This document shows, piece by piece, positions 1 through 64,000 of a DNA stretch of 64,000 nt (position 1 is the stretch's first letter; each line of letters begins with the position of its first letter). The position numbers were made by a program, and so were the translations under genes. The DNA lies in the NCBI RefSeq assembly GCF_056746865.1, contig NZ_CM163382.1. One strand, written 5' to 3'. Under the pieces are notes generated by a model that had not been told where the DNA came from, did no database searches, and was given only the letters and a program-made list of their open reading frames with translations.

Positions 1-40
1 TCGATGTCAGCAGGTAGGCAAACCACCATTCTAAGGTCAT
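1..40 (-). CDS. rhtB: Threonine/homoserine lactone exporter RhtB, 5' end only (start codon at 38-40, gene runs off the window edge)
   Basis: Reverse-complement of bases 1-40 translates MTLEWWFAYLLTS, matching the RhtB N-terminus; divergent from pldB as in E. coli. Confidence 0.6.
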   Translation of the reverse strand, partial: MTLEWWFAYLLTS

Positions 41-150
41 GATGAACTCCCGGTGTGTCTATTTTTGTGCCACAATACGCTACTGTCGCAGCGTTGTGTC
101 AGGCACGCTTAAAAAAACGATTTTACGTGGTTTAAGAGGCAGATTACCCG

Positions 151-1173
151 ATGTTTCAGCAGCAAAAAGACTGGGAAACAAGAGAAAACGCGTTTGCTGC
201 TTTTACCATGGGACCGCTGACTGATTTCTGGCGTCAGCGAGATGAAGCAGAGTTTACTGGTGTGGATGACATTCCGGTGCGCTTTGTCCGTTTTCGCGCA
301 CAGCACCATGACCGGGTGGTAGTCATCTGCCCGGGGCGTATTGAGAGCTACGTAAAATATGCGGAACTGGCCTACGACCTGTTCCATTTGGGGTTTGATG
401 TCTTAATCATCGACCATCGCGGGCAGGGACGTTCCGGTCGCCTGTTAGCCGATCCGCATCTCGGGCATGTTAATCGCTTTAATGATTATGTTGATGATCT
501 GGCGGCATTCTGGCAACAGGAGGTTCAGCCCGGTCCGTGGCGTAAACGCTTTATACTGGCGCACTCGATGGGCGGTGCGATCTCCACATTATTTCTGCAA
601 CGCCATCCAGGTGTATGTGACGCCATTGCGCTAACTGCGCCAATGTTTGGGATCGTGATTCGTATGCCGTCATTTATGGCACGGCAGATCCTCAACTGGG
701 CCGAAGCGCATCCACGTTTCCGCGATGGCTATGCAATAGGCACCGGGCGCTGGCGCGCGTTGCCGTTTGCTATCAACGTACTGACCCACAGCAGACAGCG
801 ATATCGACGTAACTTACGCTTTTATGCTGATGACCCAACGATTCGCGTCGGTGGGCCGACCTACCATTGGGTACGCGAAAGTATTCTGGCTGGCGAACAG
901 GTGTTAGCCGGTGCGGGTGATGACGCCACGCCAACGCTTCTCTTACAAGCTGAAGAGGAACGCGTGGTGGATAACCGCATGCATGACCGTTTTTGTGAAC
1001 TCCGCACCGCTGCGGGCCATCCTGTCGAAGGAGGACGGCCGTTGGTAATTAAAGGTGCGTACCATGAGATCCTTTTTGAAAAGGACGCAATGCGCTCAGT
1101 CGCGCTCCACGCTATCGTTGATTTTTTCAACAGGCATAACTCACCCAGCGGAAACCGCTCTACAGAGGTTTAA
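151..1173 (+). CDS. pldB: Lysophospholipase L2
   Basis: 340-aa ORF with alpha/beta-hydrolase HSMGG motif; sequence and size match E. coli PldB. Confidence 0.93.
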   Translation: MFQQQKDWETRENAFAAFTMGPLTDFWRQRDEAEFTGVDDIPVRFVRFRAQHHDRVVVICPGRIESYVKYAELAYDLFHLGFDVLIIDHRGQGRSGRLLADPHLGHVNRFNDYVDDLAAFWQQEVQPGPWRKRFILAHSMGGAISTLFLQRHPGVCDAIALTAPMFGIVIRMPSFMARQILNWAEAHPRFRDGYAIGTGRWRALPFAINVLTHSRQRYRRNLRFYADDPTIRVGGPTYHWVRESILAGEQVLAGAGDDATPTLLLQAEEERVVDNRMHDRFCELRTAAGHPVEGGRPLVIKGAYHEILFEKDAMRSVALHAIVDFFNRHNSPSGNRSTEV

Positions 1174-1180
1174 ATTTCTT

Positions 1181-1981
1181 ATGTACCAGGTTGTTGCGTC
1201 TGATTTAGATGGCACGTTACTTTCTCCCGACCATACGTTATCCCCTTACGCCAAAGAAACTCTGAAGCTGCTCACCGCGCGCGGCATCAACTTTGTGTTT
1301 GCGACCGGTCGTCACCACGTTGATGTGGGGCAAATTCGCGATAATTTGGAGATTAAGTCTTACATGATTACCTCCAATGGCGCGCGCGTTCACGATCTGG
1401 ATGGCAATCTGATTTTTGCTCATAACCTGGATCGCGACATTGCCAGCGATCTGTTTGGCGTAGTCAACGACAATCCGGACATCATTACTAACGTTTATCG
1501 CGACGACGAATGGTTTATGAATCGCCATCGCCCGGAAGAGATGCGCTTTTTTAAAGAAGCGGTGTTCAAATATGCGCTGTATGAGCCTGGATTACTGGAG
1601 CCGGAAGGCGTCAGCAAAGTGTTCTTCACCTGCGATTCCCATGAACAACTGCTGCCGCTGGAGCAGGCGATTAACGCTCGCTGGGGCGATCGCGTCAACG
1701 TCAGTTTCTCTACCTTAACCTGTCTGGAAGTGATGGCGGGCGGCGTGTCGAAAGGCCATGCGTTGGAAGCAGTGGCGAAGAAACTGGGCTACAGCCTGAA
1801 GGATTGTATTGCGTTTGGTGACGGGATGAACGACGCCGAAATGCTGTCGATGGCGGGGAAAGGCTGCATTATGGGCAGTGCGCACCAACGGCTGAAAGAT
1901 CTGCATCCGGAGCTGGAAGTGATTGGTACTAACGCCGAGGACGCAGTGCCGCATTATCTGCGTAAGCTCTATTTATCGTAA
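1181..1981 (+). CDS. yigL: HAD-family sugar-phosphate phosphatase YigL
   Basis: ORF track 1055-1981 begins inside pldB; real start is the ATG at 1181 (MYQVVASDLDGTLL, HAD motif I DxDGT), 7 nt after the pldB stop; 266 aa. Confidence 0.9.
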   Translation: MYQVVASDLDGTLLSPDHTLSPYAKETLKLLTARGINFVFATGRHHVDVGQIRDNLEIKSYMITSNGARVHDLDGNLIFAHNLDRDIASDLFGVVNDNPDIITNVYRDDEWFMNRHRPEEMRFFKEAVFKYALYEPGLLEPEGVSKVFFTCDSHEQLLPLEQAINARWGDRVNVSFSTLTCLEVMAGGVSKGHALEAVAKKLGYSLKDCIAFGDGMNDAEMLSMAGKGCIMGSAHQRLKDLHPELEVIGTNAEDAVPHYLRKLYLS

Positions 1982-2056
1982 TCGTTCTTTATTTGGTCAG
2001 TTGTCAACCTGATACTTCGCTACAATGGATACTCGTTAATCAAAGAGTTTTCCATT

Positions 2057-2956
2057 GTGGCGCTACTTATCATCACCACGATTCTGTGGGCCTTCTCCTT
2101 TAGCTTTTATGGCGAGTACCTTGCGGGGCACGTCGATAGCTATTTTGCGGTGCTGGTGCGCGTTGGCCTGGCGGCACTCGTTTTTCTGCCGTTTCTGCGT
2201 ACCCGTGGCAATAGCCTGAAAACGGTCGGCCTGTATATGCTGGTGGGCGCGATGCAGCTCGGCGTGATGTATATGCTGAGTTTTCGCGCCTATCTCTACC
2301 TGACGGTCTCCGAGCTGCTGCTGTTCACCGTACTGACGCCGCTCTACATCACGTTGATTTATGACATCATGAGTCAGCGCCGTCTGCGCTGGGGCTATGC
2401 TTTTAGCGCCTTGTTGGCGGTGATTGGTGCCGGGATTATTCGCTATGATCAGGTCACCGACCACTTCTGGACTGGCCTGCTGCTGGTGCAGCTCTCCAAT
2501 ATCACTTTTGCCATCGGCATGGTGGGTTACAAACGTCTGATGGAAACTCGCCCGATGCCGCAGCATAACGCCTTTGCGTGGTTCTATCTTGGCGCGTTCC
2601 TGGTGGCGGTGATTGCATGGTTCTTGCTGGGAAATGCGCAGAAAATGCCACAAACCACGCTGCAATGGGGCATTCTGGTGTTTCTTGGCGTGGTGGCTTC
2701 CGGGATTGGCTACTTTATGTGGAACTACGGCGCAACCCAAGTAGACGCCGGAACGCTGGGCATTATGAATAATATGCACGTTCCGGCAGGGCTGCTGGTA
2801 AACCTGGCTATCTGGCACCAACAGCCGCACTGGCCAACGTTTATTACAGGCGCGCTGGTGATCCTGGCCTCACTGTGGGTGCATCGTAAGTGGGTCGCTC
2901 CGCGCTCTTCACAAACGGCAGATGATCGCAGGCGTGATTGCGCGCTGAGCGAATAA
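2057..2956 (+). CDS. yigM: Inner-membrane EamA/DMT-family transporter (biotin uptake, BioP)
   Basis: 299-aa hydrophobic ORF with GTG start; matches E. coli YigM. Confidence 0.85.
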
Positions 2957-3797
2957 ACGCTTCTGTAATCGGCTGACGCTGCTCGCCATCACGCACGGCG
3001 GCGTACAGTCGGCTCCACAAGCCTTCGCCCAGGGTTTTGGTCACCACCAGACCCTGGCGTTCAAAACTCTCCACCACCCAATGCGGTAGTGCGGCAATAC
3101 CCATCCGTGCGGCAACCATCTGAATCAACAATAAGGTGTTATCGACGCTTTTCAGTGACGGGCTGATGCCTGCTGGCTGAAGAAAATGCCGCCAGACATC
3201 CAGTCGACTACGCTGCACCGGATAAATCAACAGCGTCTCGCTGGCGAGATCTTCCGGTGTAATACGCGTTTTCGCCGCCAGTGGATGGTCAGGTGCCAAT
3301 ACCAGACGCACTTCATAATCGAACATCGGCGAATAATGCAGGCCACTGCGCGGCAGAATATCGGACGTCATTACCAGATCCAGCTCTCCCTGTTGCAAGG
3401 CGGGCTGCGGGTCAAATGTCACGCCCGATTTAAAGTCCATCTCGACCTGCGGCCAGTTCTTATGGAAATTTTCTAACGCGGGCGTCAGCCACTGAATACA
3501 GCTATGGCACTCAATGGCGATGCGCAGACGCGTCTGCTGCGGTTCATTGCAGGCTTGCAGTGCCTGGCTAATTTGTGGCAGCACCTGGTTTGCCAGTTGC
3601 AACAGGATTTCTCCCTGCGGTGTAAAGCGAAGCGGCTGGCTCTTACGCACAAATAGCCGGAAGCCAAGGCGTTGTTCCAGATCGCTAAACTGGTGAGATA
3701 GGGCGGATTGCGTCTGATGCAACGTCGCCGCAGCGGCTGCGAGAGAGCCGCAGTTCCGCAACGCTTGTAGCGTTTTCAGGTGTTTTACTTCGATCAT
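2844..3797 (-). CDS. metR: LysR-type transcriptional activator MetR
   Basis: 317-aa ORF with N-terminal HTH ([23 protein letters not shown]) and LysR substrate domain; divergent from metE. Confidence 0.95.
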
Positions 3798-4032
3798 GAA
3801 AGTCCTTCACTTCGGCATGAATAATTTGCGCTTGAGGAATATACAGTAACCGCCAATTATGGATGTGTAAACATCTGGACGGCTAAAATCCTTCGTCTTT
3901 TAAATTTATGGTGCGTTGGCTGCGTTTCTTCACCCCGGTCACTTACTTCAGTAAGCTCCCGGGGATGAATAAACTTGCCGCCTTCCCTAAATTCAAAATC
4001 CATAGGATTTACATATAATTAGAGGAAGAGAA
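3798..4032. promoter_or_regulatory. metR/metE divergent promoter region (expected to hold MetR and MetJ operator sites)
   Basis: 235-bp intergenic region between divergent metR and metE; individual met-boxes not confidently resolved by eye. Confidence 0.5.
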
Positions 4033-6294
4033 ATGACAATATTGAATCACACCCTCGGTTTCCCTCGCGTTGGCCTGCGTCGCGAGCTGAAAAAAGCGCA
4101 AGAGAGTTATTGGGCGGGGAACTCCACGCGTGAAGAACTGCTGGCAGTAGGGCGTGAACTGCGTGCCCGTCACTGGGATCAACAAAAGCAGGCGGGTATC
4201 GACCTGCTGCCGGTGGGCGATTTTGCCTGGTACGATCATGTACTGACCACCAGTCTGCTGCTGGGTAATGTTCCGCCACGTCATCAGAACAAAGATGGTT
4301 CGGTAGATATCGACACCCTGTTCCGTATTGGTCGTGGACGTGCGCCGACTGGCGAACCTGCGGCGGCAGCGGAAATGACCAAATGGTTTAACACCAACTA
4401 TCACTACATGGTGCCGGAGTTCGTTAAAGGCCAGCAGTTCAAACTGACCTGGACGCAGCTGCTGGAGGAAGTGGACGAGGCGCAGGCGCTGGGCCACAAG
4501 GTGAAACCTGTGCTGCTGGGGCCGGTTACCTACCTATGGCTTGGGAAAGTGAAAGGTGAACAGTTTGACCGCCTGAGCCTGCTAAACGACATTCTGCCGG
4601 TTTATCAGCAAGTACTGGCAGAACTGGCAAAACGCGGCATTGAGTGGGTACAGATCGACGAACCCGCACTGGTACTGGAACTACCGCAGGCGTGGCTGGA
4701 CGCATACAAACCCGCTTACGACGCGCTTCAGGGCCAGGTGAAACTGCTGCTGACTACCTATTTTGAAGGCGTAACGCCAAATCTCGACACGATTACTGCG
4801 CTGCCTGTTCAGGGGCTGCATGTGGACCTTGTACATGGTAAAGATGACGTTGCTGAACTGCACAAGCGTCTGCCTTCAGACTGGCTACTGTCTGCGGGTC
4901 TTATCAATGGTCGTAACGTCTGGCGCGCCGATCTTACCGAGAAATATGCGCAAATTAAGGACATTGTCGGCAAACGTGATTTGTGGGTGGCATCTTCCTG
5001 CTCGTTGCTGCACAGCCCCATCGACCTGAGCGTGGAAACGCGTCTTGATGCAGAAGTGAAAAGCTGGTTTGCCTTCGCCCTACAAAAATGCCATGAACTG
5101 TCACTGCTGCGCGATGCGCTGAACAGTGGTGATACGGCAGCTCTGGCAGAGTGGAGCGCCCCGATTCAGGCGCGTCGTCACTCAACCCGCGTACATAATC
5201 CGGCAGTAGAAAAGCGTCTGGCGGCGATCACCGCTCAGGACAGTCAGCGTGCGAATGTCTATGAAGTGCGTGCTGAAGCCCAGCGTGCGCGTTTTAAACT
5301 CCCAGCATGGCCGACCACCACGATTGGTTCTTTCCCGCAAACTACGGAAATTCGTACCCTGCGTCTGGATTTCAAAAAGGGTAATCTCGACGCTAACAAC
5401 TACCGCACGGGCATTGCGGAACATATCAAGCAGGCCATTGTTGAGCAGGAACGTTTGGGACTGGATGTGCTGGTACATGGCGAGGCTGAGCGTAATGACA
5501 TGGTGGAATACTTTGGCGAGCACCTCGACGGTTTTGTCTTTACGCAAAACGGTTGGGTACAGAGCTACGGTTCCCGCTGCGTGAAGCCACCGATTGTTAT
5601 TGGTGACGTTAGCCGCCCGGCACCGATTACCGTGGAGTGGGCAAAATATGCGCAATCCCTGACTGATAAACCGGTGAAAGGGATGTTGACCGGCCCAGTG
5701 ACCATTCTCTGCTGGTCGTTCCCGCGTGAAGATGTCAGCCGTGAAACCATCGCCAAACAAATTGCGCTGGCGCTGCGTGATGAAGTCGCGGACCTGGAAG
5801 CCGCTGGAATTGGCATCATTCAGATTGATGAACCGGCGCTGCGCGAAGGTTTACCGCTGCGTCGTAGCGACTGGGATGCATATCTCCAGTGGGGCGTCGA
5901 GGCTTTCCGTATCAACGCCGCCGTGGCGAAAGATGACACACAAATCCACACTCACATGTGTTACTGCGAGTTCAACGACATCATGGATTCGATTGCGGCG
6001 CTGGACGCAGACGTCATCACCATCGAAACCTCGCGTTCCGACATGGAGTTGCTGGAGTCGTTTGAAGAGTTTGATTATCCAAATGAAATCGGTCCTGGCG
6101 TCTATGACATTCACTCGCCAAACGTACCGAGCGTAGAATGGATTGAAGCCTTGCTGAAGAAAGCGGCAAAACGCATTCCGGCAGAGCGCCTGTGGGTCAA
6201 CCCGGACTGTGGCCTGAAAACGCGCGGCTGGCCAGAAACCCGCGCGGCACTGGCGAACATGGTGCAGGCGGCGCAGAATTTGCGTCGGGGGTAA
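4033..6294 (+). CDS. metE: Cobalamin-independent methionine synthase
   Basis: 753-aa ORF starting [29 protein letters not shown]; matches E. coli MetE. Confidence 0.97.
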
Positions 6295-6298
6295 ATCC

Positions 6299-6330
6299 AA
6301 ACCGGGTGGTAATACCACCCGGTCTTTTCT
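6299..6330. terminator. Bidirectional rho-independent terminator between convergent metE and ysgA
   Basis: Perfect inverted repeat ccgggtgg-taata-ccacccgg flanked by A-run upstream and T-run downstream. Confidence 0.7.
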
Positions 6331-6332
6331 CA

Positions 6333-7148
6333 TTACAGCGACTTCTTCCCACCATACCGCTTAAACCACTCCAGCATACGCTGCCAGCCGTCTTTCGCAG
6401 ATTCGGCATGATAGCTCGGGCGATAATCAGCGTTGAATGCATGTCCGGCATCCGGGTACACGATAATCTCTGCTTTCGCATTAGCAGCCCGCAGCGCCTG
6501 GCGCATCGTTTCAACGCTCTCCTGCGGAATGCTGTTATCCTGACCACCATATAAGCCGAGAACCGGCGCGTTAAGATCGGTTGCGATATCAACAGGTTGT
6601 TTCGGTGAATTCAGCGACTTATCGCCCGTCAGTTTGCCGTACCATGCCACCGCCGCTTTCAGTTGCGGGTTATGCGCAGCATACAGCCAGGTGATACGTC
6701 CACCCCAGCAGAATCCGGTGATCATTAAACGATGAACATCGCCGCCGTTGCGGGAAGCCCAACTGGCGACATGATCGAGATCGGCCAGCACCTGCGAGTC
6801 AGGCACTTTTGCTACCAGACCGCTAAGTAACGTGGGGATATCGGCAAAATCATTCGGATCGCCTTCGCGGAAGTAAAGTTCAGGAGCGATAGCCAGATAC
6901 CCCTCCAGCGCCAGACGGCGACAAATGTCGCGGATATGTTCATGCACGCCAAAAATTTCCTGCACTACAATGACCACTGGCAGTGGGCCATCGCTTTGCT
7001 TTGGTCTGGCATGGTAAGCAGGCATGTTATCCCCTTGTGAAGGGATAGAGGTGAAGCCCGCCACAATCGCGTCGTCCGGGGTCTGAACGATGGTCGAAGC
7101 TAGAGGCGATGCAGCAGGTGCAAATCCAGATTGTTGTGTTGTTGCCAT
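6333..7148 (-). CDS. ysgA: Dienelactone hydrolase-family protein (putative carboxymethylenebutenolidase)
   Basis: ORF 6333-7214; likely start at internal ATG 7146-7148 (MATTQQSG...), 271 aa; GFCWGG nucleophile elbow typical of the family. Confidence 0.8.
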   Translation of the reverse strand: MATTQQSGFAPAASPLASTIVQTPDDAIVAGFTSIPSQGDNMPAYHARPKQSDGPLPVVIVVQEIFGVHEHIRDICRRLALEGYLAIAPELYFREGDPNDFADIPTLLSGLVAKVPDSQVLADLDHVASWASRNGGDVHRLMITGFCWGGRITWLYAAHNPQLKAAVAWYGKLTGDKSLNSPKQPVDIATDLNAPVLGLYGGQDNSIPQESVETMRQALRAANAKAEIIVYPDAGHAFNADYRPSYHAESAKDGWQRMLEWFKRYGGKKSL

Positions 7149-7267
7149 GGTATTCTCCGTACCCTTATAAAAATGTTGCGCAATGTTAACTATAGTCAGC
7201 ATGCAACAAATCACATTGCCTGAATCGGCTCATCTTTTATGCAGTCCTGCAGAATGAAGAGTGATTT

Positions 7268-7336
7268 ATGTGATTTGCATCACTTTTGGCGGGTAAATTT
7301 ATGCAACGCATTTTCGTCATGGTGATGAGTATCACG
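7268..7336 (+). promoter_or_regulatory. udp promoter region with two CRP-like sites (TGTGAtttgcaTCACt at about 7270-7285; GGTGAtgagtaTCACG at 7321-7336)
   Basis: Two matches to the CRP consensus TGTGA-N6-TCACA about 50 bp apart, upstream of udp; consistent with known CRP/CytR control of udp. Confidence 0.6.
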
Positions 7337-7409
7337 AAAAAATGTTAAACCCTTCGGTAAAGTGTCTTTTTGCTTCTTCTGACTAAACCGATTCACAGAG
7401 GAGTTGTAT

Positions 7410-8171
7410 ATGTCCAAGTCTGATGTTTTTCATCTCGGCCTCACTAAAAACGATTTACAAGGGGCTACGCTTGCCATCGTCCCTGGCGACCCGGATCGTG
7501 TGGAAAAGATCGCCGCGCTGATGGATAAGCCGGTTAAGCTGGCATCTCACCGCGAATTCACCACCTGGCGTGCAGAGCTGGATGGTAAACCTGTTATCGT
7601 CTGCTCTACCGGTATCGGCGGCCCGTCTACCTCTATTGCTGTTGAAGAGCTGGCACAGCTGGGCATTCGCACCTTCCTGCGTATCGGTACAACGGGCGCT
7701 ATTCAGCCGCATATTAATGTTGGCGATGTTCTGGTTACCACGGCGTCTGTTCGTCTGGATGGCGCGAGCCTGCACTTCGCACCGCTGGAATTCCCGGCTG
7801 TCGCTGATTTCGAATGTACGACTGCGCTGGTTGAGGCTGCGAAATCCATCGGCGCGACGACTCACGTTGGCGTGACGGCTTCTTCTGATACCTTCTACCC
7901 AGGTCAGGAACGTTACGATACTTACTCTGGTCGCGTAGTTCGTCACTTTAAAGGTTCTATGGAAGAGTGGCAGGCGATGGGCGTAATGAACTATGAAATG
8001 GAATCTGCAACCCTGCTGACCATGTGTGCAAGTCAGGGCCTACGTGCCGGTATGGTAGCGGGTGTTATCGTTAACCGCACCCAGCAAGAGATCCCGAATG
8101 CTGAGACGATGAAACAAACTGAAAGCCAAGCGGTGAAAATCGTGGTGGAAGCGGCGCGTCGTCTGCTGTAA
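7410..8171 (+). CDS. udp: Uridine phosphorylase
   Basis: ORF track starts at a TTG at 7404; canonical start is ATG 7410 ([11 protein letters not shown]...), 253 aa. Confidence 0.95.
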
Positions 8172-8188
8172 TCCTCTTCTCCTGTCTG

Positions 8189-8215
8189 AAGGCCGACGCG
8201 TTCGGCCTTTTGTAT
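8189..8215 (+). terminator. Rho-independent terminator after udp
   Basis: Hairpin aaggccgaacg/cgttcggcctt followed by a T-run. Confidence 0.75.
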
Positions 8216-8311
8216 TTTTGCGTAGCGCCTCGCAGGAAATGCCTTTCCAACTGGACGTTTGTACAGCACAATTCTATTTTGTGCGGGTAAGTTGTTGCGT
8301 CAGGAGGCGTT

Positions 8312-9739
8312 GTGGATTTCTCAATCATGGTTTACGCAGTTATTGCGTTGGTGGGTGTGGCAATTGGCTGGCTGTTTGCCAGTTATCAACATGCGCAGCA
8401 AAAAGCCGAGCAATTAGCTGAACGTGAAGAGATGGTCGCGGAGTTAAGCGCGGCAAAACAACAAATTACTCAAAGCGAGCACTGGCGCGCTGAGTGCGAG
8501 TTACTCAATAACGAAGTGCGCAGCCTGCAAAGTATTAACACCTCTCTGGAGGCCGATCTGCGTGAGGTGACCACGCGGATGGAAGCCGCACAGCAACACG
8601 CTGACGATAAAATTCGCCAGATGATTAACAGCGAGCAGCGCCTCAGTGAGCAGTTTGAAAACCTCGCCAACCGTATTTTTGAGCACAGCAATCGCCGGGT
8701 TGATGAGCAAAACCGTCAGAGTCTGAACAGCCTGTTGTCGCCGCTACGTGAACAACTGGACGGTTTCCGCCGTCAGGTTCAGGACAGCTTTGGTAAAGAA
8801 GCACAAGAACGCCATACCCTGACCCACGAAATTCGCAATCTCCAGCAGCTCAACGCGCAAATGGCCCAGGAAGCGATCAACCTGACGCGCGCGCTGAAAG
8901 GCGACAATAAAACCCAGGGCAACTGGGGCGAGGTAGTATTGACGCGGGTGCTGGAGGCTTCCGGTCTGCGTGAAGGGTATGAATATGAAACCCAGGTCAG
9001 CATCGAAAATGACGCCCGCTCGCGGATGCAGCCGGATGTCATCGTGCGGTTGCCGCAGGGAAAAGATGTGGTGATCGACGCCAAAATGACGCTGGTCGCC
9101 TATGAACGCTATTTCAACGCCGAAGATGACTACACCCGCGAAAGCGCGCTACAGGAACATATCGCGTCGGTGCGTAACCATATCCGTTTGCTGGGACGCA
9201 AAGATTATCAACAGCTGCCGGGGCTGCGAACCCTGGATTACGTGCTGATGTTTATTCCCGTTGAACCCGCTTTTTTACTGGCGCTTGACCGCCAGCCGGA
9301 GCTGATCACCGAAGCGTTGAAAAACAATATCATGCTGGTTAGCCCGACTACGCTGCTGGTGGCGCTGCGCACTATCGCCAACCTGTGGCGTTATGAGCAT
9401 CAAAGCCGCAACGCCCAGCAAATCGCCGATCGTGCCAGCAAGCTGTACGACAAGATGCGTTTGTTCATCGATGACATGTCCGCGATTGGTCAAAGTCTCG
9501 ACAAAGCGCAGGATAACTACCGCCAGGCAATGAAAAAACTCTCTTCAGGTCGCGGAAATGTGCTGGCGCAGGCAGAAGCGTTTCGCGGTTTAGGGGTAGA
9601 AATTAAACGCGAGATTAATCCGGATTTGGCTGAACAGGCGGTGAGCCAGGATGAAGAGTATCGACTGCGGTCGGTTCCGGAGCAGCCGAATGATGAAGCT
9701 TATCAACGCGATGATGAATATAATCAGCAGTCGCGCTAG
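8312..9739 (+). CDS. rmuC: DNA recombination protein RmuC
   Basis: 475-aa ORF with N-terminal TM helix and long coiled-coil region; matches E. coli RmuC (YigN). Confidence 0.9.
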   Translation: MDFSIMVYAVIALVGVAIGWLFASYQHAQQKAEQLAEREEMVAELSAAKQQITQSEHWRAECELLNNEVRSLQSINTSLEADLREVTTRMEAAQQHADDKIRQMINSEQRLSEQFENLANRIFEHSNRRVDEQNRQSLNSLLSPLREQLDGFRRQVQDSFGKEAQERHTLTHEIRNLQQLNAQMAQEAINLTRALKGDNKTQGNWGEVVLTRVLEASGLREGYEYETQVSIENDARSRMQPDVIVRLPQGKDVVIDAKMTLVAYERYFNAEDDYTRESALQEHIASVRNHIRLLGRKDYQQLPGLRTLDYVLMFIPVEPAFLLALDRQPELITEALKNNIMLVSPTTLLVALRTIANLWRYEHQSRNAQQIADRASKLYDKMRLFIDDMSAIGQSLDKAQDNYRQAMKKLSSGRGNVLAQAEAFRGLGVEIKREINPDLAEQAVSQDEEYRLRSVPEQPNDEAYQRDDEYNQQSR

Positions 9740-9833
9740 CCCATTGGGGGTAGTTAAGCCGGGTAGAAATCTAGGGCATCGACGCCCAATCTGTTACACT
9801 TCTGGAACAATTTTTTGATGAGCAGGCATTGAG

Positions 9834-10589
9834 ATGGTGGATAAGTCACAAGAAACGACGCACTTTGGTTTTCAGACCGTCGCGAAGGAACAAAAAGCGG
9901 ATATGGTCGCTCACGTTTTCCATTCCGTGGCATCAAAATACGATGTCATGAATGATTTGATGTCATTCGGTATTCATCGTTTGTGGAAGCGATTCACGAT
10001 TGATTGCAGCGGCGTACGCCGCGGGCAGACCGTGCTGGATCTGGCTGGTGGCACCGGCGACCTGACAGCGAAATTCTCCCGCCTGGTCGGAGAAACTGGC
10101 AAAGTGGTCCTTGCTGATATCAATGAATCCATGCTCAAAATGGGACGCGAGAAGCTGCGTAATATCGGTGTGATTGGCAACGTTGAGTATGTTCAAGCGA
10201 ACGCTGAGGCGCTGCCGTTCCCGGATAACACCTTTGATTGCATCACCATTTCGTTTGGTCTGCGTAACGTCACCGACAAAGATAAAGCACTGCGTTCAAT
10301 GTATCGCGTGCTGAAACCCGGCGGCCGCCTGCTGGTGCTTGAGTTCTCGAAGCCGATTATCGAGCCGCTGAGCAAAGCCTATGATGCATACTCCTTCCAT
10401 GTGCTGCCGCGTATTGGCTCACTGGTCGCGAACGACGCCGACAGCTATCGTTATCTGGCAGAATCCATCCGTATGCATCCCGATCAGGATACCCTGAAAG
10501 CCATGATGCAGGATGCCGGATTCGAAAGTGTCGACTACTACAATCTGACGGCAGGGGTTGTGGCGTTGCATCGTGGTTATAAGTTCTGA
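9834..10589 (+). CDS. ubiE: Ubiquinone/menaquinone C-methyltransferase
   Basis: 251-aa ORF with SAM-binding motif LDLAGGTGD; matches UbiE. Confidence 0.95.
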
Positions 10590-10602
10590 CAGGAGACCGG
10601 AA

Positions 10603-12845
<2,243 letters not shown>

Positions 12846-12923
12846 TTTTTTCATCGCTCAAGGCGGGCCGTGTAACGTATAATGCGGCCTTGTTTAATCA
12901 TCATCTACCACAGAGGAACATGT

Positions 12924-13193
12924 ATGGGTGGTATCAGTATTTGGCAGTTATTGATTATTGCCGTCATCGTTGTACTGCTTTTTGGCACCAAAAAGCTCGG
13001 CTCCATCGGTTCCGATCTTGGTGCGTCGATCAAAGGCTTTAAAAAAGCAATGAGCGATGATGAACCAAAGCAGGATAAAACCAGTCAGGATGCTGATTTT
13101 ACTGCGAAAACTATCGCCGATAAGCAGGCGGATACGAATCAGGAACAGGCTAAAACAGAAGACGCGAAGCGCCACGATAAAGAGCAGGTGTAA
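12924..13193 (+). CDS. tatA: Twin-arginine translocase subunit TatA
   Basis: Start at ATG 12924 ([27 protein letters not shown]...), 89 aa. Confidence 0.95.
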
Positions 13194-13196
13194 TCC

Positions 13197-13712
13197 GTGT
13201 TTGATATCGGTTTTAGCGAACTGCTATTGGTATTCATCATCGGCCTCGTCGTTCTGGGGCCGCAACGACTGCCTGTGGCGGTAAAAACGGTCGCGGGCTG
13301 GATTCGCGCGTTGCGTTCACTGGCGACAACGGTGCAGAACGAACTGACCCAGGAGTTAAAACTCCAGGAGTTTCAGGACAGTCTGAAAAAGGTTGAAAAG
13401 GCGAGCCTCACTAACCTGACGCCCGAACTGAAAGCGTCGATGGATGAACTACGCCAGGCCGCGGAGTCGATGAAGCGTTCCTACGTTGCAAACGATCCTG
13501 AAAAGGCGAGCGATGAAGCGCACACCATCCATAACCCGGTGGTGAAAGACAATGAAGCTGCGCATGAAGGCGTAACGCCTGCCGCTGCACAAACGCAGGC
13601 CAGTTCGCCGGAACAGAAGCCAGAAACCACGCCAGAGCCGGTGGTAAAACCTGCTGCGGACGCTGAACCGAAAACCGCTGCACCTTCCCCTTCGTCGAGT
13701 GATAAACCGTAA
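13197..13712 (+). CDS. tatB: Twin-arginine translocase subunit TatB
   Basis: 171-aa ORF, GTG start, [26 protein letters not shown]... Confidence 0.95.
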
Positions 13713-13714
13713 AC

Positions 13715-14491
13715 ATGTCTGTAGAAGATACTCAACCGCTTATCACGCATCTGATTGAGCTGCGTAAGCGTCTGCTGAACTGCATTATCGCGGTGATCGT
13801 GATATTCCTGTGTCTGGTCTATTTCGCCAATGACATCTATCACCTGGTATCCGCGCCATTGATCAAGCAGTTGCCGCAAGGTTCAACGATGATCGCCACC
13901 GACGTGGCCTCACCGTTCTTTACGCCGATCAAGCTGACCTTTATGGTGTCGCTGATTCTGTCAGCGCCGGTGATTCTCTATCAGGTGTGGGCGTTTATCG
14001 CCCCAGCGCTGTATAAGCATGAACGTCGCCTGGTGGTGCCGCTGCTGGTTTCCAGCTCTCTGTTGTTTTATATCGGCATGGCGTTCGCCTACTTTGTGGT
14101 CTTTCCGCTGGCATTTGGCTTCCTTGCCAATACCGCGCCGGAAGGGGTACAGGTATCCACCGACATCGCCAGCTATTTAAGCTTCGTTATGGCGCTGTTT
14201 ATGGCGTTTGGTGTCTCCTTTGAAGTGCCGGTGGCAATAGTGCTGCTGTGCTGGATGGGGATTACCTCGCCAGAAGACTTACGCAAAAAACGCCCGTATG
14301 TGCTGGTTGGTGCATTCGTTGTCGGGATGCTGCTGACACCGCCGGATGTCTTCTCGCAAACGCTGTTGGCGATCCCGATGTACTGCCTGTTTGAAATCGG
14401 TGTCTTCTTCTCACGCTTTTACGTTGGTAAGGGTCGAAACCGAGAAGAAGAAAACGACGCTGAAGCAGAAAGCGAAAAAACTAAAGAATAA
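13715..14491 (+). CDS. tatC: Twin-arginine translocase subunit TatC
   Basis: 258-aa polytopic membrane ORF immediately after tatB. Confidence 0.95.
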
Positions 14492-14532
14492 ACTCAACCG
14501 CCCGTCAGGGCGGTTGTCATATGGAGTTCAGG

Positions 14533-15845
<1,313 letters not shown>

Positions 15846-15966
15846 TTACGCTAAGTTAATTATATTCCCCAGTTTGCGTTATACCGTCAGAGTTCACGCT
15901 AATTTAACAAATTTACAGCATCGCAAAGATGAACGCCGTATAATGGGCGCAGATTAAGAGGCTACA

Positions 15967-17460
15967 ATGGACGCCATGAAATATAACGATTTACGCGACT
16001 TCTTGACGCTGCTTGAACAGCAGGGTGAGCTAAAACGTATCACGCTCCCGGTGGATCCGCATTTGGAAATCACTGAAATTGCTGACCGTACTTTGCGTGC
16101 CGGTGGGCCTGCGCTGTTGTTCGAAAACCCTAAAGGCTACTCGATGCCGGTGCTGTGCAACCTGTTCGGTACGCCAAAGCGCGTGGCGATGGGCATGGGG
16201 CAGGAAGATGTTTCTGCGCTGCGTGAAGTCGGTAAATTATTAGCCTTTCTCAAGGAACCTGAACCGCCAAAAGGTTTTCGCGACCTGTTTGATAAACTGC
16301 CGCAGTTTAAGCAGGTATTGAACATGCCGACAAAGCGACTGCGTGGTGCGCCCTGCCAACAAAAAATCGTCTCTGGCGATGACGTCGATCTCAATCGCAT
16401 TCCCATTATGACCTGCTGGCCGGAAGACGCCGCGCCGCTGATTACCTGGGGGTTGACCGTGACGCGTGGCCCGCATAAAGAGCGGCAGAATCTGGGTATT
16501 TATCGTCAACAGCTAATTGGTAAAAACAAACTGATTATGCGCTGGTTGTCGCATCGCGGCGGCGCGCTGGATTTCCAGGAGTGGTGTGCGGCGCATCCGG
16601 GCGAACGTTTCCCGGTTTCTGTGGCGCTGGGTGCTGATCCCGCCACAATTCTCGGTGCAGTCACCCCCGTTCCAGATACGCTTTCAGAGTATGCGTTTGC
16701 CGGATTGCTGCGCGGCACCAAGACCGAAGTGGTGAAGTGTATCTCCAATGACCTTGAAGTGCCCGCCAGTGCGGAGATTGTGCTGGAAGGGTATATCGAA
16801 CAAGGCGAAACTGCGCCGGAAGGGCCGTATGGCGACCACACCGGTTACTATAACGAAGTCGATAGTTTCCCGGTATTTACTGTGACGCATATTACCCAGC
16901 GTGAAGATGCGATTTATCATTCCACCTATACCGGGCGTCCGCCGGATGAACCTGCGGTACTGGGCGTGGCGTTGAACGAAGTGTTTGTGCCGATTCTGCA
17001 AAAACAGTTCCCGGAAATTGTCGATTTTTACCTGCCGCCGGAAGGCTGCTCTTATCGCCTGGCGGTAGTGACGATCAAAAAACAGTACGCCGGACACGCG
17101 AAGCGCGTCATGATGGGCGTCTGGTCGTTCTTACGCCAGTTTATGTACACTAAATTTGTGATCGTTTGCGATGATGACGTCAACGCACGCGACTGGAACG
17201 ATGTGATTTGGGCGATTACTACCCGTATGGACCCGGCGCGGGATACTGTTCTGGTAGAAAATACGCCTATTGATTATCTGGATTTTGCCTCGCCTGTGTC
17301 CGGGCTGGGTTCAAAAATGGGGCTGGATGCCACGAATAAATGGCCAGGGGAAACCCAGCGTGAATGGGGACGTCCCATCAAAAAAGATCCGGATGTTGTC
17401 GCGCATATTGACGCCATCTGGGATGAACTGGCTATTTTTAACAACGGTAAAAGCGCCTGA
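15967..17460 (+). CDS. ubiD: 3-octaprenyl-4-hydroxybenzoate decarboxylase
   Basis: 497-aa ORF matching UbiD. Confidence 0.95.
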
Positions 17461-17505
17461 TGCGCGTTTGTTTTGCCCTATTTATCGATCCGACAGAGAA
17501 AGCGC

Positions 17506-18207
17506 ATGACAACCTTAAGCTGTAAAGTGACCTCGGTAGAAGCTATCACGGATACCGTATACCGTGTCCGAATCGTACCAGACGCGGCCTTTTCTTTTCG
17601 TGCTGGTCAGTATTTGATGGTAGTGATGGATGAGCGTGACAAACGTCCGTTCTCAATGGCTTCGACGCCGGATGAAAAAGGGTTTATCGAGCTGCATATT
17701 GGCGCTTCTGAAATCAACCTTTACGCGAAAGCAGTCATGGACCGCATCCTCAAAGATCATCAAATCGTGGTCGATATTCCCCACGGAGAAGCGTGGCTGC
17801 GCGATGATGAAGAACGTCCAATGATTCTCATCGCGGGCGGCACCGGGTTCTCTTATGCGCGCTCGATTTTGCTGACGGCGCTGGCGCGTAACCCAAACCG
17901 TGATATCACCATTTACTGGGGCGGGCGTGAAGAGCAGCATCTTTATGATCTCTCCGAGCTTGAGGCGCTTTCGCTTAAGCATCCTGGTCTGCAAGTGGTG
18001 CCGGTGGTTGAACAACCGGAAGCGGGCTGGCGTGGGCGTACTGGCACTGTGTTAACGGCGGTATTGCAGGATCACGGTACGCTGGCAGAGCATGATATCT
18101 ATATTGCCGGACGTTTTGAGATGGCGAAAATTGCCCGTGACCTGTTTTGCAGTGAGCGTAATGCGCGGGAAGATCGCCTGTTTGGCGATGCGTTTGCATT
18201 TATCTGA
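17506..18207 (+). CDS. fre: NAD(P)H-flavin reductase
   Basis: Start at ATG 17506 ([21 protein letters not shown]...), 233 aa; RPFS flavin-binding motif. Confidence 0.93.
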
Positions 18208-18280
18208 GATATAAAAAACCCGCCCCTGACAGGCGGGAAGAACGGCAACTAAAACTTTATTCAGTGGCATTTAGATCTAT

Positions 18281-18388
18281 GTCGCATCCGGCAATTGGTG
18301 CACGATGCCTGATGCGACGCTGGCGCGTCTTATCAGGCCTACATTGGTGCCGGATCGGTAGACCGGATAAGGCGTTCACGCCGCATTC
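18281..18388. repeat. REP/BIME cluster between convergent fre and fadA
   Basis: Repeated GCCTGATGCGACGC and GCCGGATaaggcgttcacgccgcATCCGGC-type palindromic units. Confidence 0.75.
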
Positions 18389-18397
18389 GGTAAGTGG

Positions 18398-19570
<1,173 letters not shown>

Positions 19571-21760
19571 TTAAGCCGTTTTCAGGTCGCCAACCGGACG
19601 GGCTGGCTCAACCGGGGGATAGTACGGTTCGTTATGACGCGCTTTATTACGCAGACCTTCCGGCACTTCGTACAGTGGGCCGAGGTGCTGATATTGCTGT
19701 GCCATATCGAGGTATTTTGCGCTACCGAGGGTGTCCAGCCAGCGGAACGCGCCACCGTGGAACGGAGGGAAACCCAGGCCGTAGACCAGCGCCATATCCG
19801 CTTCTGCCGGAGTGGCGATAATGCCTTCTTCCAGACAGCGCACCACTTCGTTGACCATCGGGATCATCATGCGGGCGATAATCTCTTCTTCGCTGAAATC
19901 GCGCTTCGGCTGGCTCACTTCTGCCAGCAGGTCGTCAACAGCGGCGTCTTCTTCTTTCTTCGGCTTACCTTTGCTGTCTTCTTTATAACGCCAGAAACCG
20001 AGGCCGTTCTTCTGACCAAAGCGGTTGGCATCAAACAGCGCGTCGATGGCATCGCGATAATCTTTCTGCATCCGCTGCGGGAAGCCTGCTGCCATGACAG
20101 CCTGGGCATGATGCGCGGTGTCAATGCCCACAACGTCCAGCAGATATGCCGGACCCATCGGCCAGCCAAACTGTTTTTCCATCACTTTGTCGATCTTGCG
20201 GAAATCCGCGCCGTCGCGCAGCAACTGGCTGAATCCGGCGAAGTAGGGGAACAGTACACGGTTAACGAAGAAGCCGGGGCAGTCGTTGACCACAATCGGC
20301 GTCTTTCCCATCTTGCTCGCCCATGCGACGACTTTCGCGATGGTTTCGTCGGAGCTTTTCTCGCCGCGAATAATTTCTACCAACGGCATCCGGTGCACCG
20401 GGTTAAAGAAGTGCATCCCGCAGAAGTTTTCCGGGCGTTCCAGCGCGTTGGCCAGTTCGCTGATAGGAATGGTTGAAGTGTTAGACGCCAGCACGGTATC
20501 CGGGCGTACTTTTTGTTCGGTTTCTGCCAGTACGGCTTTTTTCACTTTCGGGTTTTCGACAACCGCTTCTACCACAATATCCACGCGGTCAAACCCGGCG
20601 TAGTCGAGCGTTGGGTGGATTGTAGAGATCACGCCAGCCAGTTTCAGACCATCGATCTTGCCGCGCTCAAGCTGCTTGTTCAGCAGTTTCGCGGCTTCGG
20701 TCATGCCGAGGGTTAACGACTTGTCGTTGATATCTTTCATGACAACCGGCACGCCTTTCCACGCAGACTGGTAAGCGATGCCGCCGCCCATAATGCCTGC
20801 GCCCAGCACAGCGGCCTGTTTTGGGGTTTCAACGTCTTTGGTGAGTTTCTTCGCTTTGCCTTTTACATATTGATCGTTAAGGAAAATGCCGACCAGTGCG
20901 CGAGCTTCGTTGGTATGCGCCAGCGGGACAAAACTTTTGTTTTCCAGATTTAAGGCTTCTTCACGACCAAAACGGGCCGCCGCTTCAATGGTTTTTACTG
21001 CGGTGATGGGGGCCGGATAATGTTTCCCCGCCGTTTGTGCGACCATCCCTTTAGCGATGGTGAAACTCATGGTGGCTTCAATCTTGCTCAGTTTTAGCGG
21101 TTCCAGCTTCGGCTGACGTTTCGCTTTCCAGTCGAGGTCGCCGTTAATGGCCTGGCGTAAAATCGCCATCGCCCCTTCAACCAGTTTTTCTGCTTTGACT
21201 ACACCATCCACCAGACCGATTTTCAGCGCCTGATCCGCGCCGACATCTTTACCGGCGGCAATGATTTCCAGCGCACTGTCAGCGCCCAGCATACGTGGCA
21301 TACGTACAGAACCGCCAAAGCCCGGCATGATGCCCAGTTTGGTTTCCGGCAGACCGATGCGCAGATCCGGCGTCGCCAGACGATAATCGGTCGCCAGCAC
21401 GCATTCGCAGCCACCGCCCAGCGCATAGCCGTTGACGGCAGCAATGGTCGGCACCGGCAGATCTTCCAGGCGATTAAACACGCTATTGGCAAAGTGCAGC
21501 CACTGACTTAACTGTTCTTCAGGAACGAGGAACAGAGACAAAAATTCGGTGATATCAGCACCGACGATAAAGGCTGCTTTGTTCGAACGCAGCAGCAGCC
21601 CTTTTAGATCTGATTGCTGTTCCAGCACGCCGATGGCCTCGCCGAGGCTGGCGACGGTGGCAGTGTCGAGTTTATTAACTGAACCTGGGGCATCAAATAC
21701 CAGTTCGGCAATGCCATCTTCCAGCCAGTCAAGGTACAGGGTGTCGCCTTTGTAAAGCAT
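19571..21760 (-). CDS. fadB: Fatty-acid oxidation complex alpha subunit (enoyl-CoA hydratase / 3-hydroxyacyl-CoA dehydrogenase)
   Basis: ORF 19571-21886; true start at ATG 21758-21760 ([20 protein letters not shown]...), 729 aa. Confidence 0.95.
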
Positions 21761-21785
21761 GTCAGTCTCCTGAATCCGCAAGGTG

Positions 21786-21802
21786 ATCTGGTCGTACCAG
21801 AT
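21786..21802. promoter_or_regulatory. FadR operator of the fadBA promoter
   Basis: Perfect palindrome ATCTGGT-CGT-ACCAGAT 26 bp upstream of the fadB start; matches the known FadR site. Confidence 0.8.
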
Positions 21803-21949
21803 GCATCGAAGTGTGTATTTTGTGTTAAAAATATGCAAATAAAATATTAAAGAAATGCCGATCTGATCACGCTCGGCAGAAATCACGCTCTGGATGAACG
21901 ATGTGCTAAGATGCGGAGACTTAAGGTCAAAAAAACAGAAGGGTAAAAA

Positions 21950-23281
21950 ATGGAATCACTGGCCTCACTCTATAAAAATCATATAGCTACCTTACAAGAA
22001 CGGACTCGCGATGCGCTGGCGCGCTTCAAGCTGGATGCGTTACTTATTCACTCCGGCGAACTGTTCAACGTTTTTCTCGACGATCATCCCTATCCGTTTA
22101 AAGTGAATCCGCAATTCAAAGCGTGGGTGCCGGTAACTCAGGTGCCAAACTGCTGGCTGTTGGTGGATGGCGTGAACAAGCCGAAACTGTGGTTTTATCT
22201 GCCGGTTGATTACTGGCACAACGTCGAACCGCTGCCGACCTCCTTCTGGACTGAAGATGTAGAAGTGATCGCGCTGCCGAAAGCCGATGGCATTGGTAGC
22301 CTGCTGCCTGCTGCGCGCGGGAATATCGGTTATATCGGTCCGGTGCCGGAGCGTGCGCTGCAACTGGGTATTGAGGCCAGCAATATCAACCCGAAAGGGG
22401 TGATCGACTACCTGCATTACTACCGCTCCTTCAAAACCGAGTACGAACTGGCCTGTATGCGTGAAGCGCAGAAAATGGCGGTCAACGGTCATCGCGCGGC
22501 AGAAGAAGCGTTCCGTTCTGGCATGAGCGAGTTCGATATCAATATTGCCTATCTGACCGCGACCGGTCATCGTGATACCGACGTACCTTACAGCAACATT
22601 GTGGCGCTTAACGAACACGCTGCGGTGTTGCATTACACCAAACTGGACCACCAGGCACCGGAAGAGATGCGCAGCTTCCTGCTGGATGCCGGGGCCGAAT
22701 ATAACGGCTATGCGGCTGACCTGACCCGTACCTGGTCGGCAAAAAGCGATAACGACTACGCACAGCTGGTGAAAGACGTAAATGATGAACAACTGGCGCT
22801 GATCGCCACCATGAAAGCAGGCGTCAGCTATGTGGATTACCACATCCAGTTCCATCAGCGCATCGCCAAATTGCTGCGTAAACATCAAATCATCACCGAT
22901 ATGAGTGAAGAAGCGATGGTCGAAAACGATCTCACCGGACCGTTTATGCCGCACGGTATCGGTCATCCGCTGGGCCTGCAGGTGCATGACGTAGCTGGCT
23001 TTATGCAAGATGATAGCGGTACGCACCTCGCGGCACCGGCAAAATATCCGTACCTGCGCTGCACCCGTATTCTCCAGCCGGGCATGGTGTTAACCATCGA
23101 ACCGGGTATTTACTTCATTGAATCGCTGCTGGCACCGTGGCGTGAAGGGCAGTTCAGCAAGCACTTCAACTGGCAGAAAATTGAAGCACTGAAACCGTTC
23201 GGCGGCATTCGTATCGAAGACAACGTGGTGATCCACGAAAACAACGTGGAAAACATGACCCGGGATCTGAAACTGGCGTGA
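21950..23281 (+). CDS. pepQ: Xaa-Pro dipeptidase (prolidase)
   Basis: 443-aa M24-family ORF matching PepQ. Confidence 0.95.
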
Positions 23282-23895
23282 TGGAAAGCTGGTTAATTCC
23301 TGCGGCACCAGTCACGGTCGTTGAAGAGATCAAAAAGAGCCGCTTCATAACGATGTTGGCGCATACCGATGGCGTTGAGGCGGCGAAAGCGTTTGTTGAA
23401 TCGGTGCGGGCAGAACACCCCGATGCCCGCCACCATTGCGTGGCGTGGGTGGCGGGTGCGCCGGATGATTCTCAACAGCTCGGTTTCTCTGACGACGGGG
23501 AACCGGCGGGAACGGCCGGTAAACCGATGCTCGCCCAACTAATGGGCAGCGGCGTCGGGGAAATTACCGCTGTGGTGGTGCGCTACTACGGCGGCATATT
23601 GCTTGGTACCGGTGGGTTAGTGAAAGCGTATGGCGGCGGCGTGAATCAGGCGCTGCGCCAGCTAACGACCCAACGCAAGACGCCATTAACCGAATATACT
23701 TTGCAATGTGAATATAGTCAGTTAACCGGCATTGAAGCGTTGCTGGGGCAGTGTGACGGCAAAATTATCAACAGTGATTATCAGGCATTCGTTCTGCTGC
23801 GGGTGGCGCTTCCGGCGGCGAAAGTGGCTGAATTTTCCGCAAAGCTGGCGGATTTTAGCCGTGGTTCATTGCAATTGTTAGCGATTGAAGAATAA
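23281..23895 (+). CDS. yigZ: IMPACT-family protein YigZ
   Basis: ORF 23278-23895; ATG at 23281 overlaps the pepQ stop (TGATG); about 204 aa. Confidence 0.85.
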   Translation: MESWLIPAAPVTVVEEIKKSRFITMLAHTDGVEAAKAFVESVRAEHPDARHHCVAWVAGAPDDSQQLGFSDDGEPAGTAGKPMLAQLMGSGVGEITAVVVRYYGGILLGTGGLVKAYGGGVNQALRQLTTQRKTPLTEYTLQCEYSQLTGIEALLGQCDGKIINSDYQAFVLLRVALPAAKVAEFSAKLADFSRGSLQLLAIEE

Positions 23896-23933
23896 TCCCC
23901 ACTTCGTTTTGCAGAACTAAGGAAGCGGCAGAG

Positions 23934-25385
23934 ATGCATTTTCGCGCCATTACCCGAATCGTTGGACTACTGGTCATCTTATTTTCAGGGACCATGATTA
24001 TCCCTGGGCTGGTAGCACTCATCTACCGGGATGGAGCGGGCCGCGCTTTTACCCAGACCTTTTTTGTCGCCCTCGCCATTGGCTCTATACTGTGGTGGCC
24101 GAACCGCAAAGAGAAGGGCGAACTGAAATCCCGTGAGGGGTTTCTGATAGTGGTGCTGTTCTGGACCGTGCTGGGTAGCGTCGGTGCGCTCCCTTTTATC
24201 TTCTCGGAAAGCCCGAACCTCACGATTACCGATGCGTTTTTTGAATCTTTCTCTGGCCTGACCACCACGGGGGCCACTACGCTGGTGGGGCTGGATTCGC
24301 TCCCTCACGCCATCCTCTTTTATCGCCAGATGCTGCAATGGTTTGGCGGGATGGGGATCATCGTGTTGGCGGTTGCGATACTGCCTATCCTCGGCGTGGG
24401 TGGGATGCAGCTCTATCGCGCAGAAATGCCCGGCCCACTGAAAGATAACAAAATGCGCCCGCGAATTGCGGAAACGGCGAAAACCCTGTGGTTGATTTAT
24501 GTCTTGCTGACCGTCGCCTGTGCGCTGGCGTTGTGGTTTGCCGGAATGGATGCCTTTGATGCCATCGGCCATAGCTTTGCGACTATCGCTATTGGCGGCT
24601 TCTCGACACATGATGCCAGTATCGGTTATTTCGACAGCCCGACTATTAACACTATCATTGCTATCTTCCTGCTGATCTCCGGCTGTAACTACGGTCTGCA
24701 CTTTTCACTGTTAAGTGGGCGTAGTCTGAAGGTTTATTGGCGCGATCCGGAATTTCGCATGTTTATCGGCGTACAGTTTACGCTGGTGGTTATTTGTACA
24801 CTCGTACTGTGGTTTCATAATGTCTACAGTTCGGCGCTGATGACAATTAACCAGGCGTTTTTCCAGGTGGTATCGATGGCGACAACCGCCGGGTTTACGA
24901 CTGACAGCATTGCCCGCTGGCCGCTCTTTTTGCCGGTACTGCTTTTATGTTCAGCTTTTATCGGCGGTTGCGCCGGGTCAACGGGCGGTGGCCTGAAAGT
25001 GATCCGCATCCTGCTGCTGTTTAAGCAGGGGAACCGTGAGCTGAAACGACTGGTGCATCCGAACGCCGTCTATAGCATTAAGCTGGGGAATCGCGCACTG
25101 CCGGAACGTATCCTCGAAGCCGTTTGGGGATTTTTCTCCGCCTATGCATTGGTGTTTATTGTCAGTATGCTGGCGATTATCGCCACGGGCGTGGATGACT
25201 TTTCTGCCTTTGCCTCGGTTGTTGCGACATTGAATAACCTGGGGCCAGGGCTTGGCGTGGTTGCTGATAACTTTACCAGTATGAACCCGGTGGCTAAATG
25301 GATCCTGATTGCCAACATGCTGTTTGGTCGTCTCGAGGTCTTTACATTGCTGGTGCTCTTTACCCCGACTTTCTGGCGTGAATGA
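23934..25385 (+). CDS. trkH: Potassium uptake protein TrkH
   Basis: 483-aa polytopic membrane ORF matching TrkH. Confidence 0.95.
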   Translation: MHFRAITRIVGLLVILFSGTMIIPGLVALIYRDGAGRAFTQTFFVALAIGSILWWPNRKEKGELKSREGFLIVVLFWTVLGSVGALPFIFSESPNLTITDAFFESFSGLTTTGATTLVGLDSLPHAILFYRQMLQWFGGMGIIVLAVAILPILGVGGMQLYRAEMPGPLKDNKMRPRIAETAKTLWLIYVLLTVACALALWFAGMDAFDAIGHSFATIAIGGFSTHDASIGYFDSPTINTIIAIFLLISGCNYGLHFSLLSGRSLKVYWRDPEFRMFIGVQFTLVVICTLVLWFHNVYSSALMTINQAFFQVVSMATTAGFTTDSIARWPLFLPVLLLCSAFIGGCAGSTGGGLKVIRILLLFKQGNRELKRLVHPNAVYSIKLGNRALPERILEAVWGFFSAYALVFIVSMLAIIATGVDDFSAFASVVATLNNLGPGLGVVADNFTSMNPVAKWILIANMLFGRLEVFTLLVLFTPTFWRE

Positions 25386-25396
25386 TGGAGTAATAC

Positions 25397-25942
25397 GTGA
25401 AAACATTAATTCTTTTCTCAACAAGGGACGGACAAACGCGCGAGATTGCCTCCTACCTGGCTTCGGAACTGAAAGAACTGGGGATCCAGGCGGATGTCGC
25501 CAATGTGCACCGCATTGAAGAACCACAGTGGGAAAACTACGACCGTGTGGTCATTGGTGCTTCTATTCGCTATGGTCACTACCACTCTGCGTTCCAGGAG
25601 TTTGTCAAAAAGCATGCGACGCGACTGAATTCGATGCCGAGCGCCTTTTACTCCGTAAACCTGGTGGCGCGTAAACCTGAGAAGCGTACTCCACAGACCA
25701 ACAGCTACGCGCGGAAGTTTCTGATGAGTTCACAATGGCGTCCCGATCGCTGCGCGGTCATTGCCGGGGCGCTGCGTTACCCACGTTATCGCTGGTACGA
25801 CCGTTTTATGATCAAGCTAATTATGAAGATGTCAGGCGGTGAAACGGATACGCGCAAAGAAGTTGTCTATACCGATTGGGAGCAGGTGGCGAATTTCGCC
25901 CGAGAAATCGCCCATTTAACCGACAAACCGACGCTGAAATAA
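25397..25942 (+). CDS. hemG: Protoporphyrinogen IX dehydrogenase (flavodoxin-like)
   Basis: 181-aa ORF with GTG start, [22 protein letters not shown]... Confidence 0.93.
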
Positions 25943-25949
25943 GCATAAA

Positions 25950-26020
25950 GAATAAAAAATGCGCGGTCAGAAAATTATTTTAAATTTCCTCTTGTCAGGC
26001 CGGAATAACTCCCTATAATG
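25950..26020 (+). promoter_or_regulatory. rrnA P1 promoter with AT-rich UP element (-35 TTGTCA 25992-25997, -10 TATAAT 26014-26019)
   Basis: Canonical rrn P1 sequence cttgtcaggccggaataactccctataatgcgccacc preceded by an A/T-rich tract. Confidence 0.85.
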
Positions 26021-26104
26021 CGCCACCACTGACACGGAACAACGGCAAACACGCCGCCGGGTCAGCGGGGTTCTCCTGAGAATCTCAACAGGGAAAAGCA
26101 AAAA

Positions 26105-26140
26105 AATGCTTGACTCTGTAGCGGGAAAGCGTATTATGCA
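26105..26140 (+). promoter_or_regulatory. rrnA P2 promoter (-35 TTGACT 26110-26115, -10 TATTAT 26132-26137)
   Basis: Canonical rrn P2 sequence ttgactctgtagcgggaaagcgtattatgcacacc. Confidence 0.8.
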
Positions 26141-26174
26141 CACCCCGCGCCGCTGAGAAAAAGCGAAGCGGCAC

Positions 26175-26187
26175 TGCTCTTTAACAA
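26175..26187 (+). promoter_or_regulatory. rrn leader boxA antitermination element
   Basis: TGCTCTTTAACAA in the leader; a second boxA-like TGCTCTTTAAAAA lies in the spacer at about 28188-28200. Confidence 0.8.
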
Positions 26188-26318
26188 TTTATCAGACAAT
26201 CTGTGTGGGCACTCGAAGATACGGATTCTTAACGTCGCAAGACGAAAAATGAATACCAAGTCTCAAGAGTGAACACGTAATTCATTACGAAGTTTAATTC
26301 TTTGAGCATCAAACTTTT

Positions 26319-27860
<1,542 letters not shown>

Positions 27861-27928
27861 CCTTAAAGAATCGTTCTTTGAAGTGCTCACACAGATTGTC
27901 TGATGAAAATGAGCAGTAAAACCTCTAC

Positions 27929-28005
<77 letters not shown>

Positions 28006-28047
28006 AATTTGCACCGCAAATTTGAAGAGGTTTTAACTACATGTTAT

Positions 28048-28123
28048 GGGGCTATAGCTCAGCTGGGAGAGCGCCTGCTTTGCACGCAGGAGGTCTGCGG
28101 TTCGATCCCGCATAGCTCCACCA
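28048..28123 (+). tRNA. alaT: tRNA-Ala (TGC anticodon)
   Basis: GGGGCTATAGCTCAGCTGGGAGAGC...CTTTGCA...GCTCCACCA in the 16S-23S spacer. Confidence 0.95.
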
Positions 28124-28306
28124 TCTCTGTAGTGATTAAATAAAAAATACTTCAGAGTGTACCTGCAAAGGTTCACTGCGAAGTTTTGCTCTTTAAAAAT
28201 CTGGATCAAGCTGAAAATTGAAACACTGAACAACGAAAGTTGTTCGTGAGTCTCTCAAATTTTCGCAACACGATGATGAATCGAAAGAAACATCTTCGGG
28301 TTGTGA

Positions 28307-31208
<2,902 letters not shown>

Positions 31209-31300
31209 ACAACGCCGAAGCTGTTTTGGCGGATTGAGAGAAGATTTTCAGCCTGATACAGATTAAATCAGAACGCAGAAGCGGTCTGATAAACAGAATT

Positions 31301-31420
31301 TGCCTGGCGGCCTTAGCGCGGTGGTCCCACCTGACCCCATGCCGAACTCAGAAGTGAAACGCCGTAGCGCCGATGGTAGTGTGGGGTCTCCCCATGCGAG
31401 AGTAGGGAACTGCCAGGCAT
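31301..31420 (+). rRNA. rrfA: 5S ribosomal RNA
   Basis: TGCCTGGCGGCC...GGGAACTGCCAGGCAT, 120 nt. Confidence 0.97.
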
Positions 31421-31430
31421 CAAATTAAGC

Positions 31431-31460
31431 AGAAGGCCATCCGTCAGGATGGCCTTTTTG
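31431..31460 (+). terminator. rrnA operon rho-independent terminator
   Basis: Hairpin aaggccatcc-gtca-ggatggcctt followed by TTTTT. Confidence 0.85.
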
Positions 31461-31520
31461 CGCTGGAGCAGAAGAAGGCCGGATGCGACGCTGGCTGCGT
31501 CTGATCCAGCCTACTCTTGC

Positions 31521-32048
31521 TTATCCGTCCTGATTTTGCATCCACTCCACCACAAAATCAGCCAGCCCCCCAACATCATTAATATCCAGTAACGCGACAT
31601 CAAGATTAAGTGACACATCACTGGCTACAGCAATAACATGTCTGTCTATCACTAATTCTTCCGGTCGATGTCCGGCTCCATCGCGAAAAAGCACAATCTT
31701 TGCGATCTCTTCATGCTTAAACCCTTCGACCAGAATCAAATCCAGCTTTGAGGTATCCATTCGACTTGCGAGAAAATGTAGATCCAGCTCTTCTTCGTCT
31801 GGTGTTTCCGTCATCAAGGCCCATCGCTGCTGGCTGGCAACGATGGTTTGTGCCGCGCCAGCCTTGCGCAGCTCATAGCTATCTTTGCCCGGTTTATCAA
31901 CATCCATATCATGGTGCGTATGCTTAATCAGCCCTGGACGGATCCCTCTGGCGCATAATGCCGGGATCAGTTTTTTCAGCAGCGTAGTTTTTCCAGTGCC
32001 GCTCCACGCGGCAAAGGCGAGTAACGGTATCATCGTTTTTCCTGCCAT
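31521..32048 (-). CDS. mobB: Molybdopterin-guanine dinucleotide biosynthesis adapter protein MobB (P-loop GTPase)
   Basis: 175-aa ORF with Walker A (SGTGKTTL); overlaps the mobA 3' end by 19 nt. Confidence 0.9.
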
Positions 32049-32614
32049 CGGGCAAGCTCCTCTGGCGTATTCACGTTAATAAATGCATCTTTATTATCGC
32101 TGAAATCAACCGCATGACCGCCAGCCAGACGCATAAATGCCATTACCCGGCGTTCTCCTGCTTGCAGATATTCCAGTAATAAAGGCTCAATTGCGCGGTT
32201 TACCAGAGCAATAGTCGGGTGATCGCGTTCACCGTCGTGGACCCACACGACAGGTGCCTCTTTGCGCTGATGATTAAGCCGGGCTGCTAAATCAGGGGGA
32301 ATGTAAGGCGTATCGCACGGACAAAACAAAAACCACTCCCCCGTTTCCTGCTGCATTACTGAAAGCATTCCTGCCAGAGGGCCTGGGTAATCCGCAAGTG
32401 AATCTTCAATCACTTTCAGACCGCTTGCCTGATAGATTTCCTGATGACGATTGGCATTAACCACGACGTGCGAGAGCTGCGTCATAAGCGCGTCAGCGAC
32501 ATGTTGCCACAGCGGTTTGCCGTTTAATTCAAGCAATCCTTTATCTACGCCGCCCATTCGTCTGGCTTTACCGCCCGCCAGCACAACGCCTGTTATCGTC
32601 GTCATCAGATTCAC
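32030..32614 (-). CDS. mobA: Molybdenum cofactor guanylyltransferase MobA
   Basis: 194-aa [25 protein letters not shown]... matching MobA. Confidence 0.93.
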
Positions 32615-32683
32615 CGATATCGCCTCTTTTATTGTGGGATTGACCCTGCTAACGTGTCTGTCTCAAGAGTAAGGAGCATTACT

Positions 32684-32953
32684 ATGAAATGTAAACGTCT
32701 GAATGAAGTTATTGAACTCCTCCAGCCAGCCTGGCAAAAAGAGCCAGACCTTAACCTGCTGCAATTTTTGCAGAAACTGGCGAAAGAGTCAGGTTTTGAC
32801 GGCGAACTGGCGGATTTGACGGATGACATTCTGATCTATCATCTGAAAATGCGTGATTCCGCGAAAGATGCGGTGATCCCGGGTTTGCAGAAAGATTATG
32901 AAGAAGATTTCAAAACGGCGCTGTTACGCGCTCGCGGCGTAATTAAAGAGTAA
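32684..32953 (+). CDS. yihD: DUF1040 family protein YihD
   Basis: Start at ATG 32684 ([18 protein letters not shown]...) with AAGGAG SD 8 nt upstream; 89 aa. Confidence 0.85.
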
Positions 32954-33029
32954 AAGCTTGTAAGCGGCGCCACCAAAATCATCGTGAAATGATATCCTTC
33001 ATCATTCGTAATGTTTTCCGGATGATGGG

Positions 33030-34016
33030 ATGAACAACAGCGCTTTTACTTTCCAGACACTACACCCGGATACCATCATGGATGCTCTATTTGAGCAAGG
33101 GATCCGGGTGGATTCCGGTCTTACCCCGCTTAACAGCTATGAAAACCGTGTCTATCAATTTCAGGACGAAGATCGTCGACGTTTTGTCGTCAAATTTTAT
33201 CGCCCTGAACGTTGGACAGCCGATCAAATCCTCGAAGAACATCAATTTGCGTTGCAGCTGGTTAACGATGAAGTTCCGGTCGCAGCGCCTGTGGCCTTTA
33301 ACGGTCAGACTTTATTGAATCATCAGGGATTTTATTTCGCTGTTTTTCCAAGCGTCGGTGGTCGCCAGTTCGAAGCTGATAATATCGATCAGATGGAAGC
33401 GGTTGGGCGTTATTTAGGGCGTATGCATCAGACGGGGCGCAAACAGCTTTTTATCCATCGCCCGACCATCGGTCTGAATGAATATCTCATTGAGCCTCGC
33501 AAGCTGTTTGAGGACGCTACACTGATACCTTCCGGGTTGAAAGCGGCATTCCTGAAAGCGACAGATGAGCTGATCGCCGCCGTTACAGCACACTGGCGGG
33601 AAGATTTCACCGTTCTGCGGCTACATGGAGACTGCCACGCCGGTAATATCCTCTGGCGCGATGGTCCAATGTTTGTTGATCTGGATGATGCACGTAATGG
33701 TCCAGCCGTTCAGGATTTGTGGATGTTGCTCAATGGCGATAAAGCCGAGCAGCGGATGCAACTGGAAACTATTATTGAAGCTTATGAAGAATTTAGCGAG
33801 TTCGACACCGCTGAAATCGGACTGATTGAACCTTTACGCGCCATGCGTTTGGTTTATTATCTTGCCTGGCTGATGCGGCGTTGGGCTGATCCCGCGTTCC
33901 CGAAAAATTTCCCGTGGTTAACCGGGGAAGATTACTGGCTGCGACAGACGGCGACTTTTATAGAACAGGCAAAAGTTCTACAAGAACCCCCTTTGCAATT
34001 AACACCTATGTATTAA
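33030..34016 (+). CDS. srkA: Stress response Ser/Thr kinase SrkA (YihE)
   Basis: 328-aa ORF with kinase catalytic motif HGDCHAGNILW; matches YihE/SrkA. Confidence 0.92.
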   Translation: MNNSAFTFQTLHPDTIMDALFEQGIRVDSGLTPLNSYENRVYQFQDEDRRRFVVKFYRPERWTADQILEEHQFALQLVNDEVPVAAPVAFNGQTLLNHQGFYFAVFPSVGGRQFEADNIDQMEAVGRYLGRMHQTGRKQLFIHRPTIGLNEYLIEPRKLFEDATLIPSGLKAAFLKATDELIAAVTAHWREDFTVLRLHGDCHAGNILWRDGPMFVDLDDARNGPAVQDLWMLLNGDKAEQRMQLETIIEAYEEFSEFDTAEIGLIEPLRAMRLVYYLAWLMRRWADPAFPKNFPWLTGEDYWLRQTATFIEQAKVLQEPPLQLTPMY

Positions 34017-34032
34017 TCGGAGAGAGTAGATC

Positions 34033-34659
34033 ATGAAAAAGATTTGGCTGGCGCTGGCTGGTTTAGTTTTAGCGTTTAGCGCATCGGCGGCGCAGTATGA
34101 AGATGGTAAACAGTACACTACCCTGGAAAAACCAGTTGCTGGCGCGCCGCAAGTGCTGGAGTTTTTCTCTTTCTTCTGCCCGCACTGCTATCAGTTTGAA
34201 GAAGTTCTGCATATTTCTGATAACGTGAAGAAAAAACTGCCGGAAGGCGTGAAGATGACTAAATACCACGTCAACTTCATGGGTGGTGACCTGGGCAAAG
34301 ATCTGACTCAGGCATGGGCAGTGGCGATGGCACTGGGCGTGGAAGACAAAGTCACTGTTCCGCTGTTTGAAGGCGTACAGAAAACCCAGACCATTCGTTC
34401 AGCATCTGATATCCGCGATGTATTTATCAACGCAGGTATTAAAGGTGAAGAGTACGACGCGGCGTGGAACAGCTTCGTGGTGAAATCCCTGGTCGCTCAG
34501 CAGGAAAAAGCTGCAGCTGACGTGCAATTGCGTGGCGTTCCGGCGATGTTTGTTAACGGTAAATATCAGCTGAATCCGCAGGGTATGGATACCAGCAATA
34601 TGGATGTTTTTGTTCAGCAGTATGCTGATACGGTGAAATATCTGTCCGAGAAAAAATAA
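34033..34659 (+). CDS. dsbA: Periplasmic thiol:disulfide oxidoreductase DsbA
   Basis: 208-aa ORF with signal peptide and CPHC active site ([12 protein letters not shown]). Confidence 0.97.
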
Positions 34660-34676
34660 TTCAATGTAAATTACAT

Positions 34677-34707
34677 AAAGCCCGTGAATATTCACGGGCT
34701 TTTTTTA
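34677..34707 (+). terminator. Rho-independent terminator after dsbA
   Basis: Hairpin aagcccgtgaa-tattcacgggctt followed by TTTTTTT. Confidence 0.8.
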
Positions 34708-34813
34708 TTATTTAATAAATATAAATACATTCTGATAATGCATCCTGCCGCTGGACATTATTTCAGCATAAGTGGATATTCAAAGTTTTGCTGTTTTATC
34801 AGGGAATATTTAT

Positions 34814-36244
34814 ATGATACGTAAGTCAGCTACAGGTGTTATTGTTGCGTTAGCCGTAATCTGGGGTGGTGGCACATGGTACACAGGTACGCAAATTCAG
34901 CCTGGTGTCGAAAAGTTTATTAAAGATTTTAACGATGCTAAAAAGAAAGGTGAACATGCCTGCGATATGACGTTAAGTTATAAAAACTTTGACAAAGGCT
35001 TTTTTAATTCTCATTTTCAAATGCAAATAACATTTGATAACGGTGCACCCGATCTCAATATCAAGCCAGGCCAGAAAGTTGCATTTGATGTGGATGTTGA
35101 GCACGGTCCGTTGCCCATCACAATGTTAATGCGTGGTAATGTCATCCCCGCACTGGCAGCGGCAAAAGTGAACTTAGTGAATAATGAACTGACACAACCG
35201 CTATTTATCGCCGCGAAAAATAAATCGCCCGTGGAAGCGACATTGCGATTCGCGTTTGGTGGCTCATTCTCTACGACATTAGATGTTGCCCCTGCAGAGT
35301 ATGGAAAGTTTTCTTTTGGTGAGGGCCAGTTTACTTTTAATGGTGATGGTAGTTCATTGTCTAACCTGGATATTGAAGGCAAAGTCGAAGATATTGTTCT
35401 GCAATTATCACCAATGAACAAAGTAACGGCAAAAAGTTTTACCATTGATTCTCTGGCGCGATTAGAAGAAAAGAAATTTCCGGTTGGTGAAAGCGAGTCG
35501 AAATTTAATCAGATTAACATTATCAATCACGGGGAAGACGTTGCCCAAATCGATGCTTTCGTTGCAAAAACCAGGCTGGATCGCGTTAAAGACAAAGATT
35601 ATATCAATGTCAATCTGACCTACGAACTTGATAAGTTAACAAAAGGGAATCAGCAACTCGGTAGTGGTGAGTGGTCATTGATTGCTGAATCTATTGATCC
35701 CTCAGCAGTGCGCCAATTTATCATCCAGTATAACATTGCGATGCAGAAGCAGCTTGCTGCACACCCTGAGTTAGCAAACGATGAAGTTGCTCTGCAAGAA
35801 GTGAATGCTGCATTGTTCAAAGAGTATTTACCGTTATTACAAAAAAGTGAGCCGACCATTAAACAACCGGTAAGATGGAAGAATGCACTCGGCGAACTAA
35901 ATGCCAATCTGGATATCAGTATTGCCGACCCAGCCAAATCCTCATCATCCACAAACAAAGATATTAAATCGCTCAATTTTGATGTGAAGTTACCGCTTAA
36001 TGTCGTCACAGAAACCGCAAAACAGCTTAATTTATCTGAAGGAATGGATGCTGAAAAAGCGCAAAAGCGGGCTGATAAACAAATCAGCGGGATGATGACA
36101 TTAGGTCAGATGTTTCAGTTAATCACGATTGACAACAATACCGCCTCGCTGCAACTGCGTTATACACCGGGTAAAGTTGTTTTTAACGGACAGGAAATGA
36201 GCGAAGAAGAATTTATGTCTCGTGCCGGACGTTTTGTTCATTAA
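34814..36244 (+). CDS. yihF: DUF945 family protein YihF, N-terminal signal/TM segment, function unknown
   Basis: ORF 34772-36244; likely start ATG 34814 (MIRKSATGVIVALAVIWGGGTWYTG...), 476 aa. Confidence 0.85.
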   Translation: MIRKSATGVIVALAVIWGGGTWYTGTQIQPGVEKFIKDFNDAKKKGEHACDMTLSYKNFDKGFFNSHFQMQITFDNGAPDLNIKPGQKVAFDVDVEHGPLPITMLMRGNVIPALAAAKVNLVNNELTQPLFIAAKNKSPVEATLRFAFGGSFSTTLDVAPAEYGKFSFGEGQFTFNGDGSSLSNLDIEGKVEDIVLQLSPMNKVTAKSFTIDSLARLEEKKFPVGESESKFNQINIINHGEDVAQIDAFVAKTRLDRVKDKDYINVNLTYELDKLTKGNQQLGSGEWSLIAESIDPSAVRQFIIQYNIAMQKQLAAHPELANDEVALQEVNAALFKEYLPLLQKSEPTIKQPVRWKNALGELNANLDISIADPAKSSSSTNKDIKSLNFDVKLPLNVVTETAKQLNLSEGMDAEKAQKRADKQISGMMTLGQMFQLITIDNNTASLQLRYTPGKVVFNGQEMSEEEFMSRAGRFVH

Positions 36245-36251
36245 AATACTC

Positions 36252-36279
36252 ACTCGCCTCTGCTCATTCAGAGGCGAGT
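36252..36279. terminator. Bidirectional terminator hairpin between convergent yihF and yihG
   Basis: Inverted repeat actcgcctctg-ctcatt-cagaggcgagt with A/T-rich flanks on both sides. Confidence 0.65.
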
Positions 36280-36284
36280 AAAAC

Positions 36285-37217
36285 TTACTTATTCTGACGC
36301 TGTGATGACATCAACGACGTCAGAAGTCGGTCTTTTTCCTGCCACAGTGAGTTCAGCCATTGCTGAAAATGGCGCTTAAAGCTTTTGTCATTGATGTAGT
36401 CGCCATGTAACTCATCGGCAATAGGCTGTAAATCCACATGTACGACAATTCGCGTCAGTTTACCGCTTAACATATCGAAGAACGGCTGACGGTTATTGTC
36501 CGGATAACATAGCGTAACATTAAGCAGTTTATCGAATTGTTTACCCAGTACATTTAGCGCCATCGCAATGCCTGCCGCCTTTGGTGGCAACAAGTTTTGA
36601 AAAGTGGAGTGCGTTTGCTGATGTTTTTCTTGCGTGAAACGGGAGCCTTCAACGAAATTAACAATGGTGGTGGGATGCAGGCGAAACTTTTCACAAGAAC
36701 GCCGAGTAGTTTCAACATCTTTACCACGTCTCTCCGGATGACGTAATAAATAAGCGCGGGAATAACGCTTCATAAACGGCATATCCAGCGCCCAGCATGC
36801 CAGGCCAAGAAAAGGCACCCAGGCCAGCTGCTGCTTGAGGAAATATTTATTCATCGGAATGTGCTTACGAAACAGCACGCACAGTACGACAATATCTGCC
36901 CAACTACGGTGGTTACAAATAAGCAGATACCAGTTTTTCTTACTTAACCCTTCCAGCCCGTGAACTTCCCATTGCAGGTGTGGGTTCAAATGCAGTAATA
37001 CCGCCAGACCTTCACACCAGCAATACATCATAAAATCACAAAAACGCGAAACCTTTCGCCAAATGACTGGCACAGGAAGCAATAGTTTTACAATCCCGGC
37101 AATGATGATCGGGACGGAGCAAAAAATAGTGACCAAAATGGTCAATACGATACTCAGCAAAAGGGTTATCGCAGCGAGTATTCTCGTCATAATGAATTTA
37201 TTCAAAAAGTTAGCCAT
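36285..37217 (-). CDS. yihG: PlsC-family acyltransferase YihG (membrane)
   Basis: ORF 36285-37241; probable start at 37215-37217 ([16 protein letters not shown]...), 310 aa; HxxxxD acyltransferase motif (CNHRSWAD). Confidence 0.82.
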
Positions 37218-37448
37218 AGACAGTGCGCTAAAGAAGCGCAAGGCGCAGATTTTAGCAGAAAACGACCCAAATAACGGATGATCCTTAAGGAGAAAAATAA
37301 TTCATATCTATCCACATTAGAAAAAATCCCATCATCTCAATTATTAGGGATGGTCTTATTTTTAACTTCATGAAAAACAAAGACAAACATCATGCTGTAA
37401 AAAGCATGATAATAAATTAAAAGCGATGTAAATAATTTATGCACAAAG

Positions 37449-37457
37449 TTATCCACA
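37449..37457 (+). promoter_or_regulatory. DnaA box (TTATCCACA) in the polA promoter region
   Basis: Perfect 9-mer TTATCCACA about 125 bp upstream of polA; a second near-match TCTATCCACA at 37307-37316. Confidence 0.65.
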
Positions 37458-37580
37458 TGACGATTTGCGAGCGATCCAGAAGATCTACAAAAGATTTTCA
37501 CGAAAAGCGGTGAAAAACTCATGTTTTCATCCTGTCTGTGGCATCCTTTACCCATAATCTGATAAACAGGCACGGACATT

Positions 37581-40367
37581 ATGGTTCAGATCCCCCAAAA
37601 TCCACTTATCCTTGTAGATGGTTCATCTTATCTTTATCGCGCATATCACGCGTTTCCCCCGCTGACTAACAGCGCAGGCGAGCCGACCGGTGCGATGTAT
37701 GGTGTCCTCAACATGCTGCGCAGTCTGATCATGCAATATAAACCGACGCATGCAGCGGTGGTCTTTGACGCCAAGGGAAAAACCTTTCGTGATGAACTGT
37801 TTGAACATTACAAATCACATCGCCCGCCAATGCCGGACGATCTGCGTGCACAAATCGAACCCTTGCACGCGATGGTTAAAGCGATGGGACTGCCGCTGCT
37901 GGCGGTTTCTGGCGTAGAAGCGGACGACGTTATCGGTACTCTGGCGCGGGAAGCCGAAAAAGCCGGGCGTCCGGTGCTGATCAGCACTGGCGATAAAGAT
38001 ATGGCGCAGCTGGTGACGCCAAATATTACGCTTATCAATACCATGACGAATACCATCCTCGGCCCGGAAGAGGTGGTGAATAAGTACGGCGTGCCGCCAG
38101 AACTGATCATCGACTTCCTGGCGCTGATGGGTGACTCCTCTGATAACATCCCTGGCGTACCGGGCGTCGGTGAAAAAACCGCGCAGGCATTGCTGCAAGG
38201 TCTTGGCGGACTGGATACGCTGTATGCCGAGCCAGAAAAAATTGCTGGGTTGAGCTTCCGTGGCGCGAAAACAATGGCAGCGAAGCTCGAGCAAAACAAA
38301 GAAGTTGCTTATCTCTCATACCAGCTGGCGACGATTAAAACCGACGTTGAACTGGAGCTGACCTGTGAACAACTGGAAGTGCAGCAACCGGCGGCGGAAG
38401 AGTTGTTGGGGCTGTTCAAAAAGTATGAGTTCAAACGCTGGACTGCTGATGTCGAAGCGGGCAAATGGTTACAGGCTAAAGGGGCGAAACCCGCAGCCAG
38501 GCCGCAGGAAACCAGTGTTGCAGACGAAGCGCCAGAAGTGACGGCAACGGTGATTTCTTATGACAACTACGTCACCATCCTTGATGAAGAAACACTGAAA
38601 GCGTGGATTGCGAAGCTGGAAAAAGCGCCAGTATTTGCATTTGATACCGAAACCGACAGCCTCGATAACATCTCTGCCAACCTGGTCGGGCTTTCTTTTG
38701 CTATCGAGCCAGGCGTAGCGGCATATATTCCGGTTGCTCATGATTATCTTGATGCGCCCGATCAAATCTCTCGCGAGCGTGCACTCGAGTTGCTAAAACC
38801 GTTGCTGGAAAATGAAAAGGCGCTGAAGGTCGGGCAAAACCTGAAATACGACCGCGGTATTCTGGCGAATTACGGAATTGAGCTGCGTGGGATTGCGTTT
38901 GATACCATGCTGGAGTCCTACATTCTCAATAGCGTTGCCGGGCGTCACGATATGGACAGCCTCGCGGAACGTTGGTTGAAGCACAAAACCATCACTTTTG
39001 AAGAGATTGCGGGTAAAGGCAAAAATCAACTGACCTTTAACCAGATTGCCCTCGAAGAGGCCGGACGTTACGCCGCCGAAGATGCGGATGTCACCTTGCA
39101 GTTGCATCTGAAAATGTGGCCGGATCTGCAAAAACACAAAGGGCCGTTGAACGTCTTCGAGAATATCGAAATGCCGCTGGTGCCGGTGCTTTCACGCATT
39201 GAACGTAACGGTGTGAAGATCGATCCGAAAGTGCTGCACAATCATTCTGAAGAGCTCACTCTTCGTCTGGCTGAGCTGGAAAAGAAAGCGCATGAAATTG
39301 CAGGTGAGGAGTTTAACCTTTCCTCCACCAAGCAGTTGCAAACCATTCTGTTTGAAAAACAGGGAATTAAACCGCTGAAGAAAACGCCGGGTGGCGCGCC
39401 GTCAACGTCGGAAGAGGTACTGGAAGAACTGGCGCTGGACTATCCGTTGCCAAAAGTGATTCTGGAGTATCGTGGTCTGGCGAAGCTGAAATCGACCTAC
39501 ACCGACAAGCTGCCGCTGATGATCAACCCGAAAACCGGGCGTGTACATACCTCTTATCACCAGGCAGTAACTGCAACGGGACGTTTATCGTCAACCGATC
39601 CTAACCTGCAAAACATTCCGGTGCGTAACGAAGAAGGTCGTCGTATCCGCCAGGCGTTTATTGGGCCAGAGGATTATGTGATTGTCTCGGCGGACTACTC
39701 GCAGATTGAACTGCGCATTATGGCGCATCTCTCGCGTGACAAAGGCTTGCTGACCGCATTCGCGGAAGGAAAAGATATCCACCGGGCTACGGCGGCAGAA
39801 GTGTTTGGTTTGCCACTGGAAACCGTCACCAGCGAGCAACGCCGTAGCGCGAAAGCGATCAACTTTGGTCTGATTTATGGCATGAGTGCTTTCGGTCTGG
39901 CGCGGCAATTGAACATTCCACGTAAAGAAGCGCAGAAGTACATGGACCTTTACTTCGAACGCTACCCTGGCGTGCTGGAGTATATGGAACGCACCCGTGC
40001 TCAGGCGAAAGAGCAGGGCTACGTTGAAACACTGGACGGACGCCGTCTGTATCTGCCGGATATCAAATCCAGCAATGGTGCTCGTCGTGCAGCGGCTGAA
40101 CGTGCAGCCATTAACGCGCCAATGCAGGGAACCGCCGCCGACATTATCAAACGGGCGATGATTGCCGTTGATGCGTGGCTACAGGCTGAGCAACCGCGTG
40201 TGCGTATGATCATGCAGGTACACGATGAACTGGTATTTGAAGTTCATAAAGATGATGTCGATGCCGTCGCGAAGCAGATTCATCAACTGATGGAAAACTG
40301 TACCCGTCTGGATGTGCCGTTGCTGGTGGAAGTGGGGAGTGGCGAAAACTGGGATCAGGCGCACTAA
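37581..40367 (+). CDS. polA: DNA polymerase I
   Basis: 928-aa [28 protein letters not shown]... with 5'-3' exo, 3'-5' exo and polymerase domains. Confidence 0.98.
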
Positions 40368-40514
40368 GATTCGCCTGAACATGCCCTTTTTTCGTAAGTA
40401 AGCAACATAAGCTGTCACGTTTTGTGATGGCTATTAGAAATTCCTATGCAACAACTGAAAAAAAATTACAAAAAGTGCTTTCTGAACTGAACAAAAAAGA
40501 GTAAAGTTAGTCGC

Positions 40515-40623
40515 GTAGGGTACAGAGGTAAGATGTTCTATCTTTCAGACCTTTTACTTCACGTAATCGGATTTGGCTGAATATTTTAGCCGCCCCAGTC
40601 AGTAATGACTGGGGCGTTTTTTA
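40515..40623 (+). ncRNA. spf: Spot 42 small regulatory RNA
   Basis: GTAGGGTACAGAGGTAAGATGTTCTATCTTTCAGACCTTTTACTTCACGTAATCGGATTTGGCTG... ending in terminator GCCCCAGTCAGTAATGACTGGGGCGTTTTTT; recognised by sequence. Confidence 0.92.
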
Positions 40624-40647
40624 TTGGGCGAAAGAAAAGCTCTGTAA

Positions 40648-40730
40648 TGCCTGATGCGCCCTGTTTATCAGGCCAACGGTAGAAGTGTAATCTATTGAAT
40701 TTACGGGCCGGATACGCCACATCCGGCACA
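40648..40730. repeat. REP/BIME elements between spf and engB
   Basis: GCCTGATGCGCCctgtttATCAGGCC and GCCGGATacgccacATCCGGC palindromic units. Confidence 0.7.
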
Positions 40731-40748
40731 AGCATTAAGGCAAGAAAA

Positions 40749-41381
40749 TTATTCGCCGTCCTGCGTTTCTTCTACAGGCTGCATCTCGCTAAACCAGGTA
40801 TCCAGTTTCTGCCGCAGCTTGTCCACGCCTTGTTTCTTCAGTGAAGAGAACGTTTCAACCTGCACATCACCGTTAAACGCCAGCACCGCTTCACGCACCA
40901 TATTCAATTGCGCTTTACGTGCGCCGCTTGCCAGTTTGTCCGCTTTGGTCAGCAGCACCAGCACGGCGATATTGCTGTCTACCGCCCACTCAATCATCTG
41001 CTGATCCAAATCTTTCAGCGGATGGCGAATATCCATTAGCACCACCAGACCTTGCAGGCTCTGACGTTTTTCGAGGTATTCGCCGAGCGCGCGCTGCCAT
41101 TTGCGCTTCATCTCTTCCGGGACTTCCGCGTAGCCATAGCCGGGCAAGTCAACCAGACGCTTGCCGTCAGCCACTTCAAACAGGTTGATAAGCTGGGTGC
41201 GCCCTGGGGTTTTTGAGGTCCGCGCCAGGCTTTTCTGGTTAGTCAGCGTGTTCAGCGCGCTGGATTTACCTGCGTTGGAACGGCCTGCAAAAGCCACTTC
41301 AATTCCGGTATCGGAAGGTAAGTGGCGAATATCAGGCGCACTCATCACAAAATGCGTCTGTTGATAATTCAAATTAGTCAA
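40749..41381 (-). CDS. engB: Ribosome biogenesis GTPase EngB (YihA)
   Basis: 210-aa ORF with G1 motif GRSNAGKSS; matches YihA/EngB. Confidence 0.93.
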
Positions 41382-41651
41382 AGCGGTCGTCTCCGTCAGT
41401 CAAAGCTTTGCGGCGATTATACCTGAACCATAATAAAAGGCGGATTTTTCGGCGTGAGCGTTGTAAGTAAAAGCCATACGCTTTGTGAGACATTGCCGAT
41501 AGTCTTTATGCGAAATAGCAGAGAAAATTCTGCGATGCATGTCAAATAAGCTATATAAATCAGTTAATTGCTTTTATATAAAACTCTGAAAATGTGCAAA
41601 TACTGATGGCGGTTGATTGTTTGTTTAAAGCAAAGGCGTAAAGTAGCACCC

Positions 41652-41896
41652 ATAGAGCGAGGACGCTAACAGGAACAATGACTCAGGATGAGGGTCAGGA
41701 GCGCCAGGAGGCGAAGACAGAGGATTGTCAGGAAGACAAACGTCCGGAGACGTAATTAAACGGAAATGGAATCAACACGGATTGTTCCGGCTAATGGAAA
41801 AACAGGGTGTGTTGGCGGCCTGCAAGGATTGTAAGACCCGTTAAGGGTTATGAGTCAGGAAAAAAGGCGACAGAGTAATCTGTCGCCTTTTTTCTT
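41652..41896 (+). ncRNA. csrC: CsrC small RNA (CsrA-sequestering)
   Basis: ATAGAGCGAGGACGCTAACAGGAACAATGACTCAGGATGAGGGTCAGGAGCGCCAGGAGG...; dense AGGA/CAGGA motifs; intrinsic terminator GGCGACAGAGTAATCTGTCGCCTTTTTT at 3' end. Confidence 0.88.
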
Positions 41897-41962
41897 TGCT
41901 TGCTTTCTGTTAGATTCCGCCGCAAATCTATACTGAATAAAACGGCTAAAAGACGAACCATT

Positions 41963-42472
41963 ATGAAACCATCATCTTCAAACTCACGCAGCAAAGGTCA
42001 TGCAAAAGCGCGTCGAAAAACACGCGAGGAGCTGGATCAGGAAGCTCGTGACCGTAAGCGTCAGAAAAAACGTCGTGGTCATGCGCCGGGCAGCCGCGCA
42101 GCGGGCGGTAACACCACGTCAGGCAGCAAAGGCCAGAACGCACCGAAAGATCCACGTATTGGCAGTAAAACCCCTATTCCATTGGGCGTGACTGAAAAAG
42201 TCACCAAACAGCACAAACCGAAGAGTGAGAAACCTATGCTTTCACCGCAGGCGGAGTTGGAATTACTGGAAACGGATGAGCGTCTGGATGCGCTGCTGGA
42301 ACGTCTGGAAGCAGGCGAAACCCTGAGTGCCGAAGAGCAATCCTGGGTGGATGCCAAACTGGATCGTATTGATGAGTTGATGCAGAAACTCGGCCTCTCT
42401 TATGACGATGACGAAGAAGAGGAAGAAGACGAGAAGCAAGAAGACATGATGCGTCTGCTGCGGGGCAACTAA
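41963..42472 (+). CDS. yihI: Der GTPase-activating protein YihI
   Basis: Start ATG 41963 ([20 protein letters not shown]...), 169 aa, basic N-terminus and acidic C-terminus. Confidence 0.88.
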
Positions 42473-42660
42473 CGGATTGCCGCCGTGGGCCTTCCCGTTC
42501 TGCTGATAACCCTTCCGGTTATATGTTATCTGGTGTGGTTATTCGTTAAACTACAGCGGTTGTCGCGGCGACAAAAGTGGCTGCGCAACCGGCTGATGAC
42601 CCGAAACGGGCATCCGCCGGTACGCCGTAGCCGCCAGAGACGCCATCGGAAGGAGTGAGC

Positions 42661-44034
42661 ATGTCTGTACAGCAAATCGACTGGGATCTGGCCCTGATCC
42701 AGAAATATAACTATTCCGGGCCACGATACACCTCGTACCCGACCGCGCTGGAGTTTTCAGAAGACTTCGGCGAACAGGCGTTTTTACAAGCCGTGGCGCG
42801 CTATCCTGAGCGTCCATTATCTCTCTACGTACATATTCCGTTCTGCCATAAGCTTTGTTACTTCTGCGGTTGCAATAAGATTGTTACTCGCCAGCAGCAC
42901 AAGGCCGATCAGTATCTGGACGCGCTGGAGCAAGAAATCGTCCATCGTGCACCGCTGTTCGCCGGGCGTCACGTCAGCCAATTGCACTGGGGCGGTGGTA
43001 CGCCGACGTATCTGAACAAAGCGCAAATCAGCCGTCTGATGAAGCTGCTGCGCGAAAACTTCCAGTTCAATGCCGATGCGGAGATTTCGATCGAAGTCGA
43101 TCCGCGTGAAATCGAACTGGATGTACTCGATCATTTACGCGCCGAGGGCTTTAATCGCCTGAGCATGGGCGTGCAGGACTTCAACAAAGAAGTGCAACGT
43201 CTGGTTAACCGCGAGCAGGATGAAGAGTTCATCTTTGCACTGCTTAACCATGCGCGTGAGATTGGTTTTACCTCCACCAACATCGACCTGATTTACGGCC
43301 TGCCGAAACAGACGCCGGAGAGTTTCGCCTTTACCCTGAAACGCGTGGCGGAGCTGAACCCCGATCGTCTGAGTGTCTTCAACTACGCGCATCTGCCGAC
43401 CATTTTTGCTGCTCAGCGCAAAATCAAAGATGCTGACTTGCCGAGTCCGCAGCAAAAACTCGATATCCTGCAGGAAACCATCGCCTTCCTGACGCAATCG
43501 GGCTATCAGTTTATCGGTATGGATCACTTTGCTCGCCCGGATGACGAGCTGGCGGTGGCCCAGCGTGAAGGCGTGCTGCATCGTAACTTCCAGGGCTACA
43601 CCACTCAGGGCGATACCGATCTGCTGGGGATGGGCGTTTCCGCCATCAGCATGATTGGCGACTGCTACGCGCAGAACCAGAAAGAGTTGAAGCAGTACTA
43701 TCAGCAAGTGGATGAACAAGGCAATGCGCTGTGGCGTGGTATTGCGCTAACGCGTGATGACTGTATTCGCCGCGATGTGATTAAGTCGCTCATCTGCAAC
43801 TTCCGTCTGGATTTCGCCCCCATTGAGCAACAGTGGGATTTGCACTTCCCTGATTACTTTGCCGAAGATCTCAAGCTGCTCGCCCCGTTAGCAAAAGATG
43901 GGCTGGTGGATGTGGATGAGAAGGGGATTCAGGTGACGGCGAAAGGTCGCCTGCTTATCCGCAACATTTGCATGTGCTTTGATACCTATCTGCGCCAGAA
44001 AGCGCGGATGCAGCAGTTCTCTCGGGTGATTTAA
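42661..44034 (+). CDS. hemN: Oxygen-independent coproporphyrinogen III oxidase (radical SAM)
   Basis: ORF 42655-44034; ATG at 42661 gives 457 aa; CxxxCxxC radical-SAM motif (CHKLCYFCGC). Confidence 0.95.
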   Translation: MSVQQIDWDLALIQKYNYSGPRYTSYPTALEFSEDFGEQAFLQAVARYPERPLSLYVHIPFCHKLCYFCGCNKIVTRQQHKADQYLDALEQEIVHRAPLFAGRHVSQLHWGGGTPTYLNKAQISRLMKLLRENFQFNADAEISIEVDPREIELDVLDHLRAEGFNRLSMGVQDFNKEVQRLVNREQDEEFIFALLNHAREIGFTSTNIDLIYGLPKQTPESFAFTLKRVAELNPDRLSVFNYAHLPTIFAAQRKIKDADLPSPQQKLDILQETIAFLTQSGYQFIGMDHFARPDDELAVAQREGVLHRNFQGYTTQGDTDLLGMGVSAISMIGDCYAQNQKELKQYYQQVDEQGNALWRGIALTRDDCIRRDVIKSLICNFRLDFAPIEQQWDLHFPDYFAEDLKLLAPLAKDGLVDVDEKGIQVTAKGRLLIRNICMCFDTYLRQKARMQQFSRVI

Positions 44035-44100
44035 ATAGTGAATGGCGCTTCGTTTACAAAGTAGAAAACGAAAGCGCCATCAATGTGCTGAGAACAAGAT

Positions 44101-44192
44101 TGCCTGATGCGCTACGCTTATCAGGCCTACAAAACCTGTTGAAAATATTGCTTTTGTAGGCCGGATAAGGCGTTCACGCCGCATCCGGCATG
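44101..44192. repeat. REP/BIME elements downstream of hemN
   Basis: GCCTGATGCGCTACGCTTATCAGGCCTAC ... GCCGGATAAGGCGTTCACGCCGCATCCGGC. Confidence 0.75.
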
Positions 44193-44223
44193 AACAAAGA
44201 GCACTTCATCAGCAATCTGAAAC

Positions 44224-44334
44224 TCAACTAAACAGCCCAATCATTGCGGCACACAGCACGGCAGCAACGGCAGTTTGCGGTGTGTGGCTGTCAACTGCGC
44301 CACTCGATACCAGATTAATTATTGATTCCAGCAT
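44224..44334 (-). CDS. yshB: Small protein YshB (36 aa)
   Basis: Below the ORF-track size cutoff; minus-strand ATG 44332-44334 to TGA 44224-44226 encodes MLESIINLVSSGAVDSHTPQTAVAAVLCAAMIGLFS, matching the described E. coli small protein YshB. Confidence 0.6.
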   Translation of the reverse strand: MLESIINLVSSGAVDSHTPQTAVAAVLCAAMIGLFS

Positions 44335-44445
44335 AACGACTCTCCCCGTTTTCCGGGCAAGATCATACTGAACTTATCGGAACAGTAAAGCGCAAAATAC
44401 CAGCAATTTGCGCTCAATAATCAATCTTTACACACAAGCCGTGAA

Positions 44446-45855
44446 TCACTCCATCCCCAGCTCTTTTAACTTACGCGTCAGAGTGTTGCGGCCCCAGCCG
44501 AGTAGCCGCGCCGCTTCCTGTTTATGCCCCTGCGTATGTCGCAATGCGGTTGTCAGTAAAGTCCGCTCCAGCTCAGGCTGCGCTTCGGAAAGCAGATTTT
44601 GATGACCGGAACGCAGCGCCCTGTCTGCCCACTGCGCTAACAGCGTCGCCCAACTGTCCGGTTGCATATGCGAAGTACTCTCCGCAACCGTTGACTCAAA
44701 CAGTTCGCTGGGCAAATCCTGAATCAACACTTCCTGTCCGGCAGCCATCACCGTTAGCCAGCGACAGGTGTTTTCCAGCTGGCGTACGTTACCCGGCCAT
44801 GCCAGACGCGTCAGCGCGGCTTCGGTTTCCGGATGCAGCAACTTCGCTTCTACGCCCAGCTCGCGCGCGGCAACCTGTAAAAAATGACGTGCCAGACGGG
44901 GAATATCTTCCCGACGCTCACGCAGTGGCGGCAGATGAACGCGGATGACGTTCAGGCGGTGGAACAGATCCTCACGGAACTTACCTTCCTGCACCCGCTG
45001 TTCAAGATTCTGGTGAGTGGCAGCGATAATCCGCACATCCACTTTCACCGGCGCATAGCCGCCAACGCGATAAAACTGACCGTCTGCCAGCACGCGCAGC
45101 AAACGCGTCTGCACATCCAGCGGCATATCACCAATTTCGTCGAGAAATAACGTGCCGCCATCGGCCTGTTCAAAACGCCCCTGACGAATGGTGTTCGCGC
45201 CAGTAAACGCGCCTTTCTCGTGACCAAACAGTTCTGATTCGATCAAATCCTTCGGGATAGCCGCCATATTCAGCGCGATAAATGGCGCTTTGGCTCGCGG
45301 ACTGTGGCGATGCAGGGCATGAGCGACCAGTTCTTTACCGGTGCCGGATTCGCCGTTAATCAGCACGCTAATAGAAGAACGCGAAAGCCGACCGATAATA
45401 CGGAACACGTCCTGCATGGCTGGCGCTTCGCCGATGATATCGGTCGTTGGGCCGTTAAGCTGAACATTACGCGGCTGCTGCTGTTCCTGGTAATGACTGA
45501 TGGCGCGCTCAACCAGCGCGACGGCTTCGTCGATATCAAACGGTTTGGGCAGATAATCAAACGCCCCTTGTTGATAGGCGCTGACGGCAGCATCCAGATC
45601 GGAATGTGCGGTCATAATGATGACCGGAAGCATCGGATGGCGCTGTTTAATCTGCTTGAGCAGCGCCAGCCCGTCCATTCCCGGCATACGGATATCTGAA
45701 AGCAGCACATCCGGCGTTTTGCTCGCCAGCGCCTCCAGTACCTCCGCGCCGTTCTCAAATGTCGTACAGGTTAAACCCGCTCCAGCGAGCGCACGTTCAA
45801 GCACCCAACGGATGGAACTATCGTCATCGACTACCCAGACTATCCCTCGTTGCAT
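44446..45855 (-). CDS. glnG: Nitrogen regulation response regulator NtrC (sigma54 activator)
   Basis: ORF 44446-45915; true start ATG 45853-45855 ([23 protein letters not shown]...), 469 aa; GAFTGA motif present. Confidence 0.95.
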
Positions 45856-45866
45856 AAACGTCACCT

Positions 45867-46916
45867 TTATTTCCTGATAGGCAGGTAAACCGAGAACTCG
45901 GTATGACCTGGCCAACTGGTAAATTCAATTTTGCCTGAATGCTGATCAATCAAATTACGGGCGATGGATAAGCCAAGCCCGGTGCCACCTTCGCGGCCGC
46001 TGACCATCGGGTAAAACAGCGTATCCTGCAAATGAGGCGGAATACCTGGCCCGTTATCTTCCACATCAATTCGCGCCGCCAGCCGATAACGCTCGCCGTG
46101 TAAGGTCAGTTGGAAAGCTGTGCGGGTACGCAGAATGATTTCACCACCCTCTGGCCCCAGCGCCTGTAGCGCATTGCGCACAATATTCAGGAGCACTTGC
46201 TCAATTTGATCCGGGTCGTGCGCCAGTTCCGGCAGGCTGGGGTCGTAATCACGAATCAACCGCACGTTGTCCGGCAGTTCCATCGACACCAGCGTCACCA
46301 CGCGTTCAGCCACTTTATGAATACTTTCGGTAACGCGCGTACCGGGCAGTTGCGGTCCCAACAGACGGTCGACCAGATTTCGCAGCCGGTCCGCCTGTTC
46401 GATAATAACTTTGGTATATTCGAGTAGTGACGGGTCAGGTAATGCTTTGCTGAGCAGCTGCGCCGCGCCACGTAAACCGCCAAGCGGATTTTTAATCTCA
46501 TGTGCCAGGCCGCGCACTAAATCACGGGCAGCAACCTGCTGGGCGTGCTGTAGCTGTTCCTGACTTAAGCGGCGCTGGTTATCCATCGGTGCCATCTCCA
46601 GCAGGATCATGCCGTCCGGCATACGCTGGGCCGTCACAGAAAGGATATGCGAGCGCCCGTCGATGACCAGCGTCACTTCGTTATCGGTAAAACCTTGCCC
46701 CGCCTCCAGACTTTCTTGCATCAGCTCGATATTTAATGAGAAGTAGCTCAACAGTTCCGGTAACGGTGTACCAAACAATTTGCGGGAGCTTTGGGCGAGC
46801 AGTTGTTGCGCGGCGGGGTTGGCGTAATGGATCGCCAGGTTGTCATCGATTAACAAAATACTGTTAATCAGCGAGTTGAGGATCTGCCCAGCATCGGGCT
46901 GCGTGCCTGTTGCCAT
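45867..46916 (-). CDS. glnL: Nitrogen regulation sensor histidine kinase NtrB
   Basis: 349-aa ORF with H-box ([12 protein letters not shown]) matching NtrB. Confidence 0.95.
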
Positions 46917-46937
46917 AAAGCAGTCTCCTGAACAGGT

Positions 46938-46954
46938 TGCACCATTTTAGTGCA
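46938..46954. promoter_or_regulatory. NtrC binding site overlapping the glnL promoter
   Basis: Palindrome TGCACCATTTTAGTGCA (NtrC consensus TGCACC-N5-GGTGCA) 22 bp upstream of the glnL start. Confidence 0.7.
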
Positions 46955-47049
46955 TTATAGCTTTTTACGGATAAAAAGCGCGAAGCATCAGAGAATTGAC
47001 GGAGAAAAAAGCCCATGCAGAGATGGGCTGAAAGTTTCCACGGCAACTA

Positions 47050-47075
47050 AATCCCGGCGTTGTTGCGCCGGGTAG
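47050..47075 (-). terminator. glnA terminator hairpin
   Basis: Inverted repeat cccggcg-ttgttg-cgccggg just downstream of the glnA stop on the minus strand. Confidence 0.65.
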
Positions 47076-47089
47076 TACAACTTCAACTA

Positions 47090-48499
47090 TTAGACGCTGT
47101 AGTACAGCTCAAACTCTACCGGATGCGGAGTCATACGCACGCGGTCATCTTCTTCGCGACGCAGAGCGATGTACGCATCGATCGCTTCATCAGTGAACAC
47201 GCCACCGGCTTTCAGGAACTCGCGGTCCAGATCCAGTTCGTTCAGTGCTTCTTCCAGAGAGCCTGCAACTTGTGGGATCTCTTTCGCTTCTTCTGGCGGC
47301 AGGTCATACAGGTTTTTGTCCATGGCTTCGCCCGGATGGATCTTGTTCTTGATACCATCAAGACCGGCCATCAGCAGGGCAGCAAAGCACAGGTACGGGT
47401 TAGCCGCCGGATCCGGGAAACGTACTTCGATACGACGTGCTTTCGGAGAAGAAACCACCGGAATACGGATAGACGCAGAACGGTTGCGTGCAGAGTAAGC
47501 CAGCATTACCGGTGCTTCGTAGCCCGGGACCAGACGCTTATAAGAGTTGGTGGTCGGGTTTGCCAGGGCGTTAATCGCTTTAGCGTGTTTGATTACGCCG
47601 CCAATGTAGTACAGCGCCTGCTCAGACAGACCTGCGTATTTGTCGCCTGCGAACAGGTTAACGCCGTTTTTAGACAGAGACATGTGGCAGTGCATACCGG
47701 AGCCGTTATCACCGAACATCGGTTTTGGCATAAAGGTCGCGGTTTTACCGAAGCGGTGCGCTACGTTGTGCACAACATATTTGTAGATCTGAATTTCGTC
47801 AGCTTTTTTGGTCATGGTATTGAAGCGGGTAGCCACTTCGTTCTGACCAGCAGTCGCTACTTCGTGGTGATGGGCTTCAACCACCAGACCCATCTGTTCC
47901 ATCACCAGACACATTTCAGAACGAATATCCTGAGCAGAGTCTACCGGCGGAACCGGGAAGTAACCGCCTTTCACTGCCGGACGGTGACCTTTGTTACCAC
48001 CTTCGTATTGGGTGGAGGAGTTCCATGCGCCTTCGATATCGTCGATAGCAACGTGGGAACCGGAGATAGAAGATCCGAAACGGATGTCATCGAACAGGAA
48101 GAATTCAGGTTCTGGCCCGAACAGTACGGTGTCGGCAATGCCAGTGGAACGCAGGTAATCTTCGGCGCGCTTCGCAATAGAGCGCGGGTCACGGTCATAG
48201 CCTTGCAGGGTGCCAGGTTCAAGGATGTCGCAACGGATAATCAGGGTAGAATCGGCGAAGAACGGGTCAATCACTGCGGTGGACGCGTCTGGCATCAGCA
48301 CCATGTCGGATTCGTTAATGCCTTTCCAGCCGCCAATCGAGGAGCCGTCAAACATTTTGCCTTCTTCGAAGAATTCAGCATTCACCTGATGAGCAGGGAT
48401 AGTGACGTGCTGTTCTTTACCTTTGGTATCGGTGAAGCGCAAATCAACAAACTTCACTTCGTGCTCGTTCAGCATCGTCAGTACGTGTTCAGCGGACAT
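47090..48499 (-). CDS. glnA: Glutamine synthetase
   Basis: 469-aa [38 protein letters not shown]... matching GlnA. Confidence 0.98.
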
Positions 48500-48582
48500 A
48501 CTTTAACTCTCCTGGATTGGTCATGGTCGTCGTGGTAACGAAATCTGCAATTATTTTGGCCGTGTCGCCGTAAAAAAGATAA

Positions 48583-48720
48583 AGCGAAATCTGTGCCAAC
48601 TTTTAAATTGCCCCTAAAAGGCGTTATCATGCTTAACATCGTGCAAAAGGGCTGCACCATGATATGAATGTTGCACCAATATAGTGCTTCAATGGAAACA
48701 TTAAGCACCATATTGGTGCA
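48583..48720 (-). promoter_or_regulatory. glnAp2 sigma54 promoter (TTGGCACAGATTTCGCT at 48583-48599, minus strand) with upstream NtrC enhancer sites (48672-48687 and 48705-48720)
   Basis: -24 GG / -12 GC element on the glnA strand; palindromes TGCACCAATATAGTGC and GCACCATATTGGTGCA further upstream. Confidence 0.8.
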
Positions 48721-48871
48721 ATGACCTTTGGATAACCCTTTTTATGCTCCGTGAAAGCGATCACAAAGGGACTCTGCAATACTTGTTTGCGGAGGATGTT
48801 TGTGATCCTGTTTTGTAGTGCGATTAATCCGTGTACAATAACGCGCTATTTCTAATGCCTGAGGCAAAGTT

Positions 48872-50695
48872 GTGATCGAAAAATTGCGTAATATCGCCAT
48901 CATCGCGCACGTAGACCATGGTAAAACCACCCTGGTAGACAAGCTGCTCCAACAATCCGGTACGTTCGACTCTCGTGCCGAAACCCAAGAGCGCGTGATG
49001 GACTCCAACGATTTGGAGAAAGAGCGTGGGATTACCATCCTCGCGAAAAACACCGCTATCAAATGGAATGATTACCGTATCAACATCGTTGATACCCCGG
49101 GGCACGCCGACTTCGGTGGTGAAGTTGAACGTGTAATGTCCATGGTAGACTCAGTGCTGCTGGTGGTTGACGCATTTGACGGCCCGATGCCGCAAACGCG
49201 CTTCGTAACCAAAAAAGCGTTTGCTTACGGCCTGAAGCCGATTGTTGTTATCAACAAAGTTGACCGCCCTGGCGCGCGTCCTGATTGGGTTGTGGATCAG
49301 GTATTCGATCTGTTCGTTAACCTCGACGCGACCGACGAGCAGCTGGACTTCCCGATCGTTTACGCTTCTGCGCTGAACGGTATCGCGGGTCTGGACCACG
49401 AAGATATGGCGGAAGACATGACCCCGCTGTATCAGGCGATTGTTGACCACGTTCCTGCGCCGGACGTTGACCTTGACGGTCCGTTCCAGATGCAGATTTC
49501 TCAGCTCGATTACAACAGCTATGTTGGCGTTATCGGCATTGGCCGCATCAAGCGCGGTAAAGTGAAGCCGAACCAGCAGGTCACTATCATCGATAGCGAA
49601 GGCAAAACCCGTAACGCGAAAGTCGGTAAAGTGCTGGGCCACCTCGGTCTGGAACGTATTGAAACCGATCTGGCGGAAGCTGGCGATATCGTGGCGATCA
49701 CGGGCCTGGGCGAACTGAACATTTCTGACACCGTTTGCGACACGCAAAACGTTGAAGCGCTGCCGGCACTCTCCGTTGATGAGCCGACCGTTTCTATGTT
49801 CTTCTGCGTTAACACCTCGCCGTTCTGCGGTAAAGAAGGTAAGTTCGTAACGTCTCGTCAGATCCTGGATCGTCTGAACAAAGAACTGGTACACAACGTT
49901 GCGCTGCGCGTAGAAGAAACCGAAGACGCCGATGCGTTCCGCGTTTCTGGTCGTGGCGAACTGCACCTGTCTGTTCTTATCGAAAACATGCGTCGTGAAG
50001 GTTTCGAACTGGCGGTATCCCGTCCGAAAGTAATCTTCCGTGAAATCGACGGTCGTAAACAAGAGCCGTATGAAAACGTGACGCTGGACGTTGAAGAACA
50101 GCATCAGGGTTCTGTGATGCAGGCGCTGGGCGAACGTAAAGGCGACCTGAAAAACATGAATCCAGACGGTAAAGGCCGCGTACGTCTCGACTACGTGATC
50201 CCAAGCCGTGGTCTGATTGGCTTCCGTTCTGAGTTCATGACCATGACTTCCGGTACTGGTCTGCTGTACTCCACCTTCAGCCACTACGACGACGTACGTC
50301 CGGGTGAAGTGGGTCAGCGTCAGAACGGCGTACTGATCTCTAACGGTCAGGGTAAAGCGGTAGCGTTCGCGCTGTTCGGTCTGCAGGATCGCGGTAAGCT
50401 GTTCCTCGGTCACGGTGCAGAAGTTTACGAAGGTCAGATTATCGGTATTCACAGCCGCTCTAACGACCTGACTGTAAACTGCCTGACCGGTAAGAAACTG
50501 ACCAACATGCGTGCTTCCGGTACTGACGAAGCCGTTGTTCTGGTTCCGCCTATCCGCATGACTCTGGAACAAGCTCTGGAGTTCATCGATGATGACGAAC
50601 TGGTAGAAGTGACTCCAACCTCTATCCGTATTCGTAAACGTCACCTGACGGAAAACGATCGTCGCCGTGCCAACCGCGCACCGAAAGACGATTAA
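48872..50695 (+). CDS. typA: Ribosome-associated translational GTPase BipA/TypA
   Basis: 607-aa ORF with GTG start and G1 motif [10 protein letters not shown]; EF-G-like. Confidence 0.96.
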
Positions 50696-50711
50696 TTTCG
50701 TTTTTCAGTCA

Positions 50712-50748
50712 TAAAAAACCTGCCATTGCTGGCAGGTTTTTTTTTACC
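50712..50748 (+). terminator. Rho-independent terminator after typA
   Basis: Hairpin acctgccagcaatggcaggt followed by TTTTTTTTT. Confidence 0.85.
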
Positions 50749-50911
50749 TGTCGTGAGCGCACACCAATGCGAGTATCTCCCTTATAAGTCTGTGATTACG
50801 TCAATAGAGAGCTTTGTCACAATTATCTGCAAAGTCATACACCGTTAATTGCTTTCTTTTTTGGCGTAAGCGTAAGATGCTTCATCTGGTTTAAACCAAA
50901 AGGATTAAACA

Positions 50912-51622
50912 ATGGCGGAGAATCAATCCACCGTAGAAAATGCAAAAGAGAAACTGGATCGGTGGTTGAAAGATGGCATCACCACGCCGGGTGGAAAACT
51001 CCCTTCAGAAAGAGAGCTGGGAGAACTGCTGGGCATTAAACGTATGACGCTGCGCCAGGCGTTGTTGAACCTCGAGGCAGAATCCAAAATCTTCCGTAAG
51101 GATCGTAAGGGGTGGTTCGTGACCCAGCCGCGATTTAATTACAGTCCGGAGCTGTCAGCGAGCTTTCAGCGGGCCGCAATTGAGCAAGGACGAGAGCCTT
51201 CCTGGGGGTTTACCGAGAAAAACCGTACCAGCGATATTCCCGAGACGCTCGCGCCACTGATTGCAGTGACACCATCAACTGAACTCTATCGCATCACCGG
51301 CTGGGGGGCGCTGGAAGGACATAAAGTTTTCTATCACGAAACATATATTAATCCTGAAGTTGCTCCGGGTTTTATTGAACAACTTGAAAACCACTCATTT
51401 TCTGCAGTCTGGGAAAAGTGCTACCAAAAAGAGACGGTAGTAAAAAAATTGATTTTCAAACCCGTCAGAATGCCGGGCGATATCAGCAAGTATCTTGGCG
51501 GTTCTGTGGGTATGCCAGCGATCTTAATTGAAAAGCATCGCGCCGACCAGCAAGGCAATATTGTCCAGATAGATATTGAATATTGGCGATTTGAGGCCGT
51601 AGACCTCATCATTAATCTGTAG
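50912..51622 (+). CDS. yihL: GntR-family transcriptional regulator YihL
   Basis: 236-aa ORF with N-terminal wHTH (LPSERELGELLGIKRMTLRQAL) and UTRA-like C-terminus. Confidence 0.88.
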   Translation: MAENQSTVENAKEKLDRWLKDGITTPGGKLPSERELGELLGIKRMTLRQALLNLEAESKIFRKDRKGWFVTQPRFNYSPELSASFQRAAIEQGREPSWGFTEKNRTSDIPETLAPLIAVTPSTELYRITGWGALEGHKVFYHETYINPEVAPGFIEQLENHSFSAVWEKCYQKETVVKKLIFKPVRMPGDISKYLGGSVGMPAILIEKHRADQQGNIVQIDIEYWRFEAVDLIINL

Positions 51623-51629
51623 GTGTTTT

Positions 51630-53871
<2,242 letters not shown>

Positions 53872-53972
53872 TAAGTTTTAACTCATACGCAGTTAATAAA
53901 ACCATTCGATATGAATGGTCGGTATCTTATTGCCTTTAAAACAGTGATTTTAAAAATCGCTTAGGGGATGTT

Positions 53973-55238
53973 ATGCTCACGAAAAAGAAATGGGCGTTAT
54001 TTAGTCTATTAACATTGTGTGGCGGTACAATTTATAAATTACCGTCGCTGAAAGATGCGTTTTATATCCCGATGCAGGAATATTTCCATTTGACCAATGG
54101 TCAAATTGGTAATGCTATGTCGGTAAACTCATTTGTCACGACAGTGGGCTTTTTTCTGTCTATTTATTTTGCCGATAAACTACCGCGCAGATACACCATG
54201 TCATTCTCACTCATTGCGACAGGATTACTGGGTGTTTATTTGACGACAATGCCGGGATATTGGGGCATCCTCTTTGTCTGGGCGCTATTTGGCGTTACTT
54301 GCGACATGATGAACTGGCCGGTCTTGCTCAAGTCGGTAAGTCGATTGGGCAATAGCGAACAACAAGGTCGGTTGTTTGGCTTCTTCGAAACAGGGCGTGG
54401 CATTGTCGATACCGTGGTGGCATTTTCTGCGTTGGCAGTATTTACCTGGTTTGGCAGTGGCTTATTGGGTTTTAAAGCAGGCATCTGGTTCTATTCCCTT
54501 ATTGTGATTGCCGTAGGCATTATCATTTTCTTTGTTCTGAATGACAAAGAAGAGGCACCGTCCGTTGAGGTGAAAAAAGAAGACGGAGCATCGAAAAACA
54601 CCAGTATGACCTCGGTGCTGAAAGACAAAACTATCTGGCTTATCGCTTTCAACGTCTTCTTCGTTTACGCGGTTTACTGTGGCCTGACATTCTTCATTCC
54701 ATTCCTGAAAAACATCTATCTATTGCCCGTTGCGCTGGTGGGGGCTTACGGCATCATTAACCAATACTGTCTGAAAATGATTGGTGGACCGATTGGTGGC
54801 ATGATTTCAGATAAGATCCTGAAATCGCCGAGTAAATATCTATGCTACACCTTTATCATCAGTACCGCTGCGCTCGTACTGTTGATTATGCTGCCGCACG
54901 AAAGTATGCCGGTATATTTAGGGATGGCATGTACGCTGGGCTTTGGCGCGATAGTCTTTACACAGCGAGCCGTATTTTTTGCACCTATCGGCGAAGCAAA
55001 AATTGCTGAAAATAAAACAGGCGCGGCGATGGCGTTGGGTAGCTTTATTGGTTACGCCCCGGCGATGTTCTGCTTCAGTCTGTATGGCTACATTCTGGAT
55101 TTAAATCCGGGGATTATTGGCTACAAAATTGTGTTTGGCATTATGGCCTGCTTCGCATTCTGTGGTGCGGTGGTTTCCGTAATGCTGGTTAAGCGTATTA
55201 GCCAACGTAAGAAAGAGATGCTGGCGGCTGAAGCTTGA
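53973..55238 (+). CDS. yihN: MFS-family transporter YihN
   Basis: 421-aa polytopic membrane ORF. Confidence 0.88.
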   Translation: MLTKKKWALFSLLTLCGGTIYKLPSLKDAFYIPMQEYFHLTNGQIGNAMSVNSFVTTVGFFLSIYFADKLPRRYTMSFSLIATGLLGVYLTTMPGYWGILFVWALFGVTCDMMNWPVLLKSVSRLGNSEQQGRLFGFFETGRGIVDTVVAFSALAVFTWFGSGLLGFKAGIWFYSLIVIAVGIIIFFVLNDKEEAPSVEVKKEDGASKNTSMTSVLKDKTIWLIAFNVFFVYAVYCGLTFFIPFLKNIYLLPVALVGAYGIINQYCLKMIGGPIGGMISDKILKSPSKYLCYTFIISTAALVLLIMLPHESMPVYLGMACTLGFGAIVFTQRAVFFAPIGEAKIAENKTGAAMALGSFIGYAPAMFCFSLYGYILDLNPGIIGYKIVFGIMACFAFCGAVVSVMLVKRISQRKKEMLAAEA

Positions 55239-55243
55239 TTAAT

Positions 55244-55321
55244 GGCCGGATGTGGCTTAATCCGGCCAACGGAAACCGTATCAACCGTAGGCCGGATAAG
55301 GCGTTTTCGCCGCATCCGGCA
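55244..55321. repeat. REP elements between convergent yihN and ompL
   Basis: GGCCGGATgtggcttaATCCGGCC and GCCGGATAAGGCGTTTTCGCCGCATCCGGC palindromic units. Confidence 0.75.
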
Positions 55322-55329
55322 GTTTTACA

Positions 55330-56022
55330 TCAGAAGAAATACTTCGTCCCGATACGAATCTGGTTTTGCTCGCGGTGGTACGGTTCGACATTACGATCTA
55401 ACCAGCGTAATTCGAAATAAGGGAGCCAGTGTTCATTAATGCGATAACGGAAGGTGTTAGTGATTTCCCAGTGATGATCTTTTCCATTGCTGCTATTAAA
55501 GTCATTTACTCGCATGAAGTAATGTGGTTCAAATGTATAGGAGAATTTCTCGGTGATTTTAAAATTCCAGTAGGTGCCAACTTCATAGGTGTCGTTATTA
55601 TCCAATTCGCCGTTCAAATCTGTAGAGCTGTAATTATTATGGTTATAGCGATTACGCACCGTCAGGTTAAACCACGGAGTAAATTTGTAGTTAACATCCA
55701 GATAAACGGCACCACCCGAACCGATACTCTTGTCATTAATTAAGCCACCGGGCTGGATGGTTAATTTATCGGTTGGTTTAAATAAAGGATACCAACCTTC
55801 AATTTCATTATAGCCATGTTTGAGTTCATCTTCTCGCTGAAAGGTGTAGGTATTGGTTAACATAATACCCGCGCCCATATCGAAGTTATAACCCACGCGT
55901 AGCATAACTTCGCCCTGATCGGAGGCGAGATTATATGCCTCCCTGTTTTCGACGTATGCGCCAGCAAATACCGAGGCAGAGGTCAGAGAGGATAATAGAA
56001 TTATTGCATTAATCTTTTTCAT
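55330..56022 (-). CDS. ompL: Outer-membrane porin OmpL
   Basis: ORF 55330-56088; start ATG 56020-56022 (MKKINAIILLSSLTSASVFA signal peptide), 230 aa; C-terminal aromatic residue (F). Confidence 0.88.
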   Translation of the reverse strand: MKKINAIILLSSLTSASVFAGAYVENREAYNLASDQGEVMLRVGYNFDMGAGIMLTNTYTFQREDELKHGYNEIEGWYPLFKPTDKLTIQPGGLINDKSIGSGGAVYLDVNYKFTPWFNLTVRNRYNHNNYSSTDLNGELDNNDTYEVGTYWNFKITEKFSYTFEPHYFMRVNDFNSSNGKDHHWEITNTFRYRINEHWLPYFELRWLDRNVEPYHREQNQIRIGTKYFF

Positions 56023-56088
56023 AATAAGTCCATTTTTAAACGTAGGGAGGCCGCCACCCACCAGGATGGAAATAGCGGCTATTGACAT

Positions 56089-57492
56089 TTATAACGTTAC
56101 GGAAGCCGTTTTTTCTTCTGTCGCCATCTCTTTATTTTTGCGTTGGTTGATTTCCTCAATAATCAATGCAAACCGTTTTTCATTGAGTGTGTAAAAGAAT
56201 CCCATCGTTAATGCAGCAATAATTGCCAGCGCACAAGGCCAGATAAAAATGAGCTGACGCAAACCCTGTAATGTCGCATCACTTTGCGCGATGTTGGGAA
56301 CATAACCGATTTGCGTCAGCATAATGCCTGGCAAGAAGCCAGCAAGTGCGGCAGAAATTTTACGAAAGAAGGTATAACCGGTATAAACAGAACCTTCGGC
56401 ACGAATACCGGTTTTCCATTCACCGTAATCTACGGTATCTGGTACCAGCGCCCAGTTCAGGCTGTTCACAAAGGCCGTGCCAAAAAAGGCGACACAAGAG
56501 AACATGACAAAAGTGAAAGAGTTACTTCCCCAGAAATAATTCAGGATATCACCAACCGCCCATAGCACCATGCCAGCTAAATAAACCTGTTTTTTACCAA
56601 AACATTTTACAGTTAATGGCACCAGTAATACGCCGACGAGGATACATCCCATACTGAAAAATCCCATCCACGACAATAAATTAATATCATTCAGCACATA
56701 TTGGGTGTAATAGACCTGAATCGCCAGTTTGATATTAAATGCCGCCAGGGTACACAGGTTAGCAATGCACAAAACCAGCAATGGCGGATTACGAAATATC
56801 GCGCAAAAAGATTTGAGAATACTGGCTTTATGTCCGGTTGGCGCTGTGTCCACATAATGCTCTTTGACGCCTCTGTAGCACAGCATCATAAAAATAAAGC
56901 CACCAATGGAGAACATCAGTGCCGCGCAGGCATAACCGACGGTGGAGTCAGAAAAAAGCGACTGCAACGGAATAAACGCCACGGTACAAATCAATAGCCC
57001 TATGGTTGCACCACCCTGGCGGTAAGCCGCGAGCTGCGCGCGCTCATTCGGGTTTTTGGTAATGGCCGGGATCATCGCGCCATACGAGCAGTTCATCAGA
57101 CTGTATGAAAGCCCAAACATCATAAACAGTGCTGTGGCAATCGTCGTTTTAACCGGCAAACTAAAAGTGGTGGCGATAAACTGGAGCGTTGCAATTAACG
57201 CCGCCGGAACCGCTGCGTATAAAATAAACGGCCTGAACTTTCCTTTAGGCCCAATATTTTTCCGCGAATCGAGTAAAAATCCGGTGAGCATATCGGTAAA
57301 CGCGGTAAAAAACTTCGCCACCAGAAAGATAATCCCGCCATAGTAAGCAGGCATCCCTAATTCATCGGTATAAAATTTGAGGAGATACAGAGTGCCGATG
57401 CTAAGCATTAAATTCGAACCGACGTCGCCCATGCCATAGGCGATTTTTTCCCGCAGATTCAGTTTTAATGTCAGTGGATTATGGTCAGACAT
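56089..57492 (-). CDS. yihO: GPH-family (glycoside-pentoside-hexuronide:cation) transporter YihO, putative sulfoquinovose or sulfonated-sugar importer
   Basis: ORF 56089-57498; start ATG 57490-57492 (MSDHNPLTLKL...), 467 aa. Confidence 0.88.
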   Translation of the reverse strand: MSDHNPLTLKLNLREKIAYGMGDVGSNLMLSIGTLYLLKFYTDELGMPAYYGGIIFLVAKFFTAFTDMLTGFLLDSRKNIGPKGKFRPFILYAAVPAALIATLQFIATTFSLPVKTTIATALFMMFGLSYSLMNCSYGAMIPAITKNPNERAQLAAYRQGGATIGLLICTVAFIPLQSLFSDSTVGYACAALMFSIGGFIFMMLCYRGVKEHYVDTAPTGHKASILKSFCAIFRNPPLLVLCIANLCTLAAFNIKLAIQVYYTQYVLNDINLLSWMGFFSMGCILVGVLLVPLTVKCFGKKQVYLAGMVLWAVGDILNYFWGSNSFTFVMFSCVAFFGTAFVNSLNWALVPDTVDYGEWKTGIRAEGSVYTGYTFFRKISAALAGFLPGIMLTQIGYVPNIAQSDATLQGLRQLIFIWPCALAIIAALTMGFFYTLNEKRFALIIEEINQRKNKEMATEEKTASVTL

Positions 57493-57532
57493 AATCACTC
57501 CTTATAACGCCCCGCAGGGCGTTGTTTATTAT

Positions 57533-58918
57533 TTATTCCGTGCGTTTACGGGCTTCTATTTCTTCAACAATGCGGACGTACATTTTCTCGTTCAGACTGT
57601 AGAAACAACCCATCGCAACAATGGTGACTACCGCCAGTGCGCTTGGGTAGATGAAGATCAGCTGGCGTAAACCTTCGATGGTATGGTCAGCCTGGGCGAC
57701 GTTTGGCACATAGCCGATTTGCGTCAGCATCCAGCCTGGGAAGAAACCAGCCAGCGCCTGAGAAACTTTGCGAAAGAAGGTGAAACCGGTGTAGACCGTC
57801 CCTTCCGAACGCACGCCGGTGCGCCATTCGCCATATTCCACGGTGTCGGAAATCAGCGCCCAGTTCAGGCTGTTAACAAACGCTGAGCCGAAGAATGCCA
57901 GGCAGGAGAACGTCACGAAGCTGACCGAACCGCCGCCAAAGAAATAGTTGAGCAGATCGCCAAGCACCCAAATCAGCAGGCCGCCGATATAGACCTTCTT
58001 CTTACCAAAACGTCTGACTGCGCCAGGCATCAGGAACACGCCGATGAAAATACAGCCCATGCTGAAAAATCCCATATATGACAACAGGATGGGATCGTTA
58101 AGCACGTACTGGGTGTAATAAACCTGAATGGCGAGCTTGACGTTAAACGCCCCTAAGGTGCAGAGGTTAGCAATACACAGAATGAACAGCGGGCGGTTAC
58201 CGGCAATTGCGCGGAAAGATTGCAACAGGCCAGGCTTTTGCGCCGGATTGGTAGGTTGGGTTTCGACATAACGCTCTTTCACGCCCGAGTAGCAGATCCA
58301 CATAAACAGCAGGCCGAACAGTGAAAACAGCGTGGCAGCGAAGATATAGCCAATTTGCTGATTACCTTCGATAAGATTCATAACCGGCACGAATCCCACC
58401 GTACACAGCAGCAGGCCCAGCGTAGCGCCGCCCTGACGCCATGCCGCCAGTGAGGCGCGCTCGTTGGGATTTTTGGTGATGGCAGGCACCATTGCGCCGT
58501 AGGAACAGTTCATCATGCTGAAAAACAGTCCATAAAGCATAAACAGGATAGTGGCCATCACCGTTTTACCGGTGACATCGAACGGCGTACCGATAAAGTT
58601 GGCGATCGCCAGTAAGGTAACCGGGAATGACGCATACAGAATAAAAGGACGGAACTTACCTTTTGGACCGATCTTGCGTCGGGAATCCAACATGATGCCG
58701 GTTCCCATATCGGTAAAGGCGGTAAAGAATTTCGAGATCAAAAAGATAATGCCGCCATAGGTACCAGGTAGCCCCAGAACGTCGGTATAAAACTTCAAAA
58801 GATAAAGCGTACCAATATCCAGCAGGATGTTAGAGGCCAGGTCGCCAATACCGTAAGAGAGTTTCTCTTTAAAGGGCAGGCGTAAAGTTGCTGGATCTTC
58901 CGTTGTGATGTGACTCAT
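57533..58918 (-). CDS. yihP: GPH-family transporter YihP, paralog of YihO
   Basis: ORF 57533-58951; probable start ATG 58916-58918 (MSHITTEDPATLRL...), about 461 aa; shares long conserved blocks with YihO. Confidence 0.85.
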   Translation of the reverse strand: MSHITTEDPATLRLPFKEKLSYGIGDLASNILLDIGTLYLLKFYTDVLGLPGTYGGIIFLISKFFTAFTDMGTGIMLDSRRKIGPKGKFRPFILYASFPVTLLAIANFIGTPFDVTGKTVMATILFMLYGLFFSMMNCSYGAMVPAITKNPNERASLAAWRQGGATLGLLLCTVGFVPVMNLIEGNQQIGYIFAATLFSLFGLLFMWICYSGVKERYVETQPTNPAQKPGLLQSFRAIAGNRPLFILCIANLCTLGAFNVKLAIQVYYTQYVLNDPILLSYMGFFSMGCIFIGVFLMPGAVRRFGKKKVYIGGLLIWVLGDLLNYFFGGGSVSFVTFSCLAFFGSAFVNSLNWALISDTVEYGEWRTGVRSEGTVYTGFTFFRKVSQALAGFFPGWMLTQIGYVPNVAQADHTIEGLRQLIFIYPSALAVVTIVAMGCFYSLNEKMYVRIVEEIEARKRTE

Positions 58919-58963
58919 CGATGTTCTCCCTTTGCCCATGAGTTTCCCCACGGGCGAATGTGA

Positions 58964-61000
58964 TTAGATGCTTTTTAACGACGCGAACAGTGCCGCCCAT
59001 TCGCTATCGGCGCGATAAAAGACCGGCGGCTTGCCGATGGGCGCATTAACGGTCACTTCCCCGCCCCGGAACGCTTCACCCGTCCAGGCGTGCACCCAGT
59101 TATCCTCCGGCAGATAGAGCGTCCAGTCGCTACGGCCTTCTTCATGCACCGGAGCGACCAGAATGTCGCGACCTAACAGGTACTGATATTTCAGGGTGTA
59201 AGTGTGCGCATCGTCTTCGTAATGCAGGAACAGCGGGCGCATGACCGGCAGACCGGACTTCGCATTCAGCGCGACGGCCTCTTTCAGGTAAGGTTTCAGG
59301 GTGGTGAAGACGGTGGTCATACGGGCAAAATGGGCGATAGTTTCCGCGTCGCCGTCAAACTGCCAGTTGTCGCCCGGACGGTTGCCTTCGTGGGTGCGCA
59401 TCATCGGCGTGAAGGCGCTGAAATCACACCAGCGCAGTAGCAGCTCTTTGCTGCGCTTCATCTCAAACAGGGTGGTGTAACCGCCAATGTCGCTGTGATG
59501 CAGGCCATGTCCGGTCATTGCCAGCGACAGCGCCGCCGGGACAACCGACGCCAGGCCATCGTCCAGACTCCAGTCGACGTTCTGGTCACCCGCCCACATC
59601 ATGGTGGAGTATTTCTGGCTACCGGTAGAACCGGCGCGCATAAAGAAAAGGATCTCGCCGAGCTTGCCCGTTTCTTCAAGGGCTTCGTAGTTACATTTCG
59701 CCCACAGCGCTGGCCAGGCGTTATGCATAATCTCCGCGCTGACGCCGTTATGCAGGTACGTGTCGGTGGGCAGATACTCGCCGAAGTCAGCCATCCAGCC
59801 GCCGCAGCCAAGTTCAATCATGTTCTTTTTGATCACTTCCTTGAACCAGGCGTAGGCTTCTGGATTGGTGAGGTCGACAACGCCGCCATAGAACTCGCCA
59901 AACTCCACCAGATAGTCGCCGCCAGAGGCATCTTTTGCCAGATAACCGCGCTTTGCCGCCTCTTCGCAGAGATCTTTATCGCTGGCGACATACGGGTTGA
60001 TATAGGCCAGGAACTGCACGCCCTCTTTGTTCCACTGCTTAATACGTGAGTCCAGTTGCGGATAGTTTTCGCTGTTCCACTTCCAGTTCCACATTACGCG
60101 TTTGCCAAAAGAGGTCATACGGATCCCGGACCAGTCCTGCGCCCAGATGCCGTTAACCTTCACACCCGCGTTACGCATGGTGTCCAGTTTCTTCTGACAC
60201 ACTTCCGTCCCGCCCTGAATGCCGAGCGTTACCCCGTCATAAATCCAGTCGGGCAGTTCTGGCTGGCGTCCCAGCAGGGCAGTTAATTTTTCCAGCAGGG
60301 AGATGTATGTATCAGCACATTCAAAACGCAGCGTTGCTTTGTCTTCCCACAGCGCCAGTTCATGGTATTCCGGGGCGCTAAAGTCGAAGTTCATGTAGCA
60401 ACTGTTATCAACATGGCAGTAATACTTCTGCGTGCTGACAAACGTAGGCTGTGGGAAGAAAGTCCAGTAATAGTCGCCGCCCGCGTTCTCTTTGCAGTCG
60501 GCCTGCCAGGTGACATAGGTTTGCTTGTTGCGACCAACGCCTTGTTCACTGGTCCATAGCGGGAACGGTTTGCCGCGCAGATCGAAGTAGGAAAACTGTT
60601 CGCCGCAGCCGTAGATATGGTCCTCTGGTTGAGCGGCAAGGCGCAGCCAGATGCGGTTGTGGTTAAGGTTGTCGTTTTGTAGTTCCAGCAATAAACGGCC
60701 CTGATCGTCGGCAGAGATATTCAGCGTGGCGCTAATGTCAGAACCACGGCTGAAATGGATTAACCAACCATCCGGTGACTGGCTGACGGTAGCGTCGGTG
60801 AGCGCAATCTTCTCCTGCAATTTATCTTTAATGCTGAAATTACCGCGGAACATATCGATATCCGCTATACCTGAGCCAATCCATAAACAAGGATTATCTT
60901 TACTATGGGTTAAAATAAGACGGCCCTGAAAACGTAGGGTAAGACTGTCGTTATTCTGATGAAATTGAAAATCTAATAACTGTGGGCGTGGCGTATCCAT
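58964..61000 (-). CDS. yihQ: Sulfoquinovosidase (GH31 alpha-glycosidase)
   Basis: 678-aa ORF matching YihQ. Confidence 0.92.
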   Translation of the reverse strand: MDTPRPQLLDFQFHQNNDSLTLRFQGRLILTHSKDNPCLWIGSGIADIDMFRGNFSIKDKLQEKIALTDATVSQSPDGWLIHFSRGSDISATLNISADDQGRLLLELQNDNLNHNRIWLRLAAQPEDHIYGCGEQFSYFDLRGKPFPLWTSEQGVGRNKQTYVTWQADCKENAGGDYYWTFFPQPTFVSTQKYYCHVDNSCYMNFDFSAPEYHELALWEDKATLRFECADTYISLLEKLTALLGRQPELPDWIYDGVTLGIQGGTEVCQKKLDTMRNAGVKVNGIWAQDWSGIRMTSFGKRVMWNWKWNSENYPQLDSRIKQWNKEGVQFLAYINPYVASDKDLCEEAAKRGYLAKDASGGDYLVEFGEFYGGVVDLTNPEAYAWFKEVIKKNMIELGCGGWMADFGEYLPTDTYLHNGVSAEIMHNAWPALWAKCNYEALEETGKLGEILFFMRAGSTGSQKYSTMMWAGDQNVDWSLDDGLASVVPAALSLAMTGHGLHHSDIGGYTTLFEMKRSKELLLRWCDFSAFTPMMRTHEGNRPGDNWQFDGDAETIAHFARMTTVFTTLKPYLKEAVALNAKSGLPVMRPLFLHYEDDAHTYTLKYQYLLGRDILVAPVHEEGRSDWTLYLPEDNWVHAWTGEAFRGGEVTVNAPIGKPPVFYRADSEWAALFASLKSI

Positions 61001-61204
61001 AAATAATCTCCATAGAGTTGAGAACGAGGTTGTTTCCTTCCTGTTATTGTTATTACAGGCTTATGTAAAATGATTCTCATAAAACTGATATATATAAACT
61101 TTAAAGAAGCTGAGCTGTTTTTAACTTAATAAATTGATGATACATAACGTTGCCTTTAGCGAGTGAAATGTTCTTCAATGATTTTGACTGCTAATCAATA
61201 CAAG

Positions 61205-62116
61205 TTATTTTCTCTGTCCGTAAATATTAAAAAACAGGCGGTGTGTTTTTCCGGGTTGCAGTAATATTAAATCGGTGCCGGAATTAAACGCATCAGGCGG
61301 GCAACTCATAGGTTCAACTGCCAGTCCCTGACGCTGTAATTTTTCACCGCTATAAACCTGCACCCAGGGTTGATCGCAACAGAGGCTCACCGAAAGCAAA
61401 TGCTGTGGATGGGTAATGGTCATTTCCCACAGGTCATTAGCGGTTTTAAAGGTATGGTCTATTTTTGTCGCGGCTATTTTTGTCGCCCGCGTGAAATTTA
61501 AATTCAGCTCATCAACGTGGTGAAGCGTTGTCGGATTTGCGTGCTCATCGACGGCATAAACCTGTTCTGCCGGAAGCTGGAAAAGATAGTCATCAACAGA
61601 TGTTAAGTTGCAGGTTAAATAAGGATGAATACCCACACCATAAGGTGCGGTCACAGTACCAATATTCTGGCTTGCGATCTCAACGGAAAGGCCCGTGCGA
61701 GCGTTGAGCGAATAAACAACCTGCGAAGCCAGCATAAACGGATAGCCGTAACTGGGCGGCAGAAAAGCTGTCAGGGTAACGCTGGTGGCGGTTAATTCGC
61801 TAATTTGCCAGTCACGCCAGGCAAGCAGCCCGTGAATAGCGGCTTTTGAACTATGTTCATTAATGGGTAACTGATAGTCCTGCCCCTGATAGCGGTAACA
61901 GCCGTTGGCGATCCGGTTCGGCCACGGAATAAGCACTTTACCCAGATGCGCCAGCGGCATCTCTTCGGGTTTGTGCGGGATGACTAAATGACAACCCTGA
62001 AAGGTTAATTCAGCCAGACCAGCACCAACCGTCACGATAGTCGCGTGATAATCCCCCGCGGCAAGTGAAACGGTTTGTCCACTGCAATGCATGTTGGTGA
62101 TTTGCATACGAGGCAC
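61205..62116 (-). CDS. yihR: Aldose-1-epimerase family protein (sulfoquinovose mutarotase)
   Basis: 303-aa ORF (annotated length may differ by a few N-terminal codons). Confidence 0.85.
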   Translation of the reverse strand: MPRMQITNMHCSGQTVSLAAGDYHATIVTVGAGLAELTFQGCHLVIPHKPEEMPLAHLGKVLIPWPNRIANGCYRYQGQDYQLPINEHSSKAAIHGLLAWRDWQISELTATSVTLTAFLPPSYGYPFMLASQVVYSLNARTGLSVEIASQNIGTVTAPYGVGIHPYLTCNLTSVDDYLFQLPAEQVYAVDEHANPTTLHHVDELNLNFTRATKIAATKIDHTFKTANDLWEMTITHPQHLLSVSLCCDQPWVQVYSGEKLQRQGLAVEPMSCPPDAFNSGTDLILLQPGKTHRLFFNIYGQRK

Positions 62117-62174
62117 CTTTATTGAATAACGACATACCCGGCATGTAGCCTGATATGCCGTTATTTCAGCTCAG

Positions 62175-63416
62175 TTATTTCGCGTTAATGTCCAGCAGGC
62201 CTGCGGCAACAGCCGGTGCCAGACCAGGGGCTAACGGGATACGCGGGATCACCAGGCAATGCAGCAGGTGATAAATATCCTGTTTGCCGTCCCAGACTTT
62301 CGTGGTGACTTTATTGTCCGCATCCAGCTCCTGCCACCAGGAACCATTTTCATAGTCCATCAGGTACTTAATGCAGTAGTCCCACCATGTCTGATACCAG
62401 GTTTCATACTGGCGATCGCCGGTGACGGTGTAGAGCGCGTAAGCCGTACCCATCGCTTCGACGATAGGCCAACGCACACGTTCGCGAACCACCGGTTTGC
62501 CTTCCCAGTCAACGGTATAAACAATCCCGTCCGCGCCATCGGGTGCCCAGGCATCGCGCACGGTGGCGTTAAATAGACCTTTGGCATCTTCTAGCAGCCA
62601 GGCAGGCGGCTGTTCACAACGGGCTTCCAGGGCCGCGTGGATGTGCAGCATTAAACGGCCCCATTCGATCCAGTGGCCCGGCGTGCCACCGAATGCGCGG
62701 AAGCGGTGCGCCGGGTTATCTTTGTTGTAATCCGGCAGCGGATTCCACTGGGTATCGAAGTGCTCGTTAACGCGATAATGATTATTTCTGGCGACGTCGT
62801 GGATAATCACGGAAGCCACGCGAATCGCGCGATCCAGCCATTTTTTGTCGTGCGTTACGTCATAAACAATCAGGAAGGCTTCCACCGCGTGCATGTTGGC
62901 ATTGCCGCCGCGGTACTCTTCGGTTTTGCTGAAGGCTTCGTCCCACGACTCCAGGCACATCTGCTCTTCTTCACTCCAGAAATATTTTTCAATAATTTCA
63001 ATGGTGTAATCGAGCAGCTTGCGTGCTTCCGGGTGACCGGTAGTGACGGCACTGGCGGCACCCAGCAGAGCAAAGAAGTGTTGATAGCCTTGTTTGGAGG
63101 CATCCACCACGCCCTCGTCATTCACGCAGGCATACCAGCCGCCATATTTTTTATCGCGCAGTGCGCCATTCATGGCTTTGATACCGTGATCAACCAACGA
63201 GTAAGCGCCAGGGCGGCCCATCGCCGCAGCAACGGAATAAACGTGCAGCATACGGGCGGTGATCCACAGATGCGTGCCCATCTCTTCTTTGATTTGCCCT
63301 TTATTGCCCAGCCAGCCAAAGCCAGTCGGCACTACGGCATTCTTACCAAAATCAAAGATGCGATCGGTTTCCTGTTCCAGCCAGCGGTTGTGACTTAAGG
63401 TGTTAAACCATTTCAT
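62175..63416 (-). CDS. yihS: Sulfoquinovose isomerase (AGE/N-acyl-glucosamine-epimerase fold)
   Basis: 413-aa ORF matching YihS. Confidence 0.92.
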
Positions 63417-63431
63417 TTTTGTATCCCCATC

Positions 63432-64000
63432 TTAACGGCGTTTAGCCATCATTTCGTCGACGATATCGCCAAGTTGTTGTAATTTCGGTGCGCAAACGTC
63501 ACGCAGCATCAGCTCGTTGTCTGGTAAACCGACAACCGATGCCCAGACGGCACGACCAGCCAGGAAGCCCGATGCACCCGCTGTCATTGCCACGCGTACG
63601 GCACGCGGGAACAGTTTTTCGTCGACACCGGAAGAAAGTATCACCCACGGCATATTGATATGGTCATTCAGACGTTGTGAAGCACTGAGAAGCTCTTGTT
63701 GCGGACCTTTACCGTAAAGCGGCATTTCAACTTTGTAGAGGTCAGCGCCACTGTCGCCCAGCTCTTTGGCAGCATCGATGATCGCTTGTTCGCGATCGAA
63801 TTTATCGCCACGACGTGGTGGGCGGACGACTGGCTCAATAATGCTTACCAGGCCGTGTGAGTGGCACAGTTCGTTAAACTCTTTCACCATATCCAGACGT
63901 TGCTGCGCATCTTCATCACTACGCCACAGCACCAGCAGTTTTAAGGCTTTGCCACCGTCTTGTTTGATTTGTAGCGGATTGATTTTGCGGTCAATGACCA
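63432..64000 (-). CDS. yihT: 6-deoxy-6-sulfofructose-1-phosphate aldolase YihT, C-terminal part only (gene runs off the window edge)
   Basis: Minus-strand frame is open from 63432 to the window edge (...[38 protein letters not shown]...); ORF-track entry starts at an internal GTG. Confidence 0.85.

What the first reader, a model, noticed from the sequence alone, without database searches (positions are those of the whole stretch)
44224..44334. Sub-threshold small ORF (36 aa, YshB) hidden between hemN and glnG
The hemN-glnG interval is 411 bp and the ORF track (60-aa minimum) shows nothing there. The minus strand has ATG (44332-44334) to TGA (44224-44226) encoding MLESIINLVSSGAVDSHTPQTAVAAVLCAAMIGLFS, a small protein with a hydrophobic C-terminal segment that matches the E. 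coli small protein YshB. Easy to miss in automated annotation.
Basis: partly seen in the sequence, partly recalled or inferred. Interest (0 to 1): 0.45.

Follow-up and report, generated by a model that had tools for sequence, protein, structure and literature searches.

The report
Known small-protein gene yshB, correctly spotted
The 36-codon reading frame between hemN and glnG is real and is the known E. coli small-protein gene yshB; it is conserved, under protein-level selection and already annotated in public genomes, so the finding is correct but not new.

Summary
The hemN-glnG gap is 411 bp (44035-44445). The minus strand carries ATG 44334-44332 to TGA 44226-44224, encoding MLESIINLVSSGAVDSHTPQTAVAAVLCAAMIGLFS. 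This sequence is residue-for-residue UniProt YSHB_ECOLI. It scores 72.1 bits against NCBIfam NF033841 'small_YshB' (cut-off 34). RefSeq annotates the locus as yshB; it is single-copy in 5425 of 5426 complete E. coli genomes.

My own tests show a true coding gene:
- The ORF is intact, with the same ATG start, in all 45 full-length orthologues, and sits in the same glnG -> yshB <- hemN position.
- dN/dS is about 0.10, and variable sites by codon position are 20/8/33.
- A Shine-Dalgarno GGAG lies 7 nt from the ATG.
- The sigma-70-type promoter (TTTACT-16-TATGAT) is 99% conserved across genera, against 59% at third codon positions.

Published work reports YshB detection by top-down mass spectrometry, high abundance in stationary phase, cleavage by the RseP intramembrane protease, and a role in Salmonella intracellular replication.

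The claim that it is 'easy to miss in automated annotation' is out of date for NCBI's pipeline. The biochemical function remains unknown. Novelty: already known. Interest: low.

The parts
44224..44334 (-). yshB coding sequence: 36 codons plus TGA; product MLESIINLVSSGAVDSHTPQTAVAAVLCAAMIGLFS
   Evidence: sequence and translation. (NF033841, 72.1 bits, cut-off 34). (identical to YSHB_ECOLI). (intact in 45/45 full-length orthologues; dN/dS about 0.10; variable sites by codon position 20/8/33).
44340..44347 (-). Shine-Dalgarno-like purine run GGGGAGAG; its GGAG (44345-44342) lies 7 nt upstream of the ATG
   Evidence: Read directly. A G-rich run (GGGGG or GGAG) is present at the same distance in all orthologues.
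44362..44367 (-). Predicted -10 hexamer TATGAT of yshB's own promoter
   Evidence: the only promoter-like site in 43950-44550, either strand. (GTATGAT nearly invariant in 33 genomes). (99% identity versus 59% at third codon positions). The start site was not mapped here; about 44355-44353 is expected from the spacing.
44384..44389 (-). Predicted -35 hexamer TTTACT, 16-bp spacer to the -10
   Evidence: CTTTAC invariant; 99% identity. It overlaps the T-rich tail of the hairpin that follows glnG.
44388..44415 (-). Hairpin GAGCGCAAA-N10-UUUGCGCUU, 31 nt after the glnG stop codon. It is the likely glnALG terminator and abuts or overlaps the yshB -35
   Evidence: fold. (91% of cells paired but no compensatory change, so it is conserved as sequence and the structure is neither proven nor refuted). 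(87% identity). The terminator scan did not call it because its T-run is poor.
44423..44433 (-). Conserved box GTGTAAAGATT about 70 bp upstream of the predicted start; function unknown (possible regulator site or glnG 3'UTR element)
   Evidence: 88% identity, against 39% for the 15 bases from the glnG stop codon to the box.
44101..44189 (.). Pair of inverted REP elements (a BIME) in the yshB 3' untranslated region
   Evidence: strong fold of the whole 196-nt 3' region, z = -8.1. (sub-threshold Rfam naRNA4/REP-type hit at 44159-44195); the full gap hits a median of 39 places per E. coli genome, while the REP-free part hits exactly 1. REP content varies between E. coli lineages.
44041..44081 (.). 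Long hairpin just past the hemN stop codon, shared by the convergent hemN and yshB transcripts (terminator-like, no clear U-tract)
   Evidence: about 15 pairs. Identical in four E. coli lineages. Not called by the terminator scan.

Best explanation
This is yshB, a genuine, independently transcribed, single-gene locus that encodes the known 36-residue small protein YshB.

Expression:
- A sigma-70-type promoter (TTTACT-16-TATGAT) sits directly after the glnG hairpin.
- From the spacing, it should give a leader of about 20 nt with a well-placed GGAG.
- The 3'UTR carries two REP elements and ends in a hairpin shared with the convergent hemN.

Product:
- It is a 3.6-kDa acidic peptide with no Lys or Arg.
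- It is predicted to form a helix (residues 2-15), a break at the invariant S/A-HTPQT motif, and a hydrophobic helix (residues 17-35) carrying the invariant Cys28.

Most likely mechanism (inferred, about 50-60%):
- The C-terminal helix anchors YshB in the inner membrane with the N-terminus in the cytoplasm.
- Like other enterobacterial small membrane proteins, it acts by binding and modulating a larger membrane protein.
- Its level is set by growth phase and by RseP intramembrane proteolysis.

The partner and the biochemical activity are unknown.
For: Identity:
- NF033841 at 72.1 bits.
- Identical to YSHB_ECOLI and annotated yshB in RefSeq.

Coding:
- Intact ORF with the same ATG in 45/45 full-length loci.
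- Mean dN 0.092 and mean dS 0.926; codon-position variability 20/8/33.
- Within Escherichia, differences are third-position synonymous, apart from V9L (L008, L009) and D15N (L009) in two divergent genomes.

Synteny:
- glnG -> yshB <- hemN holds in all loci where both flanks were recovered, except L032 (no hemN) and L004 (glnG replaced by ISEcp1). It also holds in the very common variant.

Own promoter:
-.

Protein seen:
- Top-down MS (PMC12529367).
- More than 11,000 copies per stationary-phase cell (PMC7549839; PMC10502375).

Membrane and N-in orientation:
- RseP cleaved tagged YshB in all four assays, including with purified enzyme (PMC10470546, Table 1). The same paper states that RseP substrates are generally type II (N-in/C-out).

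Fold:
- AF2 model with two helices, pLDDT 75.8.

Physiology:
- The Salmonella homologue promotes replication in host cells and virulence (Bomjan 2019, as summarised).
Against: - The uncharged stretch is only 16 residues (T21-S36), with no flanking positive charges and no Lys or Arg anywhere. This is short for a membrane span and gives no positive-inside signal.
- PMC12529367 lists YshB apart from 'the small membrane proteins'.
- All RseP data used N-terminally tagged, plasmid-expressed constructs, and the authors say cleavage of the authentic forms remains to be established.
- No transcription start, ribosome-footprint or localisation data could be examined directly here.
- No binding partner is known.
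- Most orthologous loci were found through a protein-motif pattern, so conservation of HTPQTA itself is partly by construction.
Confidence: 0.9

Rival explanations
1. YshB is a real protein but not an integral membrane protein. It would be a soluble or peripherally bound acidic, amphipathic peptide that acts in the cytoplasm or at the membrane surface.
For: - Only 16 uncharged residues at the extreme C-terminus, no Lys or Arg, pI 4.35.
- PMC12529367 names it separately from the small membrane proteins.
- The N-terminal helix has a moderate hydrophobic moment (0.38).
Against: - RseP, an intramembrane protease, cleaved it in four assays, including in vitro.
- TMHMM or TOPCONS predicted a single span for all proteins chosen in that screen.
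- NCBI's curated family name is 'small membrane protein'.
- The mean Kyte-Doolittle hydropathy of residues 21-35 is 2.37.
Confidence: 0.2
2. The ORF is a chance frame, and the conserved element is a non-coding RNA or a purely regulatory intergenic sequence.
For: - ORFs of this length are common by chance; two decoys of 34 and 37 aa lie in the same gap.
- The local Pfam copy gave no hit.
Against: - dN/dS about 0.10.
- Third codon positions vary at 33/36 sites, second positions at 8/36.
- The other five frames are open in at most 12/42 genomes.
- ATG and SD are conserved.
- The protein has been detected by MS.
- No Rfam family other than a REP-type hit lies in the gap.
Confidence: 0.01
3. YshB is a type I toxin-like small hydrophobic peptide (Hok/Ibs/Ldr style) kept in check by an antisense RNA.
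For: - It is small, has a hydrophobic C-terminal helix, and groups with HokB and HokE as a class I RseP substrate.
Against: - No promoter-like site on the opposite strand anywhere in 43950-44550.
- Naturally very abundant (more than 11,000 copies), which does not fit a toxin.
- No positively charged flank of the kind I recall in Hok- and Ibs-type toxins (from my own knowledge; composition).
- Single copy, core, strictly syntenic gene.
- No PADLOC hit.
Confidence: 0.03
4. The main selected function of the locus is in cis or at the RNA level. Examples: coupling or insulating the glnALG and hemN transcripts through the overlapping terminator and promoter, or an mRNA with a second role as a base-pairing RNA. 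The peptide would be secondary.
For: - The glnG-yshB spacer is far more conserved than neutral sites (74% versus 59% identity to the window).
- It includes a box (44423-44433) and a hairpin of unknown role.
- The -35 overlaps the hairpin tail.
- In Pseudomonas an sRNA (NrsZ) occupies the equivalent position after ntrBC (PMC9731577).
Against: - Strong protein-level purifying selection shows the peptide itself is selected.
- No covariation supports either hairpin.
- yshB is not nitrogen-regulated.
Confidence: 0.05

Closest known systems
YshB of Escherichia coli K-12 (UniProt YSHB_ECOLI; EcoCyc G0-10657; RefSeq WP_000893994.1; NCBIfam NF033841; Pfam PF28018)
   Same: Identical amino-acid sequence, the same position between glnG and hemN, and the same promoter region (1-3 mismatches in 111 nt).
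   Different: There are only silent DNA differences: one synonymous change in the ORF versus a K-12-like genome. The 3' spacer is also shorter (189 bp versus 228 bp) because the K-12 and ST131 lineages carry extra REP sequence directly after the stop codon.
YshB of Salmonella enterica (Bomjan, Zhang & Zhou 2019, J Bacteriol 201:e00314-19)
   Same: 94% identical, 36 aa, with the same synteny and promoter boxes. It is reported to promote intracellular replication and virulence (as summarised).
   Different: Two residues differ (M31L, I32V). The virulence phenotype was shown in Salmonella, and I found no E. coli phenotype in the papers available. I could not read the primary paper.
Enterobacterial small membrane-protein modulators (MgrB-PhoQ, CydX-cytochrome bd, Blr-divisome, YohP)
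   Same: Size class, a single predicted hydrophobic helix, stress or stationary-phase abundance, and RseP susceptibility shared with Blr, MgrB and CydX.
   Different: There is no sequence relationship. YshB has no known partner, lacks any positive flanking charge, and its hydrophobic stretch is at the extreme C-terminus and unusually short.
Type I toxins HokB/HokE
   Same: Small, hydrophobic, and class I RseP substrates in the same screen.
   Different: No antisense promoter, very high natural abundance, and a core single-copy syntenic gene.

Membership tests
YshB family small membrane protein (NCBIfam NF033841, equivalog) | Score at or above the curated HMM cut-off over the full length | tested here: met
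   72.1 bits against a cut-off of 34; residues 1-36 align to profile positions 1-40 of 40.
YshB family small membrane protein (NCBIfam NF033841, equivalog) | Sequence identity to the type member E. coli YshB | tested here: met
   An exact-sequence look-up returns 'Uncharacterized protein YshB ... RepID=YSHB_ECOLI'. The protein accession WP_000893994.1 is the same in K-12-like, ST131 and other genomes.
YshB family small membrane protein (NCBIfam NF033841, equivalog) | Family-invariant residues (M1, H17-T-P-Q-T-A22, A25, C28, A29) and a length of 36-40 aa | tested here: met
   In an alignment of 29 distinct members, all invariant columns are present in the window protein. Caveat: the HTPQTA motif was used to find most of the loci.
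YshB family small membrane protein (NCBIfam NF033841, equivalog) | Conserved genomic position: downstream of glnG on the same strand, convergent with hemN | tested here: met
   Shown by tblastn of GlnG and HemN on all loci and by the called genes. L032 has no hemN match within 3 kb, and in E. coli EC16 (L004) ISEcp1 replaces the glnG side.
YshB family small membrane protein (NCBIfam NF033841, equivalog) | The ORF is translated into a stable protein | not testable with these tools
   Literature only: top-down MS detection (PMC12529367) and the abundance estimate cited. The computational proxy, purifying selection with dN/dS about 0.10, is met.
YshB family small membrane protein (NCBIfam NF033841, equivalog) | Integral inner-membrane localisation | not testable with these tools
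   The sequence is ambiguous: a 16-residue uncharged stretch and no Lys or Arg. Indirect support comes from RseP cleavage of tagged constructs.
Type I toxin-antitoxin small hydrophobic toxins (Hok/Ibs/Ldr type) | Overlapping or adjacent antisense RNA gene with its own promoter | tested here: not met
   No promoter-like site on the plus strand in 43950-44550, and no Rfam antitoxin sRNA in the gap.
Type I toxin-antitoxin small hydrophobic toxins (Hok/Ibs/Ldr type) | Toxicity on expression, with low basal level | not testable with these tools
   The literature reports very high natural abundance, which argues against this.
Leader peptide / regulatory upstream ORF | A downstream co-directional gene whose expression the small ORF controls | tested here: not met
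   The next gene, hemN, is convergent. REP elements and a hairpin follow the stop codon.

The most novel reading that the evidence does not exclude
The strict adjacency of yshB to hemN, kept from Escherichia to Erwinia and Mangrovibacter, may be functional. hemN encodes the oxygen-independent coproporphyrinogen III oxidase. Together with the invariant His17 and intramembrane Cys28, this could mean that YshB is a haem- or porphyrin-handling or redox accessory peptide for anaerobic haem synthesis or a haem-containing membrane complex, in the manner of CydX. Alternatively, the conserved box at 44423-44433 and the hairpin overlapping the -35 could couple yshB transcription to read-through from glnALG. 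Nothing I found excludes either idea, and nothing supports them beyond synteny and invariant residues.
Probability: 0.05. Interest if true: 0.45.

Novelty: already known. Interest (0 to 1): 0.08.

Why it matters
As a finding it matters little. yshB is attributed to Hemm et al. 2008 and is annotated in RefSeq. It has curated NCBIfam and Pfam models and has been studied in Salmonella virulence and as an RseP substrate.

The exercise does show that a tool-less reader can recover a true sub-threshold gene. It also shows that simple comparative tests separate it cleanly from the chance ORFs next to it. These tests were an intact frame across genera, codon-position variability, dN/dS and a conserved promoter.

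What remains open is YshB's molecular function and partner. It is a very abundant, core, strongly conserved peptide with an invariant HTPQT motif and an invariant Cys. The unusually conserved regulatory spacer upstream of it is also unexplained.

Tried and rejected
I used the representatives search instead.
2. The local Pfam-A copy gave no hit, although precomputed hits elsewhere carry PF28018:YshB. PADLOC gave none. The PDB sequence search gave none, even at E = 10.
3. I tested a small hairpin (CCCG 44357-44354 / CGGG 44348-44345) between the -10 and the SD. The idea was that it forms only in read-through RNA from glnALG and masks the SD, as in IS10/IS50 protection from outside transcription.
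   - It folds no better than shuffles (mean -6.4 versus -5.05 kcal/mol across 36 orthologues).
   - It shows no significant covariation.
   - I dropped it: a C-rich discriminator and a G-rich SD pair by composition alone.
4. The hairpin after glnG is 91% paired but has no compensatory change. It is conserved as sequence, so the structure is unproven.
5. The genome scan returned no Klebsiella, Serratia or Yersinia.
   - For a very common Klebsiella-like variant this is a technical miss. Its Ser16 codon is AGT, which I infer the back-translated pattern does not cover.
   - A preprint reports the family in the K. pneumoniae core genome.
   - The scan therefore understates the true taxonomic range.
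6. Primary papers were not held: Bomjan 2019, Hemm 2008 and 2010, Fontaine 2011 and Storz 2014. One guessed PMC id was an unrelated paper. The supplements of two ribosome-profiling papers were not held. The paper cap then stopped look-ups of transcript-end data. I therefore have no direct start-site or footprint data.
7. A search for a described sRNA in the glnG-hemN spacer found nothing.
8. There is no paralogue of yshB elsewhere in the window.

Full report
**1. The observation.**

Reading the minus strand of 43900-44700 shows the following:
- The glnG stop codon TGA is at 44448-44446.
- An ATG is at 44334-44332.
- A TGA is at 44226-44224.

Translation gives MLESIINLVSSGAVDSHTPQTAVAAVLCAAMIGLFS. 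The ORF list at a 20-aa minimum places hemN at 42655..44034 (+), and the RefSeq start corresponds to window 42661. It places glnG ending at 44446 (-), so the gap is 411 bp.

Length alone means nothing here. The same gap holds ORFs of 34 aa (44080..44184) and 37 aa (44127..44240) that cross repeat elements.

**2. Identity.**

- The 411-bp gap is 100% identical to many RefSeq E. coli chromosomes, and the feature under it is 'yshB: YshB family small membrane protein'. In strain 118UI this is WP_000893994.1, lying between hemN and glnG.
- A repeat-free sub-query (44215-44445) hits exactly one place in 5425 of 5426 complete E. coli genomes. In all 40 rows sampled across the ranking the match is annotated yshB.
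- The peptide scores 72.1 bits against NCBIfam NF033841 'small_YshB' (equivalog, cut-off 34).
- An exact-sequence look-up returns UniProt YSHB_ECOLI, on at least 1000 contigs.
- The local Pfam copy had no hit, but precomputed annotations carry PF28018:YshB.

**3. Is it really coding?**

An all-against-library HMMER search found only 15 clusters at E <= 1e-3 among 1.84 billion representatives. Several of these are frameshifted or mis-started versions. The true members share HTPQTA and A-x-x-C-A.

A pattern scan of one genome per species returned 46 loci:
- Escherichia, Salmonella, Citrobacter, Enterobacter, Kosakonia, Trabulsiella, Phytobacter, Pluralibacter, Leclercia and Pseudenterobacter;
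- Mangrovibacter, with 40-aa forms;
- Izhakiella, an Erwinia sp. and a 'Brenneria sp.'

Erwinia tracheiphila has a 37-aa member.

Further results:
- Wherever both flanks were recovered, GlnG lies upstream on the same strand and HemN is convergent downstream. The exceptions are L032 (no hemN match within 3 kb) and L004 (glnG replaced by ISEcp1).
- All 45 full-length ORFs are intact, start at the same ATG and have a G-rich Shine-Dalgarno run.
- Across 42 distinct 36-codon sequences, variable sites by codon position are 20/8/33. Mean dN is 0.092 and mean dS is 0.926 (ratio 0.10). The other five frames are open in at most 12 of 42.
- Within Escherichia the differences from the window are third-position synonymous. 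The exceptions are V9L (L008, L009) and D15N (L009) in two divergent genomes.
- A very common variant (MFESLVSM...; a 56.6% GC genome, probably Klebsiella) has the same glnL-glnG-yshB-hemN-yihI context. The scan missed it; its Ser16 codon is AGT, which I infer the back-translated pattern does not cover. A preprint also places the family in the K. pneumoniae core genome.

Caveat: most loci were found through the HTPQTA motif, so that motif's invariance is partly by construction. The rest of the evidence is not affected.

**4. Anatomy of the locus.**

*Promoter.*
- The only promoter-like site on either strand of 43950-44550 is TTTACT (44389-44384), a 16-bp spacer, then TATGAT (44367-44362) on the minus strand.
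- In an alignment of 33 genomes, CTTTAC and GTATGAT are invariant or nearly so.
- Both hexamers are 99% identical to the window. This compares with 59% at third codon positions and 39% for the 15 bases from the glnG stop codon to the box.
- The distance from the -10 to the ATG is 24-28 nt in the orthologues measured. From the spacing, the transcript should start near 44355-44353, leaving a leader of about 20 nt.
- GGAG (44345-44342) lies 7 nt from the ATG.

*Upstream elements.*
- A hairpin at 44415-44388 follows glnG, and its T-rich tail is the -35. It is 91% paired across genomes but has no compensatory change.
- A box GTGTAAAGATT (44433-44423) is 88% conserved and unexplained.

*Downstream elements.*
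- Two inverted REP elements lie at 44101-44189, followed by a long hairpin at 44041-44081 abutting the hemN stop. Together they fold strongly (z = -8.1).
- Rfam gives only a sub-threshold REP-type hit there.
- The REP content differs between E. coli lineages. The spacer is 189 bp here and 228-232 bp in K-12-like and ST131 genomes.

**5. The protein.**

- It is 3618 Da with pI 4.35, no Lys or Arg, and two acidic residues.
- The only long uncharged stretch is T21-S36, 16 residues.
- AlphaFold2 with the 29-sequence alignment gives helix 2-15, a break at S16, and helix 17-35, with mean pLDDT 75.8.
- Invariant residues are M1, H17, T18, P19, Q20, T21, A22, A25, C28 and A29.
- There is no solved relative and no defence-system match.

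**6. What is published (as read here).**

- yshB is attributed to Hemm et al. 2008. [quoted passage not shown]
- YshB is predicted at more than 11,000 copies per stationary-phase cell (PMC7549839; PMC10502375).
- A C-terminally His-tagged form was not detectable.
- Intact YshB was detected by top-down MS. It has no tryptic sites (PMC12529367), which I confirmed.
- Tagged YshB is a class I RseP substrate: it was cleaved with plasmid-borne RseP, with chromosomal RseP and with purified RseP (PMC10470546). RseP substrates are generally N-in/C-out.
- The Salmonella homologue promotes replication in host cells and virulence (Bomjan 2019, cited). I could not read the primary paper.
- yshB was down-regulated in E. 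coli in a mouse colitis model (PMC12592466).

**7. Mechanism.**

Shown here:
- a conserved, selected coding frame;
- conserved promoter and SD boxes;
- conserved synteny;
- a two-helix prediction.

Taken from the literature:
- the protein exists and is abundant;
- RseP can cleave tagged forms;
- there is a Salmonella phenotype.

Inferred:
- the C-terminal helix anchors the protein in the inner membrane with the N-terminus in the cytoplasm;
- YshB acts on a larger membrane protein, as MgrB, CydX or Blr do;
- the REP pair stabilises the mRNA (from general knowledge of REP elements);
- RseP and growth phase set the level of the protein.

I put the gene call at above 0.95 and the membrane-modulator mechanism at about 0.5-0.6. 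The main rival is a non-integral, peripheral or soluble peptide (0.2). Chance-ORF, toxin and RNA-only readings are each at or below 0.05.

**8. Comparison and novelty.**

This is not merely like YshB; it is YshB. Every defining feature that could be tested is met, as listed in the membership table. Only 'easy to miss in automated annotation' is outdated for NCBI's pipeline.

- Novelty: already known.
- Interest: about 0.08.
- The most novel reading not excluded is a haem- or redox-related role tied to hemN adjacency and the invariant His and Cys, or regulatory coupling to glnALG. It rests on synteny alone, and I give it about 0.05.

Noticed in passing
window 44101-44223; L002:623-850; L003:623-854: The yshB 3' spacer is polymorphic within E. 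coli. This window and two other genomes have 189 bp with two REP elements. K-12-like and ST131 genomes have 228-232 bp, with extra REP sequence inserted directly after the stop codon.
   Followed up: partly
window 44423-44433 (-): The box GTGTAAAGATT, about 70 bp upstream of the predicted yshB start and 13 nt past the glnG stop, is 88% conserved across genera. The bases just before it are 39% conserved. No function is assigned; it could be a regulator site or a glnG 3'UTR element.
   Followed up: partly
window 44384-44415 (-): The hairpin after glnG and the yshB -35 hexamer overlap, so one stretch serves as terminator tail and promoter. The arrangement and the 110-116-nt glnG-yshB distance are kept from Escherichia to Erwinia.
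   Followed up: partly
L004:1-489 (E. coli EC16, NZ_CM169485.1): An ISEcp1 transposase gene replaces the glnG side. Similarity to the window begins 22 nt into the spacer, between the conserved box and the hairpin, and the yshB promoter and ORF are left intact.
   Followed up: no
window 41678-41844 (L001:644-810): RefSeq annotates a 'hypothetical protein, frameshifted; internal stop' pseudogene. It lies entirely inside the CsrC sRNA found by Rfam at 41652-41905, so it is probably an annotation artefact.
   Followed up: no
P0002, P0005-P0008: Several cluster representatives are YshB N-termini fused to out-of-frame tails. P0007 joins YshB residues 1-24 to the 37-aa decoy ORF frame at 44127..44240. 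These are deletion or frameshift alleles, or assembly errors, in public data.
   Followed up: no
window 44080-44184 and 44127-44240 (-): Two ORFs of 34 and 37 aa sit in the same gap as yshB. They run through the REP elements, which are absent or different in other genera. They serve as internal examples of chance ORFs.
   Followed up: partly
L049-L051, L032: Mangrovibacter and 'Brenneria sp. 4F2' carry 40-aa YshB forms. They have a 4-residue insertion in the linker before the invariant HTPQT motif, and a C-terminus ...INFF(N/S).
   Followed up: no
window 10957-11208, 26319-31418, 40505-40623, 41652-41905, 48683-48790, 53054-53176: Rfam at gathering threshold finds known RNAs elsewhere in the window: Erse, an rrn operon with two tRNAs and StyR-44, Spot 42, CsrC, ES222 and isrC.
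   Followed up: no
The local Pfam-A copy returned no family for YshB. Precomputed annotations on the encoding contigs list PF28018:YshB, so the local library appears to predate or omit that model.
   Followed up: no

Follow-up and report, generated by a model that had tools for sequence, protein, structure and literature searches.

The 85-nt glnA 3'UTR of Escherichia coli as an O157-type GlnZ/EsrF small RNA: corrected coordinates, anatomy and conservation

Results

The window analysed in this study is a stretch of 64,000 nucleotides (NCBI RefSeq assembly GCF_056746865.1, contig NZ_CM163382.1) that belongs to E. coli: the 451 bp spanning the locus described here match 5425 of 5426 complete E. 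coli genomes, and strain 118UI is 100% identical to the window across the 451 bp around the locus. The parental gene of the RNA considered below is glnA, which encodes glutamine synthetase (469 aa) and occupies 47090-48499 on the minus strand. Its 3' end, which an earlier note on this DNA had correctly put on the minus strand before a hairpin, reads ...TAC AGC GTC TAA, with the stop codon TAA at 47092-47090. The sequence downstream of glnA is UAGUUGAAGUUGUACUA-CCCGGCG-CAACAA-CGCCGGG-AUUUAG-UUGCCGUGGAAA-CUUUC-AGCCCAU-CUCUGC-AUGGGCU-UUUUU, after which come the promoter region of glnL and, still on the minus strand, its ATG at 46916. Measured from the first base past the stop codon through the terminator's final U, the glnA 3'UTR is 85 nt long (47089-47005, minus strand), and an RNA from this region sits between the stop codon of glnA and glnL's ATG, which is the placement of a GlnZ RNA.

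Upstream of glnA, pattern matching detected the sigma-54 element of glnAp2, TGGCACAGATTTCGCT (TGGCAC-N5-TCGCT), at 48583-48598 (minus strand), with NtrC sites further upstream at 48672-48688 and 48704-48720; a sigma-54 element with two upstream NtrC sites is the classical glnAp2 arrangement. To judge from the sequence, the cis elements for NtrC- and sigma-54-dependent transcription of glnA are intact, and GlnZ may accumulate in the host under nitrogen limitation. On the other side, the glnL promoter (46938-46959, minus strand) lies outside the sRNA and consists of the -10 element TATAAT (46959-46954) and the palindrome TGCACTAAAATGGTGCA (46954-46938), which have one T in common. The NtrC-type palindrome that the earlier note had seen on this promoter is thus present, and the arrangement is identical in K-12, O111-type, and O157 strains.

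Two hairpins were recognised within the 3'UTR by sequence, terminator scan, and fold. The first, hairpin 1 (47053-47072, minus strand), has a perfect 7-bp GC stem, CCCGGCG/CAACAA/CGCCGGG, and had been taken for the glnA terminator in the earlier note; the hairpin exists, but it is not where the transcript terminates, since its tail is AUUUAGUU without a proper U tract and the 3' end of the O157 RNA lies at the second hairpin. Under a loose scan both hairpins are terminator-like, hairpin 1 barely passing, and only the second (47029-47005, minus strand) has a canonical uninterrupted U tract. The latter, AGCCCAU-CUCUGC-AUGGGCU followed by U6, is the Rho-independent terminator, as also indicated by the 3' end of the O157 RNA. 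It is the conserved terminator with a U6 tail that glnA mRNA and GlnZ have in common, and is expected to form the Hfq-binding 3' end. Hairpin 1, in turn, is an internal 5' stem-loop of the sRNA and does not end the transcript.

The target-pairing region of the RNA is UUGCCGUGGAAA, which occurs once in the window, at 47046-47035 on the minus strand, and is an exact match to the published GlnZ seed (Miyakoshi et al. 2022, PMC9731577). A second published interaction region, the flhB 5'UTR pairing region of Jia et al., is matched by CGCCGGGAUUUAGUUGCC at 47043-47060 (minus strand) with its core motif GGGAUUUAG. The minimum free energy of the 85-mer is -28.3 kcal/mol versus a shuffled mean of -20.9 (z = -2.27), and hairpin 1 and the terminator hairpin are present in both the minimum free energy and the centroid structures. 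According to the ensemble base-pair probabilities, the seed core CCGUGGAAA is largely unpaired, and UAGUUG on its 5' side partly pairs with GUACUA near the 5' end of the RNA, lengthening hairpin 1. In the predicted fold, the GGG of the flhB motif lies within the 3' arm of hairpin 1. Two open reading frames in this region, one of 60 aa at 46864-47046 (minus strand) with a TTG start within the seed and one of 41 aa at 46950-47075 (plus strand), were considered spurious; both cross the terminator and the glnL start and have no support.

Comparison with characterised strains indicated which RNA this is. E. coli O157:H7 strain Z563 agrees with the window at 100% of the 121 aligned bases (47110-46990), the entire 3'UTR among them; across the 451 bp, an O157:H7 strain and the window are 99.1% identical, with the mismatches outside the 121-nt stretch. 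In O157, 5' and 3' RACE defined EsrF, an Hfq-dependent RNA, as exactly 85 nt, with its 5' end at the T adjoining the glnA stop codon and its 3' end at the Rho-independent terminator (Jia et al. 2021, mBio, PMC8092317), and these mapped ends correspond to 47089-47005 in the window. The 3'UTR types of E. coli have been given as 197 nt in K-12, 85 nt in O157, and 230 nt in O111 (Miyakoshi et al. 2022, eLife, PMC9731577), and the O157 form has been named Class I GlnZ and equated with EsrF (Walling et al. 2022, bioRxiv 10.1101/2022.04.01.486790). Because the window contains the exact published seed together with a 3'UTR 100% identical to that of O157:H7, from which the RNA has been validated experimentally, a GlnZ-type sRNA is encoded at the locus. 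The proposal of the earlier note that the glnA 3'UTR gives rise to a GlnZ-type sRNA is thereby borne out. Based on the sequence, the identity to O157:H7, and the RACE data on the O157 RNA, 47089-47005 on the minus strand is very probably the O157-type, or Class I, GlnZ sRNA that was earlier published as EsrF. GlnZ/EsrF at this position is a real feature, and an already known one.

The size and the ends differ from those in the earlier note, which had drawn an RNA of about 200 nt over 47040-47240 ending at the hairpin at 47053-47072. This hairpin does pass the loose terminator scan, and GlnZ of K-12 is indeed about 194-200 nt (Miyakoshi et al. 2022, PMC9731577; Walling et al. 2022); however, the K-12 length stems from a REP insertion that is absent in the window, and the figure of about 200 nt applies only to the variant with that insertion, whereas the RNA here is 85 nt. 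Furthermore, about 75% of the interval (151 nt, 47090-47240) consists of glnA codons including the stop, and the rest takes in just the first 50 nt of the 3'UTR, splitting the seed and leaving the terminator outside. A transcript that stopped at hairpin 1, with its tail AUUUAGUU, would exclude the seed altogether, and RACE on the identical RNA placed its 3' end at the second hairpin (Jia et al. 2021, PMC8092317). We therefore regard the 200-nt geometry as extremely improbable. The earlier note had also held that the lack of a discrete RNA of about 200 nt would speak against GlnZ, a rule that would wrongly reject a true GlnZ.

At gathering thresholds, no Rfam 15 family matched at the locus, and nothing is annotated between glnA and glnL in the RefSeq records inspected. 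The best match in a permissive search was RF02766, Ysr49 (Yersinia sRNA 49), at 47005-47109 (E about 3e-5), with 34.1 bits versus a gathering score of 95 and with confident alignment only over the seed and terminator; as a family assignment of the window RNA, this sub-threshold match was rejected. Permissive matches to anti-hemB, suhB, Trp_leader, and toxic sRNA align to the terminator alone and were dismissed as sub-threshold noise. Three Yersinia species, one Serratia, and one Enterobacter gave no Ysr49 match at its gathering score, and in a permissive search the model matched directly downstream of glnA in Yersinia nurmii with 43.9 bits, below the gathering score of 95. Since the model matches the seed and terminator of the present locus as well as a Y. 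nurmii site downstream of glnA, Ysr49 is probably the Yersinia homologue of GlnZ. Neither Miyakoshi et al. 2022 nor Walling et al. 2022 mention Yersinia or Ysr49, and glnA goes unmentioned in the one relevant paper to name Ysr49.

A scan of species-representative genomes with the partial pattern GCCGTGGAAA-N0-1-TTT-N1-3-GCCCA yielded at least 120 loci. Among the 120 matches listed, 93 have the C-terminus of GlnA encoded directly upstream, and in these 93 the seed and terminator motif starts 15-232 nt past the glnA stop codon. The glnA-linked motif was found, among the matches listed, in genera including Citrobacter, Enterobacter, Kluyvera, Pantoea, Erwinia, Serratia, Yersinia, Rahnella, Dickeya, Brenneria, Lonsdalea, Edwardsiella, and others. 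The other 27 of the 120 are mostly in unrelated taxa, which fits the approximately 50 chance matches estimated for the whole collection.

Positional conservation was examined in the 91 glnA-linked loci of other species with enough flanking sequence among the matches listed. The seed UUGCCGUGGAAA is invariant in all of these, and so is the UU just before GCCG (91/91), which the pattern did not fix; the G preceding that UU is present in 88. Outside the pattern, conservation also extends to a U-rich run that lies further upstream, to the terminator's 3' arm, and to the U6 tract. The terminator stem and U tract are conserved across Enterobacterales in these matches, and one compensatory change (C-G to U-A) was seen in Yersinia artesiana, in a stem that is otherwise almost invariant and whose 5' arm was fixed by the search pattern. 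The length of the UTR ranges from 55 to 272 nt over the 91 loci, and its variable part is hypervariable and made up of unrelated sequence, including, in at least six species, what we take to be ERIC elements on the basis of the ERIC1R and ERIC2 primer sequences. Among the matches listed, hairpin 1 is carried only by O157- and O111-type E. coli UTRs and, as a similar hairpin in the same place, by five Enterobacter-complex species. An invariant single-stranded 12-mer within a UTR that drifts freely looks like a trans-acting seed. Our result on seed conservation independently reproduces the conclusion of Walling et al. 2022 (bioRxiv 10.1101/2022.04.01.486790).

The conservation bears on whether the 3'UTR could be merely a cis element by which glnA mRNA is terminated and stabilised and the read-through into glnLG is set, having no trans role in this strain. 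The terminator is located 50 bp upstream of the glnL promoter and its deletion slightly lowers GlnA in K-12, yet swaps between the 3'UTR types leave the levels of GlnA and NtrC unchanged (Miyakoshi et al. 2022, PMC9731577). A cis role would also leave unexplained a 12-nt single-stranded block that is unrelated to termination and nevertheless invariant in 91 species among the matches listed, in UTRs of such different lengths, and the identical RNA represses its targets in trans, as supported by compensatory mutations (Walling et al. 2022). A role in cis only is thus very improbable.

Complementarity to known GlnZ targets was assessed with RNAduplex, using nt 38-60 of the window RNA against the sdhB-sucA, glnH-glnP, and pdhR-aceE spacers from the K-12 record. 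The seed is predicted to pair with all three leaders at the published sites: with sucA at -48 to -27 from the start codon (-20.4 kcal/mol, an energy reached by 2.0% of 1000 mononucleotide shuffles), with glnP at -22 to -11 (-18.4 kcal/mol, 3.8% of 1000 shuffles), and with aceE at -105 to -91 (-20.8 kcal/mol, 0.2% of 1000 shuffles). The energies for sucA and glnP are just moderately better than those of the shuffled controls. The glnP site is immediately upstream of the Shine-Dalgarno sequence, in agreement with the published site, and the predicted aceE duplex has C-99 paired to the G of UUG equivalent to G12 of K-12 GlnZ, a pair that was verified in K-12 by the compensatory mutations G12C/C-99G (Miyakoshi et al. 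2022, PMC9731577). In O157:H7 strain PV15-279, a carrier of the short GlnZ, all three target windows are 100% identical, and across E. coli their identity is at least 95%, and mostly at least 99%, in 5419-5425 of the 5426 genomes. Experiments in K-12 showed that EsrF itself represses glnP, sucA, and aceE, and for glnP compensatory mutants were used (Walling et al. 2022, bioRxiv 10.1101/2022.04.01.486790).

A scan for the RNase E consensus RN|WUU gave three hits, located in the glnA coding end, after hairpin 1, and in the spacer between seed and terminator. At the first, AG|UUU at 47111-47115 (minus strand), a putative cut between 47114 and 47113 would generate a 109-nt precursor. Directly 5' of the seed, the motif GGAUU/GAUUU at 47051-47055 (minus strand) would give a 5' end at 47052 or 47051 and a product of 47-48 nt. 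The GA|UUUAGUUGCC junction of the window matches the GU|UUUAGUUGCC junction of the K-12 3'UTR, which appears to mark the 5' end of K-12 GlnZ. For the short variant, we infer the RNase E cleavage positions from these motifs, which are sensibly placed.

The hits of the 451-bp locus in E. coli genomes form three length classes, and alignment with K-12 and a long-type strain revealed a common backbone with large insertions. When type-specific queries were searched against the 5426 complete E. coli genomes at a coverage of at least 80%, the 60-nt junction specific to the short type was found in 2857 genomes, the K-12-specific segment in 1571, and the O111-type insertion in 993, a total of 5421 versus the 5425 genomes that match the 451-bp locus. 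Thus, with 2857 versus 1571 genomes, the short GlnZ is the majority allele of E. coli and the K-12 form of about 200 nt is a minority one.

Discussion

In this study, we found that the 3'UTR of glnA at 47089-47005 has the anatomy of a GlnZ RNA, and its identity to the characterised O157 RNA, the invariance of its seed, and its complementarity to targets are established for this locus. The outcome for the window is a correction to how a published sRNA is annotated rather than a discovery, but exact coordinates and anatomy are gained for the commonest GlnZ variant of E. coli, which is found in 53% of complete genomes. GlnZ lowers SucA, AceE, and GlnP upon induction of glutamine synthetase, and because it couples nitrogen status to carbon flux in this way, its correct annotation matters for metabolic and regulatory models.

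The biogenesis of the O157-type RNA is disputed in the literature, with RNase E processing under low nitrogen on one side and an independent promoter under high ammonium on the other. In K-12, deletion of ntrC or of the glnA promoter abolishes GlnZ, and a PglnZ-lacZ fusion shows hardly any activity; with pBAD-glnA, no GlnZ is made without arabinose or, at 42 °C, in an RNase E ts strain (GlnZ literature). Release by RNase E is required for sucA repression in K-12, where an RNase E site lies upstream of the stop codon and where work has been done with a GlnZ+30 precursor construct, and the approximately 50-nt GlnZ2 of Salmonella is also made by RNase E; direct demonstrations of processing concern the K-12 and Salmonella glnA mRNAs only (GlnZ literature). 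For O157, 'processed species' have been described on northern blots (Miyakoshi et al. 2022, PMC9731577).

According to the EsrF model (Jia et al. 2021, PMC8092317), on the other hand, the 85-nt RNA arises as a primary transcript, from a promoter of its own within the coding end of glnA; NtrC represses it and high ammonium induces it, and its main job is to activate flhB (flagella, motility, virulence), for which it pairs through GGGAUUUAG and relieves Rho termination. The 5' RACE end at the T past the stop codon in an identical sequence, the TEX resistance of the RNA, its unchanged level in a glnA-promoter deletion, and flhB gel shifts that depend on GGGAUUUAG were all reported in that study, and this motif and the 18-nt interaction region are present in the window at 47060-47043. 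However, two independent studies from other laboratories found the O157 RNA to be induced by nitrogen limitation, not by high nitrogen (Miyakoshi et al. 2022, PMC9731577; Walling et al. 2022), and the former explicitly call their own result inconsistent with Jia et al. The failure of pBAD-glnA to make GlnZ without arabinose is likewise difficult to reconcile with an internal promoter. We found no sigma-70-like promoter on either strand between 46800 and 47300, albeit with a strict scan that misses the known, weak glnL promoter too and therefore weighs little; visual inspection showed poor spacing of the best hexamers upstream of 47089. In addition, the predicted fold buries the flhB motif's GGG within hairpin 1. 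Because the last 200 nt of glnA yield no consensus-like sigma-70 promoter and the GGG is placed within hairpin 1, we rank the processing model of GlnZ first and consider the EsrF model as a whole unlikely, although flhB is possible as an additional target.

In the preferred processing model, NtrC and sigma-54 would drive glnA from glnAp2 under nitrogen limitation, and most of the transcripts would end at the Rho-independent terminator at 47029-47005. RNase E, aided by Hfq, would then release the 3'UTR as the 85-nt RNA, and a form of about 47 nt would probably also be made by a cut just 5' of the seed. With Hfq bound to the terminator U tail, the single-stranded seed UUGCCGUGGAAA may pair with the leader of sucA and with the glnH-glnP and pdhR-aceE spacers, and repress 2-oxoglutarate dehydrogenase, glutamine uptake, and pyruvate dehydrogenase, which would bring carbon flux into line with the nitrogen supply. 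Expression, Hfq dependence, and target repression are carried over here, by analogy, from the literature on the identical O157 RNA, and GlnZ at 47089-47005 is almost certainly functional.

It is tempting to speculate that hairpin 1 acts as a lineage-specific switch, such that the 85-nt form exposes or occludes GGGAUUUAG and serves extra targets (e.g., flhB and motility), whereas a cut at GA|UUU leaves a 47-nt core for sucA, glnP, and aceE only. We think such a switch quite unlikely. If true, it would reconcile the conflicting EsrF and GlnZ reports as the properties of two isoforms.

Compared with the known members, the RNA of the window is indistinguishable from the O157-type GlnZ/EsrF, which has the identical 85-nt 3'UTR, the same position after glnA, and the same seed, terminator, and internal hairpin; the only difference is in the host strain, and none is in the sequence. 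K-12 GlnZ (Class III, 194-197 nt) shares with it the seed, the terminator, the parental gene, the targets sucA, glnP, and aceE, and the UUUAGUUGCC junction before the seed. Unlike the window RNA, however, it has no hairpin 1, its seed is only 9 nt past the stop codon, and between its seed and terminator it carries a long REP stem-loop as an insertion; the window lacks the 112-nt K-12-specific segment and has the seed adjoining the terminator in the alignment, and the RNA described here is not of the K-12 type. The O111-type GlnZ (230-nt 3'UTR) has the O157-type backbone with hairpin 1, seed, and terminator, but it differs by a 145-nt insertion between hairpin 1 and the seed, which is absent in the window, and by a 1-nt deletion past the seed (GGAAAUUUC).

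Outside E. coli, GlnZ1 and GlnZ2 of Salmonella (Class II, 185 nt and about 50 nt) have the seed directly upstream of the terminator, as in the window, and the RNase E-released GlnZ2 parallels the form of 47-48 nt predicted here. In contrast to the window RNA, Salmonella GlnZ has a long unrelated leader from the stop codon to the seed and an extra G beside the seed, where the window has U, with aceE regulation lost and deoD gained. Ysr49 resembles GlnZ in that the 3' 40 positions of its model are the GlnZ seed and terminator, whereas the 5' two-thirds of the model are Yersinia-specific and not shared with the window.

Results and Discussion

Intergenic repeats appear to have landed repeatedly in the glnA 3'UTR, as ERIC elements at six loci (L009 of Citrobacter werkmanii and five others) and as the REP insertion in K-12. 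The GlnZ seed is intact at these loci, the repeats always lying upstream or downstream of it. The 145-nt insertion that defines O111-type GlnZ (positions 548-692 of L002, the glnA 3'UTR of an O111-type E. coli) is a small dispersed intergenic repeat rather than unique sequence, since other strains carry an approximately 86% identical copy between nfi and hemE (L129 1501-1632) and matches at 80-90% identity were found in 286 genomes.

The glnA 3' end was missing at this locus in only one of 5426 genomes, that of E. coli AMSHJX01 from a giant panda, where, in place of glnA, there are fragments of ybhQ and clsB, and glnL is frameshifted. Frameshifts are numerous, which suggests poor assembly rather than biology. 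Plasmid-labelled records accounted for two of the 5425 glnA-glnL matches in the E. coli genome search, probably through mislabelling of the replicon or misassembly.

Two mechanical ORFs run across GlnZ, one of 60 aa (46864-47046, minus strand), which has a TTG start within the seed and reads on past the terminator into glnL in a different frame, and one of 41 aa (46950-47075, plus strand). Support was found for neither, and both were considered spurious. Between glnA and typA (start 48872, plus strand), Rfam gave an ES222 sRNA match of 133 bits (48683-48790, plus strand), which lies opposite to the glnA strand and overlaps the sites at which NtrC binds in the glnA promoter (48672-48720). Other Rfam matches in the window at gathering score are Erse sRNA (10957-11208), an rrn operon with tRNAs and StyR-44 (26319-31418), Spot 42 (40505-40623), CsrC (41652-41905), and isrC (53054-53176, minus strand), and their order is as expected near glnA on the E. 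coli chromosome.

Rfam has no GlnZ family. The Rfam model search returned a sub-threshold match to RF02766 (Ysr49, Yersinia sRNA 49) at 47005-47109 (minus strand), and another directly 3' of glnA in Yersinia nurmii (L058 3117-3267, minus strand). Ysr49 is named in neither GlnZ paper (Miyakoshi et al. 2022; Walling et al. 2022). Given that the GlnZ seed and terminator correspond to the 3' 40 positions of its model, Ysr49 is probably the GlnZ homologue of Yersinia.

What the first reader, a model, noticed from the sequence alone, without database searches (positions are those of the whole stretch)
48583..48720. sigma54 promoter plus NtrC enhancer palindromes for glnA, and a matching NtrC site on glnL
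On the glnA strand there is a TTGGCACAGATTTCGCT -24/-12 element, with NtrC-type palindromes (TGCACCAATATAGTGC, GCACCATATTGGTGCA) 70-130 bp further upstream. A third palindrome TGCACCATTTTAGTGCA sits 22 bp upstream of the glnL start (46938-46954). Together these give a complete, readable nitrogen-regulation circuit for glnALG.
Basis: partly seen in the sequence, partly recalled or inferred. Interest (0 to 1): 0.3.

Follow-up and report, generated by a model that had tools for sequence, protein, structure and literature searches.

The report
Textbook glnALG nitrogen-control region of E. coli

Summary
The window is E. coli chromosome (typA/bipA > < glnA-glnL-glnG). All four quoted motifs are at the stated coordinates. 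The sigma-54 element TTGGCACAGATTTCGCT (48583-48599, minus strand) is the same 17-mer that binds sigma-54 in vivo in K-12. It puts +1 at 48572, 73 nt before the glnA ATG.

With that +1, the two palindromes are centred at exactly -140 and -108, the published NtrC enhancer positions. The half-sites are at least 95% conserved in 72 distinct Enterobacterales promoters that were retrieved using the sigma-54 core alone.

The third palindrome (46938-46954) is a real, conserved NtrC site. It shares a base with a TATAAT, and no sigma-54 element precedes glnL. It is therefore the operator that represses the sigma-70 promoter glnLp, not an enhancer.

- glnAp1 and its CRP site
- the three low-affinity "governor" NtrC sites
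- the glnA terminator and the GlnZ sRNA

Verdict: already known, low interest.

The only mildly new item is a natural allele. It is shared with O157:H7 and carried by about 41% of complete E. coli genomes. It replaces the conserved GGTGC of low-affinity site IV with GTTAA, which might weaken the governor. This was not tested.

The parts
48583..48599 (-). glnAp2 sigma-54 core promoter TTGGCACAGATTTCGCT (GG at 48596-48597 = -25/-24; GC at 48584-48585 = -13/-12)
   Evidence: Same 17-mer as ChIP-seq peak OS37 in K-12. PWM score 15.9 bits. Exact core found in 92 stretches of Enterobacterales genomes.
48572..48572 (-). Inferred glnAp2 transcription start (+1), giving a 73-nt leader to the glnA ATG at 48499
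   Evidence: Inferred from -12 spacing. Agrees with 'distance 73' in PMC4591121 Table 1 and makes the NtrC site centres fall at exactly -140 and -108.
48704..48720 (.). NtrC high-affinity enhancer site I (TGCACCAATATGGTGCT), centre 48712 = -140. Also lies over the glnAp1 region.
   Evidence: Half-sites invariant in 72/72 distinct promoters. Published at -140. gSELEX NtrC peak maps to about 48686.
48672..48688 (.). NtrC high-affinity enhancer site II (AGCACTATATTGGTGCA), centre 48680 = -108, 32 bp (about 3 helical turns) from site I
   Evidence: Published at -108.
48653..48669 (.). Low-affinity NtrC site III (ATTCATATCATGGTGCA), centre -89. Right half TGGTGCA is conserved. The window differs from K-12 at 48664 and 48660.
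   Evidence: Published centre -89. Conservation. Mismatch count 6 here against 5 in K-12.
48630..48646 (.). Low-affinity NtrC site IV (TTGCACGATGTTAAGCA), centre about -66. Left half TTGCAC is conserved. The right half is altered here (K-12 has GGTGCGCA).
   Evidence: Published centre -66..
48609..48625 (.). Low-affinity NtrC site V region (AACGCCTTTTAGGGGCA), centre -45, identical to K-12
   Evidence: Published centre -45..
48747..48768 (.). CRP-type site CTTTGTGATCGCTTTCACGGAG (TGTGA-N6-TCACG) upstream of glnAp1
   Evidence: At least 95% conserved across species. A classical CRP site upstream of glnAp1 is described in PMC1865078.
48687..48687 (-). Approximate glnAp1 (sigma-70) start, 115 bp upstream of glnAp2. 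The hexamers could not be assigned from sequence.
   Evidence: Position taken from PMC1865078. No sigma-70 consensus match on this strand.
47090..48499 (-). glnA coding sequence (469 aa)
47005..47089 (-). glnA 3'UTR of 85 nt, the 'O157-type' GlnZ sRNA, ending in the hairpin 47010-47029 plus a U-tract. This moderate terminator sets read-through into glnLG.
   Evidence: Terminator conserved. Weak Ysr49 match.
46954..46959 (-). TATAAT, the -10 hexamer of the sigma-70 promoter glnLp. Its last T is the first T of the NtrC box.
   Evidence: Conserved, with TATAAT in this register in 35 of 68 distinct sequences. glnLp is described as a sigma-70 promoter repressed by NtrC.
46938..46954 (.). NtrC operator of glnLp (TGCACTAAAATGGTGCA), 21 nt before the glnL ATG
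   Evidence: Up to 2 mismatches in 64 of 68 distinct sequences. NtrC ChIP-seq peak 'glnLG', 9.4-fold. No sigma-54 element nearby.
45867..46916 (-). glnL (NtrB sensor kinase, 349 aa)
44446..45855 (-). glnG (NtrC, 469 aa), the protein that binds all the boxes above and so closes the feedback loops

Best explanation
This is the native regulatory apparatus of the E. coli glnALG operon.

Activation at glnAp2: RNA polymerase with sigma-54 sits in a closed complex on the -24/-12 element (48583-48599). When nitrogen is scarce, NtrB phosphorylates NtrC. NtrC~P oligomerises on the two high-affinity dyads at -140 and -108, loops the intervening DNA without IHF, and uses ATP hydrolysis to open the promoter. 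That drives glnA and, by read-through of the moderate glnA terminator, glnL and glnG. This is positive autoregulation.

Repression by the same dyads: sites I and II overlap the weak CRP-activated sigma-70 promoter glnAp1 and shut it off.

The governor: three low-affinity NtrC sites at -89, -66 and -45 modulate output and cap it at high NtrC~P.

The glnL site: the third dyad (46938-46954) overlaps the -10/start region of the sigma-70 promoter glnLp and acts as an operator. It keeps basal NtrB/NtrC synthesis under negative autoregulation.

What is shown here: motif presence, exact positional agreement with the literature, PWM score, cross-species conservation, and the absence of a sigma-54 element at glnL. 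What is taken from published experiments on K-12: binding, activation and repression. What is inferred for this strain: that it behaves the same way. The promoter region differs from K-12 at 6 positions, none of them in the sigma-54 core or in the half-sites of sites I and II.
For: Identity of the locus:
- The window is E. coli typA-glnA-glnL and matches 5425 of 5426 complete genomes.
- In 48560-48730 it differs from K-12 at only 6 positions, none in the sigma-54 core or the half-sites of sites I and II.

Positions:
- Site centres fall at -140 and -108 with a 73-nt leader, matching PMC1865078 and PMC4591121 Table 1, entry OS37.

Sigma-54 element:
- PWM score 15.9 bits, better than 106 of 134 ChIP-bound sites.
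- glnA is the gene most induced by rpoN overexpression (log2 6.9), followed by glnL (4.0) and glnG (3.5).

NtrC binding:
- NtrC ChIP-seq peaks at glnALG (71-fold) and glnLG (9.4-fold).
- gSELEX NtrC peak at 97% intensity maps to window position about 48686.

Conservation:
- The glnL dyad has up to 2 mismatches in 64 of 68 sequences and abuts TATAAT.

Other:
- The best sigma-54 PWM score upstream of glnL is 6.0 bits.
- The literature states that glnAp1 and glnLp are sigma-70 promoters repressed by NtrC, gives the governor sites at -89/-66/-45, and reports IHF independence.
- The joint chance expectation is about 2.5e-6 per window.
Against: Nothing contradicts it. The caveats are:
- No experiment was done on this strain.
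- The primary mapping papers for glnAp1 and glnLp were not readable. Their exact starts and hexamers are therefore not verified, and the sigma-70 consensus scan found neither promoter.
- The sigma-54 motif alone is not statistically exceptional in 64 kb.
- The called NtrC ChIP-seq interval for glnALG maps to window 48503-48583, about 90-200 bp downstream of the dyads. That is within ChIP resolution but not centred on them.
- This strain's low-affinity sites III and IV diverge from K-12, so governor behaviour may differ in degree.
Confidence: 0.97

Rival explanations
1. All three dyads are activating enhancer sites. On this reading the glnL-proximal dyad drives a separate NtrC/sigma-54-dependent promoter for glnLG.
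For: The dyad is as good a match to the NtrC box as sites I and II, with 1 mismatch. glnL and glnG rise when sigma-54 is overexpressed.
Against: - No sigma-54-like element lies between the glnA 3' end and glnL. The best score is 6.0 bits, below every ChIP-bound site.
- No sigma-54 ChIP peak is listed there.
- The dyad is only 21 nt from the ATG and shares a base with a conserved TATAAT, which is operator geometry.
- The literature describes glnLp as sigma-70-dependent and NtrC-repressed.
- The rise in glnLG is explained by read-through from glnAp2.
Confidence: 0.02
2. The palindromes at 48672-48720 exist mainly as stems of the plus-strand RNA ES222 (Rfam RF02755, 48683-48790), a typA/bipA leader or sRNA, and not as protein-binding sites.
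For: - The Rfam match scores 133 bits against a gathering score of 62.
- The plus-strand RNA folds at -33.7 kcal/mol, z = -2.45.
- The model's first hairpin pairs the GTGC half-site of site II with the GCAC half-site of site I.
Against: - Across 72 species-level sequences, the pairs formed by the NtrC half-sites are kept only because those bases never change. There is no covariation.
- Helices that involve non-site sequence break. Pairs with neither base in a protein site are 57% canonical on average, and several pairs hold in only 14-32% of sequences.
- The conservation pattern is invariant half-sites with a variable 3-bp spacer, which is the signature of a dimeric protein.
- The same box recurs at glnL, outside ES222.
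- NtrC binding there is shown by ChIP-seq and gSELEX.
- A plus-strand transcript may still exist alongside the protein sites.
Confidence: 0.02
3. The motifs are chance matches with no function.
For: The sigma-54 consensus or PWM alone is matched about as often as expected by chance. A higher-scoring PWM hit at 15208-15224 is not a known binding site.
Against: The joint arrangement is expected about 2.5e-6 times per window. The positions agree exactly with mapped sites. The half-sites are deeply conserved. In vivo binding data exist.
Confidence: 0.001

Closest known systems
E. coli K-12 glnAp1/glnAp2-glnLp control region of glnALG (Reitzer & Magasanik; Ninfa et al.; Ueno-Nishio et al.)
   Same: It is the same locus. 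The sigma-54 core, 73-nt leader, half-sites of NtrC sites I and II, site V, CRP site, glnLp -10 and glnL operator are identical.
   Different: There are 6 substitutions in 48560-48730: 1 in the spacer of site I, 2 in site III and 3 in site IV. The glnA 3'UTR is the 85-nt O157 type, not the 197-nt K-12 type.
Orthologous glnA promoters of Salmonella, Klebsiella, Citrobacter, Enterobacter and other Enterobacterales
   Same: They share the exact sigma-54 core, the two high-affinity dyads at the same spacing, the CRP site, the conserved half-sites of sites III and IV, and the glnL operator abutting TATAAT.
   Different: They differ in the dyad spacers, in the region between the CRP site and site I, in the leader and in the 3'UTR. 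Most of them keep GGTGC in site IV, which this window has lost.
Other NtrC/sigma-54 promoters of E. coli (glnK, glnHp2, nac, astC)
   Same: Same logic: a -24/-12 promoter with upstream NtrC dyads. glnHp1/p2 also pairs a sigma-70 promoter with a sigma-54 promoter under CRP input.
   Different: glnAp2 works without IHF. It also has the low-affinity governor sites, autoregulates its own activator genes, and has a second NtrC-repressed internal promoter.

Membership tests
Sigma-54 (RpoN) -24/-12 promoter | GG and GC doublets exactly one helical turn apart (TGGCAC-N5-TTGCW) | tested here: met
   TGGCACAGATTTCGCT has 1 mismatch (T to C at -14). GG is at 48596-48597 and GC at 48584-48585.
Sigma-54 (RpoN) -24/-12 promoter | Score within the range of sites bound by sigma-54 in vivo | tested here: met
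   15.9 bits on a PWM built from 134 other ChIP-seq sites (range 6.8-20.3, median 14.4). Rank 2 in the window.
Sigma-54 (RpoN) -24/-12 promoter | Correct strand and distance upstream of a gene | tested here: met
   Minus strand, with the predicted +1 73 nt before the glnA ATG.
Sigma-54 (RpoN) -24/-12 promoter | Sigma-54 occupancy and rpoN-dependent transcription | not testable with these tools
   Published for the identical 17-mer in K-12: ChIP-seq peak OS37 (21-fold above threshold) and glnA induced log2 6.9 on rpoN overexpression. Not measured in this strain.
NtrC (NRI) enhancer / upstream activating sites | 17-bp dyad TGCACCA-N3-TGGTGCA | tested here: met
   Site I has 1 mismatch and site II has 2. 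They are the only two-strand matches in the window apart from the glnL site.
NtrC (NRI) enhancer / upstream activating sites | Two sites on one face of the helix, about 100-140 bp upstream of the sigma-54 promoter | tested here: met
   Centres at -140 and -108, 32 bp apart. These equal the published positions.
NtrC (NRI) enhancer / upstream activating sites | Half-sites conserved in orthologous promoters with a free spacer | tested here: met
   The core half-site bases (GCAC / GTGC) of both dyads are invariant in 72/72 distinct sequences and the flanking half-site positions are nearly so. The spacer columns vary.
NtrC (NRI) enhancer / upstream activating sites | NtrC~P binding and activation at a distance | not testable with these tools
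   Published: ChIP-seq 71-fold, EMSA, and a gSELEX peak that maps to about 48686.
NtrC operator at a sigma-70 promoter (glnLp type) | NtrC dyad overlapping the -10/start of a sigma-70 promoter | tested here: met
   TATAAT at 46954-46959 shares its last T with the dyad at 46938-46954. The arrangement is conserved. The mapped start from Ueno-Nishio 1984 could not be read.
NtrC operator at a sigma-70 promoter (glnLp type) | No sigma-54 promoter served by the site | tested here: met
   The best PWM score in 46917-47250 is 6.0 bits. No ChIP peak is listed there.
NtrC operator at a sigma-70 promoter (glnLp type) | Repression of the promoter by NtrC | not testable with these tools
   Published. ChIP-seq peak at glnLG, 9.4-fold.
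Low-affinity 'governor' NtrC sites III-V of glnAp2 | Degenerate NtrC boxes centred near -89, -66 and -45 | tested here: inconclusive
   Conserved half-sites TGGTGCA (site III) and TTGCAC (site IV) are present. The window allele is further from the consensus than K-12: site III has 6 mismatches against 5, and site IV has 7-8 against 5-6. Whether binding is retained is unknown.
CRP class I site (glnAp1) | TGTGA-N6-TCACA dyad about 60-70 bp upstream of a sigma-70 start | tested here: met
   TGTGAtcgcttTCACG matches 9 of 10 positions, is centred at 48757.5, and lies about 70.5 bp upstream of the approximate glnAp1 start. It is at least 95% conserved. The start itself was not verified.
Rfam RF02755 ES222 sRNA (plus strand) | Score at or above the gathering threshold | tested here: met
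   133 bits against a threshold of 62.
Rfam RF02755 ES222 sRNA (plus strand) | Secondary structure maintained across relatives | tested here: not met
   Helices outside the protein-binding half-sites break in many species, and the half-site pairs never vary.

The most novel reading that the evidence does not exclude
The allele in this window is shared with O157:H7 and carried by about 41% of complete E. coli genomes. It replaces the otherwise conserved GGTGC of low-affinity NtrC site IV with GTTAA. The window also has a further change in site III. This may be a natural weakening of the glnAp2 'governor'. If so, it would raise the ceiling on glutamine synthetase and NtrBC expression at high NtrC~P in a large part of the species.
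Probability: 0.2. Interest if true: 0.35.

Novelty: already known. Interest (0 to 1): 0.08.

Why it matters
The region is the founding example of a bacterial enhancer, of sigma-54 activation, and of combined positive and negative autoregulation. The only thing worth a specialist's attention is the common natural polymorphism in the low-affinity governor sites. It offers a ready-made test of whether those sites matter outside laboratory constructs.

Tried and rejected
- **Plain sigma-54 consensus scans**: no more matches than in shuffles, so the motif alone proves nothing. I replaced this with a ChIP-derived PWM plus a joint null model.
- **Sigma-70 consensus scan**: it found neither glnAp1 nor glnLp on the glnA strand, because both have poor -35 regions. 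I could not assign the glnAp1 hexamers.
- **Primary mapping papers and the ES222 source paper:** Ueno-Nishio 1984, Reitzer & Magasanik 1985 and Raghavan 2011 are not held. A literature search for 'ES222' found nothing relevant.
- **Independent NtrC PWM:** the gSELEX supplement does not list the NtrC boxes in usable form. I relied on the published 17-bp consensus with shuffles, cross-species conservation and published ChIP data.
- **bipA/typA promoter literature**: nothing specific found.
- **glnL dyad as an enhancer for a hidden sigma-54 promoter:** rejected.
- **Palindromes as RNA stems of ES222:** rejected as the primary function.

Full report
**What the window is.** The 2.2 kb around the finding matches 5425 of 5426 complete E. 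coli genomes. It is 100% identical to several of them, including strain 118UI, and the annotated features are typA, glnA and glnL. Open reading frames and the K-12 annotation give this gene order:
- typA/bipA on the plus strand, from 48872
- glnA, 47090-48499, minus strand
- glnL, 45867-46916, minus strand
- glnG, 44446-45855, minus strand

**Checking the observation.** Every quoted string is present.
- The sigma-54 element TTGGCACAGATTTCGCT occupies 48583-48599 on the glnA strand.
- The two 'enhancer' strings were quoted as plus-strand readings, each one base short of the full 17-bp dyads at 48672-48688 and 48704-48720.
- The third dyad is at 46938-46954. It lies 21 nt, not 22, from the glnL ATG.

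**Is it more than chance?**
- The NtrC box with up to 2 mismatches gives 7 strand matches against 2.33 expected. The three sites are the only ones that match on both strands. The stricter core GCAnnAnnnTnnTGC finds only these three.
- The sigma-54 motif alone is not above chance. The consensus with up to 1 mismatch gives 3 matches against 3.4 expected.
- I built a PWM from the 134 ChIP-seq sigma-54 sites of PMC4591121, leaving out glnA. glnAp2 scores 15.9 bits, better than 106 of the 134 sites and second in the window. A score that high still occurs in about 42% of random 64-kb windows.
- The window's top hit (15208-15224, at the 3' end of ubiD) is absent from the ChIP lists. The context carries the weight.
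- A sigma-54 hit of that quality with two NtrC boxes 60-170 nt upstream is expected about 2.5e-6 times per window. It never occurred in 30 Mb of Markov sequence.

**Agreement with mapped positions.**
- Placing the C of the -12 GC at 48584 puts +1 at 48572, which gives a 73-nt leader. PMC4591121 Table 1 lists the same 17-mer as peak OS37 for glnA, with distance 73 and 'experimentally confirmed' status.
- With that +1, the dyad centres fall at exactly -140 and -108. These are the positions given for the NtrC enhancer sites in PMC1865078.
- The published low-affinity sites at -89, -66 and -45 (PMC5159524) map to 48661, 48638 and 48617.
- The -89 site ends in the conserved TGGTGCA, and the -66 site begins at the conserved TTGCAC.
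- glnAp1 is stated to lie 115 bp upstream of glnAp2, at about 48687, inside site II.
- A near-perfect CRP dyad, TGTGAtcgcttTCACG, lies at 48750-48765, about 70 bp further upstream.

**Independent evidence from other genomes.** I scanned 100,044 species genomes for the sigma-54 core alone, TTGGCACAGATTTCGCTTT. This returned 92 stretches, almost all Enterobacterales. I aligned 72 distinct sequences covering -200 to +100.
- The core half-site bases of sites I and II are invariant in 72/72 sequences and the flanking positions are nearly so, while the 3-bp spacers vary.
- The CRP site, the TGGTGCA of site III and the TTGCAC of site IV are at least 95% conserved.
- Upstream of glnL, 64 of 68 distinct sequences have an NtrC box with up to 2 mismatches in the last 60 nt. 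It abuts a conserved TATAAT-like hexamer, and the glnA terminator is also conserved.

**Published binding data (K-12).**
- NtrC ChIP-seq gives a 71-fold peak at glnALG and a separate 9.4-fold peak at glnLG. The glnLG interval contains the K-12 copy of the operator.
- gSELEX places a 97%-intensity NtrC peak at 4,056,244 (U00096.2), which is window position about 48686, between the two dyads.
- Overexpressing rpoN induces glnA most of all genes (log2 6.9), then glnL (4.0) and glnG (3.5). This is consistent with read-through.

**How it works.** The sequence supports the established model, which also draws.
- Sigma-54 holoenzyme waits in a closed complex at glnAp2.
- NtrC~P assembled on sites I and II loops the DNA without IHF and opens the complex.
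- The same sites occlude the CRP-activated sigma-70 promoter glnAp1.
- The low-affinity sites III-V aid output at moderate NtrC~P and cap it at high NtrC~P. This is the 'governor'.
- The glnA terminator releases GlnZ and passes a fraction of transcripts into glnLG.
- The dyad at 46938-46954 shares its first T with the TATAAT at 46954-46959, and no sigma-54 element lies nearby; the best score is 6.0 bits. It therefore represses the sigma-70 promoter glnLp.
The circuit as listed is also incomplete.

**The rival raised by Rfam.** ES222 (RF02755) matches the plus strand at 48683-48790 with 133 bits.
- Its first hairpin pairs the GTGC of site II with the GCAC of site I.
- Across the 72 sequences those pairs never vary, so they say nothing either way.
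- Helices that use non-site sequence break. Some pairs hold in only 14-32% of sequences.
- The RNA may exist, for example as a typA leader. The conservation pattern, however, is that of protein sites.

**Differences from K-12.**
- The promoter region has 6 substitutions: one in the spacer of site I, two in site III and three in site IV.
- Site IV reads TTGCACGATGTTAAGCA here, against TTGCACGATGGTGCGCA in K-12.
- In the cross-species set those three columns are G51/A17/T2, G66/C4/A2 and C53/T17/A2, so this is a derived allele.
- It is nevertheless common. Over 48600-48670, about 59% of complete E. coli genomes are K-12-like and about 41% carry the GTTAA type, including O157:H7. The window's exact sequence, with an extra C to T at 48664, occurs in 117 genomes.
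- The allele moves sites III and IV further from the NtrC consensus.
- Whether this loosens the governor is untested. It is the only mildly novel lead.
- The glnA 3'UTR is the 85-nt O157-type GlnZ.

**Verdict.** The system is already known in full detail. Interest is low.

Noticed in passing
window 48630-48669: Natural allele of low-affinity NtrC sites III and IV. Site IV reads GTTAAGCA instead of the conserved GGTGCGCA, and site III has C to T at 48664 and G to A at 48660. The GTTAA type is in about 41% of complete E. coli genomes, including O157:H7. The exact window sequence is in 117 genomes.
   Followed up: partly
window 48683-48790 (+): Rfam ES222 sRNA match (133 bits) on the typA/bipA strand, overlapping NtrC site I, part of site II and the CRP site. 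Its modelled helices are largely the DNA palindromes read as RNA. Helices outside the protein sites are not maintained across species. No convincing -10 hexamer lies upstream of 48683.
   Followed up: partly
window 47005-47089 (-): The glnA 3'UTR is 85 nt, the 'O157-type' GlnZ sRNA. The conserved GCCGUGGAAACUUU stretch lies next to the terminator, not at the 5' end as in K-12. There is a weak, sub-threshold match to Yersinia Ysr49. No Rfam family reaches its gathering score there.
   Followed up: partly
window 15208-15224 (+): The best sigma-54 PWM hit in the window (CTGGCCCATATTTTGCA, 16.75 bits). It lies in the last codons of ubiD, 46 nt before fre, in sense orientation. It is absent from the high- and low-stringency sigma-54 ChIP-seq lists.
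   Followed up: partly
L094 and L095 (O157:H7 E32511; strain 3150), position equivalent to window 48590: These genomes carry an A to T change in the spacer of the sigma-54 core (TTGGCACAGTTTTCGCT). The window has the K-12 form.
   Followed up: no
window 48602-48630 (+): Sigma-70-like promoter match (TTTAAA-17-TATCAT) on the typA strand, between the glnAp2 core and site IV. It is the only such match in 46850-48900, which is no more than shuffles give.
   Followed up: no
window 48503-48583: The published NtrC ChIP-seq interval for glnALG (4056061-4056141, U00096.2) maps here, over the leader and core promoter. That is 90-200 bp downstream of the dyads. Separately, the CCCTTTT bend element (48645-48651) centres at -76 by my numbering, against the published -73.
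   Followed up: no
window 10957-11208, 26319-31418, 40505-40623, 41652-41905, 53054-53176: Other RNA genes found by Rfam: Erse sRNA, a complete rrn operon with two spacer tRNAs and StyR-44, Spot 42, CsrC, and isrC on the minus strand.
   Followed up: no

Follow-up and report, generated by a model that had tools for sequence, protein, structure and literature searches.

Seven co-oriented genes occupy the end of the 64,000-nucleotide stretch of DNA analysed here (the window), and two of them encode closely related transporters. Which pathway does this block serve, what do its two transporters do, and is it an old resident of the chromosome or a recent arrival? Several annotated E. coli chromosomes are 100% identical to positions 55330–64000, and gene coordinates were taken from the annotation of one identical record, NZ_CP030768.1, and recalculated to window positions. 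Relative to the window this record is shifted by 1 bp, an offset that sets in somewhere between about 30 and 32 kb, within the rrn operon or shortly behind it. The block, with all genes on the minus strand, is composed as follows:

55330–56022, minus strand: ompL, a KdgM-family outer-membrane porin of 230 aa from the annotated start (longest ORF 252 aa)
56089–57492, minus strand: yihO, a GPH-family (MFS_2) transporter of 467 aa, the sulfoquinovose importer
57504–57525, in the 40-bp yihP-yihO spacer: G+C-rich palindrome ATAACGCCCCGCAGGGCGTTGT, found in the terminator-like scan and possibly an mRNA hairpin
57533–58918, minus strand: yihP, a GPH-family transporter of 461 aa, paralog of yihO and putative DHPS exporter
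58964–61000, minus strand: yihQ, a GH31 sulfoquinovosidase of 678 aa
61001–61204: AT-rich yihQ-yihR spacer
61205–62107, minus strand: yihR, aldose-1-epimerase family, sulfoquinovose mutarotase (Pfam Aldose_epim, E=6e-58; NCBIfam PRK15172, 609 bits)
62175–63416, minus strand: yihS, sulfoquinovose-sulfofructose isomerase with a GlcNAc 2-epimerase fold (Pfam PF07221, E=6e-140), annotated 'sulfoquinovose isomerase'
63432–64000 (window end), minus strand: yihT, sulfofructose-1-phosphate aldolase, of which the C-terminal 188 codons are present (Pfam DeoC, E=4e-41)

The initial annotation had read these genes as a sulfoquinovose (sulfoglycolysis) cluster, and both this reading and each of its gene assignments agree with the annotated identical records and with Pfam and NCBIfam, which place yihT in the DeoC/LacD aldolase family. 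In the identical record a complete yihT is followed by yihU, yihV and csqR past the window end. The four genes whose co-location marks a sulfo-EMP cluster are thus accounted for, yihS and the 3' part of yihT in the window and yihU and yihV in the identical record. This is the known E. coli sulfo-EMP (sulfoglycolysis) cassette, which is already published and not new. It shares genes, order, strand and site (between yihN/typA and yihX) with the cassette of K-12 (Denger et al. 2014), the 'long cassette' of PMC12608037, and both lack a TauE gene. Unlike the K-12 cassette, that of the window is a minority allele, and the adjoining yihM is disrupted by ISEc31. We are highly confident that the block comprises the first seven genes of the ten-gene ompL-yihOPQRSTUVW cluster, that it serves the pathway described below, and that YihO and YihP are anciently duplicated, retained transporters with an anion-tuned pocket. 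A promoter- and terminator-like scan of positions 55000–64000 returned 11 against 11.5 and 14 against 10.6 ± 3.5 expected from shuffled sequence; since the counts equal the shuffled expectation, no operon boundaries could be drawn.

Growth of K-12 on sulfoquinovose with excretion of DHPS is established in the literature, and the sulfo-EMP enzymes YihQ, YihR, YihS, YihV, YihT and YihU have all been published. We determined whether the window proteins carry the corresponding signatures. OmpL matches the Pfam profile KdgM (PF06178) over its full length (positions 1–222 of 222, E=3e-90) and the NCBIfam equivalog 'porin OmpL' at 473 bits, and a signal peptide, MKKINAIILLSSLTSASVFA, can be read from its sequence; it thus shows both features of the KdgM porin family. 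Its closest solved structure is NanC, a sialic-acid channel (E=9e-10). In these matches OmpL resembles the small 12-stranded acidic-sugar porins KdgM and NanC, but those conduct carboxylated sugars whereas the presumed substrate of OmpL is a sulfonated one. At 16 of the 29 Enterobacterales loci sampled, about half, the gene lies next to yihO, and it is induced on sulfoquinovose (PMC12608037). By analogy with its family OmpL is presumed to be the outer-membrane entry channel for anionic sulfosugars.

YihQ matched NCBIfam PRK10426 at 1243 bits. Q288, R301, W304, Y508, D405 and D472 (K-12 numbering) are all present, the last two of which we take to be the nucleophile and the acid/base, respectively. 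The first four constitute the Q/E-RWY sulfonate-recognition motif (PMC12780224), and YihQ hence combines the Asp pair and the motif of a YihQ-type GH31 sulfoquinovosidase. The protein has no signal peptide and is therefore placed in the cytoplasm. Along the proposed route, sulfoquinovose and its glycerol glycoside would pass the outer membrane, probably via OmpL, as porins of the KdgM type carry acidic sugars. Passage of the inner membrane would occur through YihO, probably together with H+; evidence for the import step comes from a knockout, and H+ is the ion suggested by the pocket residues. In the cytoplasm YihQ cleaves the glycosides, YihR interconverts the anomers and YihS converts sulfoquinovose to sulfofructose. 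Phosphorylation by YihV is followed by cleavage by YihT to DHAP and sulfolactaldehyde, the latter being reduced by YihU to DHPS. For the exit of DHPS YihP is the most likely candidate, an assignment to which we give about even chances.

The two transporters had been proposed to be paralogs with near-identical sequence blocks. We found 65% identity and 81% similarity over 458 aa (E = 0), well over the 30% set as the lower limit for that claim, with a nucleotide identity of 66%; the blocks VYYTQYVLND and LSxMGFFSMGCI both lie within the alignment. This degree of paralogy is already known from the literature. Both proteins belong to the GPH family, scoring 529 bits (YihO) and 535 bits (YihP) against TIGR00792 gph with its cut-off of 231. 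In a neighbor-joining tree they fall into separate YihO and YihP clades with Serratia and E. coli members in each, so that full-length similarity and separate orthologous clades are both present, as expected of a paralog pair. Of 29 loci, drawn from about 20 genera (Anaerobiospirillum among them), 26 show the order yihQ-yihP-yihO; at four of these 26 a TauE gene separates yihQ from yihP. Because the tandem yihP-yihO is conserved across Enterobacterales, the duplication is ancient; judged from tree and gene order, it predates the Enterobacterales radiation, both copies having been retained in tandem since. Lone GPH transporters adjoining yihQ in two Firmicutes are marginally nearer YihP (p-distance 0.474 vs 0.500 and 0.550 vs 0.565), but in a relative-rate test with these Firmicute outgroups the asymmetry was too slight to tell which paralog retained the original function.

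The closest solved structure to YihO is MelB, the Salmonella/E. coli melibiose:Na+ symporter and prototype of the GPH (MFS_2) family, which aligns end to end with YihO and YihP (E=2e-40) and whose residue roles were taken from PMC8329300. The equivalents of MelB Asp59 (the proton site), Thr373 and Lys377 are kept in both paralogs. In contrast, the sugar-binding Asp19 and Asp124 are replaced by Asn, the Na+-site residues Asp55 (partner of the pocket Lys) and Asn58 by Thr, and Trp128 and Trp342 are lost. At the position of Val376 both carry an Arg, new and adjacent to the pocket Lys377. Of the Na+ site as a whole (Asp55, Asn58, Asp59, Thr121) only the Asp59 equivalent is retained, the others being Thr, Thr and Ser. 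The N/N/T/R substitutions and the K377 and D59 equivalents are invariant in 26 YihO and 25 YihP sequences. Such changes suggest an anion pocket and coupling to H+ rather than Na+; Na+ coupling is unlikely for either transporter. When the two pockets are compared with each other, 19 of 23 MelB-equivalent positions are identical and invariant across both clades, and the four differences are just Tyr/Phe and Thr/Ser swaps at the hydroxyl level. These four differences, F126, Y130, T339 and Y373 in YihO against Y129, F133, S345 and F379 in YihP, do not discriminate between a division into import and export and a division into sugar and glycoside uptake.

How, then, may the two transporters share the work? 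That the substrates of porin and transporters are not evident from sequence, as had been remarked initially, is borne out by the literature of 2021–2026, in which YihP is still termed a putative DHPS exporter. For YihO, PMC6278857 cites Denger 2014 for a deletion that abolishes growth on sulfoquinovose. We therefore considered the distribution of the transporters together with that of TauE-type (TSUP) permeases, the proposed C3-sulfonate exporters of other sulfoquinovose degraders. Of the complete E. coli genomes, 24% carry a TauE/SafE gene where the window has its yihQ-yihR spacer; O157:H7 and WEM25 have the gene at this position. The window belongs to the cassettes without TauE, and neither tblastn nor blastn of its yihQ-yihR spacer detected a TauE remnant. 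Among the 29 sampled loci YihO occurs with YihP in 19, with YihP and TauE in seven, and with TauE but without YihP in one (K. quasipneumoniae, where TauE takes the place of YihP). All sampled loci with an intact yihQ thus carry YihO plus YihP and/or TauE, and YihO alone was found in none. A strict anticorrelation of TauE and YihP was considered and rejected: the two occur together in O157:H7 and in six or seven further taxa, and replacement is confined to K. quasipneumoniae.

The initial annotation had suggested that the duplicates were subfunctionalised for free sugar and glycoside. The division proposed in the literature is into import by YihO and export by YihP, and the pattern of YihO with YihP and/or TauE fits it slightly better than a sugar/glycoside split. 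Export of DHPS by YihP is a reading that we hold at about even odds. Several observations weigh against it. GPH proteins are normally uptake symporters, for which a role in export is unusual. YihP and TauE occur together in the seven sampled loci mentioned and in about 1,288 E. coli genomes, about a third of the E. coli long cassettes, and would be redundant if both exported DHPS. Finally, the proximity of the Firmicute single transporters to YihP would suit a retained ancestral role in import.

Natural fusions of the two genes bear on the same question. Rare yihP::yihO fusion genes arose at least three times, with three different breakpoints. They were present in 5 of about 3,891 complete genomes, whereas 3,869 complete genomes had coverage of at least 80% for the segment that the fusions remove, a stretch reaching across the two genes. 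Because fusions are so rare, a cost is suggested. A junction query for the L003-type fusion found none in complete genomes, although the paralogs are 85% similar near the junction, which blurs this signal. Of the fusion strains, WEM25 carries TauE; two others, L003 and 2013C-4187, have no TauE and, if YihP were the exporter, would be left without a dedicated one.

In a rival reading both paralogs would be importers, YihO of free sulfoquinovose and YihP of sulfoquinovosyl glycerol, other glycosides or another sulfosugar, with DHPS leaving through a TauE-type permease or an unlinked exporter. The uptake habit of GPH proteins, the retention of YihP beside TauE and the Firmicute distances favour it; moreover, a YihQ without signal peptide requires that glycosides enter the cytoplasm, and one of the four pocket differences falls at the position of MelB T338, by the aglycone-side sugar. 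However, the commonest cluster type (the 19 loci with both transporters only, K-12 and the window) would be left exporterless, K. quasipneumoniae has yihQ but no YihP, and Tyr/Phe and Thr/Ser swaps are small changes for fitting an extra glycerol. We regard a second importer as a tentative, rather unlikely solution.

Alternatively, either paralog might do both, exchanging incoming sulfoquinovose for outgoing DHPS, with the copies differing mainly in affinity, coupling or expression. LacS, which exchanges lactose for galactose, provides a model for such a carrier. Pockets that agree at 19 of 23 invariant positions would suit it, as would the chemistry of DHPS, which is established to correspond to the C4-C6 end of sulfoquinovose, and the repeated origin and persistence of fusions, some of them without TauE. 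The loss of growth upon deletion of yihO alone, however, means that YihP cannot replace YihO, and the rarity and suggested cost of the fusions as well as the retention of both copies across about 20 genera speak against interchangeable carriers. An exchanger appears improbable to us.

It remains to ask how the cassette came to its site. The region from about 50.9 kb onward had been described as A/T-rich and hence as a possible acquired catabolic island. An overall drop in GC was confirmed (0.489 for 50901–64000 vs 0.518 for 1–50900), and the per-gene GC from yihL to yihT differs from that of the core genes (p=0.005). The A/T-richness is patchy: ompL (0.413), yihO (0.452), yihR (0.488) and yihL/M/N (0.42–0.485) lie below the core mean of 0.523, whereas yihP (0.511), yihQ (0.542), yihS (0.546) and yihT (0.520) are near or above it. 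An equally AT-rich patch exists among the core genes at 33–38 kb (yihF 0.415, yihG 0.446). When the seven cluster genes were compared with 39 core genes, neither GC (p=0.13) nor GC3 (p=0.83) nor synonymous-codon likelihood (p=0.77) set them apart, and an island by composition is thus not what these genes show. The typA-side position of the cluster is shared by Citrobacter, Klebsiella, Enterobacter, Pectobacterium, Mixta, Kluyvera, Buttiauxella and Cronobacter; because the typA neighbourhood is kept across so many genera, the cluster is an old resident and not a recent arrival.

Within E. coli the locus is nevertheless variable, although long resident. The cassette query remained unmatched in 1,400 of 5,426 complete genomes (about 26%), and just 122 of the 4,026 matching genomes reached at least 99% identity over the 8.7 kb, most ranging at 90–99%. 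Strains diverge by 3–10% at the cluster in comparison to about 1% in the flanks. The yihQ-yihR spacer is hypervariable, and BLAST matched it to none of four other E. coli cassettes; long and short cassettes have been described in the species (PMC12608037). Unmatched genomes, raised divergence, low GC and the IS element inside yihM could all be cited for a recent A/T-rich island, comprising the cluster or everything from 50.9 kb to the window end, but with core-like GC3 and codon usage, a typA/yihX-adjacent site that is filled rather than empty in related genera, no sign of integrase, tRNA or direct-repeat borders in the gene annotation of this stretch and a sole mobility gene lying outside the cluster, this reading is largely refuted by synteny and we consider it very improbable.

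In summary, the enzymes of the pathway are solved, and the window leaves the existing picture unchanged. The parent sulfolipid, or sulfoquinovose itself, amounts to about ten billion tonnes per year according to the literature, and the cassette serves as a model for the breakdown of this plant sulfo-sugar by gut and plant-associated bacteria. The rule that YihO is accompanied by YihP and/or TauE supports the model of import and export, for which the fusion strains provide natural single-transporter material for probing. Should YihP instead be a second importer, these strains and the cassettes with or without TauE could map the part of the protein that sets specificity. The pocket residues offer a rationale for how a MelB-type pocket may have been converted to sulfonate binding.

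Seven open reading frames run in the same direction on the minus strand between positions 55330 and 64000. Several complete E. coli chromosomes carry the segment with 100% identity and annotate its genes as ompL, yihO, yihP, yihQ (sulfoquinovosidase), yihR, yihS (sulfoquinovose isomerase) and yihT. Profile searches were concordant with all seven assignments. The sulfoquinovose cluster of the initial annotation is confirmed, name included; the system is well known. Since yihU, yihV and csqR directly follow yihT in the identical chromosomes, the window end cuts a ten-gene cassette within yihT. YihQ has no signal peptide. It contains the sulfonate-recognition motif known from the literature (Q288, R301, W304 and Y508) as well as D405 and D472. 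A G+C-rich palindrome with a 9-bp stem (57504–57525) lies in the 40-bp yihP-yihO spacer.

Products by profile search and GC content (ompL to yihT: 55330–64000, minus strand)
ompL: KdgM porin, OmpL equivalog; GC 0.413
yihO: GPH/MFS_2 transporter; GC 0.452
yihP: GPH/MFS_2 transporter; GC 0.511
yihQ: GH31; GC 0.542
yihR: aldose 1-epimerase; GC 0.488
yihS: GlcNAc-2-epimerase fold; GC 0.546
yihT: DeoC/LacD aldolase; GC 0.520
yihL/M/N: GC 0.42–0.485
Mean of 39 core genes: GC 0.523

The DNA from about 50.9 kb onward had been described as A/T-rich, in keeping with an acquired island. GC content is indeed lower in 50901–64000 than in the upstream part of the window (0.489 versus 0.518), but the drop is patchy from gene to gene, and a similar AT-rich patch occurs at 33000–38000 amid the housekeeping genes srkA, dsbA, yihF and yihG (GC 0.415–0.49), where GC falls as far as in the poorest stretch of the yih region. 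Compared with 39 core genes located in the window, the seven genes showed no difference in GC (p=0.13), GC3 (p=0.83) or synonymous-codon likelihood (p=0.77). These are the measures by which the island was to be judged, and by them its compositional case fails for the seven genes.

We compared 29 related loci, which represent about 20 genera. Often the cluster occupies the same site, between typA and yihX/yihY, for example in Citrobacter, Klebsiella spallanzanii, Enterobacter, Pectobacterium, Mixta, Kluyvera, Buttiauxella and Cronobacter. This shared site points to a vertical history and not to recent insertion. Neither composition nor synteny supports an acquired island. Even so, E. coli strains vary unusually at this locus: the cluster was matched in only 4,026 of 5,426 complete genomes, in agreement with the 2025 description of long and short cassettes (PMC12608037). 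From ompL to yihS (55330–63416) DNA identity to four other E. coli strains (loci L003, L005, L006, L087) is 90–97%, with yihT intermediate (96–99%) and the typA, yihL and yihN flanks at about 99%; the 204-bp yihQ-yihR spacer had no match in these strains. The window's allele, at an identity of at least 99%, was found in only 122 of the 4,026 matching genomes. The cassette locus holds deep allelic lineages.

In 1,288 of the 5,426 complete genomes, O157:H7 included, the cassette has an eleventh gene between yihQ and yihR, which encodes a TauE/SafE (TSUP) permease (9651–10526 in L005, 7608–8483 in L006; equivalent site 61001–61204 of the window). The K-12 cassette is without it, and the window contains neither the gene nor a remnant.

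Further differences lie outside the cluster. The yihM gene (51630–53871), intact in other strains, is split by ISEc31 (51987–53244), an IS3-family element with a programmed frameshift in its transposase and imperfect 26-nt terminal inverted repeats (51987–52012 and 53219–53244). Relative to NZ_CP030768.1 the window shows a 1-bp indel at about 30–32 kb, within the rrn operon or directly behind it, and a second difference at position 40643, so window and strain are close relatives with distinct sequences. Among the other genera, the clusters of Yersinia (L088, 2908–6310), Serratia oryzae and Hafnia (L023, L024) retain kinase, reductase, GH31, both transporters and porin. In Yersinia an isomerase of the Fucose_iso_C family and a class II aldolase take the place of YihS/YihT; in Serratia oryzae and Hafnia the observation extends only to missing YihS/YihT homologs. 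These look like a mixed cluster type.

The proposed paralogy of YihO and YihP was borne out: the proteins are 65% identical across 458 residues (DNA 66%), and the sequence blocks quoted in the initial annotation were found in their alignment. Both the paralogy and the 65% figure are already in print. In a neighbour-joining tree of 145 relatives the two clades separate, each with Serratia and E. coli members. The order yihQ-yihP-yihO is found in 26 of the 29 loci, an Anaerobiospirillum genome among them, with a TauE gene inserted between yihQ and yihP in four. YihP evolves more slowly (mean pairwise distance 0.132 versus 0.185 for YihO, same 24 genomes). That both copies have long been kept argues for distinct roles.

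The sulfonate of sulfoquinovose sits on C6. We aligned 26 YihO and 25 YihP sequences with the melibiose symporter MelB. Crystal structures have defined the ligand contacts of MelB, in which the sugar C6-OH is surrounded by Asp124, Gln372 and Lys377 (PMC8329300). Changes relative to MelB are invariant and the same in both clades.

MelB pocket residues and their counterparts in YihO and YihP
Asp19, Asp124: hold sugar hydroxyls in MelB; Asn in both
Asp55: Na+ ligand and salt-bridge partner of Lys377; Thr in both
Asn58: Na+ site; Thr in both
Val376: pocket wall; Arg in both
Lys377: near sugar C6; kept in both
Asp59: likely proton site; kept in both

We infer that the pocket was remodelled to bind an anion, with coupling probably to H+ rather than Na+. 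Between the clades 19 of 23 ligand-proximal positions are identical, and the other four differ in a hydroxyl only (F/Y126, Y/F130, T/S339, Y/F373; YihO numbering). Clade differences are modestly enriched in the pocket (4/23 versus 19/401 elsewhere, one-sided Fisher p=0.03). The alignment shows paralogs that would bind closely related ligands; the four differences do not separate a glycoside from DHPS, the end product that leaves the cell.

A subset of E. coli 'YihO' proteins shares only 88% identity with the YihO of the window, yet 76% with YihP. Sliding comparison revealed clean chimeras, YihP-like over the first ~145 residues and YihO-like thereafter. The gene that encodes such a chimera is the only transporter gene from yihQ to ompL and replaces the tandem pair (8001–9404 in L003/L004, 6048–7460 in L005, 5039–6451 in L087; window 56089–58918). 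Three distinct crossover points (yihO nt 149–159, 192–205 and 432–441) indicate that the tandem copies have recombined unequally at least three times. Fusions are rare (5 of ~3,891 complete genomes carrying this cassette part) and occur with and without TauE; two E. albertii proteins (P0017, P0018) show the same pattern. Fusions and TauE gene are both absent from the 2025 cassette survey (PMC12608037).

In the literature YihO is the importer because yihO deletion abolishes growth on sulfoquinovose (PMC6278857), and YihP was assigned putative DHPS export by elimination. TauE/SafE permeases are of a type proposed as sulfonate exporters in other pathways.

Transporter content of the 29 loci
YihO and YihP: 19
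YihO, YihP and TauE: 7
YihO and TauE, no YihP: 1 (K. quasipneumoniae)
YihO alone, no intact yihQ ORF: 1 (degenerate symbiont)
Truncated locus: 1

Wherever yihQ is intact in the sampled loci, YihO is accompanied by YihP and/or TauE, as a model of import and export predicts. Among the sampled loci, only K. quasipneumoniae has TauE in the yihP slot (yihQ-TauE-yihO; L090, 8954–9907), and it is without yihP and ompL. The chance that YihP is the DHPS exporter is about even; against it, YihP and TauE often occur together, and GPH proteins are usually importers. Two importers sharing free sulfoquinovose and a glycoside, as initially suggested, is a doubtful alternative: the commonest cluster type would be left without an exporter, and K. 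quasipneumoniae would possess the glycosidase but no glycoside importer. Exchange or redundancy between YihO and YihP is improbable. Of the three readings, YihP export is the favored one.
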